Translations under genes and position numbers: made by a program | Shown here: positions 1-64,000 of the stretch, piece after piece | How the letters are laid out: each line of letters opens with the position of its first letter | Position numbering within the stretch: position 1 is the stretch's first letter | DNA from: Peptococcaceae bacterium 1109 | Lineage (GTDB): Bacteria > Bacillota > Limnochordia > Darwinibacteriales > Darwinibacteriaceae | NCBI GenBank assembly: GCA_001028815.1 | Contig: LDJB01000003.1 | Span: 110,850-174,849, forward strand | DNA length: 64,000 bases | Reading direction: 5' to 3' | The notes under the pieces: generated by a model | Databases searched by the model: none | What the model saw: only the letters and a program-made list of their open reading frames with translations | What the model was told of the DNA's origin: nothing

Positions 1-351
1 CACCCCTGAAAGCACTGAGGGGAGGAAGTAGATGGTGCGGAAGATATTCATCCCCTTAAGCCGGGAGTTGAGGAGCAAAGCCAGGAGCAGGCTTAAGACC
101 AGGACGCCCGGCACACTGAGTGCGGTGTAGTACACCGTGTTGTACAGAGATTTGTAAAACAGCGGGTCATCCATGATGGTGGTGTAGTTGTCCAGCCCGA
201 TCCAGATAGGCGGCTGGAAAACGTTGTACGCCGAGAAGCTGTAATACACTGAGAGCACAATTGGGCCTAACGTAAAGACCAGAAAGCCGATCACCCAAGG
301 AGAGATAAACAACAGCGCTGTCACTAAGTTTCGCTTTGTGGTCTTGGTCAT
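1..351 (-). CDS. carbohydrate ABC transporter permease (CUT1 family, MalF/UgpA-like); 3' end runs off the window
   Basis: Minus-strand ATG at 349-351 gives MTKTTKRNLVTALLFISPWVIGFLVFTLGPIVLSVYYSF... Revcomp of 1-60 reads LKGMNIFRTIYFLPSVLSGV, the conserved permease loop. Absent from the ORF track because it runs off the edge. Lies immediately downstream of the binding-protein gene. Confidence 0.75.
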   Translation of the reverse strand, partial: MTKTTKRNLVTALLFISPWVIGFLVFTLGPIVLSVYYSFSAYNVFQPPIWIGLDNYTTIMDDPLFYKSLYNTVYYTALSVPGVLVLSLLLALLLNSRLKGMNIFRTIYFLPSVLSGV

Positions 352-420
352 TTTGGCCACAGCCCTTCACCGCCTTTCGCGCCTTAGAAGATGGGGGGAG
401 AGAATCTCCCCCCGCTTAAC

Positions 421-1692
421 TTACCGATGGGTACGGTGCCACCGTGCCACTTCGTCTTCGTAGTTCTTTTGAGCGTCCCGAAGGGCTTGGTCTGGGTCCT
501 TCATGCCCTGGTATACTGCATCCAGCTCTGGGCTCAAGGAGCTGTCATACCAAGTGGGAGCTTCTAGTGAGAATGGACGGAAGCGGGACACTCCCATTTC
601 GTCGATCATGACCCGCCAGGATGGGTCGGCCATTAGCTCCTCATCGGTGGAACCGGCAATGGAGCCAACCAGGGACGAGTTCACCTTAGCGTACTCCGCT
701 TGAATCTCTGGAGACATGAGGTAAGATAGGAACCGCCATGCCGCCTCAGGATTCTTAGACTGGCTGGAAATCTCCAGGCTGAACCCGTTGCTCCAGCTGG
801 CGGGGGTGCCGTTGTGAGGCAGGCGGGCTACCCCAAACTCCATATCTGGTGCGTAGCGAAGGATAGTTTCCCGGAAGGTGTTGTTGTTCCCCACCATGGC
901 CACTTTGCCGATGAGGAACGGATCCATGGCATCGCCACCAAAGGTGGAGGTGAAGCTGGTAAGCTCCCTCAAGCCGTAAGTGTCCAGGAAGGACTTCACA
1001 TACTCCAGAGCTTCCACTGCTTCAGGGGTGTAGAGCTCGATCTTGCCTTCATCGTCAACCAGGGTGGCCCCGTTCTGCCAGGCGAAGATCCACCAGTACA
1101 TGTTACTCAGGTTAGGATGGAACCCGATTCTGGTGAGGCGCCCGTTGCTGTCCCGGGATGTCAACAGATCCGCGTACTCCTTTAGTTCATCCCAGGTCTG
1201 AGGGGGGCTCTCTGGGTCAAGGCCCACTTCCCGGAAAGCAGCCTTGTTGTAGTAAAGTACCCGCACGTCAGTCTCCCAGGGCATGGCGTAAACTTGGCCG
1301 TCCCAGATAATGACGGAATGGGTTGCTGGCCAGAATTCGTCCAAGGTAACACCTGACTGAGCCATATACTCATCCAAGGGGATGATCATATCCGCATGGG
1401 CTCTCTGCCCTACGTTCCCCAGGTCGTTCATGGCCACATCCGGGGCAATCCCTGCCGCGGTGGCTGTGGCGATCTTGGTCCAGTAATCCCAGAAGTTTAC
1501 GCCCAGGTCTTCCACGATAATATCAGGGTTAGCCTCGTTGAAGCGCCGCACAACATCCTTCATCCAACTCTGCACTTCGCCGCCGTCATAAATGTGCCAG
1601 AAGGTAATCTTAGTGGGAGCCGCTGAAACAACCATGCTCATTACCAGTACCGCCGAGAACGCCAACAGCCAAACCGAAACTCTCTTCCTCAT
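421..1692 (-). CDS. sugar ABC transporter substrate-binding protein with Sec signal peptide
   Basis: 423-aa ORF starting MRKRVSVWLLAFSAVLVMSMVVSAAPTKITFWHIYDGG, typical of a family-1 extracellular solute-binding protein. RBS GGGAGGAAAGGAGA lies directly upstream of the ATG. Confidence 0.8.
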   Translation of the reverse strand: MRKRVSVWLLAFSAVLVMSMVVSAAPTKITFWHIYDGGEVQSWMKDVVRRFNEANPDIIVEDLGVNFWDYWTKIATATAAGIAPDVAMNDLGNVGQRAHADMIIPLDEYMAQSGVTLDEFWPATHSVIIWDGQVYAMPWETDVRVLYYNKAAFREVGLDPESPPQTWDELKEYADLLTSRDSNGRLTRIGFHPNLSNMYWWIFAWQNGATLVDDEGKIELYTPEAVEALEYVKSFLDTYGLRELTSFTSTFGGDAMDPFLIGKVAMVGNNNTFRETILRYAPDMEFGVARLPHNGTPASWSNGFSLEISSQSKNPEAAWRFLSYLMSPEIQAEYAKVNSSLVGSIAGSTDEELMADPSWRVMIDEMGVSRFRPFSLEAPTWYDSSLSPELDAVYQGMKDPDQALRDAQKNYEDEVARWHRTHR

Positions 1693-1788
1693 TCTCCTTT
1701 CCTCCCTTTGAAGTTATGGCCAAAACCTATACTGAGCTGCGCTGAAGCTGTGTCTCCCTTCCCCCACCACCTCCCTTTAGTGTCAAAC

Positions 1789-4680
1789 TTACCGCACAAG
1801 CAGTGCCCGCAGGCAAAGGGTTTGATAGGGTTTGAGGGTGAGCTTGGGTGAGAGCTCCTCCCCTTCCACAATTAAGCCTGTAGGCGTAGATTTATGCAGG
1901 ACGGCCACGGTGTGGCCTGGAAAAAGCAGCTCCGTCTCTGAGGCCTTCCCCGCGAGTTCCTGCAGCCATACTAGATAGGCCCCGGGCTGGTCAAGTTTGA
2001 AAAAGTGAGTTACAGCCACATCTTCGTTGGTAGAGCAGATAGACCCCTCCGGCTCAGGGAGCCACTCGTTCTGGGTTTTCTGATCTGGGGTGAGGAAGAA
2101 CCCCACAAAAGGATGGTACACTTCCTGGGCAAAGCGGTGGGCATCCTTAAGCTCTACCCGTTCCCCGGACGTTAAGGCAAAGGCCAGTGTGAGCTTACTC
2201 CAAGCCCCGTGGCTGTGTCCGATCCGGAAGAACACCTTGCCTGTGCCAGGGGCCCACTTGCCCTTAAGAAATTGGTTAAACTTGATGCAATCATACTCCA
2301 CCACAGAGGCATCGCAGGAGGTTAGAACCACCCCACTCCCTTGGGAGTCTCTCAGGCTGATCCAGTCTTCCACCCCGTAGAAGTCCATACAGCTACCAGG
2401 GATCTGCCCCGAGGAACCGGGACTAGTCCAGGTCCCAGGGATAGCGTGATCCACCCTGGCAAACTGGGAGGCAAAGGGCAGTGCTACATAGTAAATCTGC
2501 TCAGGCGGCTTCAGGGCCCCAGGCAGGCGCTGGATGTGCAGTGCCAAGTCTACGCGCTTCACCTGGTGGTAGAGGGTGATCTCCCAGGTAAGGGAGAGCT
2601 CCGCTGCTAAACAGCTCCGCCGAACGATGGTAACCTGCGGCCCATCTGCAGCTAGCTCCGTACTGAGCTTACATCCCTCTTGGGGGACAACCGCCCGGAT
2701 ATCCCCTTGGTCAGGAACCCCTTCGTACAAGTCGTCCCGGGCCTGGAAATCCCCGCCAGGCAGATCACTGTTGGGCCGCCCTGGCTGGTACAGCACCACG
2801 CTGCCAAAGGGAAGTCTCCCCTCATCTAGGAGCGAGGCTCCTGTCTCCCTGTCCACGATCTGGGAAAGGGGCCGGCCGTCCCCGAGTTCGATGGTGTAGT
2901 AGTGATTAGCAAGGGCCTTTCCTCCTAAAACGGGCTGTTTTGCTGTTCCCGCCCTTGCCCTCACTGGGATGTCTTGCCAGCTAAAGGGCGGAACATCCTG
3001 AGCGTATCCCAGGTAGCACAGGCCCTCGTAGGCGAAGTGGCCCGCAAGGCGCTGCCAGTTGGGGTCTTGATCTAGCTCAGGGATAGGCTCGGCGCTATCC
3101 ACCCGCACCAAGCCTGGCCCCTTCTGATAGCTGGTACTTACCGCGATTACGCTTGGCTCCTTCGGCCGGGGTATCTTCTCTTCCACCCCTGCGGCAGCTG
3201 CTTCTGTAATCGCGGAAACCGCCTTCAGAGGCCGGCTTAAGTAAGCGAGCCCTTCCGCAGTGGCCTGAGCCTGTTTGTGCTGGCGAAAAGCGACCCACAC
3301 CCCTTTCAGCCCGCTGTGTTCATCAAAGGTGAGTAGATCGTCATAGGCCTCATCTAGGCTGGTATGGGGATAGGTATAAGCCTCGTTCACCATGTCCGCT
3401 AAGGTGGCCAGCCGTTCCGCCTGTTCCAGCTTGCGGTGGGCCCGGCGGGAGCGTGCCCCTTCCTCTGGATAGCCCGCCACAGAGGCTGCCCACCAGCTGG
3501 GCCAATCCCCTTCATACACGGGAAAGGCCTTTCCATACCTTGCTTCTAGCTCACTCAGAAACTCACTGGGGAGAGCGATCCTCAGTTTAGGCATTAGGTA
3601 AGCCTCGTTCCACAGCCGCACGATCTGCGCGGGCGCGGCCTGCAGTGGATCGTTGTCGAAGGCAACCTGGAGCAGCACAGCATCGTAAGGGTAACCGCTC
3701 CCTTCCAGCTCTGCAAGATGTACAGGGAGCTTGGCCGCGACAGCCTCCACACCCTCCAAAAGGCCATAGCGGGCCCCTTCGATATACGCCCAGCGTGGAT
3801 CGCCTGTATACCAGACAAGAAGCTCTTCCCCGCCCCGGGCCCGCCAATAAAACGGCCTGGGCGGCGGGTTACAACGATGAAAGGGAGCGCCAAAATTGTT
3901 GGGCGCCATGAAGAGATAACGCACTCCCGCACTTGCCAAGACAGGGATTACTCCCCAGGTGGCCCCAGGAATATCCGAAAGCATGGCGCTGGTAAGCGGC
4001 ACCCCCCGCCGCTTCCACCATTCCCCTTCCCAAGTGATGCGGTGCAGCTGATTGGTTCCTAAGATCTCAAAATGGTTGTGGAGGTAGCAGGCGGTGATCT
4101 CAATCCGCCCCGCCTTGGCCGCCTCAACTACCTGCTCCACTCGTTCAGGGGCCCTGGTTCGGCGGTAGTTTTGCAGCTGCCAGGTGTTCTCCACCGTCCA
4201 CTTAACCTGTGCCTCCTCTGGCCAGCTCCGGGTAGCAGAGATGGCCGCGAGTGCCAGATCCAGGTTCTTGCTGTGAATAGCCGCAGCCTCGCTGGGCGGG
4301 TGGGTAAAGCCCACATCGCAGTGGGAGTGGACTGCCACAAACACTTCCCACTCCCGGACAGGCTGAAGGTACTCCCTCTTAGTCGAGAGCTCTTCACCGG
4401 ATGGCCCCACTAAAGCAAAGGTATACTCCTGGGCTCTGTGCTCCAAGCCAACTTGGGCACGGACGTGTACCCTGGCGGTAGCCTTACCGGAGCCGCCTTC
4501 TCCTGGCCTCCACTTCAGGTTGTCAAAACACAGCTCTTCCCCGCAGCCGCGGATGTGCACTCCAAGGCCAGCAAGGGAGTTCCCTTTCTCGGAACCTTCT
4601 ACAGAAATCTCCACTAGTTGGCGGGGGCCCTGCTCTGTCTTGGCAACCAACTGCAAGGGCGTTACTTCCATCCGGTACAC
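1789..4680 (-). CDS. glycoside hydrolase family 38-like alpha-mannosidase; the listed ORF is over-extended upstream
   Basis: Motif VFVAVHSHCDVGFTH matches the GH38 HxHxDxGW signature, and the following block (RIEITACYLHNHFEI) aligns to lysosomal alpha-mannosidase. Likely start is GTG at 4680 (VYRMEVTPL) with GGAGGT 8 nt upstream, or ATG at 4671. The Arg-rich upstream 118 aa overlap the ROK kinase gene and are probably not translated. Confidence 0.6.
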   Translation of the reverse strand: MYRMEVTPLQLVAKTEQGPRQLVEISVEGSEKGNSLAGLGVHIRGCGEELCFDNLKWRPGEGGSGKATARVHVRAQVGLEHRAQEYTFALVGPSGEELSTKREYLQPVREWEVFVAVHSHCDVGFTHPPSEAAAIHSKNLDLALAAISATRSWPEEAQVKWTVENTWQLQNYRRTRAPERVEQVVEAAKAGRIEITACYLHNHFEILGTNQLHRITWEGEWWKRRGVPLTSAMLSDIPGATWGVIPVLASAGVRYLFMAPNNFGAPFHRCNPPPRPFYWRARGGEELLVWYTGDPRWAYIEGARYGLLEGVEAVAAKLPVHLAELEGSGYPYDAVLLQVAFDNDPLQAAPAQIVRLWNEAYLMPKLRIALPSEFLSELEARYGKAFPVYEGDWPSWWAASVAGYPEEGARSRRAHRKLEQAERLATLADMVNEAYTYPHTSLDEAYDDLLTFDEHSGLKGVWVAFRQHKQAQATAEGLAYLSRPLKAVSAITEAAAAGVEEKIPRPKEPSVIAVSTSYQKGPGLVRVDSAEPIPELDQDPNWQRLAGHFAYEGLCYLGYAQDVPPFSWQDIPVRARAGTAKQPVLGGKALANHYYTIELGDGRPLSQIVDRETGASLLDEGRLPFGSVVLYQPGRPNSDLPGGDFQARDDLYEGVPDQGDIRAVVPQEGCKLSTELAADGPQVTIVRRSCLAAELSLTWEITLYHQVKRVDLALHIQRLPGALKPPEQIYYVALPFASQFARVDHAIPGTWTSPGSSGQIPGSCMDFYGVEDWISLRDSQGSGVVLTSCDASVVEYDCIKFNQFLKGKWAPGTGKVFFRIGHSHGAWSKLTLAFALTSGERVELKDAHRFAQEVYHPFVGFFLTPDQKTQNEWLPEPEGSICSTNEDVAVTHFFKLDQPGAYLVWLQELAGKASETELLFPGHTVAVLHKSTPTGLIVEGEELSPKLTLKPYQTLCLRALLVR

Positions 4681-4694
4681 GGGCCGGCACCTCC

Positions 4695-5615
4695 TCAGCC
4701 TTGGAAGACGGCAAAGGCCGCTCCCTTGACGCCTGCATCTTCTAGATCTGCCCCGCGCCTCAGCTTCCCATTGGGGGCAAGGCGGCTTAGCCCTACCAGG
4801 ATTGGCTCCGCAAAGAGGTGGAGGCTCTTGGCGATGCTGCCTCCAAGGAGAAGGCAGTCGGGCTGAAACCTCTCGATAGGCCCAGCTAAGGCTTCCACGA
4901 ACATCTCTCCCCAAACCTGAAAGAGCTTCTGGCAGGCTGGGCAGCCCCCATCTGCTGCTGCGGCCAGTTCTGCAACATCTAATCCGTGGGGAAGCTCGGG
5001 GGCTTCCCCTTGCCTTTCCTGCCACAGGGTAAGAATCCCCCGGCGGGAGATATAGTCATCCACCCGCCCTGTGCGGTAGGGGAGGTTATATACATATCCG
5101 TTTTCACCAGCGCCAGGCACCGCGCTCTGAACCTGGCCGTCCACAAGGAACGCTGAACCACAGCCCGTGCCCAAGGTGATGGCCATCACCCGCCTAAAGC
5201 CCCGGGCTGCGCCAAACTGCCACTCCCCCAGGGCGAAAGCAGCCGCATCGTTCAAAAAGCGCATGGGCATCCCCTCAGGCAGCCCTAGGCGGCCCCGCAG
5301 TTCAGCCTGAAGGTTAACTCCATACAGTGCATCGTACTTCGCCACATTCTGCATCAGGCTGATACCCTGAGCATAGTCAAAGGGGCCAGGGATCCCCATC
5401 CCTACCCCAACAACGCCTTGGGGGGCAGCTTGCAGAACCGCTGCCATGCCCCTGGCAAGGTTGGCTAGGATGGTGTCTTTATCTTGGTGAGCTTGGGGAT
5501 CGAACTGATGCACAGGGCTTCTGAGCCTGCCCCCTGCATCCACCAGGGCAGCCCTGACTCCGGTGCCCCCCACATCCACCCCCAAAGCCAGGCGTGGTTG
5601 CGCGCAATCGGCCAT
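4695..5615 (-). CDS. ROK-family sugar kinase (glucokinase/mannokinase-like)
   Basis: 306 aa. N-terminal LGVDVGGTGVRAALVD sugar-kinase ATP motif and ITLGTGCGSAFLVDG ROK-like signature. No N-terminal HTH and no canonical CxCGxxGCxE zinc motif. Its stop overlaps the RBS of the GH38 gene. Confidence 0.6.
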   Translation of the reverse strand: MADCAQPRLALGVDVGGTGVRAALVDAGGRLRSPVHQFDPQAHQDKDTILANLARGMAAVLQAAPQGVVGVGMGIPGPFDYAQGISLMQNVAKYDALYGVNLQAELRGRLGLPEGMPMRFLNDAAAFALGEWQFGAARGFRRVMAITLGTGCGSAFLVDGQVQSAVPGAGENGYVYNLPYRTGRVDDYISRRGILTLWQERQGEAPELPHGLDVAELAAAADGGCPACQKLFQVWGEMFVEALAGPIERFQPDCLLLGGSIAKSLHLFAEPILVGLSRLAPNGKLRRGADLEDAGVKGAAFAVFQG

Positions 5616-5638
5616 CAGTACACCTTCTTACCTGCGAT

Positions 5639-7423
5639 TTAACGTTTGATGTACACCCGTACCAGTTGGCAAGGCTCGGGGCCTTCGTTGGTGATGGTGT
5701 ATGTCCCGCTCGCCGCGGGGATGACAAGACTTTCAAGGTAATGCATTTCCCAAGCGAACTTGGGGTCTTTTTCCAACGTAACTTGCACCTTTTCACCCTT
5801 AACCAGCACCAAGATTTCGAAGTAGCCGTTAGGAGTGTTAGTGAGCTGATCCGCTACGGTAAGGCGCCGGGTGCCGAAGAACGCCAGATGAGTTGTGCCA
5901 AACTCCTCTTCCCGGCCCCCTTCTTCTTCTCTCATCACCCTCGGCTCAGGGATCAGATGCTGCTTCACCCAACTGGTAGCCTTGCTGGTATCAAGGACTT
6001 CTAGGCCAAACTTAGAATTTATGGGCCGAGGCTTACCTGTAAGGTCGGGCCGGAGGTAATCGTAGAGCTTAAAAGTATACCAATAAGGTGTGGAGCTGAT
6101 CTCTAAGACTAGGTTATCTGCGCCGCTGCAGTGCACGGTTCCGGAGGGGATTAGGAAGTAATCCCCTTCCCTGGAGGGAAATGTGTTGACGTACTGGGAG
6201 ATATCAAAGGGCGTGTGGGATTGCTCAGCATGGTGAATGGCCTCCACAAAGCCTTCCACGGGAACATCTTCCCGCAGGCCTAGGTAGACCACAGACCCAG
6301 GCTTTGCCTCTACCACATAGTAGCTTTCGTTTTGGGCAAAGGGTTCTCCGAAGTTCTGCCGGATGAAGGCGTCATGGGGATGGACTTGGCAGCTTAGGTT
6401 GGTGCCACCCATGGTATCTAGGTAGTTGATGCGAACGGGGAAAAACTCGCCGAAATCCCGCTCTCCCTGCGTTCCCAGGATGGACTGGGCGCTGTAGGCC
6501 ATCACCAGGGAAAAGGGGACTTCAACAGCCTCACCCCCCTCAACCCCTAACAGGATGCTGTTTTCTGGTGCAACGATTTCAAAGTCCCAGGCAGAGTTAA
6601 TAAAGGAGTCATCCAGCCCAGCCGCTTCTTTCAAACGCTGCCCTCCCCAAACCCCTGGCTGGAAATAAGGCTTACAGCGGAAGGGCCGCTGGGAAGCCGC
6701 AGCGATCATCTCCTGCAATACCGAGCTCTTGACCAGCCGTGGCGCGGTTTGGCAGTTGGCATCCACGTACCACTCCACCATCGGGAGCATCTCCCGGCGG
6801 TAGCGTTCCAGGATGGGCCACTCCACATAATAGGCGTGCTTGTATTTCTGGCTAGCGCTGGCAGCAGCAGGCCTATCCGCCCCGGCCTCCGCCAAGTTAA
6901 TAAGATCTCCCTTCTGGCGGCGGGTGATTTCCTCCCGGGTTAAGTCCAGATAGAAACTAAAGTCCACCTCGCCTTTGGCCATAGCCTTCATGGCCCCAGG
7001 GCCAGCCACTACAATCAGTGTATGGGCTCCGGAGTCCTTGCTCTGGGCCGCGGCATCGCAGAGCTGCTGGAACTTCTCCCTGTCGAAGTATACGGCGATG
7101 TCCAAATCGCACACCCTGCCAAAGACAGGGTTATCTGTAAGGTATGGCTCAAATACCGCAGCGAGCTCAGCGGAGCTTCTAAGGGCTGCTGTGGTATAGT
7201 ACACTGCACTCTGAGGGTCACCTAGCTCCTTTAGGAGCGCTCCCACCACTTCAGGAAAGCCCACCCCCCACATGCCGTCTAAGGCCACGGTTACAGGGGT
7301 GCCTTGCCCTAAGAGGCCTGCGATTTTCTCTGCCATCTCCCGGTACCCAAGGGAAATGGGCTCTGGACACGATGTTTCCCATCTGTACACAACATTCACT
7401 GGCTTGGTACGCATCCCATTCAC
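5639..7423 (-). CDS. class I mannose-6-phosphate isomerase (cupin, C-terminal ~330 aa) fused to an N-terminal ~260-aa domain of unknown function
   Basis: C-terminal part carries KPYFQPGVWGGQRL and SCQVHPHD (PMI type I zinc-binding QxHPD motif) and a TVHCSG cupin block. N-terminal 260 aa (LDGMWGVGFPEVV..., DFSFYLDLTREEITRRQ) resemble no family I can name. 2-bp gap to the ROK regulator gene. Confidence 0.6.
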   Translation of the reverse strand: MNGMRTKPVNVVYRWETSCPEPISLGYREMAEKIAGLLGQGTPVTVALDGMWGVGFPEVVGALLKELGDPQSAVYYTTAALRSSAELAAVFEPYLTDNPVFGRVCDLDIAVYFDREKFQQLCDAAAQSKDSGAHTLIVVAGPGAMKAMAKGEVDFSFYLDLTREEITRRQKGDLINLAEAGADRPAAASASQKYKHAYYVEWPILERYRREMLPMVEWYVDANCQTAPRLVKSSVLQEMIAAASQRPFRCKPYFQPGVWGGQRLKEAAGLDDSFINSAWDFEIVAPENSILLGVEGGEAVEVPFSLVMAYSAQSILGTQGERDFGEFFPVRINYLDTMGGTNLSCQVHPHDAFIRQNFGEPFAQNESYYVVEAKPGSVVYLGLREDVPVEGFVEAIHHAEQSHTPFDISQYVNTFPSREGDYFLIPSGTVHCSGADNLVLEISSTPYWYTFKLYDYLRPDLTGKPRPINSKFGLEVLDTSKATSWVKQHLIPEPRVMREEEGGREEEFGTTHLAFFGTRRLTVADQLTNTPNGYFEILVLVKGEKVQVTLEKDPKFAWEMHYLESLVIPAASGTYTITNEGPEPCQLVRVYIKR

Positions 7424-7424
7424 C

Positions 7425-8630
7425 TCAACCTTTCTTGTTACTTCCCCCGAGCCTATGCTCGAACACCAGCGCTGCTGCGCCCATCAGGCTCGTATCTGCT
7501 AAGAAGACTGCCGGTTCAATGCGCAAGCCCTGGCGATGCAGTTCAGGCCCGCGATGGTGCAAGATGGGCTGCATAGCCTCAACCAGCAGGTCATAAACCC
7601 GGCTAAAGGCTCCCCCGATGTAAACCACATCAGGGGCGATAATCACGTTCAGCATACTCACCGCGATGGCAAGATAGCGCCCCGCCTCCCTGATGGCCTC
7701 TGCCGCCACATCATCCCCTGCCTGCGCTGCATCCATAATCTGACTTAAGGACTCCATCTGCGGTTCCGCGGCCCCTGCTGGCAGCAGTACCGTGGGACGG
7801 CCCAGGCGGATCTGATCGTTAATCCGCCGCACAAGGGCGGAGTAGGATATAAATGTCTCTAGGCAGCCAAATTGGCCGCAAGCGCAGCGCTCGCCCCTGG
7901 GGTCCACCACAGCGTGGCCGATGTCTCCCGCGGCGAAGTTCTTCCCTGCATGGACTCGTCCGTCCATAGCTAGGCCTACACCTACACCGTAGTCTACCAT
8001 CAAGAAGGCAATGGTCTGCTCTGGCTGGCTCGCCCGCCACCAGATTTCCGCCAAAGCCCCTAGGCGAGCGTCGTTATCGATGTGGACGGGAAGCCCTACC
8101 CCATCCTCCACCAGGTCTGCTAGAACCACCCCTTCACCGCCAATGTTAGGCGCCAAAGTGATGCGGTTTTCCTGATCCACAACCCCGGGGAAACTGATCC
8201 CGATCCCCTGGAGGTTAAATCCCTGCTCTCTGCAGTGTTTTAGGGCGGCGTTGATGGTGTTCCGCAGATGGGTGACAAACATCCCTCCACGAAAGCGGGC
8301 CGCGCCTACCACCTCTTTGTGAAGCACCTTTCCAGCAAGATCCACAACGGCCCAGGTGAGATCGTGCACCCCCACGTGGACTGCGAGAGCCCGGTTTGCC
8401 TCGCCGTTTAGGCAAAAAGCTTCGGCCCGGCGGCCGCCAGTTGTGACGGAGCGATCCGCAGGCTTAATTAATGACCTTTCCTGCAGTTCCCGGAAAATAG
8501 CAGAAACTGTGGGTACGGTGAGGCCTGTTTGTTCCACTACTCCGCTGCGGGTCAGCATCCCATGCCTCCGCAGCTGCTCTATAACGAGCCGTTGGTTTTC
8601 TGTGCGAATATCATGCTGCCGTATTGCCAT
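7425..8630 (-). CDS. ROK-family transcriptional regulator (NagC/XylR-like)
   Basis: N-terminal wHTH (LTRSGVVEQTGLTVPTVSAIFRELQE) plus ROK sugar-kinase fold with the CACGQFGCLETF zinc motif. 401 aa. Divergent from tetR. Confidence 0.85.
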   Translation of the reverse strand: MAIRQHDIRTENQRLVIEQLRRHGMLTRSGVVEQTGLTVPTVSAIFRELQERSLIKPADRSVTTGGRRAEAFCLNGEANRALAVHVGVHDLTWAVVDLAGKVLHKEVVGAARFRGGMFVTHLRNTINAALKHCREQGFNLQGIGISFPGVVDQENRITLAPNIGGEGVVLADLVEDGVGLPVHIDNDARLGALAEIWWRASQPEQTIAFLMVDYGVGVGLAMDGRVHAGKNFAAGDIGHAVVDPRGERCACGQFGCLETFISYSALVRRINDQIRLGRPTVLLPAGAAEPQMESLSQIMDAAQAGDDVAAEAIREAGRYLAIAVSMLNVIIAPDVVYIGGAFSRVYDLLVEAMQPILHHRGPELHRQGLRIEPAVFLADTSLMGAAALVFEHRLGGSNKKG

Positions 8631-8642
8631 TCTAAGTATCCT

Positions 8643-8658
8643 TTACAAAGTTTTGTAA
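8643..8658. promoter_or_regulatory. 7-2-7 inverted repeat TTACAAAgtTTTGTAA, candidate operator, 13 bp upstream of the ROK regulator start
   Basis: Perfect 7-bp arms read directly in the sequence, located in the divergent intergenic region between the ROK regulator and tetR. Confidence 0.35.
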
Positions 8659-8787
8659 CCTTATTATATTACACCCCCTGAAAATGTCAATAGTTTTGTG
8701 TTCTTTGTTGATCGACCGTTAACCAAGGGCCTGTTTTCTGCGAACTTTATAAATATGGTTTACTAAGTAAGGGTGCAGCGGGGTCTC

Positions 8788-8817
8788 TTGACCACTCTGG
8801 TCGAATTGTGCTACACT
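8788..8817 (+). promoter_or_regulatory. sigma70-like promoter for tetR: TTGACC, 18 bp, TACACT
   Basis: -35 TTGACC at 8788-8793 and -10 TACACT at 8812-8817, about 60 nt upstream of the TetR TTG start. Confidence 0.4.
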
Positions 8818-8876
8818 GAAATCGCCCAAGATGGTCTAGAAAGGGGGAGAGCACCATCAACGAGGCGTTTCAGAAG

Positions 8877-9512
8877 TTGGAACCTGAGAAGCAGCAGCGG
8901 ATCTGGGATGCCGTTTTGCGGGAGTTTGCAGCCAAGGGCTATAGGGATGCGTCCACCAACCGCATCGTAGAGGATGCGGGCATCGGCAAGGGCATGCTCT
9001 TTTATTACTTTAAGAACAAAGCAGAACTGTTTCGTTCCGCTTTAGTATACTGCCTTGACTACATCGAGGAGGAATATGTCCGAAGGCTGGACTTTAGTGA
9101 ACCAGATTTCATTGTCCGCTTCAGCAAGGCAGTGGAAGCCAAAATGGCCGCTTACCTTCGCAACCCGCTGCCCTTTACCTTCCTGGCAAGTTTCCACATC
9201 AACCGAGAAGCGGTTGAGATCGCTCCTGACCTCTATAGCCGGCTGCAGGAGATGGGAAACAAGGGCATGCAGGCCCTCTTTGCTGATGTAGACGTGAGCC
9301 TCTTCCGGGACGACGTTGCCCCTGAGCATATCCTGAACATCATCCGCTGGGTGATGGACGGTTGGAGCCAGGATATTATTGCCCATCTTGAGAGGGAAGC
9401 TTTGTTGGATTATGACTGGGAGTCCACCACTAAGAAGCTCTATGAGCTCTTCGCAGTCCTCAGAAAAGTTCTGTATAAGGAGGTCCAAAATGGCGATTCT
9501 AAAGGTCAGTAA
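8877..9512 (+). CDS. TetR/AcrR-family transcriptional regulator
   Basis: N-terminal IWDAVLREFAAKGYRDASTNRIVEDAGIGKGMLFYYFKNKAELF is a canonical TetR HTH. TTG start per the ORF track. 3' end overlaps the ABC ATPase gene by 23 bp. Confidence 0.85.
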   Translation: MEPEKQQRIWDAVLREFAAKGYRDASTNRIVEDAGIGKGMLFYYFKNKAELFRSALVYCLDYIEEEYVRRLDFSEPDFIVRFSKAVEAKMAAYLRNPLPFTFLASFHINREAVEIAPDLYSRLQEMGNKGMQALFADVDVSLFRDDVAPEHILNIIRWVMDGWSQDIIAHLEREALLDYDWESTTKKLYELFAVLRKVLYKEVQNGDSKGQ

Positions 9513-10374
9513 TGTCACGAAGCAGTTTGGGCACGTCACCGCCTTGGACGGCATCAGCTTTGAGGTTGGCCAAGGTGAAATCTACGGGTTTATCGGGCCT
9601 AATGGCGCGGGAAAGACCACCACAATCCGGATCCTCCTAGGGATCCTCAAAGCCACCAGCGGCTCTGCCCAAATCTTTGGCAGTGATGCATGGCAAGATG
9701 CAGTGGAAATCCACAAGCGGATTGCATATGTCCCAGGGGAAGTAAGCCTCTGGCCCAACCTTACTGGTGGGGAAGTAATCGACCTCTTTCTCAAACTACG
9801 GGGGGCCAACGGCCGACACAGTCGGGATGAACTGATCGAACGCTTTGACTTAGACCCCACCAAGAAATGCGGCACTTATTCCAAGGGTAACCGCCAGAAG
9901 GTCGCGCTCATCGCTGCCTTTGCCGTTGATGCGGAGCTCTATATCCTAGATGAGCCCACCTCGGGGCTGGATCCCTTGATGGAGATCGTTTTCCAGGAAT
10001 GCGTTCGGGAAGTGAAGGCGGCAGGTAAGAGCGTCTTCCTCTCCAGCCACATCCTCTCGGAAGTGGAGAAGCTCTGCGACCGGGTGAGCATTATCCGGCA
10101 AGGGAAAATCATCGAGTCAGGCTCCCTGAGAGAACTGCGCCACCTTACCAGGACTAGGGTTCGGGTGGAAACGGCCAGGCCCATTCAAAACCTGAGCCAA
10201 GTCCCGGGAGTGCATGATGTGGAAGCCTTTGAAAGGGGCGCAGCCTTCCAGGTAGACTCAGAACGGCTAGGCGAAGTCTTGCGGTACATTAGCGACTTTG
10301 ACGTCGTGGCCTTGGAAAGCGCCCCGCCCACCTTGGAAGAGCTGTTCATCCACCACTACCGGAGCTGGAGGTGA
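9490..10374 (+). CDS. ABC transporter ATP-binding protein
   Basis: Walker A GPNGAGKTTT, signature SKGNRQKVALIAAF, Walker B LYILDEPTSGLD. True start is ATG 9490 (MAILKVSNVTKQFG) with AAGGAGG 7 nt upstream; the track ORF from 9379 is over-extended. Confidence 0.85.
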   Translation: MAILKVSNVTKQFGHVTALDGISFEVGQGEIYGFIGPNGAGKTTTIRILLGILKATSGSAQIFGSDAWQDAVEIHKRIAYVPGEVSLWPNLTGGEVIDLFLKLRGANGRHSRDELIERFDLDPTKKCGTYSKGNRQKVALIAAFAVDAELYILDEPTSGLDPLMEIVFQECVREVKAAGKSVFLSSHILSEVEKLCDRVSIIRQGKIIESGSLRELRHLTRTRVRVETARPIQNLSQVPGVHDVEAFERGAAFQVDSERLGEVLRYISDFDVVALESAPPTLEELFIHHYRSWR

Positions 10375-11981
10375 ACAGGTTGCGCCACCTCTTTGCTAAT
10401 ACAGGAACTCTAGCCCGCTTCATCTGGCGGCGAGACCGTGTTCGGCTCCCTGTGTGGGTACTGTCTATCGCGGCGTTCTCCATATGCTTTGCCTCCATGT
10501 TTCCAAGCCTCTACCCCCCGGGGCCAGAGCGGGAGATAATTGCCCAGACCTTTGCCAATCCAGTGTTTATCTCCATGCTCGGTCCCGGCTATGGGCTGGC
10601 TGATTACCACATGGGAGCGATCATGGCCCACCAGATGCTTCTCTTTACTGCGGTGGTTGTGGCCATCATGAACATCCTCCTTACCATCCGCCATTCAAGG
10701 CGGGACGAAGAAGGGGGACGCATTGAGGTCATCCGCTCCCTGCCTGTGGGGAGGCTTGCCAACGCTGCCGCACTTATGCTGGTCCTTGCCGCCGGCAACA
10801 TCGTCTTGGGAATAGCCACCGGGGCAGGCCTGGCTCTCTTGGGCCTGGAAGGGATGGACTGGGCTGGATCGGTGACCTACGGCGCAGTACTGGCCGTTAC
10901 AGGCATGTGTTTTGCCGCCCTCACCCTCGTCTTTGCCCAGCTCACCGAAACGTCCAGGGCTACCATGGGATACGCCTTCGCCTTCTTAGGGCTGTCCTTC
11001 CTGCTCAGGGCAGTAGGTGATGTGAGCAGTGAACCCCTGTCCCTCATCTCCCCCTTAGGGCTGGTCTTGCGGGCACAGGTGTACGTAAGCAATTACTGGT
11101 GGCCCATCTTGATCACGTTTGTGGCTGCAGCAGCCTTGATCCTCCTGGCCTTTCGCCTCAACCTTGTGCGGGACTTGGGTGCAGGGTTCATTCCCGCCAG
11201 GCCAGGCAGAATGCACGCCTCGCCCTTCCTAAAGTGCACCTTAGGCCTTGTCTTCCGCCTGGAAAGGACCGTGATCATCGGCTGGGCCGTAGGCATGTTT
11301 GTCCTGGGGGCATCTTACGGTTCAGTCTTTGGAGAAGTCGAGACCTTTGTCCAAATAGGCGATCTTTACCAGCTGATGCTCCCAAGCGTTGAGGGGTTCT
11401 CCTTCACCGATCAGTTCGTAGCCATGCTCCTCGCGGTGATGTCTATGGCCGCGGCCATCCCCGCGCTCCTCATCATCCTTAAGCTCCGGGGTGAAGAGGG
11501 GGCGGGCCGCACAGAGCACCTCCTCTCCCGAGCTGTGTCCCGGGCCCAGATTATGGGCAGCTTCTTGGCAGCCGCGCTGGGATCCGCGGTAATCATGCAA
11601 GTCCTAAGCGTCCTGGGGCTGTGGTCTGCCGCCGCGGCGGTGGTGAGCGACCCCTTTTCCCTGGGAGAAGCCCTCCTGGCTTCGCTAACATACATCCCTG
11701 TGATCTGGGCCTTAGTGGGGCTGGCTGCGGCGCTCATCGGCTTTGCGCCCCAGCGTACCAACTTGGTCTGGCTCTACTTGGGCTACGCGTTCTTTACAGC
11801 CTACTTCAGAGCCCTGCTCCAGCTCCCTGAGTGGCTGGTTAAACTTACTCCCTGGGGCCACATTCCCAATATCCCCTTGGAAACAGTGAGCCCAGCTACG
11901 GTGGTGCTCATTCTCCTGGCGGCGATCGCCTTGATGGGGCTCGGGTTTGTGGGCTATGCCAAGCGAGACATATCCGGGTAA
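10371..11981 (+). CDS. ABC exporter permease (ABC-2-like, polytopic, 536 aa)
   Basis: Start overlaps the ATPase stop (ATGA-type coupling). About 10-12 predicted TM segments by hydrophobic stretches. Partner of the preceding ATPase. Confidence 0.7.
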   Translation: MNRLRHLFANTGTLARFIWRRDRVRLPVWVLSIAAFSICFASMFPSLYPPGPEREIIAQTFANPVFISMLGPGYGLADYHMGAIMAHQMLLFTAVVVAIMNILLTIRHSRRDEEGGRIEVIRSLPVGRLANAAALMLVLAAGNIVLGIATGAGLALLGLEGMDWAGSVTYGAVLAVTGMCFAALTLVFAQLTETSRATMGYAFAFLGLSFLLRAVGDVSSEPLSLISPLGLVLRAQVYVSNYWWPILITFVAAAALILLAFRLNLVRDLGAGFIPARPGRMHASPFLKCTLGLVFRLERTVIIGWAVGMFVLGASYGSVFGEVETFVQIGDLYQLMLPSVEGFSFTDQFVAMLLAVMSMAAAIPALLIILKLRGEEGAGRTEHLLSRAVSRAQIMGSFLAAALGSAVIMQVLSVLGLWSAAAAVVSDPFSLGEALLASLTYIPVIWALVGLAAALIGFAPQRTNLVWLYLGYAFFTAYFRALLQLPEWLVKLTPWGHIPNIPLETVSPATVVLILLAAIALMGLGFVGYAKRDISG

Positions 11982-11982
11982 A

Positions 11983-12010
11983 AGGAAAAGGCCCAGGTTG
12001 ATCCTGGACC
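11983..12010 (-). terminator. Rho-independent terminator downstream of the GntP-family gene (minus strand)
   Basis: Minus-strand RNA forms GGUCCAGG-AUCAA-CCUGGGCC (8-bp stem with one G-U) followed by UUUUCCUUUU. Confidence 0.45.
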
Positions 12011-12047
12011 TTACTTCAGAATCGATGTTCAGCTTGAGCTTGTGGGC

Positions 12048-13382
12048 CTAGACAAAAATGAGATACAAGATGGTGACGGTAATCAGCCCTACGATGCCCG
12101 TCACCAAGCTCGCAAGTGTTTGGAGGCGATATGCTTCCGATACCTTCATGTCGGAGAACTGGGCCACTACCCAGAAGTAGCTGTCGTTCGCGTGAGAGAC
12201 GGTCATGGCTCCTGCCCCAATGGCCATTACGGCCAGGGCAGGGCCGACCCCCCCAGCTAGTCCCAAGGCCCCTAGGATGGGCGAAACGATCCCCGCAGTA
12301 GTGATGATGGCTACCGTGGAGGACCCTTGCGCGGTCTTGATAGCAGCAGCCAAGATGAAAGGCAGCAGTATACCGAACTGCAAGCCAGAGAGGGACGAGG
12401 TAATGTAGTCTGCGATGGCAGTTTCTCGAAGGACTGCACCGAGGGCACCACCAGCCCCAGTGATGAGGATGATCATCCCCGCATCCTTCAGCCCCGCAGA
12501 AACCCAATCCCCCATCACCTCTCCCGTGAGCCGCTCCACTGTGAGGAACGCCAAGAACACCCCAATCAAGAGAGCTACATTGGGGTTCCCCACAAAACTG
12601 ATGAAGTTCCGCAGAGTCCCTGCGCCTAGGGGATTGGTGGGGTAATCTGCCACAGACTTAAGGGCAATGAGCACCACCGGCACCACAATGGGGGCAAAGG
12701 AGCGCACAGCCGAAGGCAAGTGCCGGGCTTCTCCCCCTGTTTCCTCCGCCATGGGCTTGGGGTCAATATGAACCCTCGCCCCATAGGTCTTGGCAAAGAT
12801 ATAACCAGCTAAGATGGTGGGAACTGATACGACTAGCCCCAAGAGGATTACTGTGCCTAAATCGGCCCCCAGAGTCCCCGCTGCAGCGATGGGGCCAGGG
12901 GTTGGAGGCACAAACACGTGGGTGGAATAGAGCCCCATGGAAAGAGCAACCGCGAACACTGCTAGCGACTGCTTAGACCGTGCCGCCAGAGACCTGTTTA
13001 GGGGGGATAGAATCACAAATCCCGAGTCACAAAATACTGGAATGGATACCACTCCGCCGGTGACGGCCATGGCGAGTGCGGAGCGTTCTTGCCCTACCAG
13101 CTTCAAGATGCTGTTGGCCATGACCAGGGCAGCACCGCTTTTTTCCATGATGTAACCCATGATCGTCCCCGCAGCGATCACAATTCCGATGCTTCCTAAG
13201 GTACTGCCAAAACCGGAGGTCATAGCGGAGACCACTTGTGCCGCGGGAACCCCGGCTAGAAGCCCCACGCCAAGCGTGGTCAAGAGCAGGACCAGGAATG
13301 GATGGAGCCGCACCCGGGCCGTCATCACCACGATGAACACTATTGCACCCAGGAGCAGAACGAGCAACCACGCACCTGTCAT
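12048..13382 (-). CDS. GntP-family permease (gluconate/glycerate:H+ symporter family)
   Basis: 444 aa, polytopic. N-terminus MTGAWLLVLLLGAIVFIVVMTARVRLHPFLVLLLTTLGVGLLAGVP is typical of GntP. Confidence 0.8.
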   Translation of the reverse strand: MTGAWLLVLLLGAIVFIVVMTARVRLHPFLVLLLTTLGVGLLAGVPAAQVVSAMTSGFGSTLGSIGIVIAAGTIMGYIMEKSGAALVMANSILKLVGQERSALAMAVTGGVVSIPVFCDSGFVILSPLNRSLAARSKQSLAVFAVALSMGLYSTHVFVPPTPGPIAAAGTLGADLGTVILLGLVVSVPTILAGYIFAKTYGARVHIDPKPMAEETGGEARHLPSAVRSFAPIVVPVVLIALKSVADYPTNPLGAGTLRNFISFVGNPNVALLIGVFLAFLTVERLTGEVMGDWVSAGLKDAGMIILITGAGGALGAVLRETAIADYITSSLSGLQFGILLPFILAAAIKTAQGSSTVAIITTAGIVSPILGALGLAGGVGPALAVMAIGAGAMTVSHANDSYFWVVAQFSDMKVSEAYRLQTLASLVTGIVGLITVTILYLIFV

Positions 13383-13398
13383 AGTGACACCCCTTTTG

Positions 13399-14529
13399 CT
13401 ATCTGTGCAGCCACAGCCGCATCACCTGGGCCGCTTGAAACTCCACTAATTCCGCAGTCTGGGCCATGGCCTCTTCGAGAGACAGTGGTTGGTTCAAAAC
13501 AGAAAAGCTTGCGGTGATCCCTTCTCCATGCAGTACGTCTGAATCTAAGGTGACAGTGCCCGCCAGTACGACTACAGGTACTCCTAAGCCCCGGCAGATG
13601 CGGCCAACTCCCACAGGGACTTTGCCGAAAGCTGATTGGGCATCGAACTTCCCTTCCCCTGTGAACACGAGGTCCGCGCCTTGCACCTGTTCCTCAAAGC
13701 GCAACACCTTAAGGACGAGCTGAATCCCTGAGACGAGCTTCCCCCCGAGGAGAGCCATAAGGCCCGCACCAAGGCCTCCTGCGGCTCCGGCGCCAGGAAC
13801 TGTTTCTACATCTCTTCCTAAGTCTTTCCGGATTACCTCTGCATAATTCCCCAAGGCTGCATCAAGCTGAGCCACCATCTCAGGAGTGGCCCCTTTCTGG
13901 GGCCCGTAGATGTGGGATGCCCCGGTTGGCCCAGTGAGGGGGTTATCCACATCGCACGCGACTTCAATGGTTACTGCCGCGAGCCTTGGGTCCAGCCCAG
14001 AAACGTCAATAGATGCCAAGCGGGCAAGCTCTCCACCACCTGAACCTAACTCCTTGCCTTCGCCATCCAGGAAGCGCACTCCCAGGGCCTGGGCCATCCC
14101 CATGCCCCCGTCGTTAGTGGCACTTCCCCCAATGCCGATCACCAGGTGATTACAGCCCAAGTCTAGGGCCCGGCCGATAAGCTCCCCCGTACCATATGTA
14201 GTCGTCACTAAGGGGTTGCGCTTGTCCGGGGGCACCAAGGTGAGGCCCGAAGCTTGGGCCATTTCGATGACCCCAGTTTGGCCATCTCCCAAAAGGCCTA
14301 GCTTGGCCCAGACCGGGGCTCCTAAAGGCCCGGTCACCTGAAACTCGTGGTATGTACCACCGCTTGCTTCCACCAACGATTCCACCAGCCCCTCACCGCC
14401 GTCGGAAAGGGGCAGAAGCACTGTTTCTGCCTCTGGTTCAACACGCTTTACTCCCCGCTGAATGGCTTCCCCCACTTCAGCTGCGGAGAGGCTGCCTTTA
14501 AACGAATCAGGGGCGATTACAACCCGCAC
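13399..14529 (-). CDS. glycerate kinase (GlxK/GarK family)
   Basis: MRVVIAPDSFKGSLSAAEVGEAI... N-terminus, 376 aa. Overlaps galU by 13 bp. Confidence 0.85.
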   Translation of the reverse strand: MRVVIAPDSFKGSLSAAEVGEAIQRGVKRVEPEAETVLLPLSDGGEGLVESLVEASGGTYHEFQVTGPLGAPVWAKLGLLGDGQTGVIEMAQASGLTLVPPDKRNPLVTTTYGTGELIGRALDLGCNHLVIGIGGSATNDGGMGMAQALGVRFLDGEGKELGSGGGELARLASIDVSGLDPRLAAVTIEVACDVDNPLTGPTGASHIYGPQKGATPEMVAQLDAALGNYAEVIRKDLGRDVETVPGAGAAGGLGAGLMALLGGKLVSGIQLVLKVLRFEEQVQGADLVFTGEGKFDAQSAFGKVPVGVGRICRGLGVPVVVLAGTVTLDSDVLHGEGITASFSVLNQPLSLEEAMAQTAELVEFQAAQVMRLWLHR

Positions 14530-15413
14530 GCAGGTCCCTCCTCAGAGCGTACCAGCTCTTTTAGGTATTCCCGAAAGGGGCCGTTCAAATCGGGGCGCTT
14601 TAGGGCAAGCTCCACCGTGGCTTGAAGAAAACCTAGTTTATCACCGACATCATAGCGCCGTCCCACAAAGTCCAGCGCGTACATGGGCTCCACATGCATT
14701 AATGTACGTAGGGCATCTGTAAGCTGGATTTCCCCGCCCACACCTGGCTCGGTCCTGGCGAGAATGGGGAAAATCTCAGGGGAGATAATGTACCGTCCTA
14801 AAATGGCCACGTTGGTGGGGGCTTCCTTTGGCGCCGGCTTTTCCACTAAGTCACTCACCTTGTATAACCTATCTTCTACCTCTTGGCCGCCGATAATACC
14901 ATACTTCCTCACATCCCTTGCGGGAACCTGCTGCACCCCAAGGACGCTGGCCCCTGTCTTGGCGTGGACGTCAATGAGCTGCTTCAAGCAAGGGTACTCT
15001 GGATTGTAAACCACATCGTCCCCGAGAAGCACGGCAAAGGGCTCATCCCCAACAAAGGCCTTGGCGCACAAAATCGCGTGCCCCAATCCCTTTGCCTCGT
15101 GCTGGCGGACATAGAACACGTCCGCAAGATTGGTGATAGCCTGAACTTCCTCAAGGCGTCCCTTCTGCCCCCGGGCCGACAGGTGGGCTTCCAACTCCAC
15201 GCTGGTATCAAAATGGTTTCCCAAGGCATCCTTGCCTCGCCCGGTGATGATCAAAATCTGCTCGATCCCCGAGGCCACCGCTTCCTCCACGATGTATTGA
15301 ATGGTGGGCTTATCTACGATAGGAAGCATCTCCTTGGGCACTGCCTTTGTAGCAGGCAAGAATCGTGTGCCCAGCCCTGCTGCGGGTATGACTGCTTTCC
15401 GAATCCTGGACAT
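14517..15413 (-). CDS. galU: UTP--glucose-1-phosphate uridylyltransferase
   Basis: KAVIPAAGLGTRFLPATKAVPKEMLPIVDKPTIQYIVEEA is the hallmark GalU N-terminus. 298 aa. Confidence 0.9.
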   Translation of the reverse strand: MSRIRKAVIPAAGLGTRFLPATKAVPKEMLPIVDKPTIQYIVEEAVASGIEQILIITGRGKDALGNHFDTSVELEAHLSARGQKGRLEEVQAITNLADVFYVRQHEAKGLGHAILCAKAFVGDEPFAVLLGDDVVYNPEYPCLKQLIDVHAKTGASVLGVQQVPARDVRKYGIIGGQEVEDRLYKVSDLVEKPAPKEAPTNVAILGRYIISPEIFPILARTEPGVGGEIQLTDALRTLMHVEPMYALDFVGRRYDVGDKLGFLQATVELALKRPDLNGPFREYLKELVRSEEGPACGL

Positions 15414-15417
15414 CTAA

Positions 15418-16590
15418 TCACCTTTCCTTGGCATGTTTTTCCACAAAGCGGGCCATGCGCCGCAGCGCCTCCTGGAGGCTTTCCAGGGAATAGGCATACG
15501 AACAGCGGATAAACCCTTCGCCGCTTTCCCCAAAGGCCGAGCCAGGGACCACGGCCACCCGCTCCTCCATGAGGAGATTGGTGCAGAACTCTTCTGAAGT
15601 CATCCCCAAATCCCTTACCCGGGGGAAAACGTAGAACGCGCCCTTGGGCTCAAAACAAGACAAACCCATGCTGCGGAAGCCCTGTACTAACACCCGGCGG
15701 CGGCGGTTGTATTCCTGCACCATCCGCTCCACTTCAGGCAGCCCGTGCCTTAGTGCTTCCACCGCCGCATACTGGCTCACGGTGGGTGCCGACATGATGG
15801 TATATTGATGGATCTTGGTCATGGCTTGCAGAAGTTCTCGGGGCCCGGCAGCATAACCAAGCCGCCAGCCTGTCATGGCAAAGGATTTGGAGAAGCCGTT
15901 GATCACCAGCGTGCGGTCGTACATCCCAGGGAGGGAAGCCATGGAAACGTGCTCAATGCCATACACCAGCTCGCTGTAGATCTCGTCGGTGATCACCAGT
16001 AAGCGATGCTCTGCTAGAGCCTTAGCAATTTTCTCCAGATCCGCCCGCTCCATCACTGCCCCTGTGGGGTTGTTTGGATAGCACAAGATCACAGCCTTAG
16101 TCTCGGGAGTGATATGGGGAACCAGATCCTCTGCGGTGAGGCGGAACTCCCGCTCCTCGTAAGTAGGCACCGCCACTGGGACTCCCCCGGCCATGATCAC
16201 CGCGGGGCGGTAAGACACGTAGGTGGGTTCGGGAATGATGACTTCGTCCCCGGGGTTAATCAGGGCCCGGAGGGCAAGGTCAATGGCCTCACTCCCCCCC
16301 ACCGTAACCAAGATCTGATCCTTCGGATCGTACTCGAGATGAAAGCGCCGTTCCAGATAGTTTGCGATCTCCACCCTCAGTTCCCACAGCCCCGCATTGG
16401 CGGTGTATGCAGTGCGCTTTTTCTCCAGGGAGTAGATGGCCTCATCCCGGACGTGCCACGGCGTAGCAAAATCTGGCTCGCCCACCCCTAGAGAAATGAC
16501 GTTTTCCATCTGGTTGGCGATATCAAAGAATTTGCGGATCCCCGACGGGTTAACCTCTTGAATGCGTTTGTTGAGCATCTCGCTGATCAT
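15418..16590 (-). CDS. PLP-dependent aminotransferase, class I/II (aspartate/aromatic aminotransferase-like)
   Basis: 390 aa with the LGVGEPDFATP motif and a fold-type I layout. Start overlaps the AsnC gene by 4 bp. Confidence 0.8.
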   Translation of the reverse strand: MISEMLNKRIQEVNPSGIRKFFDIANQMENVISLGVGEPDFATPWHVRDEAIYSLEKKRTAYTANAGLWELRVEIANYLERRFHLEYDPKDQILVTVGGSEAIDLALRALINPGDEVIIPEPTYVSYRPAVIMAGGVPVAVPTYEEREFRLTAEDLVPHITPETKAVILCYPNNPTGAVMERADLEKIAKALAEHRLLVITDEIYSELVYGIEHVSMASLPGMYDRTLVINGFSKSFAMTGWRLGYAAGPRELLQAMTKIHQYTIMSAPTVSQYAAVEALRHGLPEVERMVQEYNRRRRVLVQGFRSMGLSCFEPKGAFYVFPRVRDLGMTSEEFCTNLLMEERVAVVPGSAFGESGEGFIRCSYAYSLESLQEALRRMARFVEKHAKER

Positions 16591-17069
16591 AGCAGTATAT
16601 TCGGCCTTTCATCACTATGATTGCGCCCGAAGAGGCGGCCGTTCTGTTTGAATTTCTTCAAGACAAAGTGCGTTGTACAGCTCACCACCGAGTCCATCAC
16701 CGCGAGCTTGGTGGAGACAAACCGCGCGATATCCTGGATAGTTGCACCTTCTACCAGCACCATAAGGTCGAAGTCGCCAGAAACAAGGAACACCGCCTGT
16801 ACCTCTGGGAACTCAGCAATGCGCAGAGCTGTTTGGTCAAAGCCCGATCCACGTTGGGGAGTAACCTTTACCGCAATATGCGCAGTGACCAGCTCCCGGC
16901 CGGCCTTCTCCCAATCGATAAGGGTGTGGTAGCATACAATCACCCCTTCTTCCTCGAGGCGGCTGATCTCCGCCTGCACCGCTTCTTCAGTAGAATCCAG
17001 CATCACGGCGATTTGGGCAGCGCTGAGGCGGCTGTCCCCTTCTAGAATCTGCAGAATCTCTTGTCGCAA
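16587..17069 (-). CDS. Lrp/AsnC-family transcriptional regulator
   Basis: HTH LSAAQIAVMLDSTEEAVQAEISRLEEEGVI plus a C-terminal RAM domain. 160 aa. Confidence 0.85.
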   Translation of the reverse strand: MRQEILQILEGDSRLSAAQIAVMLDSTEEAVQAEISRLEEEGVIVCYHTLIDWEKAGRELVTAHIAVKVTPQRGSGFDQTALRIAEFPEVQAVFLVSGDFDLMVLVEGATIQDIARFVSTKLAVMDSVVSCTTHFVLKKFKQNGRLFGRNHSDERPNILL

Positions 17070-17156
17070 ATGCCCAGCTCCTCTCTGGCCTGAGTTTAAT
17101 TTGGTTACAGTTCGACGCGAAAAACAGAAGTCCTGGAAAGGACAAGCAAAAGCATA

Positions 17157-17185
17157 TTGACAGAGTTATCAGAATATTGTACTAT
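17157..17185 (+). promoter_or_regulatory. near-consensus sigma70 promoter: TTGACA, 17 bp, TACTAT
   Basis: -35 TTGACA at 17157-17162 and -10 TACTAT at 17180-17185. RBS AAGGAAGGAG at 17215-17224, then ATG 17231. Confidence 0.5.
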
Positions 17186-17230
17186 GTAGTTGCTAGCAAT
17201 CTGGGCCCAAACTAAAGGAAGGAGATTTGC

Positions 17231-17533
17231 ATGGGGAAGACAATCACTCGTTTCGTCGCCTTGCTCCTCGCCATCACTCTGCTGGTGCCAGTGGGGGCCT
17301 CCGCAGCGGCTGACACTCCCTTCGGCCCTGGGGCGGTACCCTTAAGCGATGCGGAAATGGCGGAAGTGGAAGGGGAATTCAGCCCCTTGGTCACCTCTGC
17401 TGTGGCTGGAGGCCTGATCAGCACCGCATCGTACTTAATCACCACCCCTGCCTCCCAGTGGACATTGGGAGGGGCAGTTCGCCACGCAATCGCCGGCGCC
17501 GTCAGCGGCCTGGCCGGATACTTCCTTCGGTAA
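17231..17533 (+). CDS. small secreted Gly/Ala-rich protein (100 aa) with Sec signal peptide; bacteriocin-like precursor candidate
   Basis: MGKTITRFVALLLAITLLVPVGASAAAD signal peptide, an acidic segment PLSDAEMAEVEGEF resembling the LSxxELxxIxGG double-glycine leader consensus, then a hydrophobic cationic core SPLVTSAVAGGLISTASYLITTPASQWTLGGAVRHAIAGAVSGLAGYFLR. Confidence 0.5.
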   Translation: MGKTITRFVALLLAITLLVPVGASAAADTPFGPGAVPLSDAEMAEVEGEFSPLVTSAVAGGLISTASYLITTPASQWTLGGAVRHAIAGAVSGLAGYFLR

Positions 17534-17544
17534 CATCACATGAA

Positions 17545-17571
17545 GAAGTGTGCCCGCCGGCAGCACACTTC
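17545..17571 (+). other. perfect 9-bp stem hairpin (GAAGTGTGC...GCACACTTC) between the peptide gene and the downstream membrane-protein gene
   Basis: Read directly in the sequence. No U-tract follows, so it is more likely an attenuator or RNA-stability element than a full terminator. Confidence 0.4.
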
Positions 17572-17597
17572 TCACCCCATTAGAAAGGAGCACTCCA

Positions 17598-17912
17598 TTG
17601 TCCACAGGAGAACTTATCCTCGCTTGGGCAGTCCTGTTCATCTTCACAGCGGCGTACGGCCTTTTGCGCCAGGGGAAACTGTCCCGGCAAGTGGTGGCCG
17701 TGGGCCTAGCTGCAGCTACAATCTTGGTGGCTGTGGGGGCAACCTTCCCTACCGAACCTGTAAGCTGGGGAAAGGTACTGATGCGCTGGGTGGTGCACTT
17801 TTCCCTCTTTACACTGGCCATCAGGGCATTTACCCGTTCCCCATGGCGGGACAGCCTAGGAGCTGGTTTCTTCAGCTCCACCTGCCTCACTCTGCTGCAG
17901 ATTCTCCTTTGA
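17598..17912 (+). CDS. small integral membrane protein (~104 aa, 3 predicted TM helices); immunity-protein-like partner of the upstream peptide
   Basis: TTG at 17598 preceded by AAAGGAG at 17584-17590. Hydrophobic segments LILAWAVLFIFTAAYGLL, VVAVGLAAATILVAVGA and WVVHFSLFTLAIRAF. Its 3' end overlaps the convergent EamA gene by 57 bp. Confidence 0.4.
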   Translation: MSTGELILAWAVLFIFTAAYGLLRQGKLSRQVVAVGLAAATILVAVGATFPTEPVSWGKVLMRWVVHFSLFTLAIRAFTRSPWRDSLGAGFFSSTCLTLLQILL

Positions 17913-18767
17913 CCCCTGCTGGAATATTATGAAGATCCCTGTCAGTATTAGTATTCCTCCCAATACTTCTAGGAATGCTGGAGGTTCCTTAAGGAGAATC
18001 ATGGCAAGTAGGGTGGCCCCAAGGGGTTCCCCCAAAATGCTCACGCTCACCATGGAGGTGGGCAAGTATTTTAAAGCCCAGTTTAGGCTGGTATGGCCAA
18101 TTACAGTAGAAACGAACGCCAAGAGAAACAAGCTCCGCCAAGTGCCAGCAGAGTAACCTGTAAGGGGCTGGCGGAAGACGAGGGCTGCGGCCAAAAGGAA
18201 CAGCGCGCTAAAGCCGTAGGCTGCTGCTCCGTAAAGGCCGACCGGGACAGTGCGCCTTACCACTCTGCCCACGAGGAAGTAGCTTGCGGCCATCACCGCT
18301 CCCCCCAGGGCCATGAGGTTGCCCGCGAGGCGGGAAGCCCCCCCTGCATCCCCTGCGAAAGCCACCACAGCGCTGCCTGTAAGGGCCAGAGCCAAACCAG
18401 CCCAGGTCCGGCCTGTAGGGATTTCTCCCAAGAGCAGGGCCCCGAAGACGGTGACAAACACGGGCTGGGTTGTGACCAGCACTACGGAGCTGGTGACGCT
18501 GGTGTGAAACAAGGACGTGTTCCACAAGGCAAAATGGAGGGCAAGAAAGAAACCCGCGAGAGCCAGTACGCCCCAGGGGATTGGGGTGGACTTCATACTC
18601 CGCAGGTCGTAGGCGGCCCAGGGCACCATCAAAAGCGCGGCAAAAGCCATGCGGTAAAAGGCAATCGCGATGGGATCTGCCTCCGCCTGGCGGATAAAGA
18701 CCGCCGCACCGGAAATGGCCAAAACGCCAAAGATGAGAATGAGGCGTACACTTAAGCGGTTGTTCAC
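17856..18767 (-). CDS. EamA/DMT-superfamily transporter
   Basis: 303 aa, 10 TM-like segments, internal duplication typical of EamA. Confidence 0.8.
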   Translation of the reverse strand: MNNRLSVRLILIFGVLAISGAAVFIRQAEADPIAIAFYRMAFAALLMVPWAAYDLRSMKSTPIPWGVLALAGFFLALHFALWNTSLFHTSVTSSVVLVTTQPVFVTVFGALLLGEIPTGRTWAGLALALTGSAVVAFAGDAGGASRLAGNLMALGGAVMAASYFLVGRVVRRTVPVGLYGAAAYGFSALFLLAAALVFRQPLTGYSAGTWRSLFLLAFVSTVIGHTSLNWALKYLPTSMVSVSILGEPLGATLLAMILLKEPPAFLEVLGGILILTGIFIIFQQGSKENLQQSEAGGAEETSS

Positions 18768-19390
18768 TGCTTGTTCTCCTCTTGCTTGCGCAGATACTCC
18801 CGAAGCATGGCCGTGACCACATCCAAGGCCACGGTGTTAAACCCGCCTTCCGGAACGATCAGATCAGCATATTTCTTCGACGGCTCCACAAAGGCTTCGT
18901 GCATGGGCTTAACCGTGTTCAGATACTGCTTCACCACCGATTCCATGGTGCGGCGCCGCTCTGTCACATCCCGCATCAAACGGCGGAGGATGCGTACATC
19001 TGGGTCGGTGTCAATAAACACTTTGATGTCCAGCTCTGCCCTGAGGGCCGGGTCATGGAGGAGCAAGATCCCTTCAACCAAGATGATGGGATAGGGTTCC
19101 ACTTCCACGAATCGATCGGTGCGGGTGTATTCCTTGAAGTCGTAGACAGGTACCCGCACCTTCTCCCCTGCCTTTAGCCGTTGGAGGTGCTCCACCAAGA
19201 GCGCGTTTTCAAAGGCGTCGGGATGGTCGTAGTTGATCTTCACCCGCTGTGCAAAACTAAGGTGTTCGTTGGCATAATAATACGAGTCCTGGGAAATGAT
19301 CACCGAATCATGCCGAATTGCCCTCTGCAGGGATTGGGCAAAAGTGGTCTTTCCCGAACCCGTCCCACCGGCAATACCTACAATTATCAT
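18764..19390 (-). CDS. udk: uridine kinase
   Basis: MIIVGIAGGTGSGKTTFAQSL P-loop and ILVEGILLLHDPALRAELDIKVFIDTD. True ATG at 19390 (208 aa). The track ORF extending to 19972 is an over-extension. Confidence 0.85.
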   Translation of the reverse strand: MIIVGIAGGTGSGKTTFAQSLQRAIRHDSVIISQDSYYYANEHLSFAQRVKINYDHPDAFENALLVEHLQRLKAGEKVRVPVYDFKEYTRTDRFVEVEPYPIILVEGILLLHDPALRAELDIKVFIDTDPDVRILRRLMRDVTERRRTMESVVKQYLNTVKPMHEAFVEPSKKYADLIVPEGGFNTVALDVVTAMLREYLRKQEENKQ

Positions 19391-19492
19391 CACATGTTCA
19401 CCTGTTCTTATCCGTGTTCTTCTGGGGGATTTGTGTTCTCCATCACTGCAAGGATTTCCTTCCCTTGCGTTGAACAATAATCCAGGAAGGGA

Positions 19493-20008
19493 GTGAATGG
19501 CGTGAAAAAGGCTGTATTTATTATTGCGGAACAAAACTTCCGAGACGAGGAATACCAAGTCCCCAAGGAAGTGCTGGAGAAAAGCGGGATAGAAGTTGTC
19601 ACCGCTTCCACCACCACCGGTGAGTGCGTGGGCAAGCTGGGCATGAAGGTTACCCCTGAGATGCTGGTGAAGGACATTGATCCAGCCCAGTTCGATGCTC
19701 TCATCTTCGTGGGCGGCGGCGGCTCGGAGCAGTACTTTAGCGACAAAACCGCACACGAGCTGGCCCATACAGCATATGATCAGGGGAAGATCGTTGGTGC
19801 CATCTGCATCGCCCCGGTGATCCTCGCCAATGCAGGGCTGCTTAAGGGGCGGACAGCTACCGTGTACCCCGACGGCGCGCCCATCCTCAAAGAGCAGGGA
19901 GCCAACTACACCGGCGGCACCGTGGAAGTGGACGGACGGATCATCACTGGCAACGGGCCAGAGGCGGCCCAAGCCTTCGGCGAAAAGCTAGCCCAGCTCC
20001 TCTCGTAG
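19493..20008 (+). CDS. DJ-1/PfpI-family protein
   Basis: AICIAPVILANAGLL with the nucleophile-elbow Cys, preceded by ALIFVGGGGSEQY. GTG start at 19493 per the track; the in-frame GTG at 19502 has a better-spaced RBS. Confidence 0.8.
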   Translation: MNGVKKAVFIIAEQNFRDEEYQVPKEVLEKSGIEVVTASTTTGECVGKLGMKVTPEMLVKDIDPAQFDALIFVGGGGSEQYFSDKTAHELAHTAYDQGKIVGAICIAPVILANAGLLKGRTATVYPDGAPILKEQGANYTGGTVEVDGRIITGNGPEAAQAFGEKLAQLLS

Positions 20009-20041
20009 TCAAACCCATGCCCCCGGATTCGGGGGCATGCA

Positions 20042-20563
20042 CTATTCTGCGAGGTAACCGCGCCTTTTCAGTTCTGCCAAGATCCTCGCCATGGTGCCTT
20101 CATCAGGGGCCTCAATAGTGTGGAGGTGGAGCCCATCGGTAAGGACCAAGAGGGGCTCTGCCTTTGCTGCCTGCATTTTCCCTACGAACTGCTCCACATC
20201 GGCCATGGTCCGGCATTGGAGGTTGCCGGTCATTTCCCCATAGAGGGGATGTTCCACTGTCACATCAACCACTGCGCCCCCTAGCTCAACCACTACGGCG
20301 AGCTCATCCTTGATTTCCCCCAAATCCTCCGAATGGCGCGCAGCAATGGTCCGCCGCAGGCCGGGCCCCGGCTTTGTTGGATAAAGCAGGTAGCCTTGGG
20401 GCGTGGCCATGATGTTCTCCCCTTGAGCCCGGAGGATTGCAATATCTGCCACCACCACCTGGCGGGTGACGCCAAACTCCTGGCTGAGCTGTGTGCCAGT
20501 TACGGGCTCCTTTGCCTGCTTCAGCACCTTCAGAATCTCTGCACGCCGCTTAGCAGTGCGCAT
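20042..20563 (-). CDS. niaR: NiaR/YrxA-like transcriptional repressor (HTH + 3H domain)
   Basis: 173 aa. N-terminal HTH RRAEILKVLKQAKEPVTGTQLSQEFGVTRQVVVADIAIL and a C-terminal His-containing 3H-type domain (HPLYGEMTG...HLHTIE). Divergent from a small membrane protein, as in niacin regulons. Confidence 0.7.
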   Translation of the reverse strand: MRTAKRRAEILKVLKQAKEPVTGTQLSQEFGVTRQVVVADIAILRAQGENIMATPQGYLLYPTKPGPGLRRTIAARHSEDLGEIKDELAVVVELGGAVVDVTVEHPLYGEMTGNLQCRTMADVEQFVGKMQAAKAEPLLVLTDGLHLHTIEAPDEGTMARILAELKRRGYLAE

Positions 20564-20602
20564 AATTTTCCCTCCACTTTCCCGGCACTTTCTTGCACCT
20601 TA

Positions 20603-20652
20603 ACACCGCTTGGTGTAATATAGTGTATAGTATACAGGTGTATATACAGGTG
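20603..20652. promoter_or_regulatory. candidate NiaR operator region: inverted repeat ACACCgcttGGTGT plus tandem TATACAGGTG-ta-TATACAGGTG
   Basis: Repeats read directly at 20603-20616, 20631-20640 and 20643-20652. ACAGGTG-type half-sites are reminiscent of described NiaR boxes. Confidence 0.4.
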
Positions 20653-20674
20653 CTGCAATACTTTCTGAAAAGGA

Positions 20675-21205
20675 ATGGTGCAAATGCAGAGGCAATCACG
20701 TGTCCGGGAAATGCTTTACGGCGCACTCTTAACAGGAATGGCCATTCTCATCCCTATAGCATTTCGGGGTTGGCTCCAAGTTTACCTGCCGCCCTTTTCC
20801 GCGACCATTGGCAGCCACGTCCCGTCCATGTTGGCTATGGCCATCAGCCCGTGGACCGCGGTCCTGGTGGGGGTAGGCTCAGGATTGGGCTTCCTCATCA
20901 CCCTGGATGCGGTGATCGCCGCCCGGGCCCTCACCCACGCGCTGTTCGGCGCTGCCGGGGCATACCTTATCCGCCGAGGCGTTCCCCTCTGGCAGGCCAT
21001 TCTCATTACCCTGCCCATTCACGCGCTCAGCGAGGCCTTGGTGGTAATGCCCTTCGGCTTTGATCTTTATACATCCTTAGTTGTAGTAGGTGTGGGAACG
21101 GCCCTCCACCACTGCGTAGATGGCCTGATAACCACTGCCCTCTCAGGGGCCCTGGACAAGGCAGGGGTCCCCTTGAGGCTCCAGCCCCGCACCGTAACCC
21201 GCTAA
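20675..21205 (+). CDS. small polytopic membrane protein, putative niacin/vitamin uptake component (NiaX / ECF S-component-like)
   Basis: 176 aa with 5-6 hydrophobic helices. Divergent from niaR and sharing its operator region. Function assigned by synteny only. Confidence 0.4.
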   Translation: MVQMQRQSRVREMLYGALLTGMAILIPIAFRGWLQVYLPPFSATIGSHVPSMLAMAISPWTAVLVGVGSGLGFLITLDAVIAARALTHALFGAAGAYLIRRGVPLWQAILITLPIHALSEALVVMPFGFDLYTSLVVVGVGTALHHCVDGLITTALSGALDKAGVPLRLQPRTVTR

Positions 21206-21241
21206 AAACAAAGCCCAGCTCCTCGAGCTGGGCTTTGTTTT
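21204..21241. terminator. bidirectional Rho-independent terminator
   Basis: AAAAACAAAGCCCAGCTC-ctc-GAGCTGGGCTTTGTTTT: GC-rich 12-bp stem flanked by an A-run and a T-run, exactly between the convergent stops at 21205 and 21240. Confidence 0.65.
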
Positions 21242-22388
21242 ACGCGAGAGCCGCCGTCGCCCGCTGCAGCAGCTCAATAATGGCGAGGTTCTGCGGGCAT
21301 ACCGATTCGCACTGGCCACAGGCGACACATTGATCCGCAGCCTTGTTTCCTTCAACAAGCTGCTTGTAGTGCCATTTCCCCTCTCCCGGCCGGTTGTAGA
21401 TTACGGAGCTGTTCCAGATGGCAAAGACGTCCGGAATCTCCACCCCTTGGGGGCACGGCAAGCAGTAGCGGCAGTCTGTGCACTTCACCATGGTCCGCTC
21501 CAAGAAAAACTCCTGAGCCTTCTTAAACAAGGCCAATTCTTCAGCTGTGAGGGAGTTGGGTGCAGCTTCAGACATGGTAGCAATATTGGCCTTCACCTCA
21601 TCGAGCGTCCCCATACCACTTAGGGCCACCGTCACTTCCGGGAAATTGCACACCCAGCGGAACGCCCAATCAGCGGCAGACCTGCCCGTGCCTGTTTGGT
21701 CCCAAAGGGCTTGGATTTCTGCGGGCATGTTTTTTGCCAGTTTGCCGCCTCGTAGAGGTTCCATGATCACTACCGCGAGCCCCTTTTCCGCGGCATAGCG
21801 GAGGCCTTCTACTCCTGCCTGGTAGTTTTCGTCCATGTAGTTTAACTGAATCTGACAGAAGTTCCAGTCATACGCGTCCACGATTTCCTTGAAAAGGCTG
21901 AGATCATCATGGAAGGAAAAGCCGGCGTACTTAATGCGCCCATCGGCCTTGGCCTGATCCAGGAACTCCAGAACGCTGCACCGCTTCACCGTCTGCCATG
22001 TATCCTTCCCCAAGGCGTGGAGAAGGTACATGTCAATATAGTCTGTCTGCAGCCGGTCCAGCTGTTCGTTTAAGTAAAGGTCGCAGTCTTCCCTGGTGTT
22101 CACCTTCCACACCGGGAGTTTCGTGGCGAGCTTCACCCGCTCCCGATATCCATCCTTGAGGGCAAGACCTAAGAAGACTTCGCTTTTCTCCTCGTGGTAC
22201 GGATATGCGGTGTCGAGATAGTCCACCCCGTTGTCGATGGCATACCGCACCATCTCCACTGCCTTATCGTAGTCGATCTTCCCCACCAGGCTATCAGGGG
22301 CTGGCTCCTCCACCGTAGGCAGGCGCATGCAGCCAAAACCAAGGAGTGATACGTCAAAATCTAGTTTTCCAAACTTCCTTCTCTGCAA
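21240..22388 (-). CDS. aldo/keto reductase with C-terminal 4Fe-4S ferredoxin-type domain
   Basis: AKR motifs (GFGCMRL, DTAYPYH) plus C-terminal CTDCRYCLPCPQG ... CVACGQCESVCP cluster-binding Cys motifs. Confidence 0.85.
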   Translation of the reverse strand: MQRRKFGKLDFDVSLLGFGCMRLPTVEEPAPDSLVGKIDYDKAVEMVRYAIDNGVDYLDTAYPYHEEKSEVFLGLALKDGYRERVKLATKLPVWKVNTREDCDLYLNEQLDRLQTDYIDMYLLHALGKDTWQTVKRCSVLEFLDQAKADGRIKYAGFSFHDDLSLFKEIVDAYDWNFCQIQLNYMDENYQAGVEGLRYAAEKGLAVVIMEPLRGGKLAKNMPAEIQALWDQTGTGRSAADWAFRWVCNFPEVTVALSGMGTLDEVKANIATMSEAAPNSLTAEELALFKKAQEFFLERTMVKCTDCRYCLPCPQGVEIPDVFAIWNSSVIYNRPGEGKWHYKQLVEGNKAADQCVACGQCESVCPQNLAIIELLQRATAALA

Positions 22389-22509
22389 TGTTATGCGCTC
22401 CCTTGTCCATCTAACATGTGTTTCGTTTAATATATTCGCACGTTCTCACAGGATCCCTGCCGCCTTTGCTCCCTAAGAAGCAGGGGATAAGCCCCCTCTC
22501 CTCGAACTA

Positions 22510-23728
22510 ATGTTCTTTGAGGTGAGAGAGATGTTGCTGTCGGTTGTGTTAGGGCTAGTTCTTGGGCTGATTGTGGGAGCCCTTGTTACCTATGCGCTTA
22601 TGGTGAAGCGCACCTCCCGGCTTCAAAGCGAGCTGGAAGTGGTGCGCCAGTTTAAAGAGCTAGATGCTCAGCGCCTTGCTCGGGTGGAAGAAGAGTTTCG
22701 CGATGCTTTCCAGGCCCTGGCGCAGGAGATCTTAGAAGCCAAGGCGGAGAGCTTCTCCCACCACAATGCCCGCCAGCTCCAAGCCATCTTGGAACCCTTG
22801 CGGGATCGCATCCGAGAATTTCAAGCCAAGGTGGAGGAAACCCACACGGAGAGTATGGCGAAAATCCAGTTTTTGGAGCATATTGGCCTGAGTATGTCTC
22901 AGGAGGCGGAGCGCCTTGCGAAAGCCCTTAAGGGGGGAAGTCAAGACCCAGGGAACCTGGGGAGAAGTCATCCTGGAGCGGATCTTAGAGGAGTCGGGCC
23001 TAAGAGAAGGGTACGAATACGTCCTCCAAGGGGAAGGCCTAGACCTGCGCAACCAGCAAGGCAACCGCATCCGCCCAGATGTGGTCATTAGACTTCCCCA
23101 AGGCCGGCATGTGATCGTCGACGCCAAAGTTTCGCTGGTGGCTTACGAACGCTATGTTAACAGCTCTGAGCCCGAGGAACAGGCCAAAGCAGGGGCTGAC
23201 TTAGTGCGGTCCATTAAAGCCCATATTGACGGGCTCCACAGCCGGGCGTACCAGCACCAGCCGGAGATGAACTCCCCTGATTACGTCGTGCTGTTTATGC
23301 CCCTGGAGGGGGCCTTAGCCACTGCCCTCAGCCTTGATCCAGAGCTCACCAGTTATGGGTGGAAGCAGGGCGTGGTCCTTACCACTCCCACCACGCTCAT
23401 GGCGACCTTAGGCATCATCGCCCACCTTTGGCGCCAAGAAAACCAACAGGCACACGCCCTCGAAATTGCCCGCCAGAGCGGCGCCCTGTATGATAAGTTC
23501 GTAGGGTTTGTGGCCTCGTTAGAGGAAGTGGGCAAGCACATCGAGCGCTCCCAAACGGCTTACCAAAAAGCCTATAACCAGCTTAAGACCGGCCGGGGCA
23601 ACCTCATTGCCCGGGCCGAAGGGTTACGGGACATGGGCGCGGCGGCATCAAAACGCCTGCCGGATGGCCTAGTTGAAGCGGCTCTCGATGGTGACAGCAT
23701 GCATTCCCCTGTTGAAGCAGAGGTATAG
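22510..23728 (+). pseudogene. rmuC: DNA recombination protein RmuC, split by a +1 frameshift in a G6 run (22932-22937)
   Basis: The track gives two overlapping ORFs (22510..23091 and 22916..23728). Frame 1 ends ...AKALKGG; frame 2 continues EVKTQGTWGEVILERILE, the conserved RmuC block. Removing one G restores ALKGEVKTQGTWGEV in one frame. Confidence 0.75.
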
Positions 23729-23772
23729 TAGGGATAACAAGAGACCCAGCCCAGAAAGGACCGGGACGTAAT

Positions 23773-24360
23773 TTGAACAGAGCCAGTACGATTATCCAGA
23801 ACGTGATCGACGATATCCAAACCCCCATTACATTCGGGGAGTTCATGGCAAAACTGCAGGACAAAGGGTTTGCGCTGTTAATCATCGCGGCATCCTTGGT
23901 GGTCCTCATCCCCACCCCGCCAGGCCTTAACTTCTTCTCAGGGCTCTTCGTGCTGGTGTGGGCTGTGCAGCGGGTTCTAGGAAAGCAAACTCCCTGGATG
24001 CCACGGTTTGTGAGGAACAAAGAAGTATCCCCAGAGTTCCTCCGGTTTATCCGGGACAAGGGGGTGCCGTACCTCGTCAAACTAGAACGGTTCTTGCCCA
24101 AGACAAGCGCTGCCAGTATGGCCAATCCCTTTGAGACGAAAGCGGCCTCTGTGATCCTCTTGGCCATGGCCGTCTTGACGGTCATGCCCACACCGTTCCT
24201 TAATACCATCCCCGCCGCGGTGATTACCCTTGTGGGCCTAGGAATGCTCAACGGCAATCGCTATATTATCTGGACCAGCTTCTTCGCGGGGCTGGTGGCC
24301 AGTGCCATCATCGTGAACGTCCTTTGGTTCAGCACCGACTTCCTGCTGGGGCTGTTCTAG
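23773..24360 (+). CDS. exoD: exopolysaccharide synthesis ExoD-family membrane protein
   Basis: 195 aa. FALLIIAASLVVLIPTPPGLNFFSGLFVLVWAVQ is typical of ExoD. Confidence 0.7.
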   Translation: MNRASTIIQNVIDDIQTPITFGEFMAKLQDKGFALLIIAASLVVLIPTPPGLNFFSGLFVLVWAVQRVLGKQTPWMPRFVRNKEVSPEFLRFIRDKGVPYLVKLERFLPKTSAASMANPFETKAASVILLAMAVLTVMPTPFLNTIPAAVITLVGLGMLNGNRYIIWTSFFAGLVASAIIVNVLWFSTDFLLGLF

Positions 24361-24362
24361 CC

Positions 24363-25058
24363 CTAGATGTTGGGGATCTGCCAGTCAACTTCCTCCATCC
24401 CCTGTGCCTTGAGAAAAGCATTGGCCTGGGAAAAATGCCTACAGCCGAAAAAGCCCCTGAACGCAGAGAGAGGGCTGGGATGGGCCGCGGTGAGCACCAA
24501 GTGGCGGCGATTGGTCAAAAGGCGCTCCTTGGCCTTGGCAGGATTGCCCCACAGCATGAATACCATCGGCTCTGGCCTCTCATTCAGACGCTGGATCACG
24601 CTATCGGTAAACTGCTCCCACCCTTTCCCGCGGTGGGACCCTGCCTGCCCTGCCCGCACCGTGAGGCTGGCATTGAGGAGCAGCACCCCCTGCTTCGCCC
24701 AGGGGATGAGGCAGCCGTTGTTCGGAGTATAACAGCCCAGGTCATCCTGGAGCTCCTTGAAGATGTTTACTAATGAACGTGGAATGGGTACCCCTGGCTT
24801 AACGGAAAAAGCCAGCCCGTGGGCTTGTCCCGGGCCATGGTATGGATCTTGCCCTAAGATAACCACCTTGATCTGAGAATAGGATGCAAGCTTTAGCGCC
24901 TCAAAGATCTCGTACATATCCGGGTAGATTGTCCGGATATAGTATTCCCGCTTGAGAAACTCCCGCAGGTTAAGGTAGTACGGCTGGCGGAATTCGTCGG
25001 CAAGCAGTTCATCCCACTCATTCCCTAAGTTAACCATTCGGCCATCACCACAAATCAC
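24363..25058 (-). CDS. ung: uracil-DNA glycosylase, family 1
   Basis: VVILGQDPYHGPGQAHGLAFSV and LLLNASLTVRAGQAGSH motifs. Start overlaps the upstream ORF by 4 bp. Its stop lies 2 bp from the convergent exoD stop. Confidence 0.9.
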   Translation of the reverse strand: MICGDGRMVNLGNEWDELLADEFRQPYYLNLREFLKREYYIRTIYPDMYEIFEALKLASYSQIKVVILGQDPYHGPGQAHGLAFSVKPGVPIPRSLVNIFKELQDDLGCYTPNNGCLIPWAKQGVLLLNASLTVRAGQAGSHRGKGWEQFTDSVIQRLNERPEPMVFMLWGNPAKAKERLLTNRRHLVLTAAHPSPLSAFRGFFGCRHFSQANAFLKAQGMEEVDWQIPNI

Positions 25059-27280
25059 CGTTTTTCCAAGAAATCCATGAGCGTTTGGTAAATGTCCCCG
25101 GTCCCCGCCTCGCCATTACTGAGGATGGTAACCTCTTGCTCCAGGGCTGGGATCACGCTTGTCACCATGCTGGATCCAGGCCCTGTGCCCCACACTGTGT
25201 AGGACGTTAAGCCGTTCCTAGTCCTGCTGGCAAAGGGCCGCAGAACTTCTGGCAAAACCGCCTCTGAGACCAAATCTCCGCCCAGCAATGCCCACCAGAA
25301 CCTATGCAGATCGTCCGCGGTGGTATACGCTCCGCCGCTTGGCCCCCCTTGCAGGGGAACAGCCAGTATGTTTTCCACCCACTCAGAGCCTGAGGACAGA
25401 TACCCCACCGCAGTGCCTTCTGGCAGTTGATTGAGAAGATAGTAGCCTGTGCTTGCCATTCCCACTGGAGTGAAAATGCGGGCCGCTGCAAACGCGGCAA
25501 AAGGCTCTTCCGCATGTGCTTCCACAATCCGCCCCACAAGTTCCAGGCGCTGCTCAAGGCCTTCCCCATCGGAGAAGAGCTCCGCTATGGTAAGGTCCCT
25601 TGCCCAAGGAGGAAGCCCATCCCTTAAGCAGCACAGGGCTGGGGTGTTAAATGTAAACTTCCCTTCATCGGCCAGGAGTGCTGCGGCCACCGCAGTGAAA
25701 ATCCGGCTCCCCGAGGCCATGTTAAAGCGAGTATTGGACGTGTTGGGCACTGCAAACCTCCGGCTCGCGAAGCCGTAGGTTCCGGAGAAGATTTGCTCTT
25801 GGCCTTCCCACACCTTGATCACACCGGCAAAGGCTGGGTCGATCTGGGCTTCGCTAAAGCCCGCCACCCCCAGGCGTTCCACCGTATTTGGGCTGAGCTC
25901 AAACACTTCGTCAAGGCGCGGGACAATCGTCCTCAACCCCAGCTTGTCTGTAATGTCCTGGGCAAATTCCCGGGCCACTGACTTCTCCCCATGGACTACA
26001 AAGACTCTTTTCACGTCTTTGAACTCACCCAACCAGCCCATGAGGGCCTCCCGGTCGCCGTGCGCGGAAAACCCGGTGATGGTATGGATTTTTGCCCGCA
26101 CCCGCACCTGCTCTCCGTGGATACGGACCTCCTTCGCTCCATCTTGCAGCTGCCTTCCTAAGGTCCCTTCAGCTTGGTAGCCGATGAGGAGCACCGCTGC
26201 CTCGGGACGCCAAAGGTTGTGCCTGAGATGGTGCTTGATGCGTCCCGCATCGCACATTCCGCTGGCAGAAATGATAATAGCTCCGCCCCGGATATCATTG
26301 AGGCGCTTAGAGTCTTCCACGCTTTGGGTGTAGTGCAGCCCCGCAAACTCGAAGGGTGAACGGCCTTCCTCAAGCATAGTGCGGGTTTCGAAGTCAAAGA
26401 AGGCCTGGTGCTTTCGGAAGATCTCCGTGGCCGAGGTGGCTAGGGGGCTATCCACATAAACCTTCACAGGGGGGATTTCCCCTACATCTAACAGCTTCCG
26501 CAGTTCATGGAGGAGGTCCTGGGTGCGGCCTAAGGCGAAGGCGGGGATCAAAAGGTTCCCACCTCTGGCCATGGTCTCCCGCACAACCTCTGCCAGGCGC
26601 TCTCGGCGGTTTTCCCGGTCTTGGTGCAGGCGAGTACCGTAGGTGGACTCTACAATCACATAATCCGCATCTTGAAGGAAGGTGGGATCCTGGACGATGG
26701 GCTGATCGAGGTTTCCCATATCCCCAGAGAACACTAACTTCACCGTGCCCCCCTCTTCAGTGACCCACACTTCCACCAAGGCCGCACCGAGGATATGGCC
26801 TGCATCCCGCATGCGGATGGCCAGGCCAGGGAGGATTTCCACCCTCTCATCGTAGACCATGGGCCGGAACTGCGCTAGAGTCTTGTCCGCATCTGCCTTC
26901 GTGTAGATGGGCTCTAGAAGGGGCTTGCCCTGCCTGCTTAAGCGGCGGTTCTTCCGCTCAACCTCCGCTTCTTGGATGTAGGCAGAATCAGGCAGCATGA
27001 TCGTGCACAAGTCCGCGGTAGCATCCGTTGCATAAATAGGCCCGGAAAACCCGTGCTTGACGAGCTTGGGCAGAAGGCCGCTGTGATCAATGTGGGCATG
27101 GGTTAAGATCACCGCATCGATTTCTAGCGGGTTAAACGGAAAGCTGCCGTAGTTGCGCTCCTTCAGTTCCCGGGGCCCATGGAACATCCCACAGTCCACC
27201 AACACCTGATAAATCCCGAACCGCAGCAGAAAACAGGAACCGCTCACTGTCTCTGCCGCGCCTAAGAACTCCAGCTGCAC
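25055..27280 (-). CDS. beta-CASP metallo-beta-lactamase-fold ribonuclease (N-terminal ~470 aa) fused to a C-terminal degenerate serine-beta-lactamase-like domain (~270 aa)
   Basis: N-terminal part: ILTHAHIDHSGLLP (HxHxDH) and a beta-CASP layout ending GFSAHGD. C-terminal part aligns to class-C beta-lactamase/PBP-like proteins, but SxxK is SGSR and the KTG box is WGTG. One continuous 741-aa frame. Confidence 0.7.
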   Translation of the reverse strand: MQLEFLGAAETVSGSCFLLRFGIYQVLVDCGMFHGPRELKERNYGSFPFNPLEIDAVILTHAHIDHSGLLPKLVKHGFSGPIYATDATADLCTIMLPDSAYIQEAEVERKNRRLSRQGKPLLEPIYTKADADKTLAQFRPMVYDERVEILPGLAIRMRDAGHILGAALVEVWVTEEGGTVKLVFSGDMGNLDQPIVQDPTFLQDADYVIVESTYGTRLHQDRENRRERLAEVVRETMARGGNLLIPAFALGRTQDLLHELRKLLDVGEIPPVKVYVDSPLATSATEIFRKHQAFFDFETRTMLEEGRSPFEFAGLHYTQSVEDSKRLNDIRGGAIIISASGMCDAGRIKHHLRHNLWRPEAAVLLIGYQAEGTLGRQLQDGAKEVRIHGEQVRVRAKIHTITGFSAHGDREALMGWLGEFKDVKRVFVVHGEKSVAREFAQDITDKLGLRTIVPRLDEVFELSPNTVERLGVAGFSEAQIDPAFAGVIKVWEGQEQIFSGTYGFASRRFAVPNTSNTRFNMASGSRIFTAVAAALLADEGKFTFNTPALCCLRDGLPPWARDLTIAELFSDGEGLEQRLELVGRIVEAHAEEPFAAFAAARIFTPVGMASTGYYLLNQLPEGTAVGYLSSGSEWVENILAVPLQGGPSGGAYTTADDLHRFWWALLGGDLVSEAVLPEVLRPFASRTRNGLTSYTVWGTGPGSSMVTSVIPALEQEVTILSNGEAGTGDIYQTLMDFLEKR

Positions 27281-27353
27281 CCCAACACCTTCTTTATCTA
27301 AGTGTTAAGTAATGGTTCGACCCCCGACAGTGGGATTCCTGTTGTAAAAACCC

Positions 27354-29117
27354 TTATTTCGCTAACGCTTCCTTGAGTGCAAAGGCAAGAAAGCCTGCAC
27401 AGGTCGCAAAGGCTGCCCCGGTCATGCATTCCCCCGTCTCCTCGTGGACGCTTTCGCAGGCGATACCATTATCCAGCTCGGTCCTGCTGAGGTGGCGAAG
27501 GGCTTGCTCCGTGTTGCCGCTCAAGAGGCTGTTGCAGATGGACAACACCCATGGGTGGGGCGCATGCGCACAGCCGATTTCCGCGATGGGCTTGCCCGCG
27601 AAGGAGTACTTGTACTCCGGATCGCGAATCACCGCCACTGTGTTCCGATAGATCTCATCGTAAGCGCTGCAGAACCCATACCACGGCAGAAGCAAGAGGC
27701 TCCCCGGAGGTTCGTCGTAGATGTCCCACGCCCCCTCCAGATCAACTGACCAAGCGAAGACCTTCTTTCCATTGTACACCTTCACGCACTGCTGGTAGAT
27801 GGCATCCTTCACTCGCTGGGCTTCTTCGAGCAGGGGGAGGCCGTAGAGTTCCTGCAGGTCGGTGAGGATCCGCCACACCAAGACGTTATCGTAGGTGAGG
27901 TACTTGTAGGTGTGCATATCGTCGGTGGGCTGGAGGAAGGTTTCGTAAAGGTGGGTTCCTGGGTGCCTCTTAGTCTTAAGGATCCTGAGGATGCGCTCCA
28001 CTCCCCTGCGCACATGGGCCTCCTCCAAAATGATGCGATCCCCCGTCCTGTCCACATAGCGCTTCAAAGCGATAATGGGGGCACACAGCTCATCCAGCTC
28101 AAATCCAGGTTCCAGCACCGTTCCATCAATAAACCTACTGTGAATCCCCACGTTCTTGATCTGCCTGGTAAATGTGTAGTCAAGCATTTCCCTAGCATAC
28201 TCTGGGTCCGCCATCAAGATGGCAGGAAAGCTCCACAGCAAGCTGTCCCGGTCCCAGTAGGCTGCGGAAACGTAGTAGCGGGGGCTCCTGGAGGTAACTA
28301 GGCAGAATTCTTCTGTATCCAAGGTAATGCCTGAGCCAAAGAAGAAGCTAAAGAACATATTGAGATTGAGGAGCTCCTGGAGGTGCTCATGGCCAACCCT
28401 TTGGATGCGCTGGGCCAGCCAGCGCTGGGTCTTGGCATACTCCTCTGCCCATCCCTGGCGAAGCATCTCTTTTGCAGCCGTGCTGGCAGCTACTTCTTCG
28501 TACCCCACACCCCAGTACACATCCAAGGTGGCCTCCTCGCCTGGAGCTAGATGGACCGTGCGGGTGATCTCAAACCGGATGCTGTCGTCCTGGCCGTGGC
28601 TGTACTTCCACTCTGCCTTCTCTGCCATGGGTGCCAGGGAAAACAGGGGAAGCCCGGTGCGAAAATCCATGACGAAGGCGTGGTTCCAACCGCTTGCGTA
28701 GGCGTGCTTTTCACCTTTAACAGGCTTGTTTTCATTCACTGCGTGCCAAACTTCCCCAAAACACCCCTCAAAGCCCAAGCAGACCTCCACAGGGTCACAA
28801 GCCCTCGCTGTTAAGCGGTAGATAAAGCCCCGCTCGCCTAAGGGTGCTAAGATGCACCCTTCGAAGGCGACGCCCTGGCCAGGCCCGGAGAAGCGTGGAA
28901 TCCAGTATTGGTCCCTATCCCAGTTGAGTTCAGCAAAATCCACAGGCTGGCCGTCCACCGCGGCCATGGGCCTGAGGAGGGGTTCCTCCCCCGCTCCCTT
29001 CACATGCAGCATACCCTTGGCCCGCATGTGGAGGAAGGTGAGCCCCTCAAGAGCGCCATCCTCCCTGATGGTTGGCAGGGAGATAAACTCGTTGCTCGTT
29101 ACGTAATACTTGGTCAT
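27354..29117 (-). CDS. (alpha/alpha)6-barrel glycoside hydrolase, GH15-like (glucoamylase/trehalase/GH125-type WxRDS fold)
   Basis: 587 aa with an N-terminal beta-rich region followed by AAYWDRDSLLW (WxRDS motif of GH15-type six-hairpin glycosidases). Start overlaps the GH31 gene by 4 bp. Family assignment is tentative. Confidence 0.45.
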   Translation of the reverse strand: MTKYYVTSNEFISLPTIREDGALEGLTFLHMRAKGMLHVKGAGEEPLLRPMAAVDGQPVDFAELNWDRDQYWIPRFSGPGQGVAFEGCILAPLGERGFIYRLTARACDPVEVCLGFEGCFGEVWHAVNENKPVKGEKHAYASGWNHAFVMDFRTGLPLFSLAPMAEKAEWKYSHGQDDSIRFEITRTVHLAPGEEATLDVYWGVGYEEVAASTAAKEMLRQGWAEEYAKTQRWLAQRIQRVGHEHLQELLNLNMFFSFFFGSGITLDTEEFCLVTSRSPRYYVSAAYWDRDSLLWSFPAILMADPEYAREMLDYTFTRQIKNVGIHSRFIDGTVLEPGFELDELCAPIIALKRYVDRTGDRIILEEAHVRRGVERILRILKTKRHPGTHLYETFLQPTDDMHTYKYLTYDNVLVWRILTDLQELYGLPLLEEAQRVKDAIYQQCVKVYNGKKVFAWSVDLEGAWDIYDEPPGSLLLLPWYGFCSAYDEIYRNTVAVIRDPEYKYSFAGKPIAEIGCAHAPHPWVLSICNSLLSGNTEQALRHLSRTELDNGIACESVHEETGECMTGAAFATCAGFLAFALKEALAK

Positions 29118-31729
29118 TTTCTTTCCTCCACTCTCATGAGCGTGCCTGCAAGGCCTCTGCCACAGAGCTGCACCGCATCGCCTGGAGTGAGAGCATCCAC
29201 CACCAGGACTTCCTTCACCGGCCCTGTACCTCTCACCGTGCCCCCATTGTATTCTAAGTCATTGCCTAGATCGTCTTGGAACCCCAGGGCATCGCCCCCA
29301 AAGCACAGGAAGGCCAAGATTTCGTACCCATCTAGCTTGTTGGATACGCCGCCCTGAGGCGAGCAGGCCCCCATGATGCGGGCTTTGTTTAGGTGGACAG
29401 GCAAGACTGCTCCGTCACGCACAAACAGGGGGACTTGGTGAAGTGGGCAGGTATAGTCGATCTCCCTTCCTCCGGTGAACACTTCTCCGGTGAAGAAATC
29501 GTGCCACGTGCCCTGGGGAAGGTACACCCGCCGCCCTTCTGCCCCTTCCTCCAGCACAGGGGCGACTAGCAGATCCCTGCCGAACATGTACTGGTCGTGC
29601 ACGGTCCATGCCCGGGAGTCCTCGGGGTAATCGATGGCTAGGTGAGCCATGAGGGGCCGAGCGGACTGGGCGCAGTGGACTGCTTCCTGGTAGATATATG
29701 GGAGGAGGTTCATGCGCAGGTTGGCAAAGAGCCGGTACACCTCCATGACTTCTGGATCGTTATACAGATCAGCAATGTTCCACGGGCTGCGGTCGTTGAC
29801 CCACCGGGCACGGTCGGTGTAGAAGAACTGGCCGCTCCGGGGCTCTGCGTGCCACTGCATCACAGGGCTGAGCGCGGCGAAGGCGGTGGAGCGCTTGTAA
29901 AGCTCGGGGCTGGGGAAATCCCCCGCGAATCCGGCCATATCAAAGCTCCAGAAGGGGATGCCGGACAGGCCTGCGGAAAGGCCAGCTGTCATCTGAGCCC
30001 GCAGTTCACTCCATGTGCTTCTCTGGTCCCCTGCCCAATGGATGGGCACGGTTTGGGCCCCTGTATGGCCTGCCCGGGAGAAGGTGATGCCGTCCTCTAG
30101 GTGCTCCCGGAGAAAGCCGTGGTAAGCCCTAATGTACTGCATGGGGTACTCATTGTGGGCAGTGTCCCCTAATTGGCCGTCGTACGTTTTTGTGGTATCG
30201 CCAAAGAGGAACTCTCCCCCGTCGGTCTTAAAACCCTTTACCCCTAGGTCTTTCACAAGGTAGGCTCGCTTATCAAACCACCACTTAACCGCCTCAGGAT
30301 TGGTAAAATCCAGGAGCAAACTGCCCTTAAACCAATTCTCTGGGATGCGGTAAGGAGTGCCGTCTTCGTTTAGAACGCAGTATCCCATCTTGATGGCATA
30401 GGCCTCATCGTCTTGAAGCTGCTGGCACGCATCGGGGGTGTACTTAATCACAGGGATCTGCCATAAAACAAGGTTTAAGCCCGCCTTTCGCACCGCCTCA
30501 GCCATGAGTTTGGGATCGGGCCACTTCCCACCTTCAGGGAAGTTGAAATCTGCCAAGCGGATGGGCCGATCTTGGGGAAGGGGCTCATACTGGGCATCGT
30601 TGAAGATGTAGAAGGTATGTTCATCGCTCCATGCCTCGAGCACCATGGCAGTGGCAGGCAGTTCATATTGCTCTAGGGCCTTAAGCTGCTCTAAGGTTTC
30701 TTCTTGAGTGTTCCAGCCGTTCGCGGAGATCCAAAGCCCTAAAGCCCACTTCGGGGGAAGCACAGCTTTGCCTGTGAGGCGGTGTAGATCTTTTAGCAGG
30801 GACTGGGGGCTGCCGAAAAGCCACCATTCCTCATACAGCACACCTTGGGGGGCGGTGCGGCACTCTAGGGTAAGCCCTGAGGCCCCATGGTAGGTGATCA
30901 AGCGCTTACTGCTGGAATACCAACCGAAGCCCAGGTCTGTAAGGAAAAATGGGATGGGGATGTAGCTGTACTCTCCTTGGCTGGTGAACTTCTCCACAAC
31001 CGAAAGGACAGTGCTGAGGCCCTTTTGGTCCACTTGGTTGAAGCGCTCCCCTAGCCCGAAGATGTGCCTGACAGGGGTTTGTACGTGGTACTTAATCTCC
31101 CGCACCGACCCGTCTTTAGCGCACAAGAGCTCTAGCTCCGCAAAATCCACCTGCACAAGTGCTGCGCCTTCCCGCCGTACTTCCCATCCTGCACCGGTAA
31201 TCTCCAGGGTCTCTGCAGGGGAAAGCTGAACCTTCACTGACTCCACAGCTTCCCCTGGCGCTGCCCCATCCTTTTCCAATACCCGAATGCGAAGGCCGTT
31301 ATCCCAGCTGAACTCCACAGCTGTTTCGGGGAAAATAGCCCAAGCGCTGTTCTCTCCCTGGTACAACAGGGCAGGCGCGCTAAGCCCCCTGCGCTCGACG
31401 ACGGAGAAGTTGTAATACGGAGTGACTTCCACCTCAGTACTGCCTTCCACAGAAAAGCGGTAGCTCACATCTGCCAACTCGTGAAAGGGCCCCAGGGAGA
31501 AAGAGAAGTAGTGGGAATCCTGGGCGGCCCCTTGGAAAGCCTCCCCCGGGACGGGGGGCATGGGGCTGCCGTCCTGTCTCCACTCAAGGACAGCCCGCAC
31601 TGGGCTCTCCGCCCCTTCTACCTTAATTTGGACTACTACCTCTTCACCTTTTAGGGGCATGTAGGGCCTGCGCTGAAAGGCGCAGTCCTGGATGGGTTCT
31701 AGCCCAGGGGGTACGTGCTTGATCTGCAT
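29114..31729 (-). CDS. glycoside hydrolase family 31 (alpha-glucosidase / alpha-xylosidase-like)
   Basis: 871 aa. GVKGFKTDGGEF (GH31 nucleophile region, compare GxDGxWxDMNE) and IPFWSFDMAGF (GH31 acid/base region). Confidence 0.7.
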   Translation of the reverse strand: MQIKHVPPGLEPIQDCAFQRRPYMPLKGEEVVVQIKVEGAESPVRAVLEWRQDGSPMPPVPGEAFQGAAQDSHYFSFSLGPFHELADVSYRFSVEGSTEVEVTPYYNFSVVERRGLSAPALLYQGENSAWAIFPETAVEFSWDNGLRIRVLEKDGAAPGEAVESVKVQLSPAETLEITGAGWEVRREGAALVQVDFAELELLCAKDGSVREIKYHVQTPVRHIFGLGERFNQVDQKGLSTVLSVVEKFTSQGEYSYIPIPFFLTDLGFGWYSSSKRLITYHGASGLTLECRTAPQGVLYEEWWLFGSPQSLLKDLHRLTGKAVLPPKWALGLWISANGWNTQEETLEQLKALEQYELPATAMVLEAWSDEHTFYIFNDAQYEPLPQDRPIRLADFNFPEGGKWPDPKLMAEAVRKAGLNLVLWQIPVIKYTPDACQQLQDDEAYAIKMGYCVLNEDGTPYRIPENWFKGSLLLDFTNPEAVKWWFDKRAYLVKDLGVKGFKTDGGEFLFGDTTKTYDGQLGDTAHNEYPMQYIRAYHGFLREHLEDGITFSRAGHTGAQTVPIHWAGDQRSTWSELRAQMTAGLSAGLSGIPFWSFDMAGFAGDFPSPELYKRSTAFAALSPVMQWHAEPRSGQFFYTDRARWVNDRSPWNIADLYNDPEVMEVYRLFANLRMNLLPYIYQEAVHCAQSARPLMAHLAIDYPEDSRAWTVHDQYMFGRDLLVAPVLEEGAEGRRVYLPQGTWHDFFTGEVFTGGREIDYTCPLHQVPLFVRDGAVLPVHLNKARIMGACSPQGGVSNKLDGYEILAFLCFGGDALGFQDDLGNDLEYNGGTVRGTGPVKEVLVVDALTPGDAVQLCGRGLAGTLMRVEERK

Positions 31730-31751
31730 ATCATCGCTCCTTGCATATAAT

Positions 31752-31795
31752 CGAAAAAGGGGGCAGCCCAGAACCGCCCGGCGCTGGGTGCCCCC
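31752..31795 (-). terminator. intra-operon hairpin/attenuator after the binding-protein gene
   Basis: On the minus strand: GGGGGCAGCCCAG ... CUGGGUGCCCCC (12 bp, one bulge) followed by UUUUUCGA, between the SBP stop (31809) and the GH31 start (31729). Confidence 0.45.
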
Positions 31796-31808
31796 TTGTG
31801 ATGCACCC

Positions 31809-33053
31809 TTAGAGAGAGATCCGTGCCTCTACTTCCGCTTGGGCCGCATCTAGCGCTTCTTGAGGAGTCATGAAGCCGTCCCGGGCTTCGCCCAAGTAGC
31901 GCCCTACGATATCAGACAGCTCTGCAAACTGCTCCACTACCGGCGGAGTCACCAAGTACTGCAGGGATTCAAACACTGCCGCCTTGTTCTCCGGCGGGGT
32001 AGTAGCGGCGTACATCTCTAGAATATCCTCGTGGGTCACGGCAGGCAGTTCCCAACCGGCCTTCACCCTGATTTCCGCAGCTTCCTTGCTGGTAGAGAGA
32101 AACTCGATCCAGCGGAATGCTGCCTCTGGCTGCTTAGTGTTGTGCCCGATCACCAACCCGTTGGCGAAGAAGTGGGTGGCCTTCGCGGTGTTGCCAGGCT
32201 CCACAGCAATGTCCCAGTCGAAGTCGCAGTTGGCGGTCATGTACGGGAACGCCCAGCTCCCTGTGACCAGCATCCCCAGGCGGCCGGCAGCAAAGAGATC
32301 CCAGTCGCCCATGCCGGAAAGCTGCTCCTCGGTGGGCATAACATTGTACTTCTGCACCCGGTCCACCATGTACTGCAGGGTCTCCACGTTCTCAGGGCGG
32401 TTAATGGTAAACTCGGACCCATCTTCGCTCAAGAGGCTGCCGCCGTTTTGGCGCACAACTTTGTAGAACTCGTGGAACTGGATGGGCTGGAAGATGCCGA
32501 AGATGTCATCTCCTAAAGCCCTGATCTTCTTTGCCGCCTCCAGCTGATCCCACCACGTCCACTCACTGGTGGGGTACTCAACCCCGGCCCGATCAAAGAG
32601 GTCCTTGTTGTAGAGGACAATCACGTTGGAGAAGCTGAAGGGCAGGCCGTACTGGACGCCATCCACTTGGAAAGCAGCCAGGGCATTTGGATCAGAGACG
32701 CTCTGATCAAAGCCCGTCTTTGCCATCAACTCCTCAAGGGGCATAACCGTGCCCTTGGAGGCATAAGCTGCGAAGTTTTCGAAGTTCAGTTCAAAGGCGT
32801 CGGGAATGTTGCCCCCCACTACGCTTGTCATGAGCCGGACGAAATAGTCGCCATAGCCGATAGTCTCAATATTCACCTTAATGTCTGGGTTCTGCGCCTC
32901 GAAGATCTCCTTCATTGCCTGAAGGTTCCCCTCGTTTTCCCCACTGGACGAGAAGTTGAGGAAGTTGATTGTAACGGGCTGAGCCAGTGAGGTGCCTACC
33001 AGTGCCAACACAACTACCAACGCCGCCACCAATATCAGACTGAAACGTTTCAC
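31809..33053 (-). CDS. sugar ABC transporter substrate-binding protein (CUT1) with signal peptide
   Basis: Best start is GTG at 33053 (MKRFSLILVAALVVVLALVGTSLAQP) with AAAGGAGG 8 nt upstream. The track ORF starts at an upstream M (33098). Confidence 0.8.
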   Translation of the reverse strand: MKRFSLILVAALVVVLALVGTSLAQPVTINFLNFSSSGENEGNLQAMKEIFEAQNPDIKVNIETIGYGDYFVRLMTSVVGGNIPDAFELNFENFAAYASKGTVMPLEELMAKTGFDQSVSDPNALAAFQVDGVQYGLPFSFSNVIVLYNKDLFDRAGVEYPTSEWTWWDQLEAAKKIRALGDDIFGIFQPIQFHEFYKVVRQNGGSLLSEDGSEFTINRPENVETLQYMVDRVQKYNVMPTEEQLSGMGDWDLFAAGRLGMLVTGSWAFPYMTANCDFDWDIAVEPGNTAKATHFFANGLVIGHNTKQPEAAFRWIEFLSTSKEAAEIRVKAGWELPAVTHEDILEMYAATTPPENKAAVFESLQYLVTPPVVEQFAELSDIVGRYLGEARDGFMTPQEALDAAQAEVEARISL

Positions 33054-33109
33054 TTGCCATTCCTCCTTTGTGTTTGCTTGCACAGGACCGAAGTTCACAC
33101 AACCGTTTC

Positions 33110-33937
33110 TTAGCCTTTAATCCCCCCTATACTCAGACCTTGTTCAAAGTGTTTTTGAGCAAAGAAATACAGGATCAGGATGGGCAGCATGGAGATAAGC
33201 CCTCCAGCCATCAGCAAGTTGTACTGGTTGCCATACTGGGTGTTGAGCAAGCTTAAGCCCACTGGCAAGGTCATCTTGGCACGGTCGGTGAGGACAATTA
33301 GGGGCCAGAGATAGTCATTCCAAGCACCCATAAAGGTGATTACGCTTAAAGCTGATAAGACCGGTTTGCTTAAAGGAACAATGATCCGGACATAAATTGC
33401 GGCGTAACCGGCTCCGTCAATCAAAGCTGCTTCTGATAAAGCATCGGGGATGCCCCGCATGTTCTGGCGGAGGAGGAAGACAGCAAAGGCGTTGAAGACA
33501 GAAGGGGCTAAAATCCCCAGGAAGGAGTTGAGCAGGCCGAGGTAGCGCAGGACTAGGAAGTTGGGGATCATGGTTACCTGGCCCGGGATCATCATGGTCA
33601 TAAGAAACAATGTGAAGAGCGTATCTCGCCCCCTAAAGGGGATCTTGGCAAAGACATACGCGGCCATGGACGAGGACAGAACTACAATGGCTGTGGTGGC
33701 ACTAGCCACAAACAAGCTGTTAAAGATGGCCCTCCCAAAGGGAAACAGGGAGAACAACCGCTCATACGCATCGAAACTCACAGGGCTTGGAATCCACTGC
33801 ACCGGCAGGACCAACAATGCCCCACGGGCCTTAAGGGATGTGGATACCATCCAGAAGAACGGCATAAGGTTGAAGAACGCAATTATGCTGGCAAAGAGGT
33901 AAAACCCCAACCGCCGGATTTGCTCTCTACGACTCAT
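33110..33937 (-). CDS. carbohydrate ABC transporter permease (MalG/UgpE-like)
   Basis: 275 aa, six TM segments with the EAAxIDGA signature (EAALIDGAGY). Confidence 0.85.
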   Translation of the reverse strand: MSRREQIRRLGFYLFASIIAFFNLMPFFWMVSTSLKARGALLVLPVQWIPSPVSFDAYERLFSLFPFGRAIFNSLFVASATTAIVVLSSSMAAYVFAKIPFRGRDTLFTLFLMTMMIPGQVTMIPNFLVLRYLGLLNSFLGILAPSVFNAFAVFLLRQNMRGIPDALSEAALIDGAGYAAIYVRIIVPLSKPVLSALSVITFMGAWNDYLWPLIVLTDRAKMTLPVGLSLLNTQYGNQYNLLMAGGLISMLPILILYFFAQKHFEQGLSIGGIKG

Positions 33938-34796
33938 AGTGGACCCACCTTTTCTGGAGCTGGAGCTGGATCAACGTTGCCGCGAAGATAAACACGAACA
34001 GAATCCAGGAGTAGCTTGCAGCATAGCCCATCTTGTAATACCGGAATGCGTAGTTGTAAATCCGCTCCACAAACACCTGGGTGGCGCCGCCTGGGCCCCC
34101 TTCGGTCATTACCATAACTTGGGGAAAGAGCTGGAACGAGTTGATTACCGAAATTATGGTCACGAAGAACAGGGTGGGCGTGACCAAGGGGACAGTAATC
34201 CTGGTAAGCTTCTTAAACCAGTTGGCCCCGTCAATTTCCGCAGCCTCATAGTAGCTGGTGTCAATCCCCTGCAGCCCGGCGAGGATAATCAGGGCAAAGT
34301 AGCCCACGTCCTTCCACACACTTGCCAGAACAATCCCCGGCATGGCCCAGCTCTTGCTGTGCAGCCAGCTCGGGCCTGTGATTCCGGCCATGCCCAAGAT
34401 GGCATTGATCGCCCCGTACCTCGGATTGAGCAGCCACTTCCACAGAAGGGCCGCGGCAACCCACGACGTTAAGACAGGGACATAGTAGATAGTGCGGTAA
34501 AGGCCCACCCCTGGGTACTTGTTGTTAAGCAGCACCGCAACCAAGAGCGATGCCCCGAGGATCAAGGGGATATACAAGGCTATAAAGTACAAAGTGTTGC
34601 CCAACACCCGGGGGAACTCTTCGTTCTGGATAATATCCCTGAAGTTTTTCAGCCAGTGGAACTTGGGCGCGCCGCCGATCACATCCCACTCTGTCAAGCT
34701 GAGGTATAGTGATGTGCCAATGGGAATGATAGAGAACAGCAGCAGCCCCACCAAGCTGGGGAGGAGAAAGAAGAAGATGGTTAAGCGCCGGTTCAT
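33927..34796 (-). CDS. carbohydrate ABC transporter permease (MalF/UgpA-like); in this assembly read through from the upstream ROK regulator
   Basis: Starts MNRRLTIFFFLLPSLVGLLLF at ATG 34796 and contains EAAEIDGANWF. No stop codon separates it from the regulator frame; a C6 run at 34804-34809 sits at the junction. Confidence 0.75.
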   Translation of the reverse strand: MNRRLTIFFFLLPSLVGLLLFSIIPIGTSLYLSLTEWDVIGGAPKFHWLKNFRDIIQNEEFPRVLGNTLYFIALYIPLILGASLLVAVLLNNKYPGVGLYRTIYYVPVLTSWVAAALLWKWLLNPRYGAINAILGMAGITGPSWLHSKSWAMPGIVLASVWKDVGYFALIILAGLQGIDTSYYEAAEIDGANWFKKLTRITVPLVTPTLFFVTIISVINSFQLFPQVMVMTEGGPGGATQVFVERIYNYAFRYYKMGYAASYSWILFVFIFAATLIQLQLQKRWVHYES

Positions 34797-36026
34797 GCCT
34801 AATCCCCCCGGTTTAAAAATTGGTGCCCGGTAGATCTGGTTTACAACCAAGGCACAGGTTCCAATCAGCCACACATCCTCCCCGGTGCTGCACACCTTTA
34901 GCTGGACAGGCTGCTGTTTCTTGGCGAAAAAGTTAGTGGCTAGTTCCAGTTCTATGCCTCGCAAAAGGTGCTTGCCTCCGCGAATCCCCTCACCCCCCAA
35001 AATGATGGCTGCAGGGTTGAAAAGATTGACCAAGTTCTTCAGGCCAATCCCGAGGTTTTGGCCTTGTTTATAGATTATGCTCTGCGCGCAGCGGTCCCCC
35101 TGCTCCGCAGCTTCATACACATCATTGATGGTCAGGGAATCAGAATCCCCCAGGATAGTCGGGACTCCTAAGGCGATGTGGCGCTTTACTTCGCTTAAAG
35201 CAAAGTGGTCGGACGCGTACATTTCCAAGCATCCCCGCTGCCCGCAGTAACAAGGGGCTCCCTCATGCTGGATCACAAGGTGCCCAAACTCACCTGCCCC
35301 GCCGTGTTCCCCCCGGAAAACCTGGCCATCGATGACGATACCCAGGCCAACGCCTACCCCCACCGTCACCCCAAGGAAACTGCTGTGGTGGGGCACCATC
35401 CCTGTCCAAACTTGCGCGAGGGCAAAGGTGTTGGCATCGTTCTCCACGATTACAGGCACATCAAAGTGGCGGCTAACTGGGGTGAAGTCAAACTCATCCC
35501 AGGCTAAGATGGGACTGTATAAAACCTTGCCATGGGCCTGGTCCACCAAGCCTGAAACGGCGATGCCGATACCTACCAGCGGCGCACTGTTTACATCGCC
35601 TTCCAAAAGGCCGCTGATGTTATCTATAAGAAGCTGATTGAGGGCGGCACTATCTGCCTCAGGGGGAAGCTCTGCTGCAGCCTTCTGCTGAATCTTGCCT
35701 AAGAGGTTCATCCGGCTGAACAAAATGCGGGTTGGTTCGATTTTGATACCCACCACTGCGGCAACAGATCCGTTAAACTCCAGCATGGTTGGTTTGCGCC
35801 CACCACTAGACTCCCCTGCCCCCGTCTCCACAACCAGGCCATCATCCATAAGCTCATCGATGATATACGTGATAGTAGACAGCCCCAGCTCCGTATAGCG
35901 GGCAAGGTCCGCCCGGGACATGGGCCCGTGCAACCTCAAATGGTTGATCACTAAGATGCGGTTGTGCTCCTTAATTCGCTTCCGGTTGCCACCGCGCAGC
36001 TGCCTCACAATGCACCATCCGTCCAT
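34797..36026 (-). CDS. ROK-family transcriptional regulator (HTH + sugar-kinase-like domain), fused in frame to the downstream permease in this assembly
   Basis: HTH MSRADLARYTELGLSTITYIIDELMDDG and ROK zinc motif CYCGQRGCLEMY. With one C fewer in the C6 run the frame ends ...APIFKPGD-TAG and the permease ATG follows 2 nt later. Confidence 0.75.
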
Positions 36027-36140
36027 CTTTTTTCAATGCTTGACAATACCTGCGGGATTAACTGGGGTATTCGCCCTACAACTCCACTCCGCCGGTCAGT
36101 TTCAGCATAACATACTTCAATCATTGAAGCAAGTTAAATG

Positions 36141-36173
36141 TAAAAAAGAGAAGCCCTGTGTTAATCACAAGGC
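36141..36173 (-). terminator. Rho-independent terminator downstream of the GH94 gene
   Basis: Minus-strand RNA GCCUUGUG-AUUAA-CACAGGGC (one mismatch) followed by UUCUCUUUUUUAC, about 25 nt after the stop at 36196. Confidence 0.45.
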
Positions 36174-36195
36174 TCCCCTCAGGATCTAAATCTGC

Positions 36196-38637
36196 CTAGC
36201 CCAGCACAACCTGGACTTTATGCACCTTTTCATCATCAAAGAGGGGCAGGTGGTTCCCGGTGATAGGCTCGCCATCTACAGTGATTTGGGCAACGCCCCT
36301 GCAAACGTGCTTGGGGTTTAGGACTTCTATTTCATACTGAGTGCCCCTAAAGGTGCGGCTCACCGTGAACCCGTCCCACTCCTTAGGGATACACGGGTCG
36401 ATGCGAAGGCCGTCATAGTCGGGCTGGATCCCTAAAATAGCCTGGGCTATAGCCACATAGTTCCACGCGGCTGTCCCTGTGAGCCAGGAGTTCTTAGCTT
36501 CGCCGTGATTCTTGCCGTCCCTGCCCCCGATCATTTGCGCGTAAACATAGGGCTCTAACCGGTGAACTTCCGACCGATCCTCTACATATGCGGGGGCAAT
36601 CTTCTTGTAAAGCTCAAAGGCCCGGTTCCCCCGCCCCAGCTTGGTCTCGGCGATCATAATCCATGGATTGTTGTGGCAGAAGATCCCCGCATTCTCCTTA
36701 TACCCAGGGGGATAAGACGAAATCTCCCCGAGGTTCAGGTAGTACTTGGAATACGGCGGAGCCTGAAGGACAATGCCGTAGGGCGTTTCCAGCCTCTGTT
36801 CCACCGCATCTAAGGCCTGCTGTGCATGGCCCGTGTCCAGCCCAATGCCAGCCATGACACAAAATCCTTGCGGCTCAATGAAGATCTGCCCCTCTTCACA
36901 CTCCTTGCTTCCCACCTTTTCCCCAAAGGCGTCGTAGGCCCGGAGAAACCACTCCCCATCCCAGCCATGCTGGAGCACCGCAGCAGCCATCTGTTCCATG
37001 TTCTCCCGGGCTTTCTGAGCTTCCTCGTGGAACCCTTTCCGCTCTAACATGGCGATGAAATCGGGGGCTGCGTAAACGAACAACCCAGCAATAAACACCG
37101 ACTCTGCCACAGGCCCTTCACTGGGCCCCGTGGTCTGGAACGATTCCCCTGGCTCCTCTGAGAAGCAGTTGAGGTTGAGGCAGTCATTCCAGTCTGCCCT
37201 GCCGATTAAGGGTAGGCCATGTGGCCCCAAGTTATTGACCACATGGTAAAAGGAGCGCCTGAGGTGTTCCAGGAGCGTCCCTTGATTGCTCGGATCACTG
37301 TTGAAAGGGACCAGCTCATCAAGGATGTCCAGATCCCCTGTTTCCTTAATGTATGCTGCGGTGCCAACGATCAGCCAGAGAGGATCGTCGTTAAACCCTG
37401 AGCCAATGGCGTTGTTCCCTTTCTTTGTCAGCGGCTGGTATTGATGATACGCACTCCCATCGGGGAATTGGGTAGAAGCCAGATCCAAAATGCGCCGCCG
37501 GGCCCGCTCAGGCACTTGGTGGACGAACCCCAAAAGGTCTTGGTTGGAGTCGCGAAAGCCCATGCCCCGGCCAATACCTGATTCGAAATACGAAGCGCTC
37601 CGGGACAAGTTGAAGGTGGCCATACACTGATAGGGGTTCCAGATGTTCACCATGCGGTCGAGCTTAGGATCGCCTGTCTTAACCTGGTACTTACCCAAAA
37701 GCTCGTCCCAGTAAGCCCTCAGCTCGGCCAGGGCCGCCTCTACCTGCTCGTCTTCGGAAAAACGGCTCTGCATGGCTTTGGCTCTGGCCTTGTTGATCAC
37801 GCCCGGGCGCTCCCATTTCTCCTCCTTGGGGTTCTCCACATACCCCAGGACGAAGATGAGGGATTGCATTTCTCCAGGGGCAAGCTCTAACTCCACGCAG
37901 TGGGACCCAATGGGAGCCCAGCCGCTGGCAAGAGAGTTCCCCGGTTTTCCCGCAAGGGGTGCCTGCGGTTCGTGAAACCCGTTGTACAACCCTATGAAGG
38001 TATCCCGTTCGGTGTCAAACCCCGCAACTGGGCGGTTTACCCAGAAAAAGGCGTAGTGGTTGCGGCGCTCCCGGTACTCGGTCTTGTGGTAAATCCCTGA
38101 GCCTTCCACCTCCACTTCCCCAGTACTGAAGTTCCGCTGGAAGTTGGTCATATCATCGTAAGCATCCCACAGGCAAAACTCCACGAAGGAGAAGATTTGG
38201 ATCCTTTTCACCGCAGCGCTGTGGTTGGTAAGCCGCAGCCGCATAACCTCTCCTGTAAAGCCGAGGGGGACAAAGAAAAGCTGCTCCACCTCAAGGCCGC
38301 CCCGGGATCCTGTGATCACTGTGTAACTTAAGCCATGACGGCATACATAGCTGTCCAAGGGCTGCTTCATCGGCCTATAGCTTGGGGTCCAGCAGTCTTC
38401 CCCATCGCGAATGTAGAAGTAGCGGCCGCCGCTGTCCAGCGGTACGTTGTGGTAACGGTAGCGGGTCAGCCGCCGCAGGCGGGCATCTTGGTAGAAGGAG
38501 TAGCCTCCCGCAGTATTCGAGATCAGGCTAAAGAAGTCTTCTGTGCCTAAGTAGTTTATCCAAGGATAGGGTGTGTTTGGTGTAGTGATTACGTACTCCC
38601 GCCTAGTGTCATCAAAGTACCCAAACTGCATACTCAC
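36196..38637 (-). CDS. cellobiose phosphorylase-like GH94 disaccharide phosphorylase
   Basis: 813 aa. N-terminus [29 protein letters not shown] is the classic cellobiose phosphorylase start, and the [14 protein letters not shown] block is present. Confidence 0.85.
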
Positions 38638-38646
38638 CCTCCTCTG

Positions 38647-39690
38647 CTATTTCTCGCAGCCCACCTTAAAGACAGTTGTATGGCGATACACATCCCCTGC
38701 TCGCAAGATGGGGGATGGGAAGCTAGGCTGGTTGATGGAGTCGGGGTAGTATTGGGTCTCCAGGCAAAAGCCGGAGCGCCGAGGATATGCCCGTCCCCCT
38801 TTCCCCTCCTGCCCAGTGAGGTGGTTGCCGCTGTAAAACTGCATGCCTGGCTTAGTAGTGTAGACCTCTAACACCCGCCCGCTGCCAGGGTGGCGGACCT
38901 CTGCGGCTTTTTCTAGATCAGGCCCTGTACGCCGCAGGATGAAATTGTGGTCGTAGCCCTGCCCGTTCTTGAGCTGAGGATGATCCTCATCGATCTCTGC
39001 ACCAATCAACTTCCCAGCCCGGAAATCGAAGGGGGTGCCTCCCACCTCCTCGATCTCCCCAGTGGGAATGCAGTGAGGGTCTACGGGAACGAATTGATCC
39101 GCATTAATCTTCAGGACATGATCGAGGATGGTACCGTGGCCGTGGCCTGCTAGATTGAAATAGGCATGGTTGGTCAGGTTCACGATGGTATCTGCATCGC
39201 TCGTTGCGGTGTAGTCGATGACAAGCTCACCGTTTTCCTTGAGTGTGTACACCACCTTTACCTCAAGGTTTCCAGGATAGTTCTCTTCCCCATCGGGGCT
39301 GAAGTAAGTAAAGGCACAGGACGCAGCCTCGCCTTCCTCCGCGGCCCAGATCTTGTGGGAGAACCCTTGCTTGCCTCCATGGAGGTGGTTTTCTCCGTCG
39401 TTCTTGGCGAGGTGGTAACCTCTGCCATTTAGTTCAAAGTACGCTCCGCCGATGCGGTTCGCGTATCTTCCCACCACGGCCCCTAAGTAGCCTGGCTGAA
39501 CCTGGTATCCACCAACATCCTCATAGCCTAGAAGAATATCTCCCAGGGTGCCTTCTTTATCTGGTGCGAGCCAGGAAACCAAAGTTGCCCCATAGTTAGT
39601 GATGGAGACTTCCATGCCTCCGTTGGTCAAAGTAAACAGCTCCACAGGCTGTCCGTCCACTGCCCCGAATGGGCGGCGCTTCACTCCCAT
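38647..39690 (-). CDS. galM: aldose 1-epimerase (galactose mutarotase)
   Basis: 347 aa with GYEDVGGY..., HGGKQGFSHKIW and TNHAYFNLAGHG motifs. Confidence 0.9.
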   Translation of the reverse strand: MGVKRRPFGAVDGQPVELFTLTNGGMEVSITNYGATLVSWLAPDKEGTLGDILLGYEDVGGYQVQPGYLGAVVGRYANRIGGAYFELNGRGYHLAKNDGENHLHGGKQGFSHKIWAAEEGEAASCAFTYFSPDGEENYPGNLEVKVVYTLKENGELVIDYTATSDADTIVNLTNHAYFNLAGHGHGTILDHVLKINADQFVPVDPHCIPTGEIEEVGGTPFDFRAGKLIGAEIDEDHPQLKNGQGYDHNFILRRTGPDLEKAAEVRHPGSGRVLEVYTTKPGMQFYSGNHLTGQEGKGGRAYPRRSGFCLETQYYPDSINQPSFPSPILRAGDVYRHTTVFKVGCEK

Positions 39691-39760
39691 AAGCTTTCCC
39701 TCCCTTTAATCACTGCCTTACCTACCCAATATTCCATAAACACCCAGGCTTTCCTGCCCA

Positions 39761-39787
39761 AAAAGAAAAGCCCCCCTCCCCGGGGGT
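39761..39787 (-). terminator. GC-rich hairpin plus U-run after the outer-membrane protein gene
   Basis: Plus strand reads AAAAAGAAAAG-CCCCCC-tcccc-GGGGG; on the minus-strand RNA a C/G stem is followed by CUUUUCUUUUU. Confidence 0.45.
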
Positions 39788-39818
39788 ACCCGGTGGAGGA
39801 GAGCTCTCCCTGTCAGTG

Positions 39819-41060
39819 TTAGAAGTGGAGCCCCAAGGTAAGTGCCAGGCCTAAGCCTTTTCCTTCCTTGAGAACTAGCGAATGGAGGTTCTTTGCAGCA
39901 AGCTGCAGTTCGAATTGGTCAAAGTGCACTCCTACACCTGCATCCAGCATCAGCTGGGTTTTCTGCGAATAGCTGGCACCCACAGTGATGGGGATAAAAG
40001 GCAAAGGCCTGTACTCTACTTCCCCGCCAAACAGGGTGTCAGAAGTACCCGACTCATACCTGGTGTGGCGTACGCTCCCCCGCAGGGTAACCTGCTTGTC
40101 AAAGGCATACTCCAGCCCGAAGCGCACCCGCACAGGCAGCTTCCAGGTGATATCCTCCGCAGATCCTTCCTCTTCACCCAGCTCTTCCCCGTCGGCGAAC
40201 TCGAACTCAAACTCATTGGTCTCTGAGTTATAGCCCACCCGAGCGAGGTCCCATTCACCTTCTTTGCTCCAACGCCGCTCTTTCACATCGGTCCACACGA
40301 CTTGCCCGATGTTTTCCACACTCACATCTACCCCTAGGCGTGGGGTGATCTGCGCTGCTATGCCTGCATCAAAGGCCCAACCCTGCCCCTTCTGGGAGTG
40401 CAGGACGGATACGTCTAGATCCCGGCTTACTACCCGGGTGCCGCCATCGTCTTCGAAATAGGCGATGGTGCCGTTGAAGTCGGTTTCCCCGTAGGCGAGG
40501 CCGTAGAGGTACCGGCCGGAGATGCCCACTACTACGTCTTCAACGGGGAGATCCACGAACTGTGCTAAGGAGAAGGCTGCGGAGAGGCCGCCCTGAGCGT
40601 AGGCTCCCCCCTGCCCCTGGACTCCCGCGAGATCGATCTCAGCGTCCCCCGCTTCCAGCTCTTCCAAGGTTACGCCCTTGAAGGCCAGCTCAGCCAGTTC
40701 GCGTGGGATACGGGCTTCCGCTTCTCCCTGAGCGCCACCGTAAATGCGGAAGTTGTTGTACTGCACGTAGACGCCAGGATCGGTATAGACGTTTACCATC
40801 AACCCGTCCTCCGCGATGGACTGGGCTACTGCCAGACGTTGTTCCTCGGTCCAATGTTTGTTAAGCAAGCCCAGGAGTCGGTACCCAAAGGAGTTAGACG
40901 CCGTTTCGCCATAGAGGGAGATCCCTACAGCAAATCCACCGTCAGTGTCCACAGCCGCCGGGTTGTGGGCGAGAGCTGTACCGCCCAAGCCTGCCACAAC
41001 TAGAGCAATCAGAAGGACTAGGAATACTTGCCTTGATTTCACGGCCCTACCCCCATTCAT
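39819..41060 (-). CDS. outer-membrane beta-barrel protein (porin/FadL-like), signal peptide, C-terminal Phe
   Basis: Start ATG 41060 (MNGGRAVKSRQVFLVLLIALVVAGLGGTALA) forms an ATGA overlap with the upstream lipoprotein stop. Alternating hydrophobic strands (VRVRFGLEYAF, LMLDAGVGVHF) and the terminal LGLALTLGLHF ending in Phe are a classical OMP signature. Confidence 0.6.
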   Translation of the reverse strand: MNGGRAVKSRQVFLVLLIALVVAGLGGTALAHNPAAVDTDGGFAVGISLYGETASNSFGYRLLGLLNKHWTEEQRLAVAQSIAEDGLMVNVYTDPGVYVQYNNFRIYGGAQGEAEARIPRELAELAFKGVTLEELEAGDAEIDLAGVQGQGGAYAQGGLSAAFSLAQFVDLPVEDVVVGISGRYLYGLAYGETDFNGTIAYFEDDGGTRVVSRDLDVSVLHSQKGQGWAFDAGIAAQITPRLGVDVSVENIGQVVWTDVKERRWSKEGEWDLARVGYNSETNEFEFEFADGEELGEEEGSAEDITWKLPVRVRFGLEYAFDKQVTLRGSVRHTRYESGTSDTLFGGEVEYRPLPFIPITVGASYSQKTQLMLDAGVGVHFDQFELQLAAKNLHSLVLKEGKGLGLALTLGLHF

Positions 41061-43345
41061 TGATTTACCTTGATGAGCATGTCGGCCCAAATTCTGTACT
41101 GAAACTTATCCGCAGGTGCGATGGAAATGGGCATCTCACCAGTGCGCCCTTCTTTCGCCAGGGCGACACGCACCCGCATCTTGCCGCCTTGCTTGAGGAA
41201 GTCCTGCACATCTTCATCAACATCCAGTTCAAAGAGGGCGGTTTTCGCCTCAACGGCCCGGCCCGCATCGTTGGTCGCCGCGGCAGGAATGAGGCCTAGC
41301 TCGATGGTATAGGCATCGTCCCAGTTATCCTCATCGGGATCTGTGGACAGATCTAGCCATGCTTCAACGCCCAGCGGGATGCCGTTTGTAACCTCAGCAA
41401 ACAGGGCCGGCTTAGCGATAAACTCCAAACCCTTCTCTAGATCTGCCTGCTGGGCCACTTCCTGCTTGCCCAGGACCAAATCCTCGAACTCCTCATCGTA
41501 GTCGATGGTGAATGTGCTGCTGATTTCCACCTCCACAGTCACCTCAATGACTTCATCCAAATCGATGGCAATGGGCTCCTCAGGATCGCTCGCTACCTCA
41601 ATGCTTCCAGCCAGGGCGAGCTGCTGCGGTTCGGAGCCCAGGATGGCTAACCAATCCTCTGCCTCAGCGGTGTAAGTAGTGGTAATGCCATCGGGATCCG
41701 TTTCAGGATTGCTTAAGGTTACTGTGTATTCCTGGCTATCTGCCCCGATTACGGTCAGCTCCAGGCTGCTGAGATCAAGGGGAATCCCTGAGGGGTTCTT
41801 CAGGATGACCTGCATTTTCAGGCCGATGCCTGACAGCCAATCAAACAGCCCACTGATATCCCCCAGGCCTAGATCAAATTCCACAGGCTCGATCTCTAAG
41901 TCTTCCACGTCGATAGACTGAGGATCGATAAGCACTGTCGCCTCTGAAAGAACGATGCCCTCAAAGGACACGGTGGCAGTTACTGTGTCTCCGTCGAACT
42001 CGAGGGTGTCGCCCTCAACGTCAACCGTAACGGAGATCTCATCCTCAGCAGAGAGAACAACGCCTGCAAGATCAAAGACGTTATCATCGATTACGGTCAA
42101 GGCTTCCGAACCGCTGCTGCCCACAATCTCCACGTCAGTAACTTGCAGCGCTCCTTGGGTCAAGCCTTCGAAGGTGAAACGCAGTTCGCCTTCCTCAATT
42201 GTCAGGCTGAGGAAGCCGTTGTCTTCTGCCAGCTCATCCATGGCTTGAGTGATGGTTATGGAGTCAAAAGCACCTTGGCTGGTCACTGCCTTCACAACAT
42301 AATCAACCAAGGTCACATCCACCTGGCGTTCGTTCTCGGGCAGCGTGGATATAAGGCCTTGTTCAGGTTCGATTTCCCCTTGGATGGTGATGGTCATGCC
42401 ATTTTCCAGGGTAATTCCTGCCAAGCCGTCAACTCCTAAAATGTCATCGGCGCCCACCAGAACGCCCGTCAAGGAGACTTCTCCCTGAGCAGTCAGGTAG
42501 GGTTCTACCTCCAATGTTCCTGCATCGAAGGTTACGGAGTCAAAGGCCAGGCCGCTTAGGGAGACGTCGAACTCAAAGCCGATGGGCTCTTCAGTTTCCA
42601 ACCCTTCCACATGGGTGGCGACCAAGTCTCGAAGCTTCACCGTTATAATCAGGCTGCCCGCAGGTGGGTCCTCCCCGCCAATTATACTCAGCGTTAGAGG
42701 GCCTTCAATGGGGCCTGAGAGCGAAACAGCTTTCTCATCCGGCTGCTCTGGCAGGAGCGTTAGCAACGCCCAAGCTGCATCTGAGATGCCATCAACGGCC
42801 ATGGACTCTAGGGACAGAGATTCGGTGCCAACATACTCTAGCTCGATGACCAGGTTCCCCTCGGTGAGTTCTATTCTTTCAAAGGGAAGAACTATGTCCT
42901 CAGATACCTCCCATGGGGCAATTGCGGGAATCTCTATCTCTTCATCGTACAGCGTCATGTCATCCAGTTCTACAGCGATTTCCGGCAGGTCCAAGGTAAT
43001 GGAGCCCACATCATCCACAAACTCATCTTGGCCCACTTCTACTTCCACTTCAAATTCGGTTGGGAGAAGTTCTCCTGCTTCTGCCACTTCTCTTACTTCT
43101 ACTTGGACAGAATCGCTGAACTGCATTACCAGAGGTTCATCTTCATCGTAATCTTCTGGCAGGTAATCGCTGAGATACTCTTCGGCCAGTTCACCAACGG
43201 TAACCTCCCCGGCGATCAGGGGTACTTGCACGGGGACATCCCAGGATGGCCCGATGCGGCCGGTAACAGGATTCTTCAAGCAACCGGTGAGTGCCACTGT
43301 GAGGATTAGCAACGCTGTTAGCAAGATTTTCGTGTTTCGCACCAT
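41057..43345 (-). CDS. large highly acidic lipoprotein (762 aa, lipobox LTGC) of unknown function
   Basis: MVRNTKILLTALLILTVALTGC is a signal peptide with lipobox. The sequence is dominated by D/E-rich low-complexity stretches (EDYDEDEPL, TEFEVEVEVGQDEF, DYDEEFEDL). Translationally coupled to the OMP gene. Confidence 0.6.
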   Translation of the reverse strand: MVRNTKILLTALLILTVALTGCLKNPVTGRIGPSWDVPVQVPLIAGEVTVGELAEEYLSDYLPEDYDEDEPLVMQFSDSVQVEVREVAEAGELLPTEFEVEVEVGQDEFVDDVGSITLDLPEIAVELDDMTLYDEEIEIPAIAPWEVSEDIVLPFERIELTEGNLVIELEYVGTESLSLESMAVDGISDAAWALLTLLPEQPDEKAVSLSGPIEGPLTLSIIGGEDPPAGSLIITVKLRDLVATHVEGLETEEPIGFEFDVSLSGLAFDSVTFDAGTLEVEPYLTAQGEVSLTGVLVGADDILGVDGLAGITLENGMTITIQGEIEPEQGLISTLPENERQVDVTLVDYVVKAVTSQGAFDSITITQAMDELAEDNGFLSLTIEEGELRFTFEGLTQGALQVTDVEIVGSSGSEALTVIDDNVFDLAGVVLSAEDEISVTVDVEGDTLEFDGDTVTATVSFEGIVLSEATVLIDPQSIDVEDLEIEPVEFDLGLGDISGLFDWLSGIGLKMQVILKNPSGIPLDLSSLELTVIGADSQEYTVTLSNPETDPDGITTTYTAEAEDWLAILGSEPQQLALAGSIEVASDPEEPIAIDLDEVIEVTVEVEISSTFTIDYDEEFEDLVLGKQEVAQQADLEKGLEFIAKPALFAEVTNGIPLGVEAWLDLSTDPDEDNWDDAYTIELGLIPAAATNDAGRAVEAKTALFELDVDEDVQDFLKQGGKMRVRVALAKEGRTGEMPISIAPADKFQYRIWADMLIKVNQ

Positions 43346-43467
43346 TACACCTCATTTCATTTCGTAGTGTGTTGATAATAAATTCCACAACGCGCAGGAT
43401 TCCCCTGCGCCTAGATAAAAAACACCTGACTTTTGTGCGAAATGCACACTTGTCACGTTGGATGCCT

Positions 43468-44289
43468 TTAGACACCTGGATAGGCTTGAAATCCCCCATC
43501 CACGACTACTACAGTACCTGTTACAAAGCGGCTGGCATCTGAAGCAAGCCAAATCAAGGCCCCAACCAGCTCTTCTGCTTCTCCAAAGCGGCCCATGGGG
43601 GTGTGATCCACAATCAGCTGGCCCCGTTCGGTATACTCGCCATTTGGCTTGATCACCAGATCCCGGTTTTGATCCGCGATGAAGAAGCCTGGGGCGATGG
43701 CGTTTACACGGATCCCAGGGGAGAACTCTTGAGCCATATAGACGGCCATCCACTGGGTGAAGTTATTGATAGCGGCCTTCGCCGCAGCATAGGGCATCAC
43801 CCGGGTCATAGGCCTAAATGAAGCCGCGGAAGAAATGTTCACAACAGCACCTGAACCCTGCTTGGCCATCTCAGCCCCAAAAATGCGGGTTGGGATCACA
43901 GTGCCTAAGAGGTTCAGATCAAGAATATCCTTCAAAGCCTGCAAATCCAGATCGAAAAACGTTTGATCCTTCGTGGTGATGGCTTCCGCCTTGTTGCCCC
44001 CCGCGCCGTTTACGAGGATGTCTACGCGCCCGAAGGCTGCCATCACCTGGTCCCTGGCTGCTTTAATGCCTTCTTCGTCAAGGACGTTGGCGGTGACGCC
44101 GATCGCTTCGCCCCCCTCCCCCTTAATCCGGTCTACCATCTGGCCGACTTTGGCCTGGGTCCGGCCTAGGATGGCCACCTTGCAACCAGCCGCTGCCAGG
44201 GCACGAGCCATGGTCCCGCACAGGACTCCGCTCCCACCGGTGATCACGGCAGTACGGCCCGCAACGCTAAACAGTTCGTACACGTTCAT
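43468..44289 (-). CDS. SDR-family oxidoreductase
   Basis: TAVITGGSGVLCG Rossmann motif and a YxxxK-type active-site layout. True ATG at 44289 (273 aa). Confidence 0.8.
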   Translation of the reverse strand: MNVYELFSVAGRTAVITGGSGVLCGTMARALAAAGCKVAILGRTQAKVGQMVDRIKGEGGEAIGVTANVLDEEGIKAARDQVMAAFGRVDILVNGAGGNKAEAITTKDQTFFDLDLQALKDILDLNLLGTVIPTRIFGAEMAKQGSGAVVNISSAASFRPMTRVMPYAAAKAAINNFTQWMAVYMAQEFSPGIRVNAIAPGFFIADQNRDLVIKPNGEYTERGQLIVDHTPMGRFGEAEELVGALIWLASDASRFVTGTVVVVDGGFQAYPGV

Positions 44290-44479
44290 GCTGAACACCC
44301 TCTCCCGCGGCCTCCCCGTTCTGGGGAGGACGCCGCTGTTTTCGGACACACTAACCTCACAGCAGGAGAAACTGCTGGGGATGCAAAAGCATGGTACGTA
44401 TTACGTTCTGCGCCTCTATTCCATTTCCTTCCCATTAGTTAGACTTCGCGAAAAAAACCCAAAAGGAAGTGATTACTTC

Positions 44480-45037
44480 ATGGAACACCGTGCAGTCTTC
44501 CTCGACCGAGATGGCGTCCTAAATCGATCTATCGGCAAGCGCCCCCCAAATACCCCTGAGGAGCTGGAAATGCTGCCAGGGGCCGCCAAGGCAGTAAAAG
44601 AGCTTAACGATGCAGGCTTCAAAGTGTTTGTTGTGACCAATCAAGGGGGAGTTGCCTTAGGGTATATGACCAAAGAAGACCTAGAAGCAATCCACGCCCG
44701 GCTCCAGGAGGAAGTGGCCCGGGAAGGAGGAGTCATTCACGAGATCGCAGCGTGCACTCACCGTCCATGGGCTAAGTGCAATTGCCGGAAACCAAAACCG
44801 GGCATGCTGATTCAGCTCGCCCGGCGACACAAGATCGATTTGGAAAACAGTTTTATGGTTGGCGACAGGGAGATGGATATCCTCGCTGGCCAAGGGGCCG
44901 GTACCACCACTATCCTAGTAGGTGATGGAGAAGAAGAAACGACCGCAGACTACGCAGTGGCAGACCTTGCGGAAGCCGCTAGGCTAATTATTGAGCAGCT
45001 CGGGCCACAGCTTCCACCGCAAGGAGGTAAGAGTTAA
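44480..45037 (+). CDS. gmhB: D-glycero-D-manno-heptose 1,7-bisphosphate phosphatase (HAD-IIIA, GmhB-like)
   Basis: FLDRDGVLN, the [18 protein letters not shown] zinc motif and [13 protein letters not shown] at 44480. The track ORF from 43973 is an over-extension antisense to the SDR gene. 3' end overlaps convergent aroQ by 50 bp. Confidence 0.7.
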
Positions 45038-45428
45038 CGCCAAACCCACTGATCTGGCCCATGCACACAGGGGCGATCACAGAGGTGTGGCGAAAGGGTT
45101 CCCGCGCGTAGATGTTGCTCATGTGAACCTCAACAGTCTTTAGCCCCACAGCGCCAATCGCGTCCCGCAGGGCATAGCTGTAGTGGGTTAGGGCCCCAGC
45201 GTTGATAATCAGCCACTCAAACCTGCCATGGGCTGCATGAATGCGGTCAATGATGGCTCCTTCATGGTTAGACTGGAAGAACTCTAGTTCTAAGCCCAGT
45301 TCTCCCCCGCGCTCTGCCATGAAAGCGTTTACTTCTTCCAAGGTCAAGTTCCCGTAAATCTGAGGTTCCCTTAAGCCCAAGAGGTTGAGGTTGGGCCCGT
45401 GAACTACCAAAACACGCTTTTTAGCCAT
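44988..45428 (-). CDS. aroQ: 3-dehydroquinate dehydratase, type II
   Basis: [22 protein letters not shown] ... [18 protein letters not shown] is the canonical type II DHQase sequence. Confidence 0.9.
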
Positions 45429-46263
45429 TTCCTTTCAACTCCTGCAGTGATGCTAAGACTTGCCAGATGGCTTCCTCTGGAACGGGACGCCCCAGCCAGA
45501 ACTCCTGGGCTGCAGCAGCTTGGAAGACTAACATGGGGAGCCCGTTGAGGACCTTTAGGCCTAGTTCCTGCCCTTGGCGGAGAAGCCTGGTCTGGGGCGG
45601 GTTGTAGATCAGGTCGTAAACACACGTGACGCCCTTGAGATCCTCCAGATTGATTGGGCGCTCTCCTTGAGGCGCGCCCATCCCAACGGGGGTGGCATTT
45701 ACCACCACATCATATGTTCCCTGGGAAAGATTAACCCAGGGAAGGGCCGCGATCTCAAGGTGCGGGAAGCGGGACGTAATTTCTTCTGCCAGCCCCTCTG
45801 CAGTGGACAAAGTGCGGCTGCCAATGGTTAGGCTGCAGCCCATCTCCGCGAGTTCGTAGGCTGCCACTCGAGCCGCTCCCCCCGCCCCCAAGAGGAGTAC
45901 CGCTGAACCTGCAAGTTCCCAGCCCAAAAGCTGCAAGCCTGCAGTAAACCCCGCCCCATCCGTATTGTGGCCTATAAGCTTCCCTGCCTCGCACTTCACC
46001 GTGTTCACTGCTCCATACCGCTCGGCGGCGGGAGTAAGCTCGTCCACCAGATCCATGACTGCCCGTTTGTGGGGAATGGTAATGTTGAACCCCCGGAAGT
46101 TGCCCCGGAGGATATCCACTGCCCCCTCGAGCTGCCTAGGGGTAATATGCAGGGCGATGTAGGCGCTGCCCTCAAAGCCCTGCATCTGAAACAGCTGAGT
46201 GTGGATTATCGGTGACCAACTCTGGGCGATGGGATCACCTACCACCCCGTACAGATTCTGCAC
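45421..46263 (-). CDS. aroE: shikimate dehydrogenase
   Basis: [17 protein letters not shown] ... GFNITIPHK ... [12 protein letters not shown]. Confidence 0.9.
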
Positions 46264-46276
46264 AGAAGCACCTCTT

Positions 46277-48160
46277 TCATCCTTGCTCAGTGAGCACTGA
46301 AATGATCTCCCTTAGAGTTTGGCTAGCATCGCCCTCAACAAACAAACAGTGAGGCATGTTGTAAAGGGCATTGGGCACACCTGCATAGCCAGGGGATCTG
46401 TCAAGGTTGCAAACCACCACATGCCTGGCATCGCTCACACTTAAGATAGGCATTCCATAGATGGGAGTCCCTTCTGCCGTTTGCGCGGCGGGATTAACCA
46501 CGTCATTGGCCCCCACAACTAATACCACATCCGTACTGCTAAACTCAGGATTGATTTCATCCAGTGTGTAGAGCATGTCGTAAGGTATGTCAACCTCCGC
46601 AAGAAGGACATTCATATGGCCTGGCATTCGCCCTGCCACAGGGTGGATCCCGATTTTAACCTGGATGCCGCGGCCTTGCAGGACATCCACCAGCTCCCTC
46701 ACTTGGTGCTGAGCTGCAGCGAGGGCCATGCCGTAGCCAGGGACGATTATCACTTGCTCTGCTTGGGAAAGGAACTTCCCAGCCTCAGCGGAGGGCCTTC
46801 CGCCCGCCACTTCCTTTTGAGGCTGTCTAAGGAAACCCAAGACCTTCTCCAAAGTCTCTTTGGCATCGCCTAAAAGGAGGCTCACATGGGGCTCTTCGTA
46901 AAGGGAATTAGGAACTCCTGCATAGCCAGGCTGGGTGTCGTAGTTAAGCACCATGACGTGCTTGGCCAGATCCGCCCGGATAATGGGCATCCCATAGATG
47001 GGAGTGCCTGGTTGAGCCATAGCCGCAGGGTTCACCACATCATTTGCCCCTACCACGATGGCAAGATCGGCCCCAGGAAGGAACTCATTGATGGCCTCCA
47101 TATCGTGTAGCTTCTCGTAAGGAACATCCACCTCAGCAAGGAGGACATTCATATGTCCCGGCATGCGCCCTGCCACGGGATGAATGCCCACCTTCACCTC
47201 TTTATGGCCCGCCTCAAGCAGATCGATGAGCTCCTTCACCTGAAGCTGGGCTTGAGCTACGGCCATGCCGTAACCAGGAATAATGGCCACCCGCTCAGCT
47301 TCAGCCAGGGCCTGCTCCCACTGGCAAGCAGAAGCTGCCTGGGTGGGGGCTTCCAGCCCTGATTCCCGAGAAGGGGTACCTGTCACAGTAGTGCGCCCCG
47401 TCAAAATGCTCAAGAGGCTGCGGTTCATTGCCCTGCACATGATCTGCGTTAAGATAAACCCAGAGGCCCCAACAATCCCGCCCACTGCCACCAGAAGCGG
47501 ATTCTTAAGTGGAAAGCCCGCGATCGCTCCCGCGACGCCCGACAGAGAGTTCAACAGAGAGATGGTAATGGGCATGTCTGCTCCGCCCACCCGCATGGTA
47601 AGCAGGACTCCAAAGACCAGTGCGAGGATGAGCTGTACGAACGCTGCGGTGCGCCCTGCAAAGAAAAGTGAAGCCAAGGATAGCACCGTCACCACCGTAA
47701 CCACTGCGGCGTGCCGGGGTAGTTCCTGGGGCCTTTGGCTTACTACGCCATGGAGCTTGGCTGCTGCCAGCGCACTGCCGCCAAACGTTAGGGCTCCTAC
47801 TGCAATTGTAAGCCCCGTGGTAAAATGGGCAAAGGCCCCCACCGCTTCCCCTTGGAGGGCAAGGACCAAGCCCACCAGTGCCGAGGCACCGCCCCCAAGC
47901 CCGTTTAGGGCTGCCACCATCTGGGGCATCTGGATCATCAGAACCTTTACCGCGGCAACCCAGCCCAGGGCTGTCCCTACCCCGAGCCCCGCCCAAAGGA
48001 GGGGATAGGTAAGGATGCCTGCTTCAAGCAAAGCAACAGCGATGGCTGCTAGCATCGCGCCCGCGCCTAAGGCGTTTCCCAGAACTGCAGTCTTGGGGGA
48101 ACTCATTAACTTAATCCCGTAGAGCATCAAGGCAGCGAAGCACAGGAGAAGGTAGTTCAC
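46277..48160 (-). CDS. pntB: NAD(P) transhydrogenase subunit beta with tandemly duplicated dIII (NADP(H)-binding) domain
   Basis: 627 aa instead of ~460: a TM domain (~250 aa) is followed by two ~155-aa copies of the dIII domain (IIPGYGMAVAQAQ...GRMPGHMNVLLAEV...VVGANDVVNPAA... and IVPGYGMALAAAQ...GRMPGHMNVLLAEV...VVGANDVVNPAA...). Copies lie at about 46841-47305 and 46301-46765. Confidence 0.85.
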   Translation of the reverse strand: MNYLLLCFAALMLYGIKLMSSPKTAVLGNALGAGAMLAAIAVALLEAGILTYPLLWAGLGVGTALGWVAAVKVLMIQMPQMVAALNGLGGGASALVGLVLALQGEAVGAFAHFTTGLTIAVGALTFGGSALAAAKLHGVVSQRPQELPRHAAVVTVVTVLSLASLFFAGRTAAFVQLILALVFGVLLTMRVGGADMPITISLLNSLSGVAGAIAGFPLKNPLLVAVGGIVGASGFILTQIMCRAMNRSLLSILTGRTTVTGTPSRESGLEAPTQAASACQWEQALAEAERVAIIPGYGMAVAQAQLQVKELIDLLEAGHKEVKVGIHPVAGRMPGHMNVLLAEVDVPYEKLHDMEAINEFLPGADLAIVVGANDVVNPAAMAQPGTPIYGMPIIRADLAKHVMVLNYDTQPGYAGVPNSLYEEPHVSLLLGDAKETLEKVLGFLRQPQKEVAGGRPSAEAGKFLSQAEQVIIVPGYGMALAAAQHQVRELVDVLQGRGIQVKIGIHPVAGRMPGHMNVLLAEVDIPYDMLYTLDEINPEFSSTDVVLVVGANDVVNPAAQTAEGTPIYGMPILSVSDARHVVVCNLDRSPGYAGVPNALYNMPHCLFVEGDASQTLREIISVLTEQG

Positions 48161-48444
48161 TCGCTACCACCCCCGCTTCTAAACATCTTGAGCATACGGT
48201 GGGTTACAAGAAAGCCCGCCACAACATTGATGGTGGCAAAGACAATTGCCAAGAAGCCTAGGAAGCGCCGGCCAGTGGTGATTGCCCCAGCCGCAGCCAA
48301 GAGTGCCCCTACTACTGTAATGCCCGACAGGGCGTTCATGCCAGACATAAGGGGCGTGTGCAAAAGGCTGGGCACTTCACTGATTACCCTGTAACCCAGT
48401 AACGTTGCCACGACTAGGATGGCTATGAGCAATAAGTAGCTCAC
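48157..48444 (-). CDS. pntAB: NAD(P) transhydrogenase subunit alpha part 2 (membrane segment)
   Basis: 95 aa with three hydrophobic helices. Overlaps both neighbours by 4 bp. Confidence 0.8.
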   Translation of the reverse strand: MSYLLLIAILVVATLLGYRVISEVPSLLHTPLMSGMNALSGITVVGALLAAAGAITTGRRFLGFLAIVFATINVVAGFLVTHRMLKMFRSGGGSE

Positions 48445-49631
48445 ACAGCTCCCTCCCCGTGAGCCCGCATGGCTTCGAGGGTGCCTGAGTGGACAATTTG
48501 CCCGTTGTGCGTCACCAGGCTGGCGGCAATAATCTCATCCGCGAGGTTCAGTTCCACCTTCCCATCGTGAACCAGGTGGCTCACGAAGTGGAGCACGTTC
48601 TTAGCGAAGAGCATGGTGGCGCTCACCGGCACAGTGCCCGGAATGTTCTGAGTCCCATCGATCACCACGCCACCGTGCTCAATAATCTCTCCTGCCCTGG
48701 CCAAGGCGCAGTTGCCCCCTTGGTCAATGGAAATGTCCACAATGACCGAACCAGGGCGCATGGTTTCCACCATCTCCTGAGTGACAAGGACAGGTGCCTC
48801 ATGGCCTGGAACTAAGGCAGAAAGGATCACGATATCGGCCTCGGAAACCGCGGGAGCTATTGCTTCCTGCTCCTTCTTTAGCCACTCCTCAGGCAAAAGC
48901 TTGGCGTAGCCACCTTCCCCGATGGCTAGTTCGCTTGGAATGGGGAGCTCAATAATCCTGGCTCCCAGGCTCTTGGCCTGTTCTGCCGCATCCGGCCGTA
49001 CATCCGCGGCTTTTGTCACTGCACCTAAGCGCTTCGCGGTGGCAATGGCCTGCAGCCCAGCAACTCCAGCTCCGATCACCACCACCTGCGCAGGCTGCAC
49101 CATACCCACAGCGGTGCCCAGCATGGGCAAGAATTTAGGTAGGCGGTTAGCTGCGGAGATCACCGCCTTGTAGCCTGCCACAGTACTCATGGAGGTCAAT
49201 GCATCCATCGTCTGTGCTCTGGAAATCCGAGGGATGGAGTCTAGGGTAAGGGCAATGACCCCTCGGCGTGCAAGCTCCTGCACGATGCCATGATTTGCAG
49301 GAGCCGCGGGGTGAAGGAAGGTGATGAGTACTTGACCTTCCCTGAGAAGCTCTACTTCACTAACGCCCAGTTCCACGTTGAACGCAGGCTGCTTCACTTT
49401 CAGAACAACCTGAGCTGCTTGGACGAGCTCCCTCACGTCGGAGCAGATCTCCGCCCCCACCGCCCGATACTCATCGTCGCTGATGTAGGCGCCTAACCCT
49501 GCGCCCTTCTGCACGAGGACCCGGGCACCGTCCTTAACTAACTGGGCTGCAGTTTCGGGAGTCACCGCCACACGGCGTTCCCCCGCTAAGATTTCCTTTG
49601 GTATCCCAATCGTCAGGCCTGTAAATTTCAT
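48441..49631 (-). CDS. pntAA: NAD(P) transhydrogenase subunit alpha part 1 (dI, alanine dehydrogenase-like)
   Basis: MKFTGLTIGIPKEILAGERRVAVTPE plus the NAD-binding VVIGAGVAGLQAIATAKRLGA. True ATG at 49631 with GGAGGGAAGGAC immediately upstream. Confidence 0.85.
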   Translation of the reverse strand: MKFTGLTIGIPKEILAGERRVAVTPETAAQLVKDGARVLVQKGAGLGAYISDDEYRAVGAEICSDVRELVQAAQVVLKVKQPAFNVELGVSEVELLREGQVLITFLHPAAPANHGIVQELARRGVIALTLDSIPRISRAQTMDALTSMSTVAGYKAVISAANRLPKFLPMLGTAVGMVQPAQVVVIGAGVAGLQAIATAKRLGAVTKAADVRPDAAEQAKSLGARIIELPIPSELAIGEGGYAKLLPEEWLKKEQEAIAPAVSEADIVILSALVPGHEAPVLVTQEMVETMRPGSVIVDISIDQGGNCALARAGEIIEHGGVVIDGTQNIPGTVPVSATMLFAKNVLHFVSHLVHDGKVELNLADEIIAASLVTHNGQIVHSGTLEAMRAHGEGAV

Positions 49632-49741
49632 GTCCTTCCCTCCATCAAGCACGATTCTTTGAAGCCGCTTGATATAATTCGCACTCTGCGGTGAATTTCC
49701 TTTACATCTAGATAAACATTTTTCTATACGGGTTGGCAAAC

Positions 49742-49780
49742 AAAAGGCCCTAGTGGCACATATCCCAATGCACTAGGGCC
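49742..49780 (-). terminator. Rho-independent terminator after ddh
   Basis: Perfect 10-bp stem GGCCCTAGTG ... CACTAGGGCC immediately after the stop (49790), followed on the minus-strand RNA by UUUUGUUUG. Confidence 0.55.
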
Positions 49781-49789
49781 ATTCTCGCC

Positions 49790-50764
49790 TTACACCAGCC
49801 TTCGAATAAGGGCATCGGTGTCTCCAGGGAGAAAGTCAATCAGGGGGATTTGGATCATGGTATAGGCCCCAGGAGCCTGTTTCATGCTTGCCCGTGCCGC
49901 AGAGACCATGACCTGGCTGGTCAGGGCAGGGTTGTTGATCCGCATTTCCCACCTAAACTGCTGATTGTGGGTCTCACCAGAAACCCCTTTACGCTCCATC
50001 ACCACTCCGTGCCCAACGTCCCTTAGGGCAGCCGCATTTTCCACCACAAAGACGTGGGTTTCGTCATGGGCAAAATAAGGATCGGCCTTGATTCCCGCCT
50101 CTACCTTAGCTGGATCAGCCTCCGGCTCCAGGGTGACGTAAACCATGCGCCGGTGAATCCCAGTTCCCAGGGGTATGGTAAGTGACAGGGCGTCCCTCAC
50201 CCCATCTACGTCCTTAGCCGCAACGCTGTGCCCCATACTCATGCCTGGGCCGAAGTTTGTGTAGGTAATCCCCTTTGGCGCCATGAGCTCTAGCAAGGCC
50301 CGGAGGATGGAGTCAGTACCCGGGTCCCAGCCGGCAGAGATCACTGCCACAGCGTTGTGTTCCTTCGCCGCAGCATGGAGCCTCAGGCGCACATCTGCTA
50401 AATCTTGATGGATGTCGTAACTGTCCACTGTGTTGATCCCCTGGGCTAAAATCTCCTCCGCGAGCTTGGGCACAACCCGCGTGGGAGTGCAGAGCAGGGC
50501 AACGTCCACACAGCCCAACTCTTGCAGGGAACTCACCACAGGTGTCCCTGCCAGTTCTGGGGGAAGCTCGCCCTTGAGGGAGGCGGAGCGCCGTACCACA
50601 CCTACCAGTTCCATGTCTGGGGCTGCTCTCACAGCCTCCACTGCGTACCTTCCGATGTTGCCATAGCCTACAACTGCTGCTTTTATCACAGCAAACACCT
50701 CGCTCTCAGGTTGCCTGTTTAGTATTCCGCATACCCCTGCCCCATACCTGCTAGCGAGTTCCAA
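49790..50764 (-). CDS. ddh: meso-diaminopimelate D-dehydrogenase
   Basis: [11 protein letters not shown] ... [11 protein letters not shown] ... [11 protein letters not shown] ... [10 protein letters not shown], in register with Corynebacterium/Symbiobacterium Ddh. Real start may lie ~25 codons inside the listed ORF. Confidence 0.8.
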
Positions 50765-50782
50765 GACAAAAAAGCTCAGGCT

Positions 50783-51262
50783 TTAGCGCCTGAGCAAGCC
50801 CCGGTAGATTCCAGGGGATGAATCGGGGATGGGTATAGCACCGACAGTCTTCGCGTAAAACTCCACTGGCCCTGCCCCGCCAATAGCAGCATAGGCATAG
50901 CCAAGCTCTCTAAGGCCCTCCATAGCTGCCATGAGCAGCGCTTTGCCGATGCCCCGGCCTCGATAGGCGGGATCAACGCCGGTAGGCCCAAAGAAGGCCT
51001 TGTTGGTCGCTTCATAGCAGGCAAAGCCTGCAATCTTCTGCTGGGCTTCATCCACCGCGATTATGCAGGTGCTGGGGAGATTGCACATGGCCACATCCGC
51101 CTCGCTCATCCAGCCTTCCCCGAAAAACTCCTTGATCCAATCTAAGACCACATGCTTTTCAGGGGCAATGGCCCGGCGGATAGTGATACCCTGTTCTTCC
51201 ATCTTAGCCATAATGGGGCGTGAATCAGGTAGATCGTACAGTCTTACCAGCATATCAGGCAC
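50783..51262 (-). CDS. GNAT-family N-acetyltransferase
   Basis: 159 aa with the acetyl-CoA-binding motif AYRGRGIGKALL. Confidence 0.8.
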   Translation of the reverse strand: MPDMLVRLYDLPDSRPIMAKMEEQGITIRRAIAPEKHVVLDWIKEFFGEGWMSEADVAMCNLPSTCIIAVDEAQQKIAGFACYEATNKAFFGPTGVDPAYRGRGIGKALLMAAMEGLRELGYAYAAIGGAGPVEFYAKTVGAIPIPDSSPGIYRGLLRR

Positions 51263-51283
51263 AGCAGTTCATCTCCCTGTCGT

Positions 51284-52162
51284 TTAGTCGGTGATTTGCT
51301 TTACCATATGGCTGCCTAGTTCGTATGTGAACCGCAGGCACGGCCCGTGTAGTTCATGGGGAAGGCCGTGGAGGAAGTTGTGGATTTCAAAGGTAAAACA
51401 GCCGCTGTAGCCAATGTCCTTCAAGGCTTCCAAAATAGGTTCCCAGGCAATGGAACCATAGTAGGGGGCCAGGTGGTCGTCGTTTGTCCCCCAGTTATCG
51501 TTGATGTGCAGGGCTTTCAAGCGGCTCCCCACCCGGCGAAGTGCGGAGGGCTGATCCACTTTGGCCATATTGGCATGGCCCGTATCCCAGCACACTCCAA
51601 ACAAGGGATCGCCTAGGGCATCAACAAGCTCAATGAGCTCTTCTACGGAACTGCAGTAGCGGCGCTCGGGGCCGCTTTCGATCATGTTTTCAATGGCAAT
51701 ACCCACATTGTGCTTGGCTGCCAGTTCCCCATAGCGCTTATATGCTTCCAGGTTCGCTTTGAAGGAATCTGCATAGGAATACCACGTTTCATCCCTGACG
51801 GTGCCTGGGTGAATCACCAGCCACTTTACTCCCATAATGCCCGCGCCCACAATAGAACGGCGCACAAGCTCTTCATTGAACTCCCACTGGCTCGCTGGCG
51901 TCCTCGTCCAATCAAAGAAGTGGGCATGGCCCTGGTACCACTCTAGGCCCAGCTCATCAGCGACCTCTTTGTTGCGCTTGACCCAGTCTTCCCAATCTGG
52001 CTGGGTAAGGGGGCGGTCCTGCGTGGAATAGCTGCAAAACCCCATGTCCAGCACTTCGTAGCCTGCCGCCGCGCAAGCCCGGATGCTCTCTTCCAACGTG
52101 TAGAACAGCTCCGAACCCCAACGGACATACTCGTGGATTGATGTTGAAGTAGATACTTTCAT
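51284..52162 (-). CDS. sugar phosphate isomerase/epimerase (xylose isomerase-like TIM barrel)
   Basis: 292 aa with a TIM-barrel AP-endonuclease-2-like layout (WVIHPG, CWDTGHANM). Confidence 0.7.
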   Translation of the reverse strand: MKVSTSTSIHEYVRWGSELFYTLEESIRACAAAGYEVLDMGFCSYSTQDRPLTQPDWEDWVKRNKEVADELGLEWYQGHAHFFDWTRTPASQWEFNEELVRRSIVGAGIMGVKWLVIHPGTVRDETWYSYADSFKANLEAYKRYGELAAKHNVGIAIENMIESGPERRYCSSVEELIELVDALGDPLFGVCWDTGHANMAKVDQPSALRRVGSRLKALHINDNWGTNDDHLAPYYGSIAWEPILEALKDIGYSGCFTFEIHNFLHGLPHELHGPCLRFTYELGSHMVKQITD

Positions 52163-53274
52163 GCCAGCTTCCTTCCCTCTGCTACCGCGGCATCCACTAT
52201 GCGGCGCATCTCATCATATTGTGCCTCCATATCCGCGACCAGCTTAAACTGGGTGCGGGCCCGATCAAGATTGTGATTAGGCCGGTGAATGCGGAAGTAC
52301 CTGTCGCCGTTGAGGTGGTCCTCAAGGAAGCGCATCCCGCACTCAAGAGTAATTAACCTTGCGGAAAAAGCCAAAAGCTCCAGTTCAGCAGGGGTCATAA
52401 AATCCACACCGTTGCTCAAATACCCCTGGGTAAACTCTTGGAACAACATGATATCAAAATTCACTTTTCTCAGGTCTTGCTCATCTTCCGGTGCCGTGCT
52501 AGCTCCAAATCGGATAGCATCACCAAAGTCGTAGAGGTAGGAGCCGGGCATCACCGTGTCCAGATCTAAGACGCAGATCCCTTCGCCGGTGGCATCGTCG
52601 ATTAAGATGTTGTCAAACTTGGTGTCGTTGTGGGCAACGCGCACGGGGATGCTGCCACTAGCGATCCCTTCCTCCACGGGTTTTGTGTCTTCCGCCCGGG
52701 AAAGGACAAACTCTACTTCTTGCTGCACCTCCTTCAGACGCCCGCAGCGGTCTGCTTCTACCGCTCTGCGGAAGTTTTCCAGACGCTTGGGAGTATTGTG
52801 GAAGTCAGGAATGGTCTCGTAGAGCGTTTCCGCGGGGAAATCCCGGAGCAGCTGCTGGAAGCGGCCAAAGGCCTTCCCTGCATGGTAGAAATGGGCGGGG
52901 TTCTGCACAACTTGGTAGGTCTGGGCCCCCTCAATAAACTTGTAAGCACGCCATACCTCACCATCTTCCACCACGTATATTGCCCCTTCCCAGGTAGGGA
53001 TGAGGTTGAGGGTTTCCCGCTCCGGATCACCGCCGTTCTCCACAATCTTCCGGCGCAGATGGGCCGTGACCGCCTGAATGTTGGCCATCACTTCCTCTGG
53101 GTTTTTAAAGACGTTCTGATTGATCCTCTGCAGGATGTATCTCACCTGAGAACCATCCTCTACCCGGCAGCTCACCACATATGTGTCGTTGATATGCCCA
53201 CTTTGGCAGAGGTGGGCCTCAGCAAACTGCCCTGAAAGCTGAAATCTCTGTGCAACATTCCGCAATTTCTCCAA
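52159..53274 (-). CDS. phosphotransferase-family kinase (APH/ChoK-like), possible sugar 1-kinase (NahK-like)
   Basis: VRVAHNDTKFDNILID ... ICVLDLDTV matches the APH catalytic loop HxDxxxxN and DxD. 371 aa. 4-bp overlap with the downstream isomerase gene. Confidence 0.6.
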   Translation of the reverse strand: MEKLRNVAQRFQLSGQFAEAHLCQSGHINDTYVVSCRVEDGSQVRYILQRINQNVFKNPEEVMANIQAVTAHLRRKIVENGGDPERETLNLIPTWEGAIYVVEDGEVWRAYKFIEGAQTYQVVQNPAHFYHAGKAFGRFQQLLRDFPAETLYETIPDFHNTPKRLENFRRAVEADRCGRLKEVQQEVEFVLSRAEDTKPVEEGIASGSIPVRVAHNDTKFDNILIDDATGEGICVLDLDTVMPGSYLYDFGDAIRFGASTAPEDEQDLRKVNFDIMLFQEFTQGYLSNGVDFMTPAELELLAFSARLITLECGMRFLEDHLNGDRYFRIHRPNHNLDRARTQFKLVADMEAQYDEMRRIVDAAVAEGRKLA

Positions 53275-53306
53275 AGTGCATCTCTCCTCCCGGGGTATGT
53301 ACCCCT

Positions 53307-55214
53307 TTACTGGCCCGCCTCATCCACAGTGGAATCTGCAGCGGCCGCGGCTTCGCCCGCACCTGTCCCTGCGTCCCGCGGCGATGCCCCCGGCCGGACA
53401 AGCTTGAATTCGGGGAGGAAACGCTTGATGAACCCTTCTACTTCCCCTTCTCCACTTGGCAGGACTCCCCGGCCAAATGCCCGCAGAGTCTCCTCGATCA
53501 AGTCCGTATCCAGCTCAGTAGGCTTAGCCACGAAGATGCGCTCATTCGCGGTAGCCGTGGTCCCTTCCTCAGCGGTGAGGAGCTCCTCAAAGAGCTTCTC
53601 CCCAGGGCGCATACCTGTGATCTTGATTGGAATATCTGCCCCGGGTTCAAAACCAGAAAGGCGGATGAGAGTCTTCGCCAAATCCATAATCCTCACGGGC
53701 TCGCCCATATCCAGCACAAAGATCTCGCCACCCTTTGCAAGGGCGCCTGCTTGGATGATGAGCTGCACCGCTTCAGGAATGGTCATGAAGTAGCGGATCA
53801 TGCGATCATCGGTAACTGTAACAGGCCCGCCCGCGGCAATCTGCTTCTTAAACAGCGGCACCACACTACCCCGGCTGCCCAGGACGTTGCCAAAGCGCAC
53901 TGCTACGAACTTGGTGTGGCTGGCTCTGTCAAGGTGCTGGATGATCATCTCCGCGATGCGCTTAGATGCCCCCATAACACTGGTGGGGTTCACTGCTTTG
54001 TCTGTGGATACCAGGACAAAAGTGCTGGTGCCAAACAAGTTCGCCGCTTGGGCCACAAAATAGGTGCCCATGGCGTTGTTTTTAATAGCCTCCTCTGGGT
54101 TGACCTCCATCAGGGGCACGTGCTTGTGAGCGGCTGCGTGGAACACTACATGTGGCCGATACTTCCTAAAGACATCGGTCACAGCGGCCCGGTCCCGGAT
54201 ATCCTTCACCAGCGGCACAATGGGCACCTCGGTCGTGCTTCGAAGTTCCAGTTCAATATCATAGACGTTGTTTTCGCAGATATCCAGCATCAACAGCTTG
54301 CTGGGTTTATATGCAACAATCTGGCGGCAGAGTTCGGACCCGATGGATCCACCTGCTCCAGTCACCAGGACCACCTTATCGGCTATGTATCCAGCGATAC
54401 CATCCAGATCCAGTTGGACTGGTTCCCGGCTGAGAAGGTCCTCCACCTGCACGTCTCGAATCTCGTTCACCGTCACGTTCCCATCGATAAGGTCGAAGAC
54501 CCCAGGCAGTATCTTGATCTTGGCGTGGGTTTCCTGGCAGATCGCGACGATCTCCCGGAGTACACTGCGCTTGACGGAGGGCATGGCAATTACCACTTCC
54601 TCCACTCGGTACTCCCTGACAACCTGAGGAATAGAATGCCGCTGCCCCAAGATGGGGAAACCGAAGATCTGCTTGTTTTGCTTTTCCAGGTCGTCGTCAA
54701 TGAAGCCGACAATGTGTACCTCATCACGGTAATGGTTGCGCAGTTCACGGGCGACCAACACCCCGCCGTCCCCCGCGCCGATGATCAGCACAGGCTTGCC
54801 TTTACCCTGGCGTCGCAGGGCAGTGCGCCCATCGCGCAAAATCCGCCACCCAAGGCGCGACCCACCTACAAAAAAGATAGACAGGAGCCACTCGAGAGCG
54901 ATGACGCTCCTAGGTATGGGCTGCTGCAGCACAGCGAAGGCTGCAAAGCCCGCCACCACCGTTCCTACGGTCACGGCCTTGATGGTTGTTACCAGTTCGC
55001 CGATACTTGCATACTGCCACACACTATTATACATTCCTAAAAGATGAAATGAGACCAAACGCAAAGCCACGAGCGACAACACAAAGGGTACGAAAGCCGC
55101 CCTGAGCTGCCCTGGAAAACCCTCAAACCGCAGGAGGACGGCAGCCAAAGCGGCGGCTACGGTTAGTAGTGCATCGACCCCGATCATGATGTACTGACGT
55201 ATAAGCTTGTCCAC
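53307..55214 (-). CDS. membrane-anchored nucleotide-sugar 4,6-dehydratase (PglF/CapD/WbpM-like)
   Basis: Four N-terminal TM helices, then Rossmann motifs VLIIGAGDGG and VLVTGAGGSIGSELCRQI and a short-chain dehydratase core. 635 aa. Confidence 0.8.
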   Translation of the reverse strand: MDKLIRQYIMIGVDALLTVAAALAAVLLRFEGFPGQLRAAFVPFVLSLVALRLVSFHLLGMYNSVWQYASIGELVTTIKAVTVGTVVAGFAAFAVLQQPIPRSVIALEWLLSIFFVGGSRLGWRILRDGRTALRRQGKGKPVLIIGAGDGGVLVARELRNHYRDEVHIVGFIDDDLEKQNKQIFGFPILGQRHSIPQVVREYRVEEVVIAMPSVKRSVLREIVAICQETHAKIKILPGVFDLIDGNVTVNEIRDVQVEDLLSREPVQLDLDGIAGYIADKVVLVTGAGGSIGSELCRQIVAYKPSKLLMLDICENNVYDIELELRSTTEVPIVPLVKDIRDRAAVTDVFRKYRPHVVFHAAAHKHVPLMEVNPEEAIKNNAMGTYFVAQAANLFGTSTFVLVSTDKAVNPTSVMGASKRIAEMIIQHLDRASHTKFVAVRFGNVLGSRGSVVPLFKKQIAAGGPVTVTDDRMIRYFMTIPEAVQLIIQAGALAKGGEIFVLDMGEPVRIMDLAKTLIRLSGFEPGADIPIKITGMRPGEKLFEELLTAEEGTTATANERIFVAKPTELDTDLIEETLRAFGRGVLPSGEGEVEGFIKRFLPEFKLVRPGASPRDAGTGAGEAAAAADSTVDEAGQ

Positions 55215-55291
55215 CCCAGACCCTCCTTAGGAAATCCCATTCCTAATTTTACGTATTCTAGGTAAGCCTGGGGATTCCTGTCTTTACTTAG

Positions 55292-56608
55292 TCAGTTTGT
55301 GCACCCAAGCACTTTATCCCTCTCAGGGTCACAGAAAACCACTTTTTTCGCCTTTTTCTCACTGATCTGCTCCTGGTAAGCGGCCTCTGCTTCACCGCGG
55401 CAGCCTGGGCAAGCATTCCAAGGCAGCATCACTGCCACTGTGGCATAGGCGTAGCGATCAGAGCGGGATTCCACTAGCTCCCACCCAGCACAGCTGCTGC
55501 ACAACCTGATCTTGCCATTTTGGGTTTCAGTGATACCCGCCGTATCGTAGTAAACCATCCTCTTACGCTCGAAAAACTTACCTTTGCCGAAGTGGGCCTC
55601 CAGGTCCACCCCTTTCCGCCCTGCCCACATCTGGCCAAGCTCATCTACGAGCCAGGCAATGTGGTCCGTCACCCTCTGGGCCTGCCGTGGCTTAACGCGC
55701 TCCAGGTCTGGCTCCACAACCTGGCTGTAATCTAGGCCAGCTAGAGCAAGGAGAATCCCTAGGTTCACATACGGCAGTGCCCCTTCCACAGAGTACCCCC
55801 CTTCCAGCACCACAATATCTGGCTGCAAGAGCTCTGTAAGGCGGGCATAGCCTTGGGCAGTGACTTCCATATTGGCCAGCGGGTCCGTGAAATGGTTGTC
55901 TTGCCCCGCCCCGTTGACCACTATGTCCGGCTGCCACTCCTTAAGGATGGGCAGGACCAAGTTTTCGATAACATAGAGAAGGCCGCCATCCCCAGTGCCC
56001 GGGGGAAGGGGCACATTCACGGTCAGCCCAAAGGCGCCGGGCCCGCCCCGCTCATTCATGAACCCCGTACCAGGATAGAGAGTTCGGCCATCTTGATGGA
56101 GGGAGATATGGAGGACATTTGGGTCGTTGTAGTAGATGTCCTGGGTGCCGTCGCCGTGGTGGACATCAGTATCCACAATCGCGATCTTGGCCTGGGGCCC
56201 AAGCTGCTGGCGGATGTGCTCCACCATGACCGCCTCGTTGTTCACCAGGCAAAACCCCCGGGCCCCATGGACGAAGCGCATACTGTGGTGGCCTGGCGGG
56301 CGTACTAGGGCACAGGCCCGTTTTTCTGTCCCGCGAAGGACTAAGTCAGCGGCGGCAATGGCACCACCTGCAGCGATGCGATGGGATTCGGTGAGGTGAG
56401 CCCGGATATTTGGCACAAACACATGGGCCCGGGAGAGCTCGTGATCCGTGGCGAGCCTGGGGCGGTATTCCCGGAACTCAGGCAAGTCCAGCAGGCCTTC
56501 CTCTTCAATCTGATCCCTTGTATATAGGAGGCGCTCTTCCCGCTCGGGATGGTCTGGGGTGATACACCAGTCAAAGGCAGGGAAGAATATCAAGCCGACA
56601 CTCTTCAT
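55292..56608 (-). CDS. histone-deacetylase-family amidohydrolase (AcuC/HDAC-like) with C-terminal Cys-rich extension
   Basis: HDAC motifs RPPGHH, VDTDVHHGDGTQ and LEGGYS. C-terminal ~90 aa carry CSSC ... CPGC ... C...C. ATGA overlap with the upstream gene. Confidence 0.75.
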   Translation of the reverse strand: MKSVGLIFFPAFDWCITPDHPEREERLLYTRDQIEEEGLLDLPEFREYRPRLATDHELSRAHVFVPNIRAHLTESHRIAAGGAIAAADLVLRGTEKRACALVRPPGHHSMRFVHGARGFCLVNNEAVMVEHIRQQLGPQAKIAIVDTDVHHGDGTQDIYYNDPNVLHISLHQDGRTLYPGTGFMNERGGPGAFGLTVNVPLPPGTGDGGLLYVIENLVLPILKEWQPDIVVNGAGQDNHFTDPLANMEVTAQGYARLTELLQPDIVVLEGGYSVEGALPYVNLGILLALAGLDYSQVVEPDLERVKPRQAQRVTDHIAWLVDELGQMWAGRKGVDLEAHFGKGKFFERKRMVYYDTAGITETQNGKIRLCSSCAGWELVESRSDRYAYATVAVMLPWNACPGCRGEAEAAYQEQISEKKAKKVVFCDPERDKVLGCTN

Positions 56609-58302
56609 CTGACGCCCTCCTCTCCGGTAATGCGCTGCGCGCTAGGGCGGATCTGGGCGTGCATGTGAAAAATGCGTCCCACTGTGTAAAAGCCCCGCAC
56701 GATGTTAAAGCTTTCCTCTGAGACAATGTCCATGTCCTGTGGCTCCCCTAGGCCCACTTCCCTTGCGTACTCTCGGAGCTTGCCTAAGGCACGGTCCCTT
56801 GCCTTGCGCTGGTCAAAGAGGGCCGGCCGCTCGATCTCTTGGAAGATTCCCATCTCCGGTATACTCAAACTGCGCAGGGCTGTATCGGCATAGAGAGTAA
56901 GGCCGATGGTGGGCCGGGCCGCGGCTGCGCCAATCGCGTTCGCACTCGCGCTGTGGGGCAGGATCTCCAAAGGCAGCTGGAGCGCCTCTCCCACTGGCCT
57001 CATGAAGGCTGGGGCTGGTGTGCCCAGGCAGGTAATGACCTCCGGCCTCAGGTGCGGGGTTTCTAAGAACTCCGCGAGGGTGTAGACGGGCTGGCCTTCC
57101 AGCTCACCATAGAGCTTGTGGATGGCGGCGCACAATTGGCTGACGAAGGCGTTCACTACTCGCTCCGCGGCCGCCTCCCAGCTCAGCCCTGCTCGAGCCC
57201 CTAACTCCTTTAACGCTCCAACGGCCCGGGAACGATCCCCAAGGGATACCCTTCCCAAGGCGACTACTGCATCGGTTGGGGTGGGCCTTGTGCCGCCAAG
57301 GCAAACAGGGGAGCCTGCCCGGCTGGGGCCGATGCGAAACCTAGTGCCGCCTTCCTCGCTATCTATAATGTGGATCTCGCTATCCCCTCCAAGGCCTATG
57401 GACCGGGAGAGTATGGCAGGCACAGCAGTGGGATACCCCCCAATTACTGCTCCCTCCCGGGCATAAAGGGGCTGGCCTTGTACTATCACTGCGAGATCGG
57501 TGGTAGTACCGCCGATGTCCACAACCACCATGCTTTTCCCTTGATGGGACGTTAAGGCCAGGGCTGCCATGGTGCTGGCTGCGGGCCCAGATAAAATGCT
57601 TTCAATGGGGAGGCTGCGGGATTGGGCGAGGGTCATGGTGCCTCCATCGGCCTTGAGGATGCGCACACTCCCCAAGCCCTCACCAAGGCTCTCCACTGCA
57701 TCCGCGAACTTCCGCTGGGCCTTGGCCACCTGAGAGTTTAGGTGCGCGGTGACCACCCGCCGGGGAAAGCCCAAGCGGGGGGCGGCCTTATGGCCCACAG
57801 ATATGTGAGAGAATTTCAGCTTCCCATTATGTACAGCATCAAGGACAGCTTGCTCTAAACTGGGATTCCGCTGAGAGAATTTTCCAACTATGGCCAGGGC
57901 CTCTGCCCCGCCTCGCTGAGCTTCCCTCGCCGCGGCAGCAGCTTCCTTCGGCTCGCACTCTGCAACCACCCGGCCCCGGTGATCCACGTATCCCGGCAAA
58001 GGAAAAAGGGGAAAATCTAGGCCGTGGAGGCGCAGATCCACCCCTGGCCCGGGGATCACCACCGCGGCAGTGGCGGTTCCCCGCCCTTCCACGATGGTGT
58101 TGGTGGTGAGGGTCGTAGAGAGCTGCAGATTTACAGGGCCCTTTAGAGGACACGCTGCCTTCAGCTCATCTAATACCGCCTTAGTACTGGCCACCAGGTC
58201 CCCGTGGTCTGTGGGTACTTTGGCTACTGCTAAGACTCTGCCCTCGCCAATAACCGTGCCGTCGGTATTTGTTCCCCCAACATCGATCCCGATGGTATAC
58301 AC
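56605..58302 (-). CDS. hydantoinase/oxoprolinase-family protein (HyuA-like, ASKHA fold)
   Basis: MYTIGIDVGGTNTDG N-terminus and a second VVDIGGTTTD motif. GTG start at 58302 with GGAGGT 9 nt upstream, inside the 3' end of purD. Confidence 0.7.
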   Translation of the reverse strand: MYTIGIDVGGTNTDGTVIGEGRVLAVAKVPTDHGDLVASTKAVLDELKAACPLKGPVNLQLSTTLTTNTIVEGRGTATAAVVIPGPGVDLRLHGLDFPLFPLPGYVDHRGRVVAECEPKEAAAAAREAQRGGAEALAIVGKFSQRNPSLEQAVLDAVHNGKLKFSHISVGHKAAPRLGFPRRVVTAHLNSQVAKAQRKFADAVESLGEGLGSVRILKADGGTMTLAQSRSLPIESILSGPAASTMAALALTSHQGKSMVVVDIGGTTTDLAVIVQGQPLYAREGAVIGGYPTAVPAILSRSIGLGGDSEIHIIDSEEGGTRFRIGPSRAGSPVCLGGTRPTPTDAVVALGRVSLGDRSRAVGALKELGARAGLSWEAAAERVVNAFVSQLCAAIHKLYGELEGQPVYTLAEFLETPHLRPEVITCLGTPAPAFMRPVGEALQLPLEILPHSASANAIGAAAARPTIGLTLYADTALRSLSIPEMGIFQEIERPALFDQRKARDRALGKLREYAREVGLGEPQDMDIVSEESFNIVRGFYTVGRIFHMHAQIRPSAQRITGEEGVR

Positions 58303-59570
58303 AGAGTTCCGACCTCCAATCCCTTCAGCCCAATATCTGTGCGGTAGTGGGCTTGGGGAAAACTGATGCGCTCCACCAGGGCATAGGCCCGCTCTCGGGC
58401 AGTCCTAAGATCAGGCCCGAGCGCGCAAGCGCTGAGCACCCGCCCGCCGCTGCTGAGGAGCTGCCCGTCCTTGATGGTGGTCCCCCCGTGGAACACCATC
58501 TCGTAATCCTTCAGGGGCGGCACGGCTAGGGGAATCCCCTGGGCGTATTCTCCTGGATAGCCAGGAGCGGCCATCACAACGCATACCGCTGGGGAAGGGT
58601 CCCACTCAAGGGCCAACTCCTCAAGGCGCCCGTGGGCGCAGGCTTCCAGTACTGCCAGCAAGTCAGATCTGAGGCGAAGCATCAGGGCTTGAGCTTCTGG
58701 ATCTCCAAAGCGCACGTTAAACTCTAATACCTTGGGCCCTGCCGCGGTGATCATCAAGCCAACGAACAATACCCCTGTATAGGGAGTGCCCCGCCTGGCC
58801 ATGGCTTCAAGGAGGGGGCGGACAACTCGGGACAGCGTCTCCTCTTCTAGCTCCTTTGTCCAAAAAGGTGGCGGCGAGTAGGTACCCATACCACCCGTAT
58901 TGGGCCCTTGATCCCCATTGTAAGCCCGTTTGTGATCTTGAACTGCCCCAAGGGGGACAGCAGTGCCGCCGGCACAGAGGCAGAAGAAGCTCACTTCATA
59001 TCCTTCCAAGTATTCTTCAATGACGATCCGCCTCCCTGCCTCCCCCAGTGCCCAAAAGGCCGTATCCACCGCTTGGCACCCCTCCTCGTAGTCTCTAGCG
59101 ATAAACACTCCCTTCCCCGCGGCCAAGCCATCGGCTTTGATAACACAGGGATAGGCCGTGTTTTTGAGAAAGACCTTCGCTGCCTCCCCATCTCCAAATA
59201 CCCGCCACTGAGCTGTGGGGATCCCTGCCTCAGCCATAACTTCCTTCGCGAAGGCCTTACTGCACTCTAACTGGCTTGCGGCAAGGGTTGGGCCGAAAGC
59301 TGGGACCCCCGCGGCCTGAAGAGCGTCTACAAGGCCCATGCTCAGAGGTTCTTCCGAACCCACTACTACAAGGTTGATCCCTTCTGCTACAGCAAAGTCC
59401 ACTAAAGCGGAGATGTGGGTGTGGGAAAGGGAGACGCTCATTTCGGGCACGCCGCCGTTCCCAGGTGCCACCAGGACCGTGGGGCGCGCAGGGCTCTGCT
59501 GAAGCTTCCACGCCAAGGCGTGTTCTCGCGCCCCCTTTCCCACTACCAGCACCTTCTTGCGCATAAGCAT
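58230..59570 (-). CDS. purD: phosphoribosylamine--glycine ligase
   Basis: KVLVVGKGAREHALAWKL, ATP-grasp motifs, HYRTDIG near the C-terminus. Carries a ~30-aa C-terminal tail that overlaps the next gene by 73 bp. Confidence 0.9.
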   Translation of the reverse strand: MLMRKKVLVVGKGAREHALAWKLQQSPARPTVLVAPGNGGVPEMSVSLSHTHISALVDFAVAEGINLVVVGSEEPLSMGLVDALQAAGVPAFGPTLAASQLECSKAFAKEVMAEAGIPTAQWRVFGDGEAAKVFLKNTAYPCVIKADGLAAGKGVFIARDYEEGCQAVDTAFWALGEAGRRIVIEEYLEGYEVSFFCLCAGGTAVPLGAVQDHKRAYNGDQGPNTGGMGTYSPPPFWTKELEEETLSRVVRPLLEAMARRGTPYTGVLFVGLMITAAGPKVLEFNVRFGDPEAQALMLRLRSDLLAVLEACAHGRLEELALEWDPSPAVCVVMAAPGYPGEYAQGIPLAVPPLKDYEMVFHGGTTIKDGQLLSSGGRVLSACALGPDLRTARERAYALVERISFPQAHYRTDIGLKGLEVGTLCIPSGSMLGEQIPTARLLARAES

Positions 59571-59576
59571 CCTCCT

Positions 59577-61097
59577 TTAGTGCTTAAAGTGGCGCCTACC
59601 CGTGAACACCATGATGAGGCCTGCCTTGTCCGCCGCGGCAATTGACTCTTCATCCCGGATGGAACCGCCTGGTTGGATGATAGCCCTGATGCCCGCGGCA
59701 GCGGCAGCCTCCACAGTATCCGGGAAGGGGAAGAAGGCATCGGAGGCGAGGTATGCCCCTTTGGCCTGGGCGTCTGCTTGTTCGAGGGCGATTTCGGCTG
59801 CTCCCACCCGGTTCATCTGGCCTGCTCCTACTCCTAAAGCTTGGCCATTCTTCGCCACTACAATCGCGTTGGATTTGACGTGCTTCACCACTTTCCAGGC
59901 AAACTCTAGTTCCACCCAGTCCTCCGGGCTCGGAGCCTGAGCTGTTACAACCTGCCACGCCTCTCGGCTTGTTGTGCCCACATCCCAGTCTTGGACCAGG
60001 TAGCCTCCATCGATGGTACGGATCTGCTTGGCAGGGCGCCTAGCCCCTCCCATCTTGCCCACAGACAGGAGGCGGAGGTTTTTCTTTTGCTCAAAAACCG
60101 CCCGTGCCTCTAAAGTGAAACCTGGTGCCACAATCACTTCGAAAAAGTGTTTAGCCATTTCCTGGGCTGTGGCCCCGTCCACCACCTGGTTGCACGCGAC
60201 AATCCCGCCAAAGGCAGAGACTGGATCGCCTTGAAGGGCCCGTATGTAGGCCTCTTCCAGGGTATGCCCAACCGCGGCGCCGCACGGGTTGGTGTGCTTA
60301 ACGACAACGCACGCAGGAGCGTCAAACTCCTGAACTGCCGCCCACGCGGCATCAGAATCCATCCAATTGTTGTACGACAGCTCTTTCCCTTGGAGCTGCT
60401 GGCTGCTAGCAAGGGTCCCTTGGCTCTCGCCTACTCGGTAAAGGGCTGCTCGTTGCGAGGGGTTCTCCCCATAGCGCAGGTCTTGAACCTTCTCTGCATC
60501 TTCAAGAGCAAGGAGCTCTTCTTCGCCCAAATAGGCCGCGATTGCTTGGTCATATCGGGCGGTATGGGAAAAAGCTTCCCAGGCAAGGCGCCTGCGCAAA
60601 TCTTGAGGCACCTCCCCTCCCTCCCTAAGTTCGTCCAGGACAGGGCCGTACTGGGCAGGGTTCACAATCACTGTCACCCGCTCGAAGTTCTTCGCGGCGG
60701 CCCGGACCATGGTGGGCCCACCGATGTCGATCTGCTCCACCGCCTCCGCAAGGCAGGCTCCCTTGGCCACCGTTTCCTGGAACGGATAGAGGTTCACCGC
60801 CACCACATGGATCATCCCAATCCCGTGGGCAGCAAGTTCCCCCTCATGATCGGGGATGCCTCGGGCAAGGATGCCCCCGTGGATTTTGGGGTGAAGAGTC
60901 TTAACCCTGCCCCCGAGGATTTCGGGGAACCCTGTCACGTCACTGACAGGAGTGACGGGGACTCCCGCCTGTGTAAGCTCTTTGGCTGTGCCGCCGGTGG
61001 AGATAATCTCATAGCCCAGTTCATGAAGGCCTTGGGCAAATTCCACCACACCAGTTTTGTCCCACACACTGATCAACGCTCGCTTAGCCACGTGCAC
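59577..61097 (-). CDS. purH: bifunctional AICAR transformylase / IMP cyclohydrolase
   Basis: [41 protein letters not shown] is the canonical PurH N-terminus. 506 aa. Confidence 0.95.
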   Translation of the reverse strand: MHVAKRALISVWDKTGVVEFAQGLHELGYEIISTGGTAKELTQAGVPVTPVSDVTGFPEILGGRVKTLHPKIHGGILARGIPDHEGELAAHGIGMIHVVAVNLYPFQETVAKGACLAEAVEQIDIGGPTMVRAAAKNFERVTVIVNPAQYGPVLDELREGGEVPQDLRRRLAWEAFSHTARYDQAIAAYLGEEELLALEDAEKVQDLRYGENPSQRAALYRVGESQGTLASSQQLQGKELSYNNWMDSDAAWAAVQEFDAPACVVVKHTNPCGAAVGHTLEEAYIRALQGDPVSAFGGIVACNQVVDGATAQEMAKHFFEVIVAPGFTLEARAVFEQKKNLRLLSVGKMGGARRPAKQIRTIDGGYLVQDWDVGTTSREAWQVVTAQAPSPEDWVELEFAWKVVKHVKSNAIVVAKNGQALGVGAGQMNRVGAAEIALEQADAQAKGAYLASDAFFPFPDTVEAAAAAGIRAIIQPGGSIRDEESIAAADKAGLIMVFTGRRHFKH

Positions 61098-61683
61098 TTC
61101 TCCTTTCTGGCCTCTCCAGTCCCTCCGCCACTAGCTGAAGCGCCTTTGGATAGAGGCGGTGTTCCGCTTCCAGGATCCGCTCTGAGAGGCTCTCCAATGT
61201 ATCATGGGGGAGTACAGGAACTGCCTCCTGCGAGATAATGGGCCCACTGTCCACCCCTTCGTCCACGAAGTGGACAGTGCAGCCGCTCACCTTCACCCCA
61301 TAGGCTAGGGCTTGGCTCTGGGCATTAAGCCCAGGGAAAGCGGGGAGGAGTGAAGGATGGATGTTAAGGATGGGGCAGCCCAGTGCTTGAATAAACCCCG
61401 GGCTCAGAATTCGCAGATAACCCGCTAAGGCCACAATGTCTACTTCGAGCTCCTGCAGCCACCGGAGGATAGCTGCCTCGTGGGCCCTGCGGTTCTCGTA
61501 CTGCCGGGGCGGAAAAACGGCTGCGGGGATCCCAGCCGCTTCTGCCCTGGCTAAGGCTTGGGCTTCAGGCCGGTCTGAGGCCACCCCCACAATTTCCAAG
61601 GTGAGGGCCCCAGATCGCACTGCCTCAATGATTGCCTGGAGATTGCTGCCCCGCCCGGAAGCAAGGACTGCGAGGCGCTTCAT
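61084..61683 (-). CDS. purN: phosphoribosylglycinamide formyltransferase
   Basis: [15 protein letters not shown], the HxSLLP motif ([10 protein letters not shown]) and the conserved Asp region. Confidence 0.9.
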
Positions 61684-62690
61684 TTGTACCTCACTCCCTC
61701 CCCTGGCTCCACAGTGCCCAGCACCACTGGGGACTCCCCGGCCTCAGTCAGCGCTGCCCAAGCCGCGGGGCGCTCCTCTGGGCTTACAACCACCGCATAA
61801 CCGATCCCCATGTTGAAGGTGCGATACATCTCAGCGTCTGGGACCTGCCCGAGTTTTTGTATGAGGCGGAAAATGGGGGGCACGTCCCAGGCAGGCTGGA
61901 TAGTAAGGCCAAGCCCTGGAGGGAGTATCCGGGCGATGTTCTCTATAAGGCCCCCGCCGGTGATGTGGGCCATCCCTTTAACCCTCGCCTTACCTAAGAG
62001 CCCAAGGATGGGTTTGACGTATATCCGGGTGGGCCGCAGCAGAGTTTCACCTAAGGGTTCGCCCAGTTCCCTTACTACTGCCCTCAAGTCCTGCCCAGCA
62101 AACACCCGCCGTACCAAGGAGTACCCGTTGCTGTGCAATCCGCTTGAGGAAAGGCCGATCACCACATCCCCCGCAGCGATGCTGCTCCCATCGATAATAT
62201 CCTGGCGGTTAACCACACCCACAGCGAAGCCCGCCACATCATACTCTCCCGGCCGGTAAAAGCCAGGCATTTCCGCTGTTTCGCCCCCTAGAAGGGCGCA
62301 TCCCGCTTCCTTACAGCCTTGAGCCACCCCCTGCACCACTGCCGCGGCTTCGTCAGGGTTCAGCTTACCCACTGCCAGGTAATCTAAGAAAAACAGCGGC
62401 TCGGCCCCGTGGGTGAGGATGTCGTTGACACACATGGCCACAGCGTCGATACCAATGGTGTGGTGCTTGTTTAGGGAAAAGGCCAGCTTGAGTTTTGTCC
62501 CAACCCCATCTGCCCCAGAAACGAGCACTGGGTCAGGGTACTTTCTCAAGTCAAGCTGGAACATGCCGCCAAAACCGCCGATACCTCCCACCAACCCAGG
62601 GCGGGCCGTCTCCCTAACCAGAGGCTTGATAAGCTCCACAACCTTGTTCCCTGCGTCAATATCCACCCCGCTCTCCCGGTAGGTAAGGCT
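61680..62690 (-). CDS. purM: phosphoribosylformylglycinamidine cyclo-ligase (AIR synthetase) domain, read in frame with purF (no start or stop codon at the junction)
   Basis: [22 protein letters not shown] ... is the PurM N-terminus. It follows the PurF C-terminal [10 protein letters not shown] motif directly in the same 754-aa ORF. Confidence 0.8.
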
Positions 62691-64000
62691 CTTGGCCTCT
62701 TGGGCAGGGCACTGCCCCGTAAAGCATGCCATGCACACGGGCCTGTCCCCTAAAGCTCGCCGCAGGCCTCCTTCCGAGAGGTAGTGAAGGGAATCTGCAC
62801 CCACGAGCTCCCGGATCTCCTCCACGTCCAGGCGGCTGGCGATAAGGGTTTCCCGCTCGGTGGTATCCATCCCGTAAGGGCAGGGGTGGCGCACTGGGGG
62901 CGAGCTTACTAGGAGGTGTACCTCTGCAGCGCCAGCCCTTTTCACCAGCTCGATTAACTTGGAGCTGGTGGTTCCCCGCACAATGGAGTCGTCCACCATC
63001 ACTACCCTCTTCCCCTTGAGGAAACGTACATTGGCGTTGAGCTTGATCTTCACGGCCACTTCCCGCATGGCTTGGGTGGGTTGGATGAAGGTTCGCCCCA
63101 CGTAGCGGTTCTTCATTAGCCCTTCAGCAAAGGGTATTCCCGAGGCCTCCGCGTAGCCCAGGGCTGCCGCGGTACCTGAATCAGGAACGGGAATCACCAC
63201 GTCCGCCCCGATGGGGTGCTCCCGAAAAAGCTCCCTTCCCATTGCCGCCCGGCTTTCTCCCACGTTGAGTCCATCGATGGAGCTGTCAGGGCGGGCGAAA
63301 TAGACGTACTCAAAGGAGCACGGTGCCAAGGTGTGTGCCTGGGGCCCGCGGTAGGAGGTGAGCCCCGCTGGCCCGATGGCCACCACTTCTCCAGGAGCTA
63401 CGTCTCGGACAAACTCTGCTCCGATGGTATCCAGTGCACAGCTTTCAGAAGCTAGGCAGAAGAACTCTCCCAGCTTGCCGATGCACAGCGGCCTGATCCC
63501 ATGTGGGTCTCGCATGCCCACTACATAATCTTCCGTCATGAACACAATCCCATAGCCTCCCTGGAGCCTGCCCATGACATGCAGCGCGGCCTTAGGCATA
63601 CTCTCCCCAGTGCTTTGGGCCAAGAGGTGAATAACCAGCTCTCCATCACAGGTTGATTGAAAGACTGTCCCCCATCCCGCGAGCTCTGACCGGAGCTGAT
63701 CGCCATTTGCCAGCCTGCCGTTCATGGCCAGAGCAAGCATCCCCCGGCCGCTGTACACCACTAAGGGCTGGATGTTGGCCAGCTGAAATGACTCCCGAGT
63801 GGAATAGCGCACGTGGCCGAGGGCCATTACGGGGCGAGAACCGGGGAAGCTGGCCAAGGCCTGTAACTGATCGCCGCTAAACACCTCACTGACTAAACCC
63901 CCGAGCCTTGTGCACCTGAATTTGACGCCCATCGGACACAGCAATCCCGGCGCTTTCCTGCCCCCGGTGCTGGAGGGCGTAGAGCCCGTAGTAGGTGAGG
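62691..64000 (-). CDS. purF: amidophosphoribosyltransferase; 5' end beyond window, frameshifted near 63898-63908, 3' end fused to purM
   Basis: The frame entering from 64000 reads [37 protein letters not shown]-stop (stop at 63886-63888). The adjacent frame continues GLVSEVF ... through the PRTase and CMACFTG motifs. A C5 run at 63898-63902 sits at the junction. Confidence 0.75.

What the first reader, a model, noticed from the sequence alone, without database searches (positions are those of the whole stretch)
46277..48160. PntB with a tandem duplication of the dIII NADP(H)-binding domain
The beta subunit is ~170 aa longer than usual because the whole dIII domain occurs twice in tandem (copies ~65% identical, at 46841-47305 and 46301-46765). 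Each copy keeps GYGMA, GRMPGHMNVLLAEV and VGANDVVNPAA. The complex normally has one dIII per alpha-beta protomer, so a duplicated domain could alter stoichiometry or regulation of hydride transfer. It could also be an assembly duplication artefact.
Basis: seen in the sequence. Interest (0 to 1): 0.6.

Follow-up and report, generated by a model that had tools for sequence, protein, structure and literature searches.

The report
Transhydrogenase beta subunit with two heads
The membrane enzyme that swaps reducing power between NADH and NADPH here carries two intact copies of its NADP(H)-binding head instead of one; this is a real, selected feature, and it belongs to a widespread group of anaerobe enzymes with one to five heads that I found described nowhere in the searchable literature.

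Summary
ORF 46277-48160 (-) encodes a 627-aa PntB made of one membrane domain dII and two complete dIII domains (59-60% aa identity, 63% nt identity, period 537 nt).

It is not an assembly artefact:
- The copies are too diverged for a repeat collapse or expansion.
- The identical protein occurs on 4 contigs from at least 2 sequencing runs.
- Each copy has its own orthologues in other genomes.
- Copy-to-copy dN/dS is 0.19.

Public data hold many PntB proteins with 2, 3, 4 and at least 5 tandem dIII, from Porphyromonas, Desulfovibrio, Dysgonomonas, Treponema, Alkalicella and Bacillota MAGs. Syntenic relatives of the window carry 1, 2 and 3 copies.

All of these belong to a clade in which the KRS motif of the NADP(H) site (E. 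coli K424-R425-S426) is replaced by N-x-D, in every copy. In my sample, multi-copy forms are nearly confined to that clade (10/35 against 1/67 cluster representatives).

All seven multi-dIII operons I read are the three-subunit type with a free dI.

My reading is inferred, not shown: several catalytic heads share one ion channel and hold the untethered dI dimer. Reviews call the three-domain architecture universal, and I found no description of multi-dIII forms.

Verdict: a new variant of a known kind, interest about 0.7.

The parts
48441..49631 (-). pntAA: the free soluble NAD(H)-binding domain dI (alpha1), 396 aa
   Evidence: Pfam AlaDh_PNT_N and AlaDh_PNT_C. Aligns with R. rubrum dI 1F8G at E = 2.5e-93, keeping PRISRAQ..D..S and GxGxxG...D. 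The gene start follows the call on L001.
48157..48444 (-). pntAB: alpha2, three transmembrane helices of dII, 95 aa
   Evidence: Pfam PNTB_4TM at 2.6e-31. Aligns with T. thermophilus alpha2 4O9P_C and the E. coli alpha C-terminus. Ser sits at the position of T. thermophilus His42.
46277..48160 (-). pntB: beta subunit of 627 aa, made of dII plus two tandem dIII domains
   Evidence: The GTG start overlaps the pntAB stop (GTGA) and a GGGGGTGG lies upstream.
47390..48160 (-). dII membrane domain of beta, aa 1-257, nine predicted helices
   Evidence: AF2 helices. Foldseek rmsd 1.8 A and TM 0.91 to T. thermophilus dII 5UNI_B. GGADMP and NS.SG are conserved. Asn sits at the position of E. coli His91.
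47324..47389 (-). Flexible linker between dII and dIII, aa 258-279
   Evidence: pLDDT below 50 in the AF2 model. Sequence checked.
46823..47323 (-). dIII copy 1, the 'inner' type, aa 280-446
   Evidence: Second Pfam PNTB stretch and BLASTP. All conserved dIII residues are present. Orthologous to copies 1 and 2 of the 3-dIII proteins P0034 and P0116, 66-71% aa. Absent from the syntenic single-dIII relative P0121.
46937..46945 (-). Loop E of copy 1: N406-Y407-D408 in place of the KRS motif
   Evidence: Role of KRS from PMC9529548.
46796..46822 (-). Short flexible linker between the two dIII copies, aa 447-455 (PQKEVAGGR)
   Evidence: pLDDT below 50 for aa 447-454. Sequence checked.
46280..46795 (-). 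dIII copy 2, the 'terminal' type, aa 456-627
   Evidence: Aligns with E. coli dIII 9L76 residues 297-459 and T. thermophilus dIII 4J16_C at E = 1e-53. All conserved residues are present. Orthologous to the only dIII of P0121 (78% aa) and to copy 3 of P0034 and P0116 (65%).
46400..46408 (-). Loop E of copy 2: N585-L586-D587 in place of the KRS motif
49790..50689 (-). Upstream neighbour: meso-diaminopimelate dehydrogenase homologue; conserved synteny
   Evidence: Pfam DAPDH_C and GFO_IDH_MocA. Same position in L001, L002 and L003.
44988..46263 (-). Downstream neighbours: aroE (45421-46263) and aroQ (44988-45428); conserved synteny
   Evidence: Pfam Shikimate_dh_N and SDH_C. DHquinase_II in the gene calls of L001 and L002.

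Best explanation
This is a genuine gene for the beta subunit of a three-subunit, membrane-bound NAD(P) transhydrogenase (alpha1 = free dI, alpha2, beta). Its polypeptide carries one membrane domain dII followed by two complete nucleotide-binding heads (dIII) joined by a short flexible linker. The duplication is old. Both head types have been kept under purifying selection, and the number of heads has gone up and down in related lineages (1, 2, 3, 4, at least 5). Shown: both heads keep every conserved residue used for nucleotide binding and hydride transfer except the KRS triad, which the whole clade has replaced by N-x-D. Inferred mechanism: each head binds its nucleotide, meets a dI dimer for hydride transfer while detached, and takes turns with its sister head docking on the single dII channel, where nucleotide exchange and ion gating occur. 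Because dI is a separate soluble protein in these enzymes, extra heads also keep dI dimers captured at the membrane, and may recruit more than one. There would then be more hydride-transfer heads working per channel without changing the one-ion-per-hydride chemistry. The conserved neighbours (DAP dehydrogenase, aroE, aroQ) suggest the job is NADPH supply for biosynthesis.
For: Real and intact. Independent assemblies. Selection: copy-to-copy dN/dS is 0.185 in the window and 0.03-0.23 in five other multi-dIII genes. The inner and terminal types are each conserved between the window and the P0034 lineage (69-71% and 65%) at least as well as dII (59%). Recurrence: 107 proteins with 4 dIII, 11 with 3 and 1 with 5 among the best 120 hits. 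At 50% clustering, 12 clusters have two copies, 3 have three and 1 has four among 150 representatives. In most lineages the copies of one protein are each other's closest relatives, which points to many independent expansions or to concerted evolution. Four copies occur in the complete chromosome of Alkalicella caledoniensis, CP058559.1. Copy number changes within one syntenic neighbourhood: L002 has 1, the window 2, L003 has 3. All seven multi-dIII operons I read have a separate dI and alpha2. Flexible linkers. Mechanistic frame, from PMC13635403: dIII is open when attached to dII and occluded when detached; (dI)2 engages one dIII at a time; three-subunit enzymes have no covalent tie to (dI)2. 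Isolated dIII binds a dI dimer with Kd below 60 nM (PMC5742237). dI is canonical.
Against: There are no biochemical data for any member of this clade. The KRS motif, part of the NADP(H) site and of its specificity (PMC9529548), is replaced by N-x-D in both heads, so affinity or even specificity for NADP(H) may differ. The inter-head linker is only about 9 disordered residues, against 22 for the dII-dIII linker, so access of the distal head to dII is uncertain. The AF2 domain arrangement is unreliable (pTM 0.48). The link with three-subunit operons is not discriminating, because 72 of 80 canonical loci in my sample are also three-subunit. Conserved binding motifs would also be kept by a head that only binds nucleotide or dI. 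Most close relatives by dII work with one head (105 of 120).
Confidence: 0.5

Rival explanations
1. Only one head is catalytic. The other is an accessory module: a tether that holds the free dI dimer at the membrane, or a sensor or buffer that binds NADP(H) in the occluded state and regulates the working head.
For: Only copy 1 is joined to dII by a long linker of 22 disordered residues; the copy 1 to copy 2 linker has about 9. The terminal copy is consistently the most divergent in 4-copy proteins, and the inner and terminal types in the window lineage differ at fixed positions (312, 412, 414, 427, 444) and at GDAK versus GDAS/GDAA. In other lineages the second dIII has clearly degenerated (P0253, P0255), so a non-catalytic extra dIII does exist. 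Isolated dIII holds NADP(H) tightly and binds dI tightly (PMC5742237; PMC13635403).
Against: In the window both copies keep all 34 checked conserved residues, including the equivalents of Y315, R350, H354, D392 and G430-V434. Both types evolve as slowly as dII. In many lineages the copies are nearly identical (99% nt in Alkalicella), which argues for equivalent heads. The copy furthest from dII is the orthologue of the sole, necessarily catalytic, dIII of the single-head relative.
Confidence: 0.27
2. The N-x-D clade has changed what the head binds or how tightly. Loss of the 2'-phosphate clamp would make NADP(H) release fast, or shift specificity, so heads could turn over without docking on dII. 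Extra heads would then simply multiply loosely coupled or uncoupled catalytic sites.
For: K424 and R425 are invariant in 169 canonical dIII domains. N424 and D426 are invariant in 650 domains of this clade, with Y/L/F at 425. No conserved compensating basic residue was found, and window copy 1 has none at 427/428. Multi-copy forms are nearly confined to this clade: 10/35 against 1/67 cluster representatives, Fisher p = 7e-5.
Against: dII is highly conserved in the clade (invariant GGADMP, S201, L202-L203, S205, G208), which argues for a working channel. The neighbours are NADPH-using biosynthetic enzymes. dI keeps its NAD(H) signature, so an NAD(H)-specific dIII would give no net reaction. 79% of N-x-D domains have K or R at 427/428, which might replace the clamp.
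Confidence: 0.18
3. Assembly or sequencing artefact: a falsely expanded repeat.
For: Tandem repeats can be mis-assembled. The window comes from a metagenome-type assembly, and the identical protein is seen only in Logan assemblies.
Against: The copies are 63% identical in DNA with 40% amino-acid differences, and the substitution pattern is one of purifying selection. The same protein is on 4 contigs from at least 2 runs. Each copy has distinct orthologues elsewhere. GC content is uniform across the gene. Isolate and closed genomes carry the same architecture.
Confidence: 0.01
4. A neutral, recent duplication on its way to decay.
For: Copy number is labile: the syntenic relative P0121 has only one copy.
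Against: The duplication predates the split between the window and P0034 lineages. dS between the copies is saturated (1.8) while dN is 0.34. There is no frameshift, stop or motif loss.
Confidence: 0.02

Closest known systems
Thermus thermophilus three-subunit transhydrogenase (alpha1, alpha2, beta; PDB 4O9U, 4O9P, 5UNI, 4J16)
   Same: Same subunit organisation: free dI, short alpha2, and a beta made of dII plus dIII. Best PDB sequence match (E = 4.4e-95). dII superposes at 1.8 A. Asn at the E. coli His91 position.
   Different: It has one dIII per beta, loop E reads K-R-G, and the channel His is at alpha2-42, where the window has Ser.
Escherichia coli PntAB (PDB 9L76, 9UUY; mechanism in PMC13635403)
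   Same: Homologous dII and dIII. Each window dIII copy aligns over residues 297-459 with all conserved positions but three. The attach/detach cycle provides the mechanistic frame.
   Different: It is a two-subunit enzyme with dI covalently joined to dII, one dIII, the KRS motif and beta-His91.
Protozoan single-chain beta-alpha transhydrogenases (dIIb-dIII-linker-dI-dIIa; Paratrimastix and Plasmodium types; PMC7614955, PMC13635403)
   Same: The C-terminus of dIII is followed by a flexible linker and another soluble nucleotide-binding domain. This shows that a domain appended to dIII is tolerated.
   Different: The appended domain is dI, not a second dIII, and there is still one dIII per protomer.
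Database-only PntB proteins with 3-4 dIII, annotated simply as 'NAD(P)(+) transhydrogenase (Re/Si-specific) subunit beta' (Porphyromonas cangingivalis, Desulfovibrio intestinalis, Dysgonomonas massiliensis, Alkalicella caledoniensis, Bacillota MAGs)
   Same: Same clade (N-x-D loop E), same three-subunit operon, same tandem dIII units with 20-30 residues between domain models.
   Different: They carry three or four, mostly near-identical, copies. The window has two old, differentiated copies (59% aa).

Membership tests
Proton-translocating NAD(P) transhydrogenase beta subunit (PntB, Pfam PF02233) | Matches the PNTB profile above the gathering score | tested here: met
   751 bits against a cutoff of 31.7, in two stretches.
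Proton-translocating NAD(P) transhydrogenase beta subunit (PntB, Pfam PF02233) | NCBIfam equivalog NF006974 (Re/Si-specific subunit beta) reached | tested here: not met
   512 bits against a cutoff of 689. It is a homologue but does not qualify as an equivalog of the E. coli-type protein.
Proton-translocating NAD(P) transhydrogenase beta subunit (PntB, Pfam PF02233) | Membrane domain dII with the transhydrogenase fold and conserved GGADMP and N-S-x-S-G helices | tested here: met
   AF2 model compared with 5UNI_B: rmsd 1.8 A, TM 0.91. Conserved columns.
Proton-translocating NAD(P) transhydrogenase beta subunit (PntB, Pfam PF02233) | Operon partners supplying dI and the remaining dII helices | tested here: met
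   pntAA and pntAB lie immediately upstream with overlapping stop and start codons.
Proton-translocating NAD(P) transhydrogenase beta subunit (PntB, Pfam PF02233) | Exactly one dIII per beta (the three-domain architecture called universal in PMC5742237) | tested here: not met
   There are two complete dIII domains.
Proton-translocating NAD(P) transhydrogenase beta subunit (PntB, Pfam PF02233) | dIII fingerprint residues (E. coli G314-Y315-G316, H345-N356, G389-P396, G408-P410, G430-V434, N436) | tested here: met
   All are present in both copies.
Proton-translocating NAD(P) transhydrogenase beta subunit (PntB, Pfam PF02233) | KRS motif of loop E (E. coli K424-R425-S426) at the NADP(H) site | tested here: not met
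   N-Y-D in copy 1 and N-L-D in copy 2. K-R is invariant in 169 canonical domains and N..D is invariant in 650 domains of this clade.
Proton-translocating NAD(P) transhydrogenase beta subunit (PntB, Pfam PF02233) | Central channel histidine (E. coli beta-His91 or T. thermophilus alpha2-His42) | tested here: inconclusive
   The window has Asn and Ser at the two positions. However, 57 of 80 canonical KR-type loci show the same combination, so these two positions do not define the family.
Proton-translocating NAD(P) transhydrogenase beta subunit (PntB, Pfam PF02233) | [quoted passage not shown] | not testable with these tools
   Needs enzymology in membranes or proteoliposomes.
Multi-dIII PntB of the N-x-D clade (a grouping defined here, not a described family) | Two or more tandem dIII units after one dII | tested here: met
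Multi-dIII PntB of the N-x-D clade (a grouping defined here, not a described family) | N-x-D and P-G-Y in loop E of every copy, with Tyr at the E. coli F439 position | tested here: met
Multi-dIII PntB of the N-x-D clade (a grouping defined here, not a described family) | Three-subunit operon with a free dI | tested here: met
   The window plus six other loci. This is not discriminating.

The most novel reading that the evidence does not exclude
Transhydrogenases of a large anaerobe clade are multi-headed machines. Two to five NADP(H)-carrying heads strung on one beta chain would time-share a single ion channel and hold one or several free dI dimers. This would be possible because the clade rebuilt the 2'-phosphate clamp (KRS to N-x-D), changing how tightly, or which, nucleotide is held. 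It would be a new stoichiometry and kinetic regime for an enzyme whose three-domain, one-head-per-protomer design is regarded as universal. Nature would also have supplied 1-, 2-, 3- and 4-head versions with which to test the dIII swivel and binding-change mechanism.
Probability: 0.3. Interest if true: 0.8.

Novelty: new variant of a known kind. Interest (0 to 1): 0.7.

Why it matters
Current models of the transhydrogenase depend on exactly two dIII heads per dimer alternating between the channel and the dI dimer. Enzymes with 4, 6, 8 or more heads per dimer challenge the generality of that picture. They also offer natural constructs for asking which step limits turnover, whether a head must be next to dII to exchange nucleotide, and how a free dI dimer is retained. 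The same clade lacks the KRS clamp thought to give NADP(H) specificity, so its cofactor chemistry needs testing. Members occur in human-associated anaerobes (Porphyromonas, Desulfovibrio, Dysgonomonas, Treponema), where redox balance matters for physiology. For annotation, these proteins are all filed as ordinary 'subunit beta', which hides the architecture.

Tried and rejected
1. A missing channel histidine as a special feature. The window has Asn at E. coli beta-91 and Ser at T. thermophilus alpha2-42, but 57 of 80 canonical loci share this combination and no alternative conserved His was found in beta dII. I dropped it as a distinguishing trait.

2. The genome-contig scan with the whole protein. 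It returned mostly canonical single-dIII PntB. It added only two multi-copy loci (L006 Treponema, L007 Desulfobacterales) and did not find the window's organism.

3. Tandem Repeats Finder. Its longest period of 500 is below the 537-nt unit, so it found nothing relevant.

4. Rfam on the whole window: no hits.

5. AF2 of the whole beta subunit, to see which head docks on dII. With pTM 0.48 the inter-domain geometry is not trustworthy. I used only the per-domain folds and the disordered linkers.

6. Looking up the dII-dIII contact residues in the 2026 E. coli paper, to compare the two copies. They are not given in the text, so a surface-specific comparison was not possible.

7. Literature searches. 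No paper describes multiple dIII or the N-x-D clade. This is absence within an open-access library, not proof of novelty.

8. Three-subunit organisation as a predictor of multi-dIII. It holds in 7 of 7 operons, but the background rate is 90%, so it is not significant.
Full report
**1. The observation**

ORF 46277-48160 on the minus strand encodes 627 aa. Its GTG start overlaps the stop codon of the upstream gene, and a G-rich Shine-Dalgarno-like stretch precedes it. Pfam PNTB matches in two stretches at 751 bits.

Direct DNA repeats lie in register at a spacing of 537 nt. Both copies carry PGYGMA, AGRMPGHMNVLLAEV and VVGANDVVNPAA.

The AlphaFold2 model has mean pLDDT 79. It gives nine membrane helices, then the same helix and strand order twice, with disordered segments at aa 258-279 and 447-454. 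Foldseek superposes dII on T. thermophilus dII at 1.8 A and dIII on solved dIII structures at about 2-3.5 A. No solved chain covers both dIII.

**2. Not an artefact, not decaying**

- Over the whole domain the copies are 63% identical in DNA and 59% in protein. dN is 0.34, dS is 1.8 (saturated) and dN/dS is 0.185.
- GC content is even across the gene.
- The identical 627-aa protein is a cluster of 13 sequences on 4 contigs, read in at least two runs, with the same neighbours.
- Of 37 conserved dIII positions checked against E. coli numbering, 34 are kept in both copies. These include the equivalents of Y315, H345, R350, H354, D392 and G430-V434.

**3. The operon**

Upstream lie pntAB (95 aa, PNTB_4TM) and pntAA (396 aa, dI). 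dI is canonical: it aligns with R. rubrum dI at E = 2.5e-93 and keeps PRISRAQ..D..S and the Asp after GxGxxG. This is therefore a three-subunit enzyme of the T. thermophilus type, with a free soluble dI.

The flanking genes are a diaminopimelate dehydrogenase homologue, aroE and aroQ. On general knowledge these are NADPH-using or aromatic and lysine biosynthetic enzymes.

**4. Relatives: the duplication is one case of a general phenomenon**

- The best 120 database hits to the whole protein are dominated by PntB of about 1000-1030 aa and about 830-840 aa. An HMM of dIII counts 107 proteins with four domains, 11 with three and one with five (N-terminally truncated, so at least five). The window protein itself has two.
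- Named sources include Porphyromonas cangingivalis and P. bennonis, Desulfovibrio intestinalis, Dysgonomonas massiliensis, Alkalicella caledoniensis and many Bacillota and Bacteroidales MAGs. Treponema and Desulfobacterales MAGs carry two-copy genes.
- In the library clustered at 50% identity, 12 of the best 150 representatives have two dIII, 3 have three and 1 has four.
- Four copies sit in the complete chromosome of Alkalicella caledoniensis, and copies 1-3 are 99% identical in DNA.
- Copy-to-copy dN/dS is 0.03-0.23 in all six genes examined.

**5. History in the window's own lineage**

Searching with dII alone finds single-dIII proteins as the nearest relatives. The closest is P0121 (470 aa; dII 76% identical on global alignment). 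It lies in the same gene order as the window: GNAT, DAP dehydrogenase, pntAA, pntAB, pntB, aroE, aroQ, SDR. A three-dIII gene (P0034, 837 aa; NCBI GCA_041936725.1) sits in a similar neighbourhood.

Trees and pairwise identities show two paralogue types:

| Comparison | aa identity |
|---|---|
| Window copy 2 vs the only dIII of P0121 | 78% |
| Window copy 2 vs copy 3 of P0034 / P0116 | 65% |
| Window copy 1 vs copies 1-2 of P0034 / P0116 | 66-71% |
| Cross-type comparisons | 55-60% |
| dII, window vs P0034 | 59% |

The duplication therefore predates the split of these lineages, and both types have been kept as well as dII. The P0034 lineage added a third copy, and the P0121 lineage lacks the inner copy (alignment). 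Elsewhere the copies within one protein are usually each other's closest relatives, which points to many independent expansions or to concerted evolution.

**6.

Where E. coli has K424-R425-S426, the window has N-Y-D (copy 1) and N-L-D (copy 2). That KRS motif is part of the NADP(H) site, and loops D and E define specificity for NADP(H) (PMC9529548).

Every copy of the multi-dIII hits printed shows N-x-D or, in one copy of P0009, N-M-N. So do about 105 single-dIII relatives. Over 827 dIII domains:

- K and R are invariant in 169 canonical domains.
- N424 and D426 are invariant in 650 domains of this clade, with Y/L/F at 425, Pro at 429 and Tyr at 439.
- Only 7 domains are intermediate.

The motif is thus a property of the clade, not of the duplication. 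Multi-copy forms are nevertheless concentrated in this clade: 10 of 35 full-length N-x-D cluster representatives against 1 of 67 KR representatives, Fisher p = 7e-5. The single KR case has a degenerate second copy. I cannot tell from sequence whether NADP(H) is still bound, or how tightly.

**7. A lead that did not hold**

The window lacks His at both classical channel positions, E. coli beta-91 and T. thermophilus alpha2-42. So do 57 of 80 canonical loci retrieved from reference genomes. This is not a special feature.

**8. How it most likely works**

Published structures give this cycle. dIII docked on dII is open for nucleotide exchange. Protonation plus NADP+ binding releases it. The detached head is occluded and meets the dI dimer for hydride transfer. 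The dI dimer engages only one head at a time. Three-subunit enzymes have no covalent tie to the dI dimer (PMC13635403). Isolated dIII binds a dI dimer with Kd below 60 nM (PMC5742237).

Given two intact heads on flexible linkers, and a free dI in all seven multi-dIII operons read, I infer two things. The heads take turns at the one channel. While detached, they keep dI dimers captured, so more hydride-transfer events run per channel.

This is inference. What has been shown is intactness, selection, recurrence and linker flexibility.

The main rival is that one head is accessory, acting as a tether or sensor. The short inter-head linker, the consistent divergence of the terminal copy and the degenerate second copies in other lineages favour it. 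A second rival is that the N-x-D change loosens or alters nucleotide binding, so that heads act without dII.

**9. Comparison with what is known, and novelty**

Reviews describe the three-domain architecture as universally conserved, with variation only in how the polypeptides are split or fused (PMC5742237; PMC7614955). Seven full-text searches found no description of multiple dIII or of the N-x-D clade.

The sequences themselves are public and annotated as ordinary beta subunits. The protein passes the Pfam test, but it fails the NCBIfam equivalog cutoff (512 against 689 bits), the one-dIII rule and the KRS motif. I class it as a new variant of a known kind.

**10. Source organism**

The window's GH94 phosphorylase is identical to a protein on an NCBI contig of 98 kb. 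It is 74-77% identical to proteins of 'Firmicutes bacterium' and 'Limnochordia bacterium' MAGs. The source is probably an uncultured Bacillota; this is inference.

Noticed in passing
window 61680-63944 (-): One 754-aa ORF carries both PurF-type domains (GATase_7, Pribosyltran) and PurM-type domains (AIRS, AIRS_C). It is either a fused purF-purM gene or two genes joined by the mechanical ORF listing.
   Followed up: no
window 33927-36026 (-): A 699-aa ORF combines a ROK-family domain with an ABC-transporter permease domain (BPD_transp_1). This may be a read-through of two adjacent genes in the same frame.
   Followed up: no
window 25055-27280 (-): A 741-aa ORF has metallo-beta-lactamase, beta-CASP and RMMBL domains (RNase J-like) followed by a serine beta-lactamase-family domain at the C-terminus.
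   Followed up: no
window 41057-43345 (-): A 762-aa, extremely acidic (Asp/Glu-rich) protein with a lipoprotein-like N-terminus (…LTGC…). No family search was run on it.
   Followed up: no
window 46400-46408 and 46937-46945 (-); P0001-P0240: Loop E reads N-x-D instead of KRS in a whole clade of PntB, single-dIII members included (for example Tepidanaerobacter acetatoxydans). N424 and D426 are invariant in 650 domains, with coupled changes F439Y, S404T and T444V. The cofactor consequences are unknown.
   Followed up: partly
window 48157-48444 and 47890-47910 (-); L006-L085: No His at either classical channel position (E. coli beta-91, T. thermophilus alpha2-42) in the window. The same holds in 57 of 80 canonical three-subunit PntAB loci. 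Where the protonatable group sits in all these enzymes is not obvious from sequence.
   Followed up: partly
L002 3936-5348 (P0121): The single-dIII syntenic relative has an unusually long (about 45 aa), acidic, low-complexity dII-dIII linker exactly where the window has copy 1. It may be a remnant of the lost inner copy.
   Followed up: no
P0253 (659 aa), P0255 (664 aa): These two-dIII proteins have a clearly degenerate second copy, for example HPYAGRILGHIPFLLSE and GYGAGRAQ. P0255 is a KRS-type enzyme. Extra dIII domains can therefore become non-catalytic in some lineages.
   Followed up: partly
L087 4001-7033 (Alkalicella caledoniensis CP058559.1); L086, L005, L088: In four-copy genes the last copy is always the most divergent. 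In L087, copies 1-3 are 99% identical in DNA and copy 4 is 92-93% identical to them. This suggests ongoing gene conversion or unequal recombination among inner units.
   Followed up: partly
window 47570-47600 (-), beta aa 188-197: Arg190 in T-M-R-V-G-G-A-D-M-P is invariant in the 39 aligned N-x-D-clade proteins. T. thermophilus has Pro and E. coli has Ser at this position, next to the conserved Asp (E. coli D213) at the cytoplasmic mouth of the channel.
   Followed up: no
window 44988-46263 and 49790-50689; L002, L003: The pnt operon is embedded between a DAP dehydrogenase homologue and shikimate-pathway genes. This arrangement is conserved in relatives with 1, 2 and 3 dIII copies, which hints at a role in NADPH supply for amino-acid biosynthesis.
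   Followed up: partly

Follow-up and report, generated by a model that had tools for sequence, protein, structure and literature searches.

In the window, by which is meant the whole stretch of 64,000 nucleotides that was analysed, purF and purM, which in bacteria are usually separate genes, are joined in one reading frame. Judged from the comparison of assemblies, this fusion is genuine biology, and the locus is very probably a genuine bifunctional purF-purM gene which carries a frameshift lesion private to one dataset. The fusion is kept in more than 15 independent assemblies, which represent two species, under strong purifying selection. The host of the gene is an anaerobic-digester bacterium of the Limnochordia type (Bacillota).

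The fused reading frame and its conservation

A single ORF of 754 amino acids on the minus strand (61680-63944 in the ORF listing) covers PurF and then PurM with no stop between them; its 5' end at TTG 63944 is a spurious extension by the listing. Both family models exceed their curated NCBIfam cut-offs: TIGR01134 (PurF) matches ORF residues 8-412 with 420.5 bits against a cut-off of 350, over profile positions 40-431 of 432, and TIGR00878 (PurM) matches residues 420-746 with 444 bits against a cut-off of 236.35, over positions 1-330 of 332. The first 39 positions of TIGR01134, which are absent from the ORF, are in the shifted 5' fragment and past the end of the window, and the first 68 nt of the gene, with the start codon and the catalytic Cys9, also lie outside the window, past its end. 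The full 60-residue ORF of the shifted fragment is visible in contig L106, which is 100% identical to the window. At the five-residue linker (62691-62705) a stop codon, an ATG, GTG or TTG start codon and a ribosome-binding site are all absent, and the other two frames contain no alternative start at the junction. The ORF, the profiles and the junction frames thus bear out the preliminary description of this DNA, in which purF and purM were reported to run on in one frame without stop, start or ribosome-binding site and to encode a protein of more than 750 residues, the length being 754 residues for the ORF in the window and 795 for the intact product.

Coordinates in the window of the fused gene, its parts and the pur genes that follow it
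Feature	Position	Strand	Remarks
5' fragment of the fused gene, in the other frame	63886..64000	-	codons 24-60 of the 60-residue product MSGKPREECGVF...VHKARGFSQ*, TGA 63886-63888
Extra base (plus-strand G, coding-strand C)	63903	.	adjoins the C5 run 63898-63902; missing in other conspecific assemblies spanning the site
Body of the fused purF-purM gene, 3' of the extra base	61680..63902	-	one frame to the stop TGA 61680-61682
PurF domain (Ntn glutaminase part and PRTase part)	62709..63902	-	TIGR01134 40-431; B. subtilis PurF 1AO0 residues 1-448
PurF C-terminal cysteines C445/C448 (795-aa numbering) of the [4Fe-4S] site	62706..62735	-	end of the conserved PurF core
Linker AQEAK, 5 residues	62691..62705	-	AAEPH in the sister species, equal length
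PurM (AIR synthetase) domain, ending GEGVRYK	61683..62690	-	TIGR00878 1-330/332; PurM 2Z01 residues 6-342/348
purN	61084..61683	-	ATG overlaps the stop of the fused gene (ATGA)
purH	59577..61091	-	8-nt overlap with purN
purD, last pur gene of the operon	58230..59564	-	

The operon has the order purE-purS-purQ-purL-[purF-purM]-purN-purH-purD, and the overlap between the purN start codon and the stop codon of the fused gene is an arrangement expected for translational coupling. A purine riboswitch lies 5' of the operon in the same-species contig L001; an Rfam search of the window gave no match.

The preliminary description had held that the fusion needed checking against the pur operons of relatives, where the orthologues might all prove to be separate genes. 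In this comparison the ORFs of both the conspecifics and the sister species are fused. At least 8 further conspecific assemblies contain an unbroken ORF of 795 or 797 codons at 99.8% nucleotide identity, and intact copies occur in JGI 3300002898 and 3300002392, in GCA_025563055.1, GCA_050952325.1 and GCA_012837505.1, and in Logan assemblies SRR35946692, SRR35946981, SRR31061295 and SRR35947026. The sister species, represented by 22 contigs, has a 795-codon ORF with a linker of equal length, at 74% nucleotide and 82% amino acid identity. Between L001 and L003 pS is 0.68, and dN/dS is 0.053 for the PurF half and 0.060 for the PurM half; bifunctionality is predicted from dN/dS values of 0.05-0.06 in both halves together with the predicted folds.

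The intact product of 795 residues consists of an 8-residue propeptide (MSGKPREE), PurF, the flexible linker and a full PurM. In both L106 and P0001 the propeptide is followed by CGVFGI, and Cys9, which aligns to residue 1 of mature 1AO0, is by this alignment the N-terminal nucleophile of a PurF of the B. subtilis type. The catalytic and Fe-S residues are unchanged across 42 fused proteins, in all of which C250, C396, C445 and C448, which we take to be the [4Fe-4S] ligands by homology to B. subtilis PurF, and the PRPP motif DDSIVRGTT (D359-T367) are invariant. An AlphaFold model has a mean pLDDT of 86.7, with low confidence limited to residues 1-7, 90-93, 318-329 and the linker (458-461), and its pTM of 0.57 is as expected if two well-folded domains are connected by a free hinge.

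Residues 9-456 of the fusion align to mature residues 1-448 of B. subtilis PurF (1AO0, 1GPH) with E = 1e-133, and the two proteins have in common a propeptide before the nucleophile Cys, four Fe-S cysteines and a motif of 13 residues. The propeptide of B. subtilis PurF has 11 residues, whereas that of the fusion has 8, and in place of the final 11-17 residues and stop codon of the B. subtilis protein the fusion has the linker into PurM. Residues 462-794 align to residues 6-342 of 348 in the stand-alone PurM 2Z01 with E = 1e-119; unlike stand-alone PurM (2Z01, 1CLI), the PurM of the fusion has no start codon or ribosome-binding site of its own, lacks the initiator Met and the rest of the first ~5 residues, and has its N-terminus tethered to PurF.

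The extra base and alternative readings of the locus

The frame which enters the window at 64000 ends at the TGA at 63886-63888 and the main ORF goes on as GLVSEVF in the adjacent frame, so that translation of the frames confirms what had been described. Deletion of one G from the coding-strand G5 run (plus-strand C5, 63898-63902) yields VHKARGLVSEVF and a 795-codon ORF, in agreement with the earlier proposal that removal of one nucleotide from the CCCCC/TTT stretch restores the frame. In comparison with the conspecifics, however, the extra base adjoins the run and is not within it, and removal of either a G of the run or the coding-strand C restores the frame; the 5' part of purF is shifted, as had been proposed, but the change is not strictly one of homopolymer length.

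The conspecific assemblies outside the window's dataset which span the site all read GCTGGGGGTTT, with GCTGGGGG in frame. An uninterrupted PurF frame is found in all of them, but not in the window or in the SRR2990408x contigs. The shifted allele (GCTCGGGGG) is confined to the window and to Logan contigs of runs SRR29904084/85/87 that match it at 100% identity, and the extra base is the sole gap in 8321 bases aligned against L001. On this comparison, the extra base at 63903 is a lesion private to one run series and not a property of the gene, and the earlier caution that the frameshift needed verification before being counted as biology was well placed. Scans of metagenome contigs for the site (using a variable gap or a shared flank) returned 0 matches and missed even the intact allele that JGI samples are known to contain.

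Two further insertions of this kind occur in this dataset alone: one at 22932 splits rmuC, and one at ~34810 makes a false fusion between ROK and permease genes. All three are plus-strand G insertions beside or in C/G runs. A systematic error in base calling or consensus, to which we assign a roughly even chance, is slightly preferred over a real mutation as the source of the extra base. The competing reading, to which we give somewhat less than an even chance, is that the insertion is real and recent, in which case purF-purM would be a fresh pseudogene that leaves a 60-residue fragment, and the strain would have neither PurF nor PurM and would live on purines salvaged in the digester. This reading can draw on the presence of the same sequence in Logan contigs of 7.9, 38.7 and 171 kb from three runs, which are separate k-mer assemblies, on the SNPs that mark the strain as distinct (two substitutions in purN, for example), on the fact that the inserted C is not a simple extension of the run, and on the relaxed selection that purine-rich surroundings would be likely to produce. 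The three runs, however, form one series in which a platform bias may be shared, and the remaining 2.2 kb past the shift is without secondary decay, and the rest of the operon is unbroken. Three frameshifting insertions in the about 55 kb compared are moreover implausible at 99.8% identity to intact relatives, this rate would extrapolate to more than 100 broken genes per genome, and their common form as plus-strand G insertions at C/G runs also argues against mutation.

It is very unlikely that an internal start within the fused ORF yields free PurM besides the fusion protein. In the window GGGAGAGCGGG lies 5' of a GTG (the Val of GVDIDAGN), and PurM-only products of 328 or 350 residues appear in some annotations, but such annotations are not evidence of translation, the Shine-Dalgarno-like stretch is lost in the sister species (where the sequence is CGGCAGAGCGGCGTG), and starts of this kind would either cut conserved N-terminal residues of PurM or begin inside the Fe-S motif. 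Still less credible is programmed +1 ribosomal frameshifting at CGG GGG U, which would act as a regulatory device and give the full-length protein. A slip after GGG would yield exactly VHKARGLVSEVF, and the G-rich Shine-Dalgarno-like stretch with a UGA three codons downstream loosely resembles prfB; the shift, however, is absent from other strains and species, at the slip position the A site holds no slow or stop codon, and two other genes of the dataset have the same type of insertion. Programmed frameshifting is rejected for its lack of conservation and of a pause codon. The probability that the continuity of purF and purM is itself a sequencing artefact, in which an indel erased the stop and start codons that separated two ordinary genes, is negligible: the window does contain one such artefact, where one extra base at ~34810 fuses ROK to an ABC permease, but the purF-purM junction is identical in all conspecific assemblies spanning the gene, which come from four sources, its length is kept in a species with only 74% nucleotide identity, and the other frames at the junction contain no stop and start, observations by which this reading is refuted.

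Other fused and unfused genes

The architecture was not known to the preliminary description, and a literature search found no paper describing a PurF-PurM fusion and none that names the SRR runs or the assemblies, but about 40 further fused clusters from Bacillota MAGs are already in the sequence databases, mostly labelled just "amidophosphoribosyltransferase". In three other lineages the fused ORF was confirmed in the DNA itself, and in each of them it occupies the same place in the operon. The fusions of other Bacillota and Clostridia MAGs (HHT73673.1; P0003-P0041) share the domain order and the slot between purL and purN with the window protein, but they are only 42-56% identical to it, and their linkers, of 6-61 residues and often of low complexity, are of other sequence types. 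In P0042, a candidate for a further fused lineage, an in-frame TGA falls exactly on the junction; its genome has 29% GC, and its purE also contains in-frame TGAs. A representative search at 50% identity leaves nearly all fused proteins under the single representative P0011; it also contains long proteins, known by their PurM match alone, in which this match lies far from the N-terminus, some of them with a second matched stretch.

The PurF half of the window protein shares 63-66% identity with unfused Desulfitobacteriaceae proteins and at most 55% with other fused proteins; for the PurM half the values are 64-66% with unfused and at most 62% with other fused proteins. The linker has no relation to those of the other fused groups. 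Because both halves are nearer to unfused Desulfitobacteriaceae proteins, a separate origin is likely; from these identities and one NJ tree, for which sampling is biased, the window fusion is probably independent of the other fused lineages. It very probably arose when adjacent, tightly packed purF and purM genes lost the purF tail, the stop codon, the spacer and the purM start codon. A scan of GTDB genomes with P0001 found at least 80 loci; among the matches listed, which do not include the window's own species, 72 species loci hold both genes, and all 72 have a stop between purF and purM, with none fused.

Proposed function and significance

The PurF part would convert PRPP and glutamine to phosphoribosylamine in step 1 of the pathway, and the PurM part would convert FGAM to AIR with ATP in step 5. 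Steps 1 and 5 are not consecutive, and the fusion therefore cannot directly channel a product. Its most likely effect would be to fix the expression of the two enzymes at 1:1 and to build a larger assembly in which PurF oligomers are tied to the PurM dimer. A more far-reaching reading, which we consider rather unlikely, is that the fusion is a recurrent bacterial "Rosetta stone" which places the step-1 and step-5 enzymes together in an assembly for purine synthesis, so that a defined complex of PurF oligomer and PurM dimer, and not a neutral merger, would organise or co-regulate the pathway. This would be the pairing of PPAT and the AIRS-containing GART that has been proposed for the core of the eukaryotic purinosome.

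Multifunctional purine enzymes such as GART, PAICS and ATIC are well known in eukaryotes. The domain order is GARS-AIRS-GART in trifunctional GART and GARS-AIRS in yeast Ade5,7, and as in these proteins the PurM (AIRS) domain of the fusion is joined covalently to an enzyme which catalyses a non-adjacent step of the same pathway. In contrast to them, its N-terminally placed partner is PurF (step 1) instead of PurD or PurN, which are encoded by separate genes here; the fusion also belongs to a bacterium and has a very short linker.

The single-base insertions of this dataset disrupt purF-purM and rmuC and also generate the false ROK-permease fusion, and the fusions and pseudogenes of the dataset need to be cross-checked against conspecific assemblies. 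Public annotation of the fused gene is inconsistent, in that it appears either as an "amidophosphoribosyltransferase" of 795 residues or as a PurM of 328 or 350 residues with the PurF half unannotated, and for this reason pathway reconstructions may wrongly count purM or purF as missing. The PurF-PurM fusion is a new domain combination, of which no description was found in searchable papers, and, being under strong purifying selection, it offers a natural and compact test of whether bacteria physically organise the early and middle steps of purine synthesis.

The fused reading frame and its two halves

The minus-strand purF-purM gene of the window encodes two complete domains whose key residues are conserved and which are both under selection, and it is co-transcribed within the pur operon. 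The preliminary description had read purF and purM as one continuous frame, and this reading is borne out by the single ORF listed in the table: there is neither a stop nor a start codon in frame at the purF/purM junction, which reads TGC ATG GCA TGC TTT ACG GGG CAG TGC CCT / GCC CAA GAG GCC AAG / AGC CTT ACC TAC CGG, and neither of the other two frames provides an alternative there. The window end cuts off the gene's first 68 nt. By profile matching, ORF residues 8-412 correspond to the PurF model TIGR01134, an equivalog (420.5 bits, cut-off 350), and residues 420-746 to the PurM model TIGR00878 (444 bits, cut-off 236).

If the broken frame in the window dataset is excepted, both halves are ordinary for their families, the PurF half belonging to the Fe-S type known from B. 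subtilis and the PurM half being a standard PurM. In the numbering of the intact 795-aa protein, residues 9-456 align with residues 1-448 of mature B. subtilis PurF (1AO0) and residues 462-794 with residues 6-342 of PurM (2Z01); no solved chain spanning both halves was found. The nucleophile Cys9, the Fe-S cysteines at 250, 396, 445 and 448, and a 13-residue motif are invariant in the fused proteins (42 of 42). An AlphaFold model computed from the 42-sequence alignment has a mean pLDDT of 86.7, with low confidence at four places only, namely the propeptide (1-7), a loop (90-93), residues 318-329, which are presumably the flexible PRTase loop, and the linker (458-461); its pTM of 0.57 is what would be expected of two well-folded domains connected by a free hinge.

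Coordinates in the window of the fused gene and of the two other genes with an extra base
Feature	Position	Site of extra base	Strand	Description
Fused purF-purM ORF	61680-63944	63903	minus	single 754-codon ORF in the ORF listing
rmuC, split	22510-23728	22932-22937	plus	G5 to G6, ORFs of 193 and 270 aa (398 aa elsewhere)
ROK + ABC permease ORF	33927-36026	~34810	minus	699 aa, one extra base

Occurrence and origin of the fusion

With the 754-aa product as query, a protein search yielded 42 clusters with both PurF and PurM Pfam domains, including a 795-aa same-species version at 99% identity (P0001) and a protein at 82% identity (P0002), whose contigs share the operon purE-purS-purQ-purL-[fused gene]-purN-purH-purD. 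Queries with window proteins brought up the same species, at 99.8% nucleotide identity, from JGI samples 3300002898 and 3300002392, from NCBI assemblies GCA_025563055.1, GCA_050952325.1 ("Limnochordia bacterium") and GCA_012837505.1 ("Bacillota bacterium"), from several Logan assemblies, which are made run by run, and from an ENA anaerobic-digester assembly whose contig spans only the rmuC-exoD region, without purF. In every other same-species assembly that spans the gene the ORF is unbroken, with 795 or 797 codons by choice of start. A sister species, represented by 22 contigs at 74% nucleotide identity, carries an ORF of 795 codons whose linker, AAEPH, is as long as that of the window. Because pS between the two species is 0.68, so that synonymous sites are close to saturation, and dN/dS is 0.053 in the PurF half and 0.060 in the PurM half, both halves have long been kept functional as one ORF. 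The comparison with the pur operons of relatives that had been proposed earlier finds the fused gene, not separate purF and purM, in conspecifics and sister species alike, and the fusion is genuine.

Intact fused ORFs were also found at the DNA level in three other lineages, each between purL and purN. The linkers of the fused clusters range from 6 to 61 residues and are of several unrelated types, and the PurM initiator Met (in RMTYK) is still present in some. The fusion occurs in none of the 72 GTDB species loci that hold both genes among the matches listed (at least 80 loci, without the window's own species); in all 72 a PurF tail of 6-20 residues is followed by a stop, which the purM start either overlaps or follows at a short distance. 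Unfused proteins are closer to both window halves than any other fused protein: identity to Desulfitobacteriaceae-like unfused proteins is 63-66% for the PurF half and 64-66% for the PurM half, against at most 55% and 62%, respectively, to the best other fused lineage, and a neighbour-joining tree places the window lineage as sister of the unfused group. The most economical reading, of moderate strength given biased sampling and a single tree, is a repeated merging of adjacent purF and purM genes; in the window lineage a small deletion would have removed the PurF tail, stop, spacer and purM start.

In one database "fusion", P0042 (L115 6001-8466, GCA_978017255.1, 29% GC), the boundary of PurF and PurM is marked precisely by one in-frame TGA, after which comes an ATG. 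This may be a genetic-code artefact; either code 4 is in use in this organism or the fusion is false. The adjacent purE contains two TGAs in frame and lacks TGG. On another contig of a fused lineage (L117 7769-8211, JGI 3300053716), purN is called as fragments of 74 and 66 aa, which may reflect an assembly frameshift.

Extra bases in the window

The further claim that the 5' part of purF is frameshifted also stands, since the frame entering the window at 64000 stops at TGA 63886-63888 while the long ORF goes on as GLVSEVF one frame over. The alignment of the window to L001, a same-species contig with the intact gene, covers 8321 bases and contains 13 substitutions and a single gap, which falls at the frameshift site. 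On the coding strand the window reads AAGGCTCGGGGGTTTAGTC there, versus AAGGCTGGGGGTTTAGTC in all other conspecific assemblies spanning the site, and the extra base is therefore plus-strand G63903, which borders the C5 run at 63898-63902. Removal of one nucleotide does restore the frame, as had been proposed, but by comparison with conspecifics the extra base adjoins the C5 run at which the lesion had been placed. The repair suggested earlier, in which one G is dropped to give ARG, is equally possible because the sister species reads GCC CGG GGA (ARG).

When about 55 kb of the window was compared with other strains for length differences, only two further single-base differences were found, both insertions in the window dataset, and each of the three insertions is a plus-strand G that lies in a C5-6 or G5 run or borders one. 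RmuC is intact (397-401 aa) in six other assemblies of the species, and the G6 insertion recurs in Logan contigs of runs SRR29904085 and SRR29904087. At the ROK site the coding strand reads AAACCGGGGGG in the window versus AAACGGGGGG; other strains have APIFKRGD and a stop, then GC, then ATG, and the window is without the ROK stop, so that the ROK frame runs on into the downstream ABC permease; this ROK-permease ORF, unlike purF-purM, is a false fusion.

There is about an even chance that the base at 63903 is a systematic sequencing artefact. That it is instead a real, recent lesion is given slightly less than an even chance: the window is 100% identical, this base included, to Logan contigs assembled separately from SRR29904084, SRR29904085 and SRR29904087 (one run series, on which a literature search found no paper), which makes the base reproducible over three runs, and the base inserted in purF does not lengthen a run. 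At the rate of three frameshifting insertions in 55 kb, however, each genome would have more than 100 broken genes, yet identity to intact relatives is 99.8%; moreover, the three are uniform in type and strand, and beyond the shift the gene shows no additional decay. Scans of a metagenome contig collection for the site matched neither allele, the intact one known from JGI samples included. Recoding at the site is very improbable. Under either the artefact or the mutation reading the frameshift, in itself ordinary, is no property of the purF-purM gene family.

Elsewhere, at about 43368, the window has ACAC where GCA_025563055.1 has AC, in the stretch that separates a short-chain dehydrogenase gene from the ORF after it. 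A contig of GCA_900198705.1 (L099) joins window positions 1-4970 to 23198-30266, 18 kb apart, by either rearrangement or misassembly, with RmuC truncated to 153 aa. The plus strand of the window holds 117 C runs and 66 G runs of at least five bases, which fits the location of most genes on the minus strand.

Annotation, operon context and proposed function

Public annotation of the gene is inconsistent. The PurF-PurM architecture is already in public databases, mostly named by its first domain or as PurM alone; in GCA_050952325.1 an intact 795-codon ORF (L105 2501-4885) is annotated as a 328-aa PurM only, with the PurF half uncalled, and KLU39485.1 is a 350-aa PurM called from a Met inside the CMAC Fe-S motif. 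No description of the fusion was found in the searchable literature. The window protein differs from GART, Ade5,7 and PAICS in that the partner of its PurM is PurF.

A purine riboswitch (RF00167, 91.5 bits) lies upstream of purE, in front of the pur operon with the fused gene, in the same-species contig (L001 2166-2267, outside the window); within window positions 1-64000 no hit attains the gathering score of an Rfam family. The fused gene and purN overlap by their stop and start codons (ATGA). From what is known of the two families, propeptide removal would expose Cys9, the PurF part would convert PRPP and glutamine to phosphoribosylamine, and the PurM part would form AIR from FGAM and ATP. 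The two reactions are steps 1 and 5 of the pathway, and there is therefore no direct transfer of an intermediate between the two active sites. A more ambitious reading, in which PurF-PurM would constitute a bacterial purine metabolon, is doubtful. The likely benefit of the fusion is a fixed stoichiometry together with co-assembly, in which PurM dimers would hold PurF oligomers, an arrangement that would echo the eukaryotic, AIRS-containing GART.
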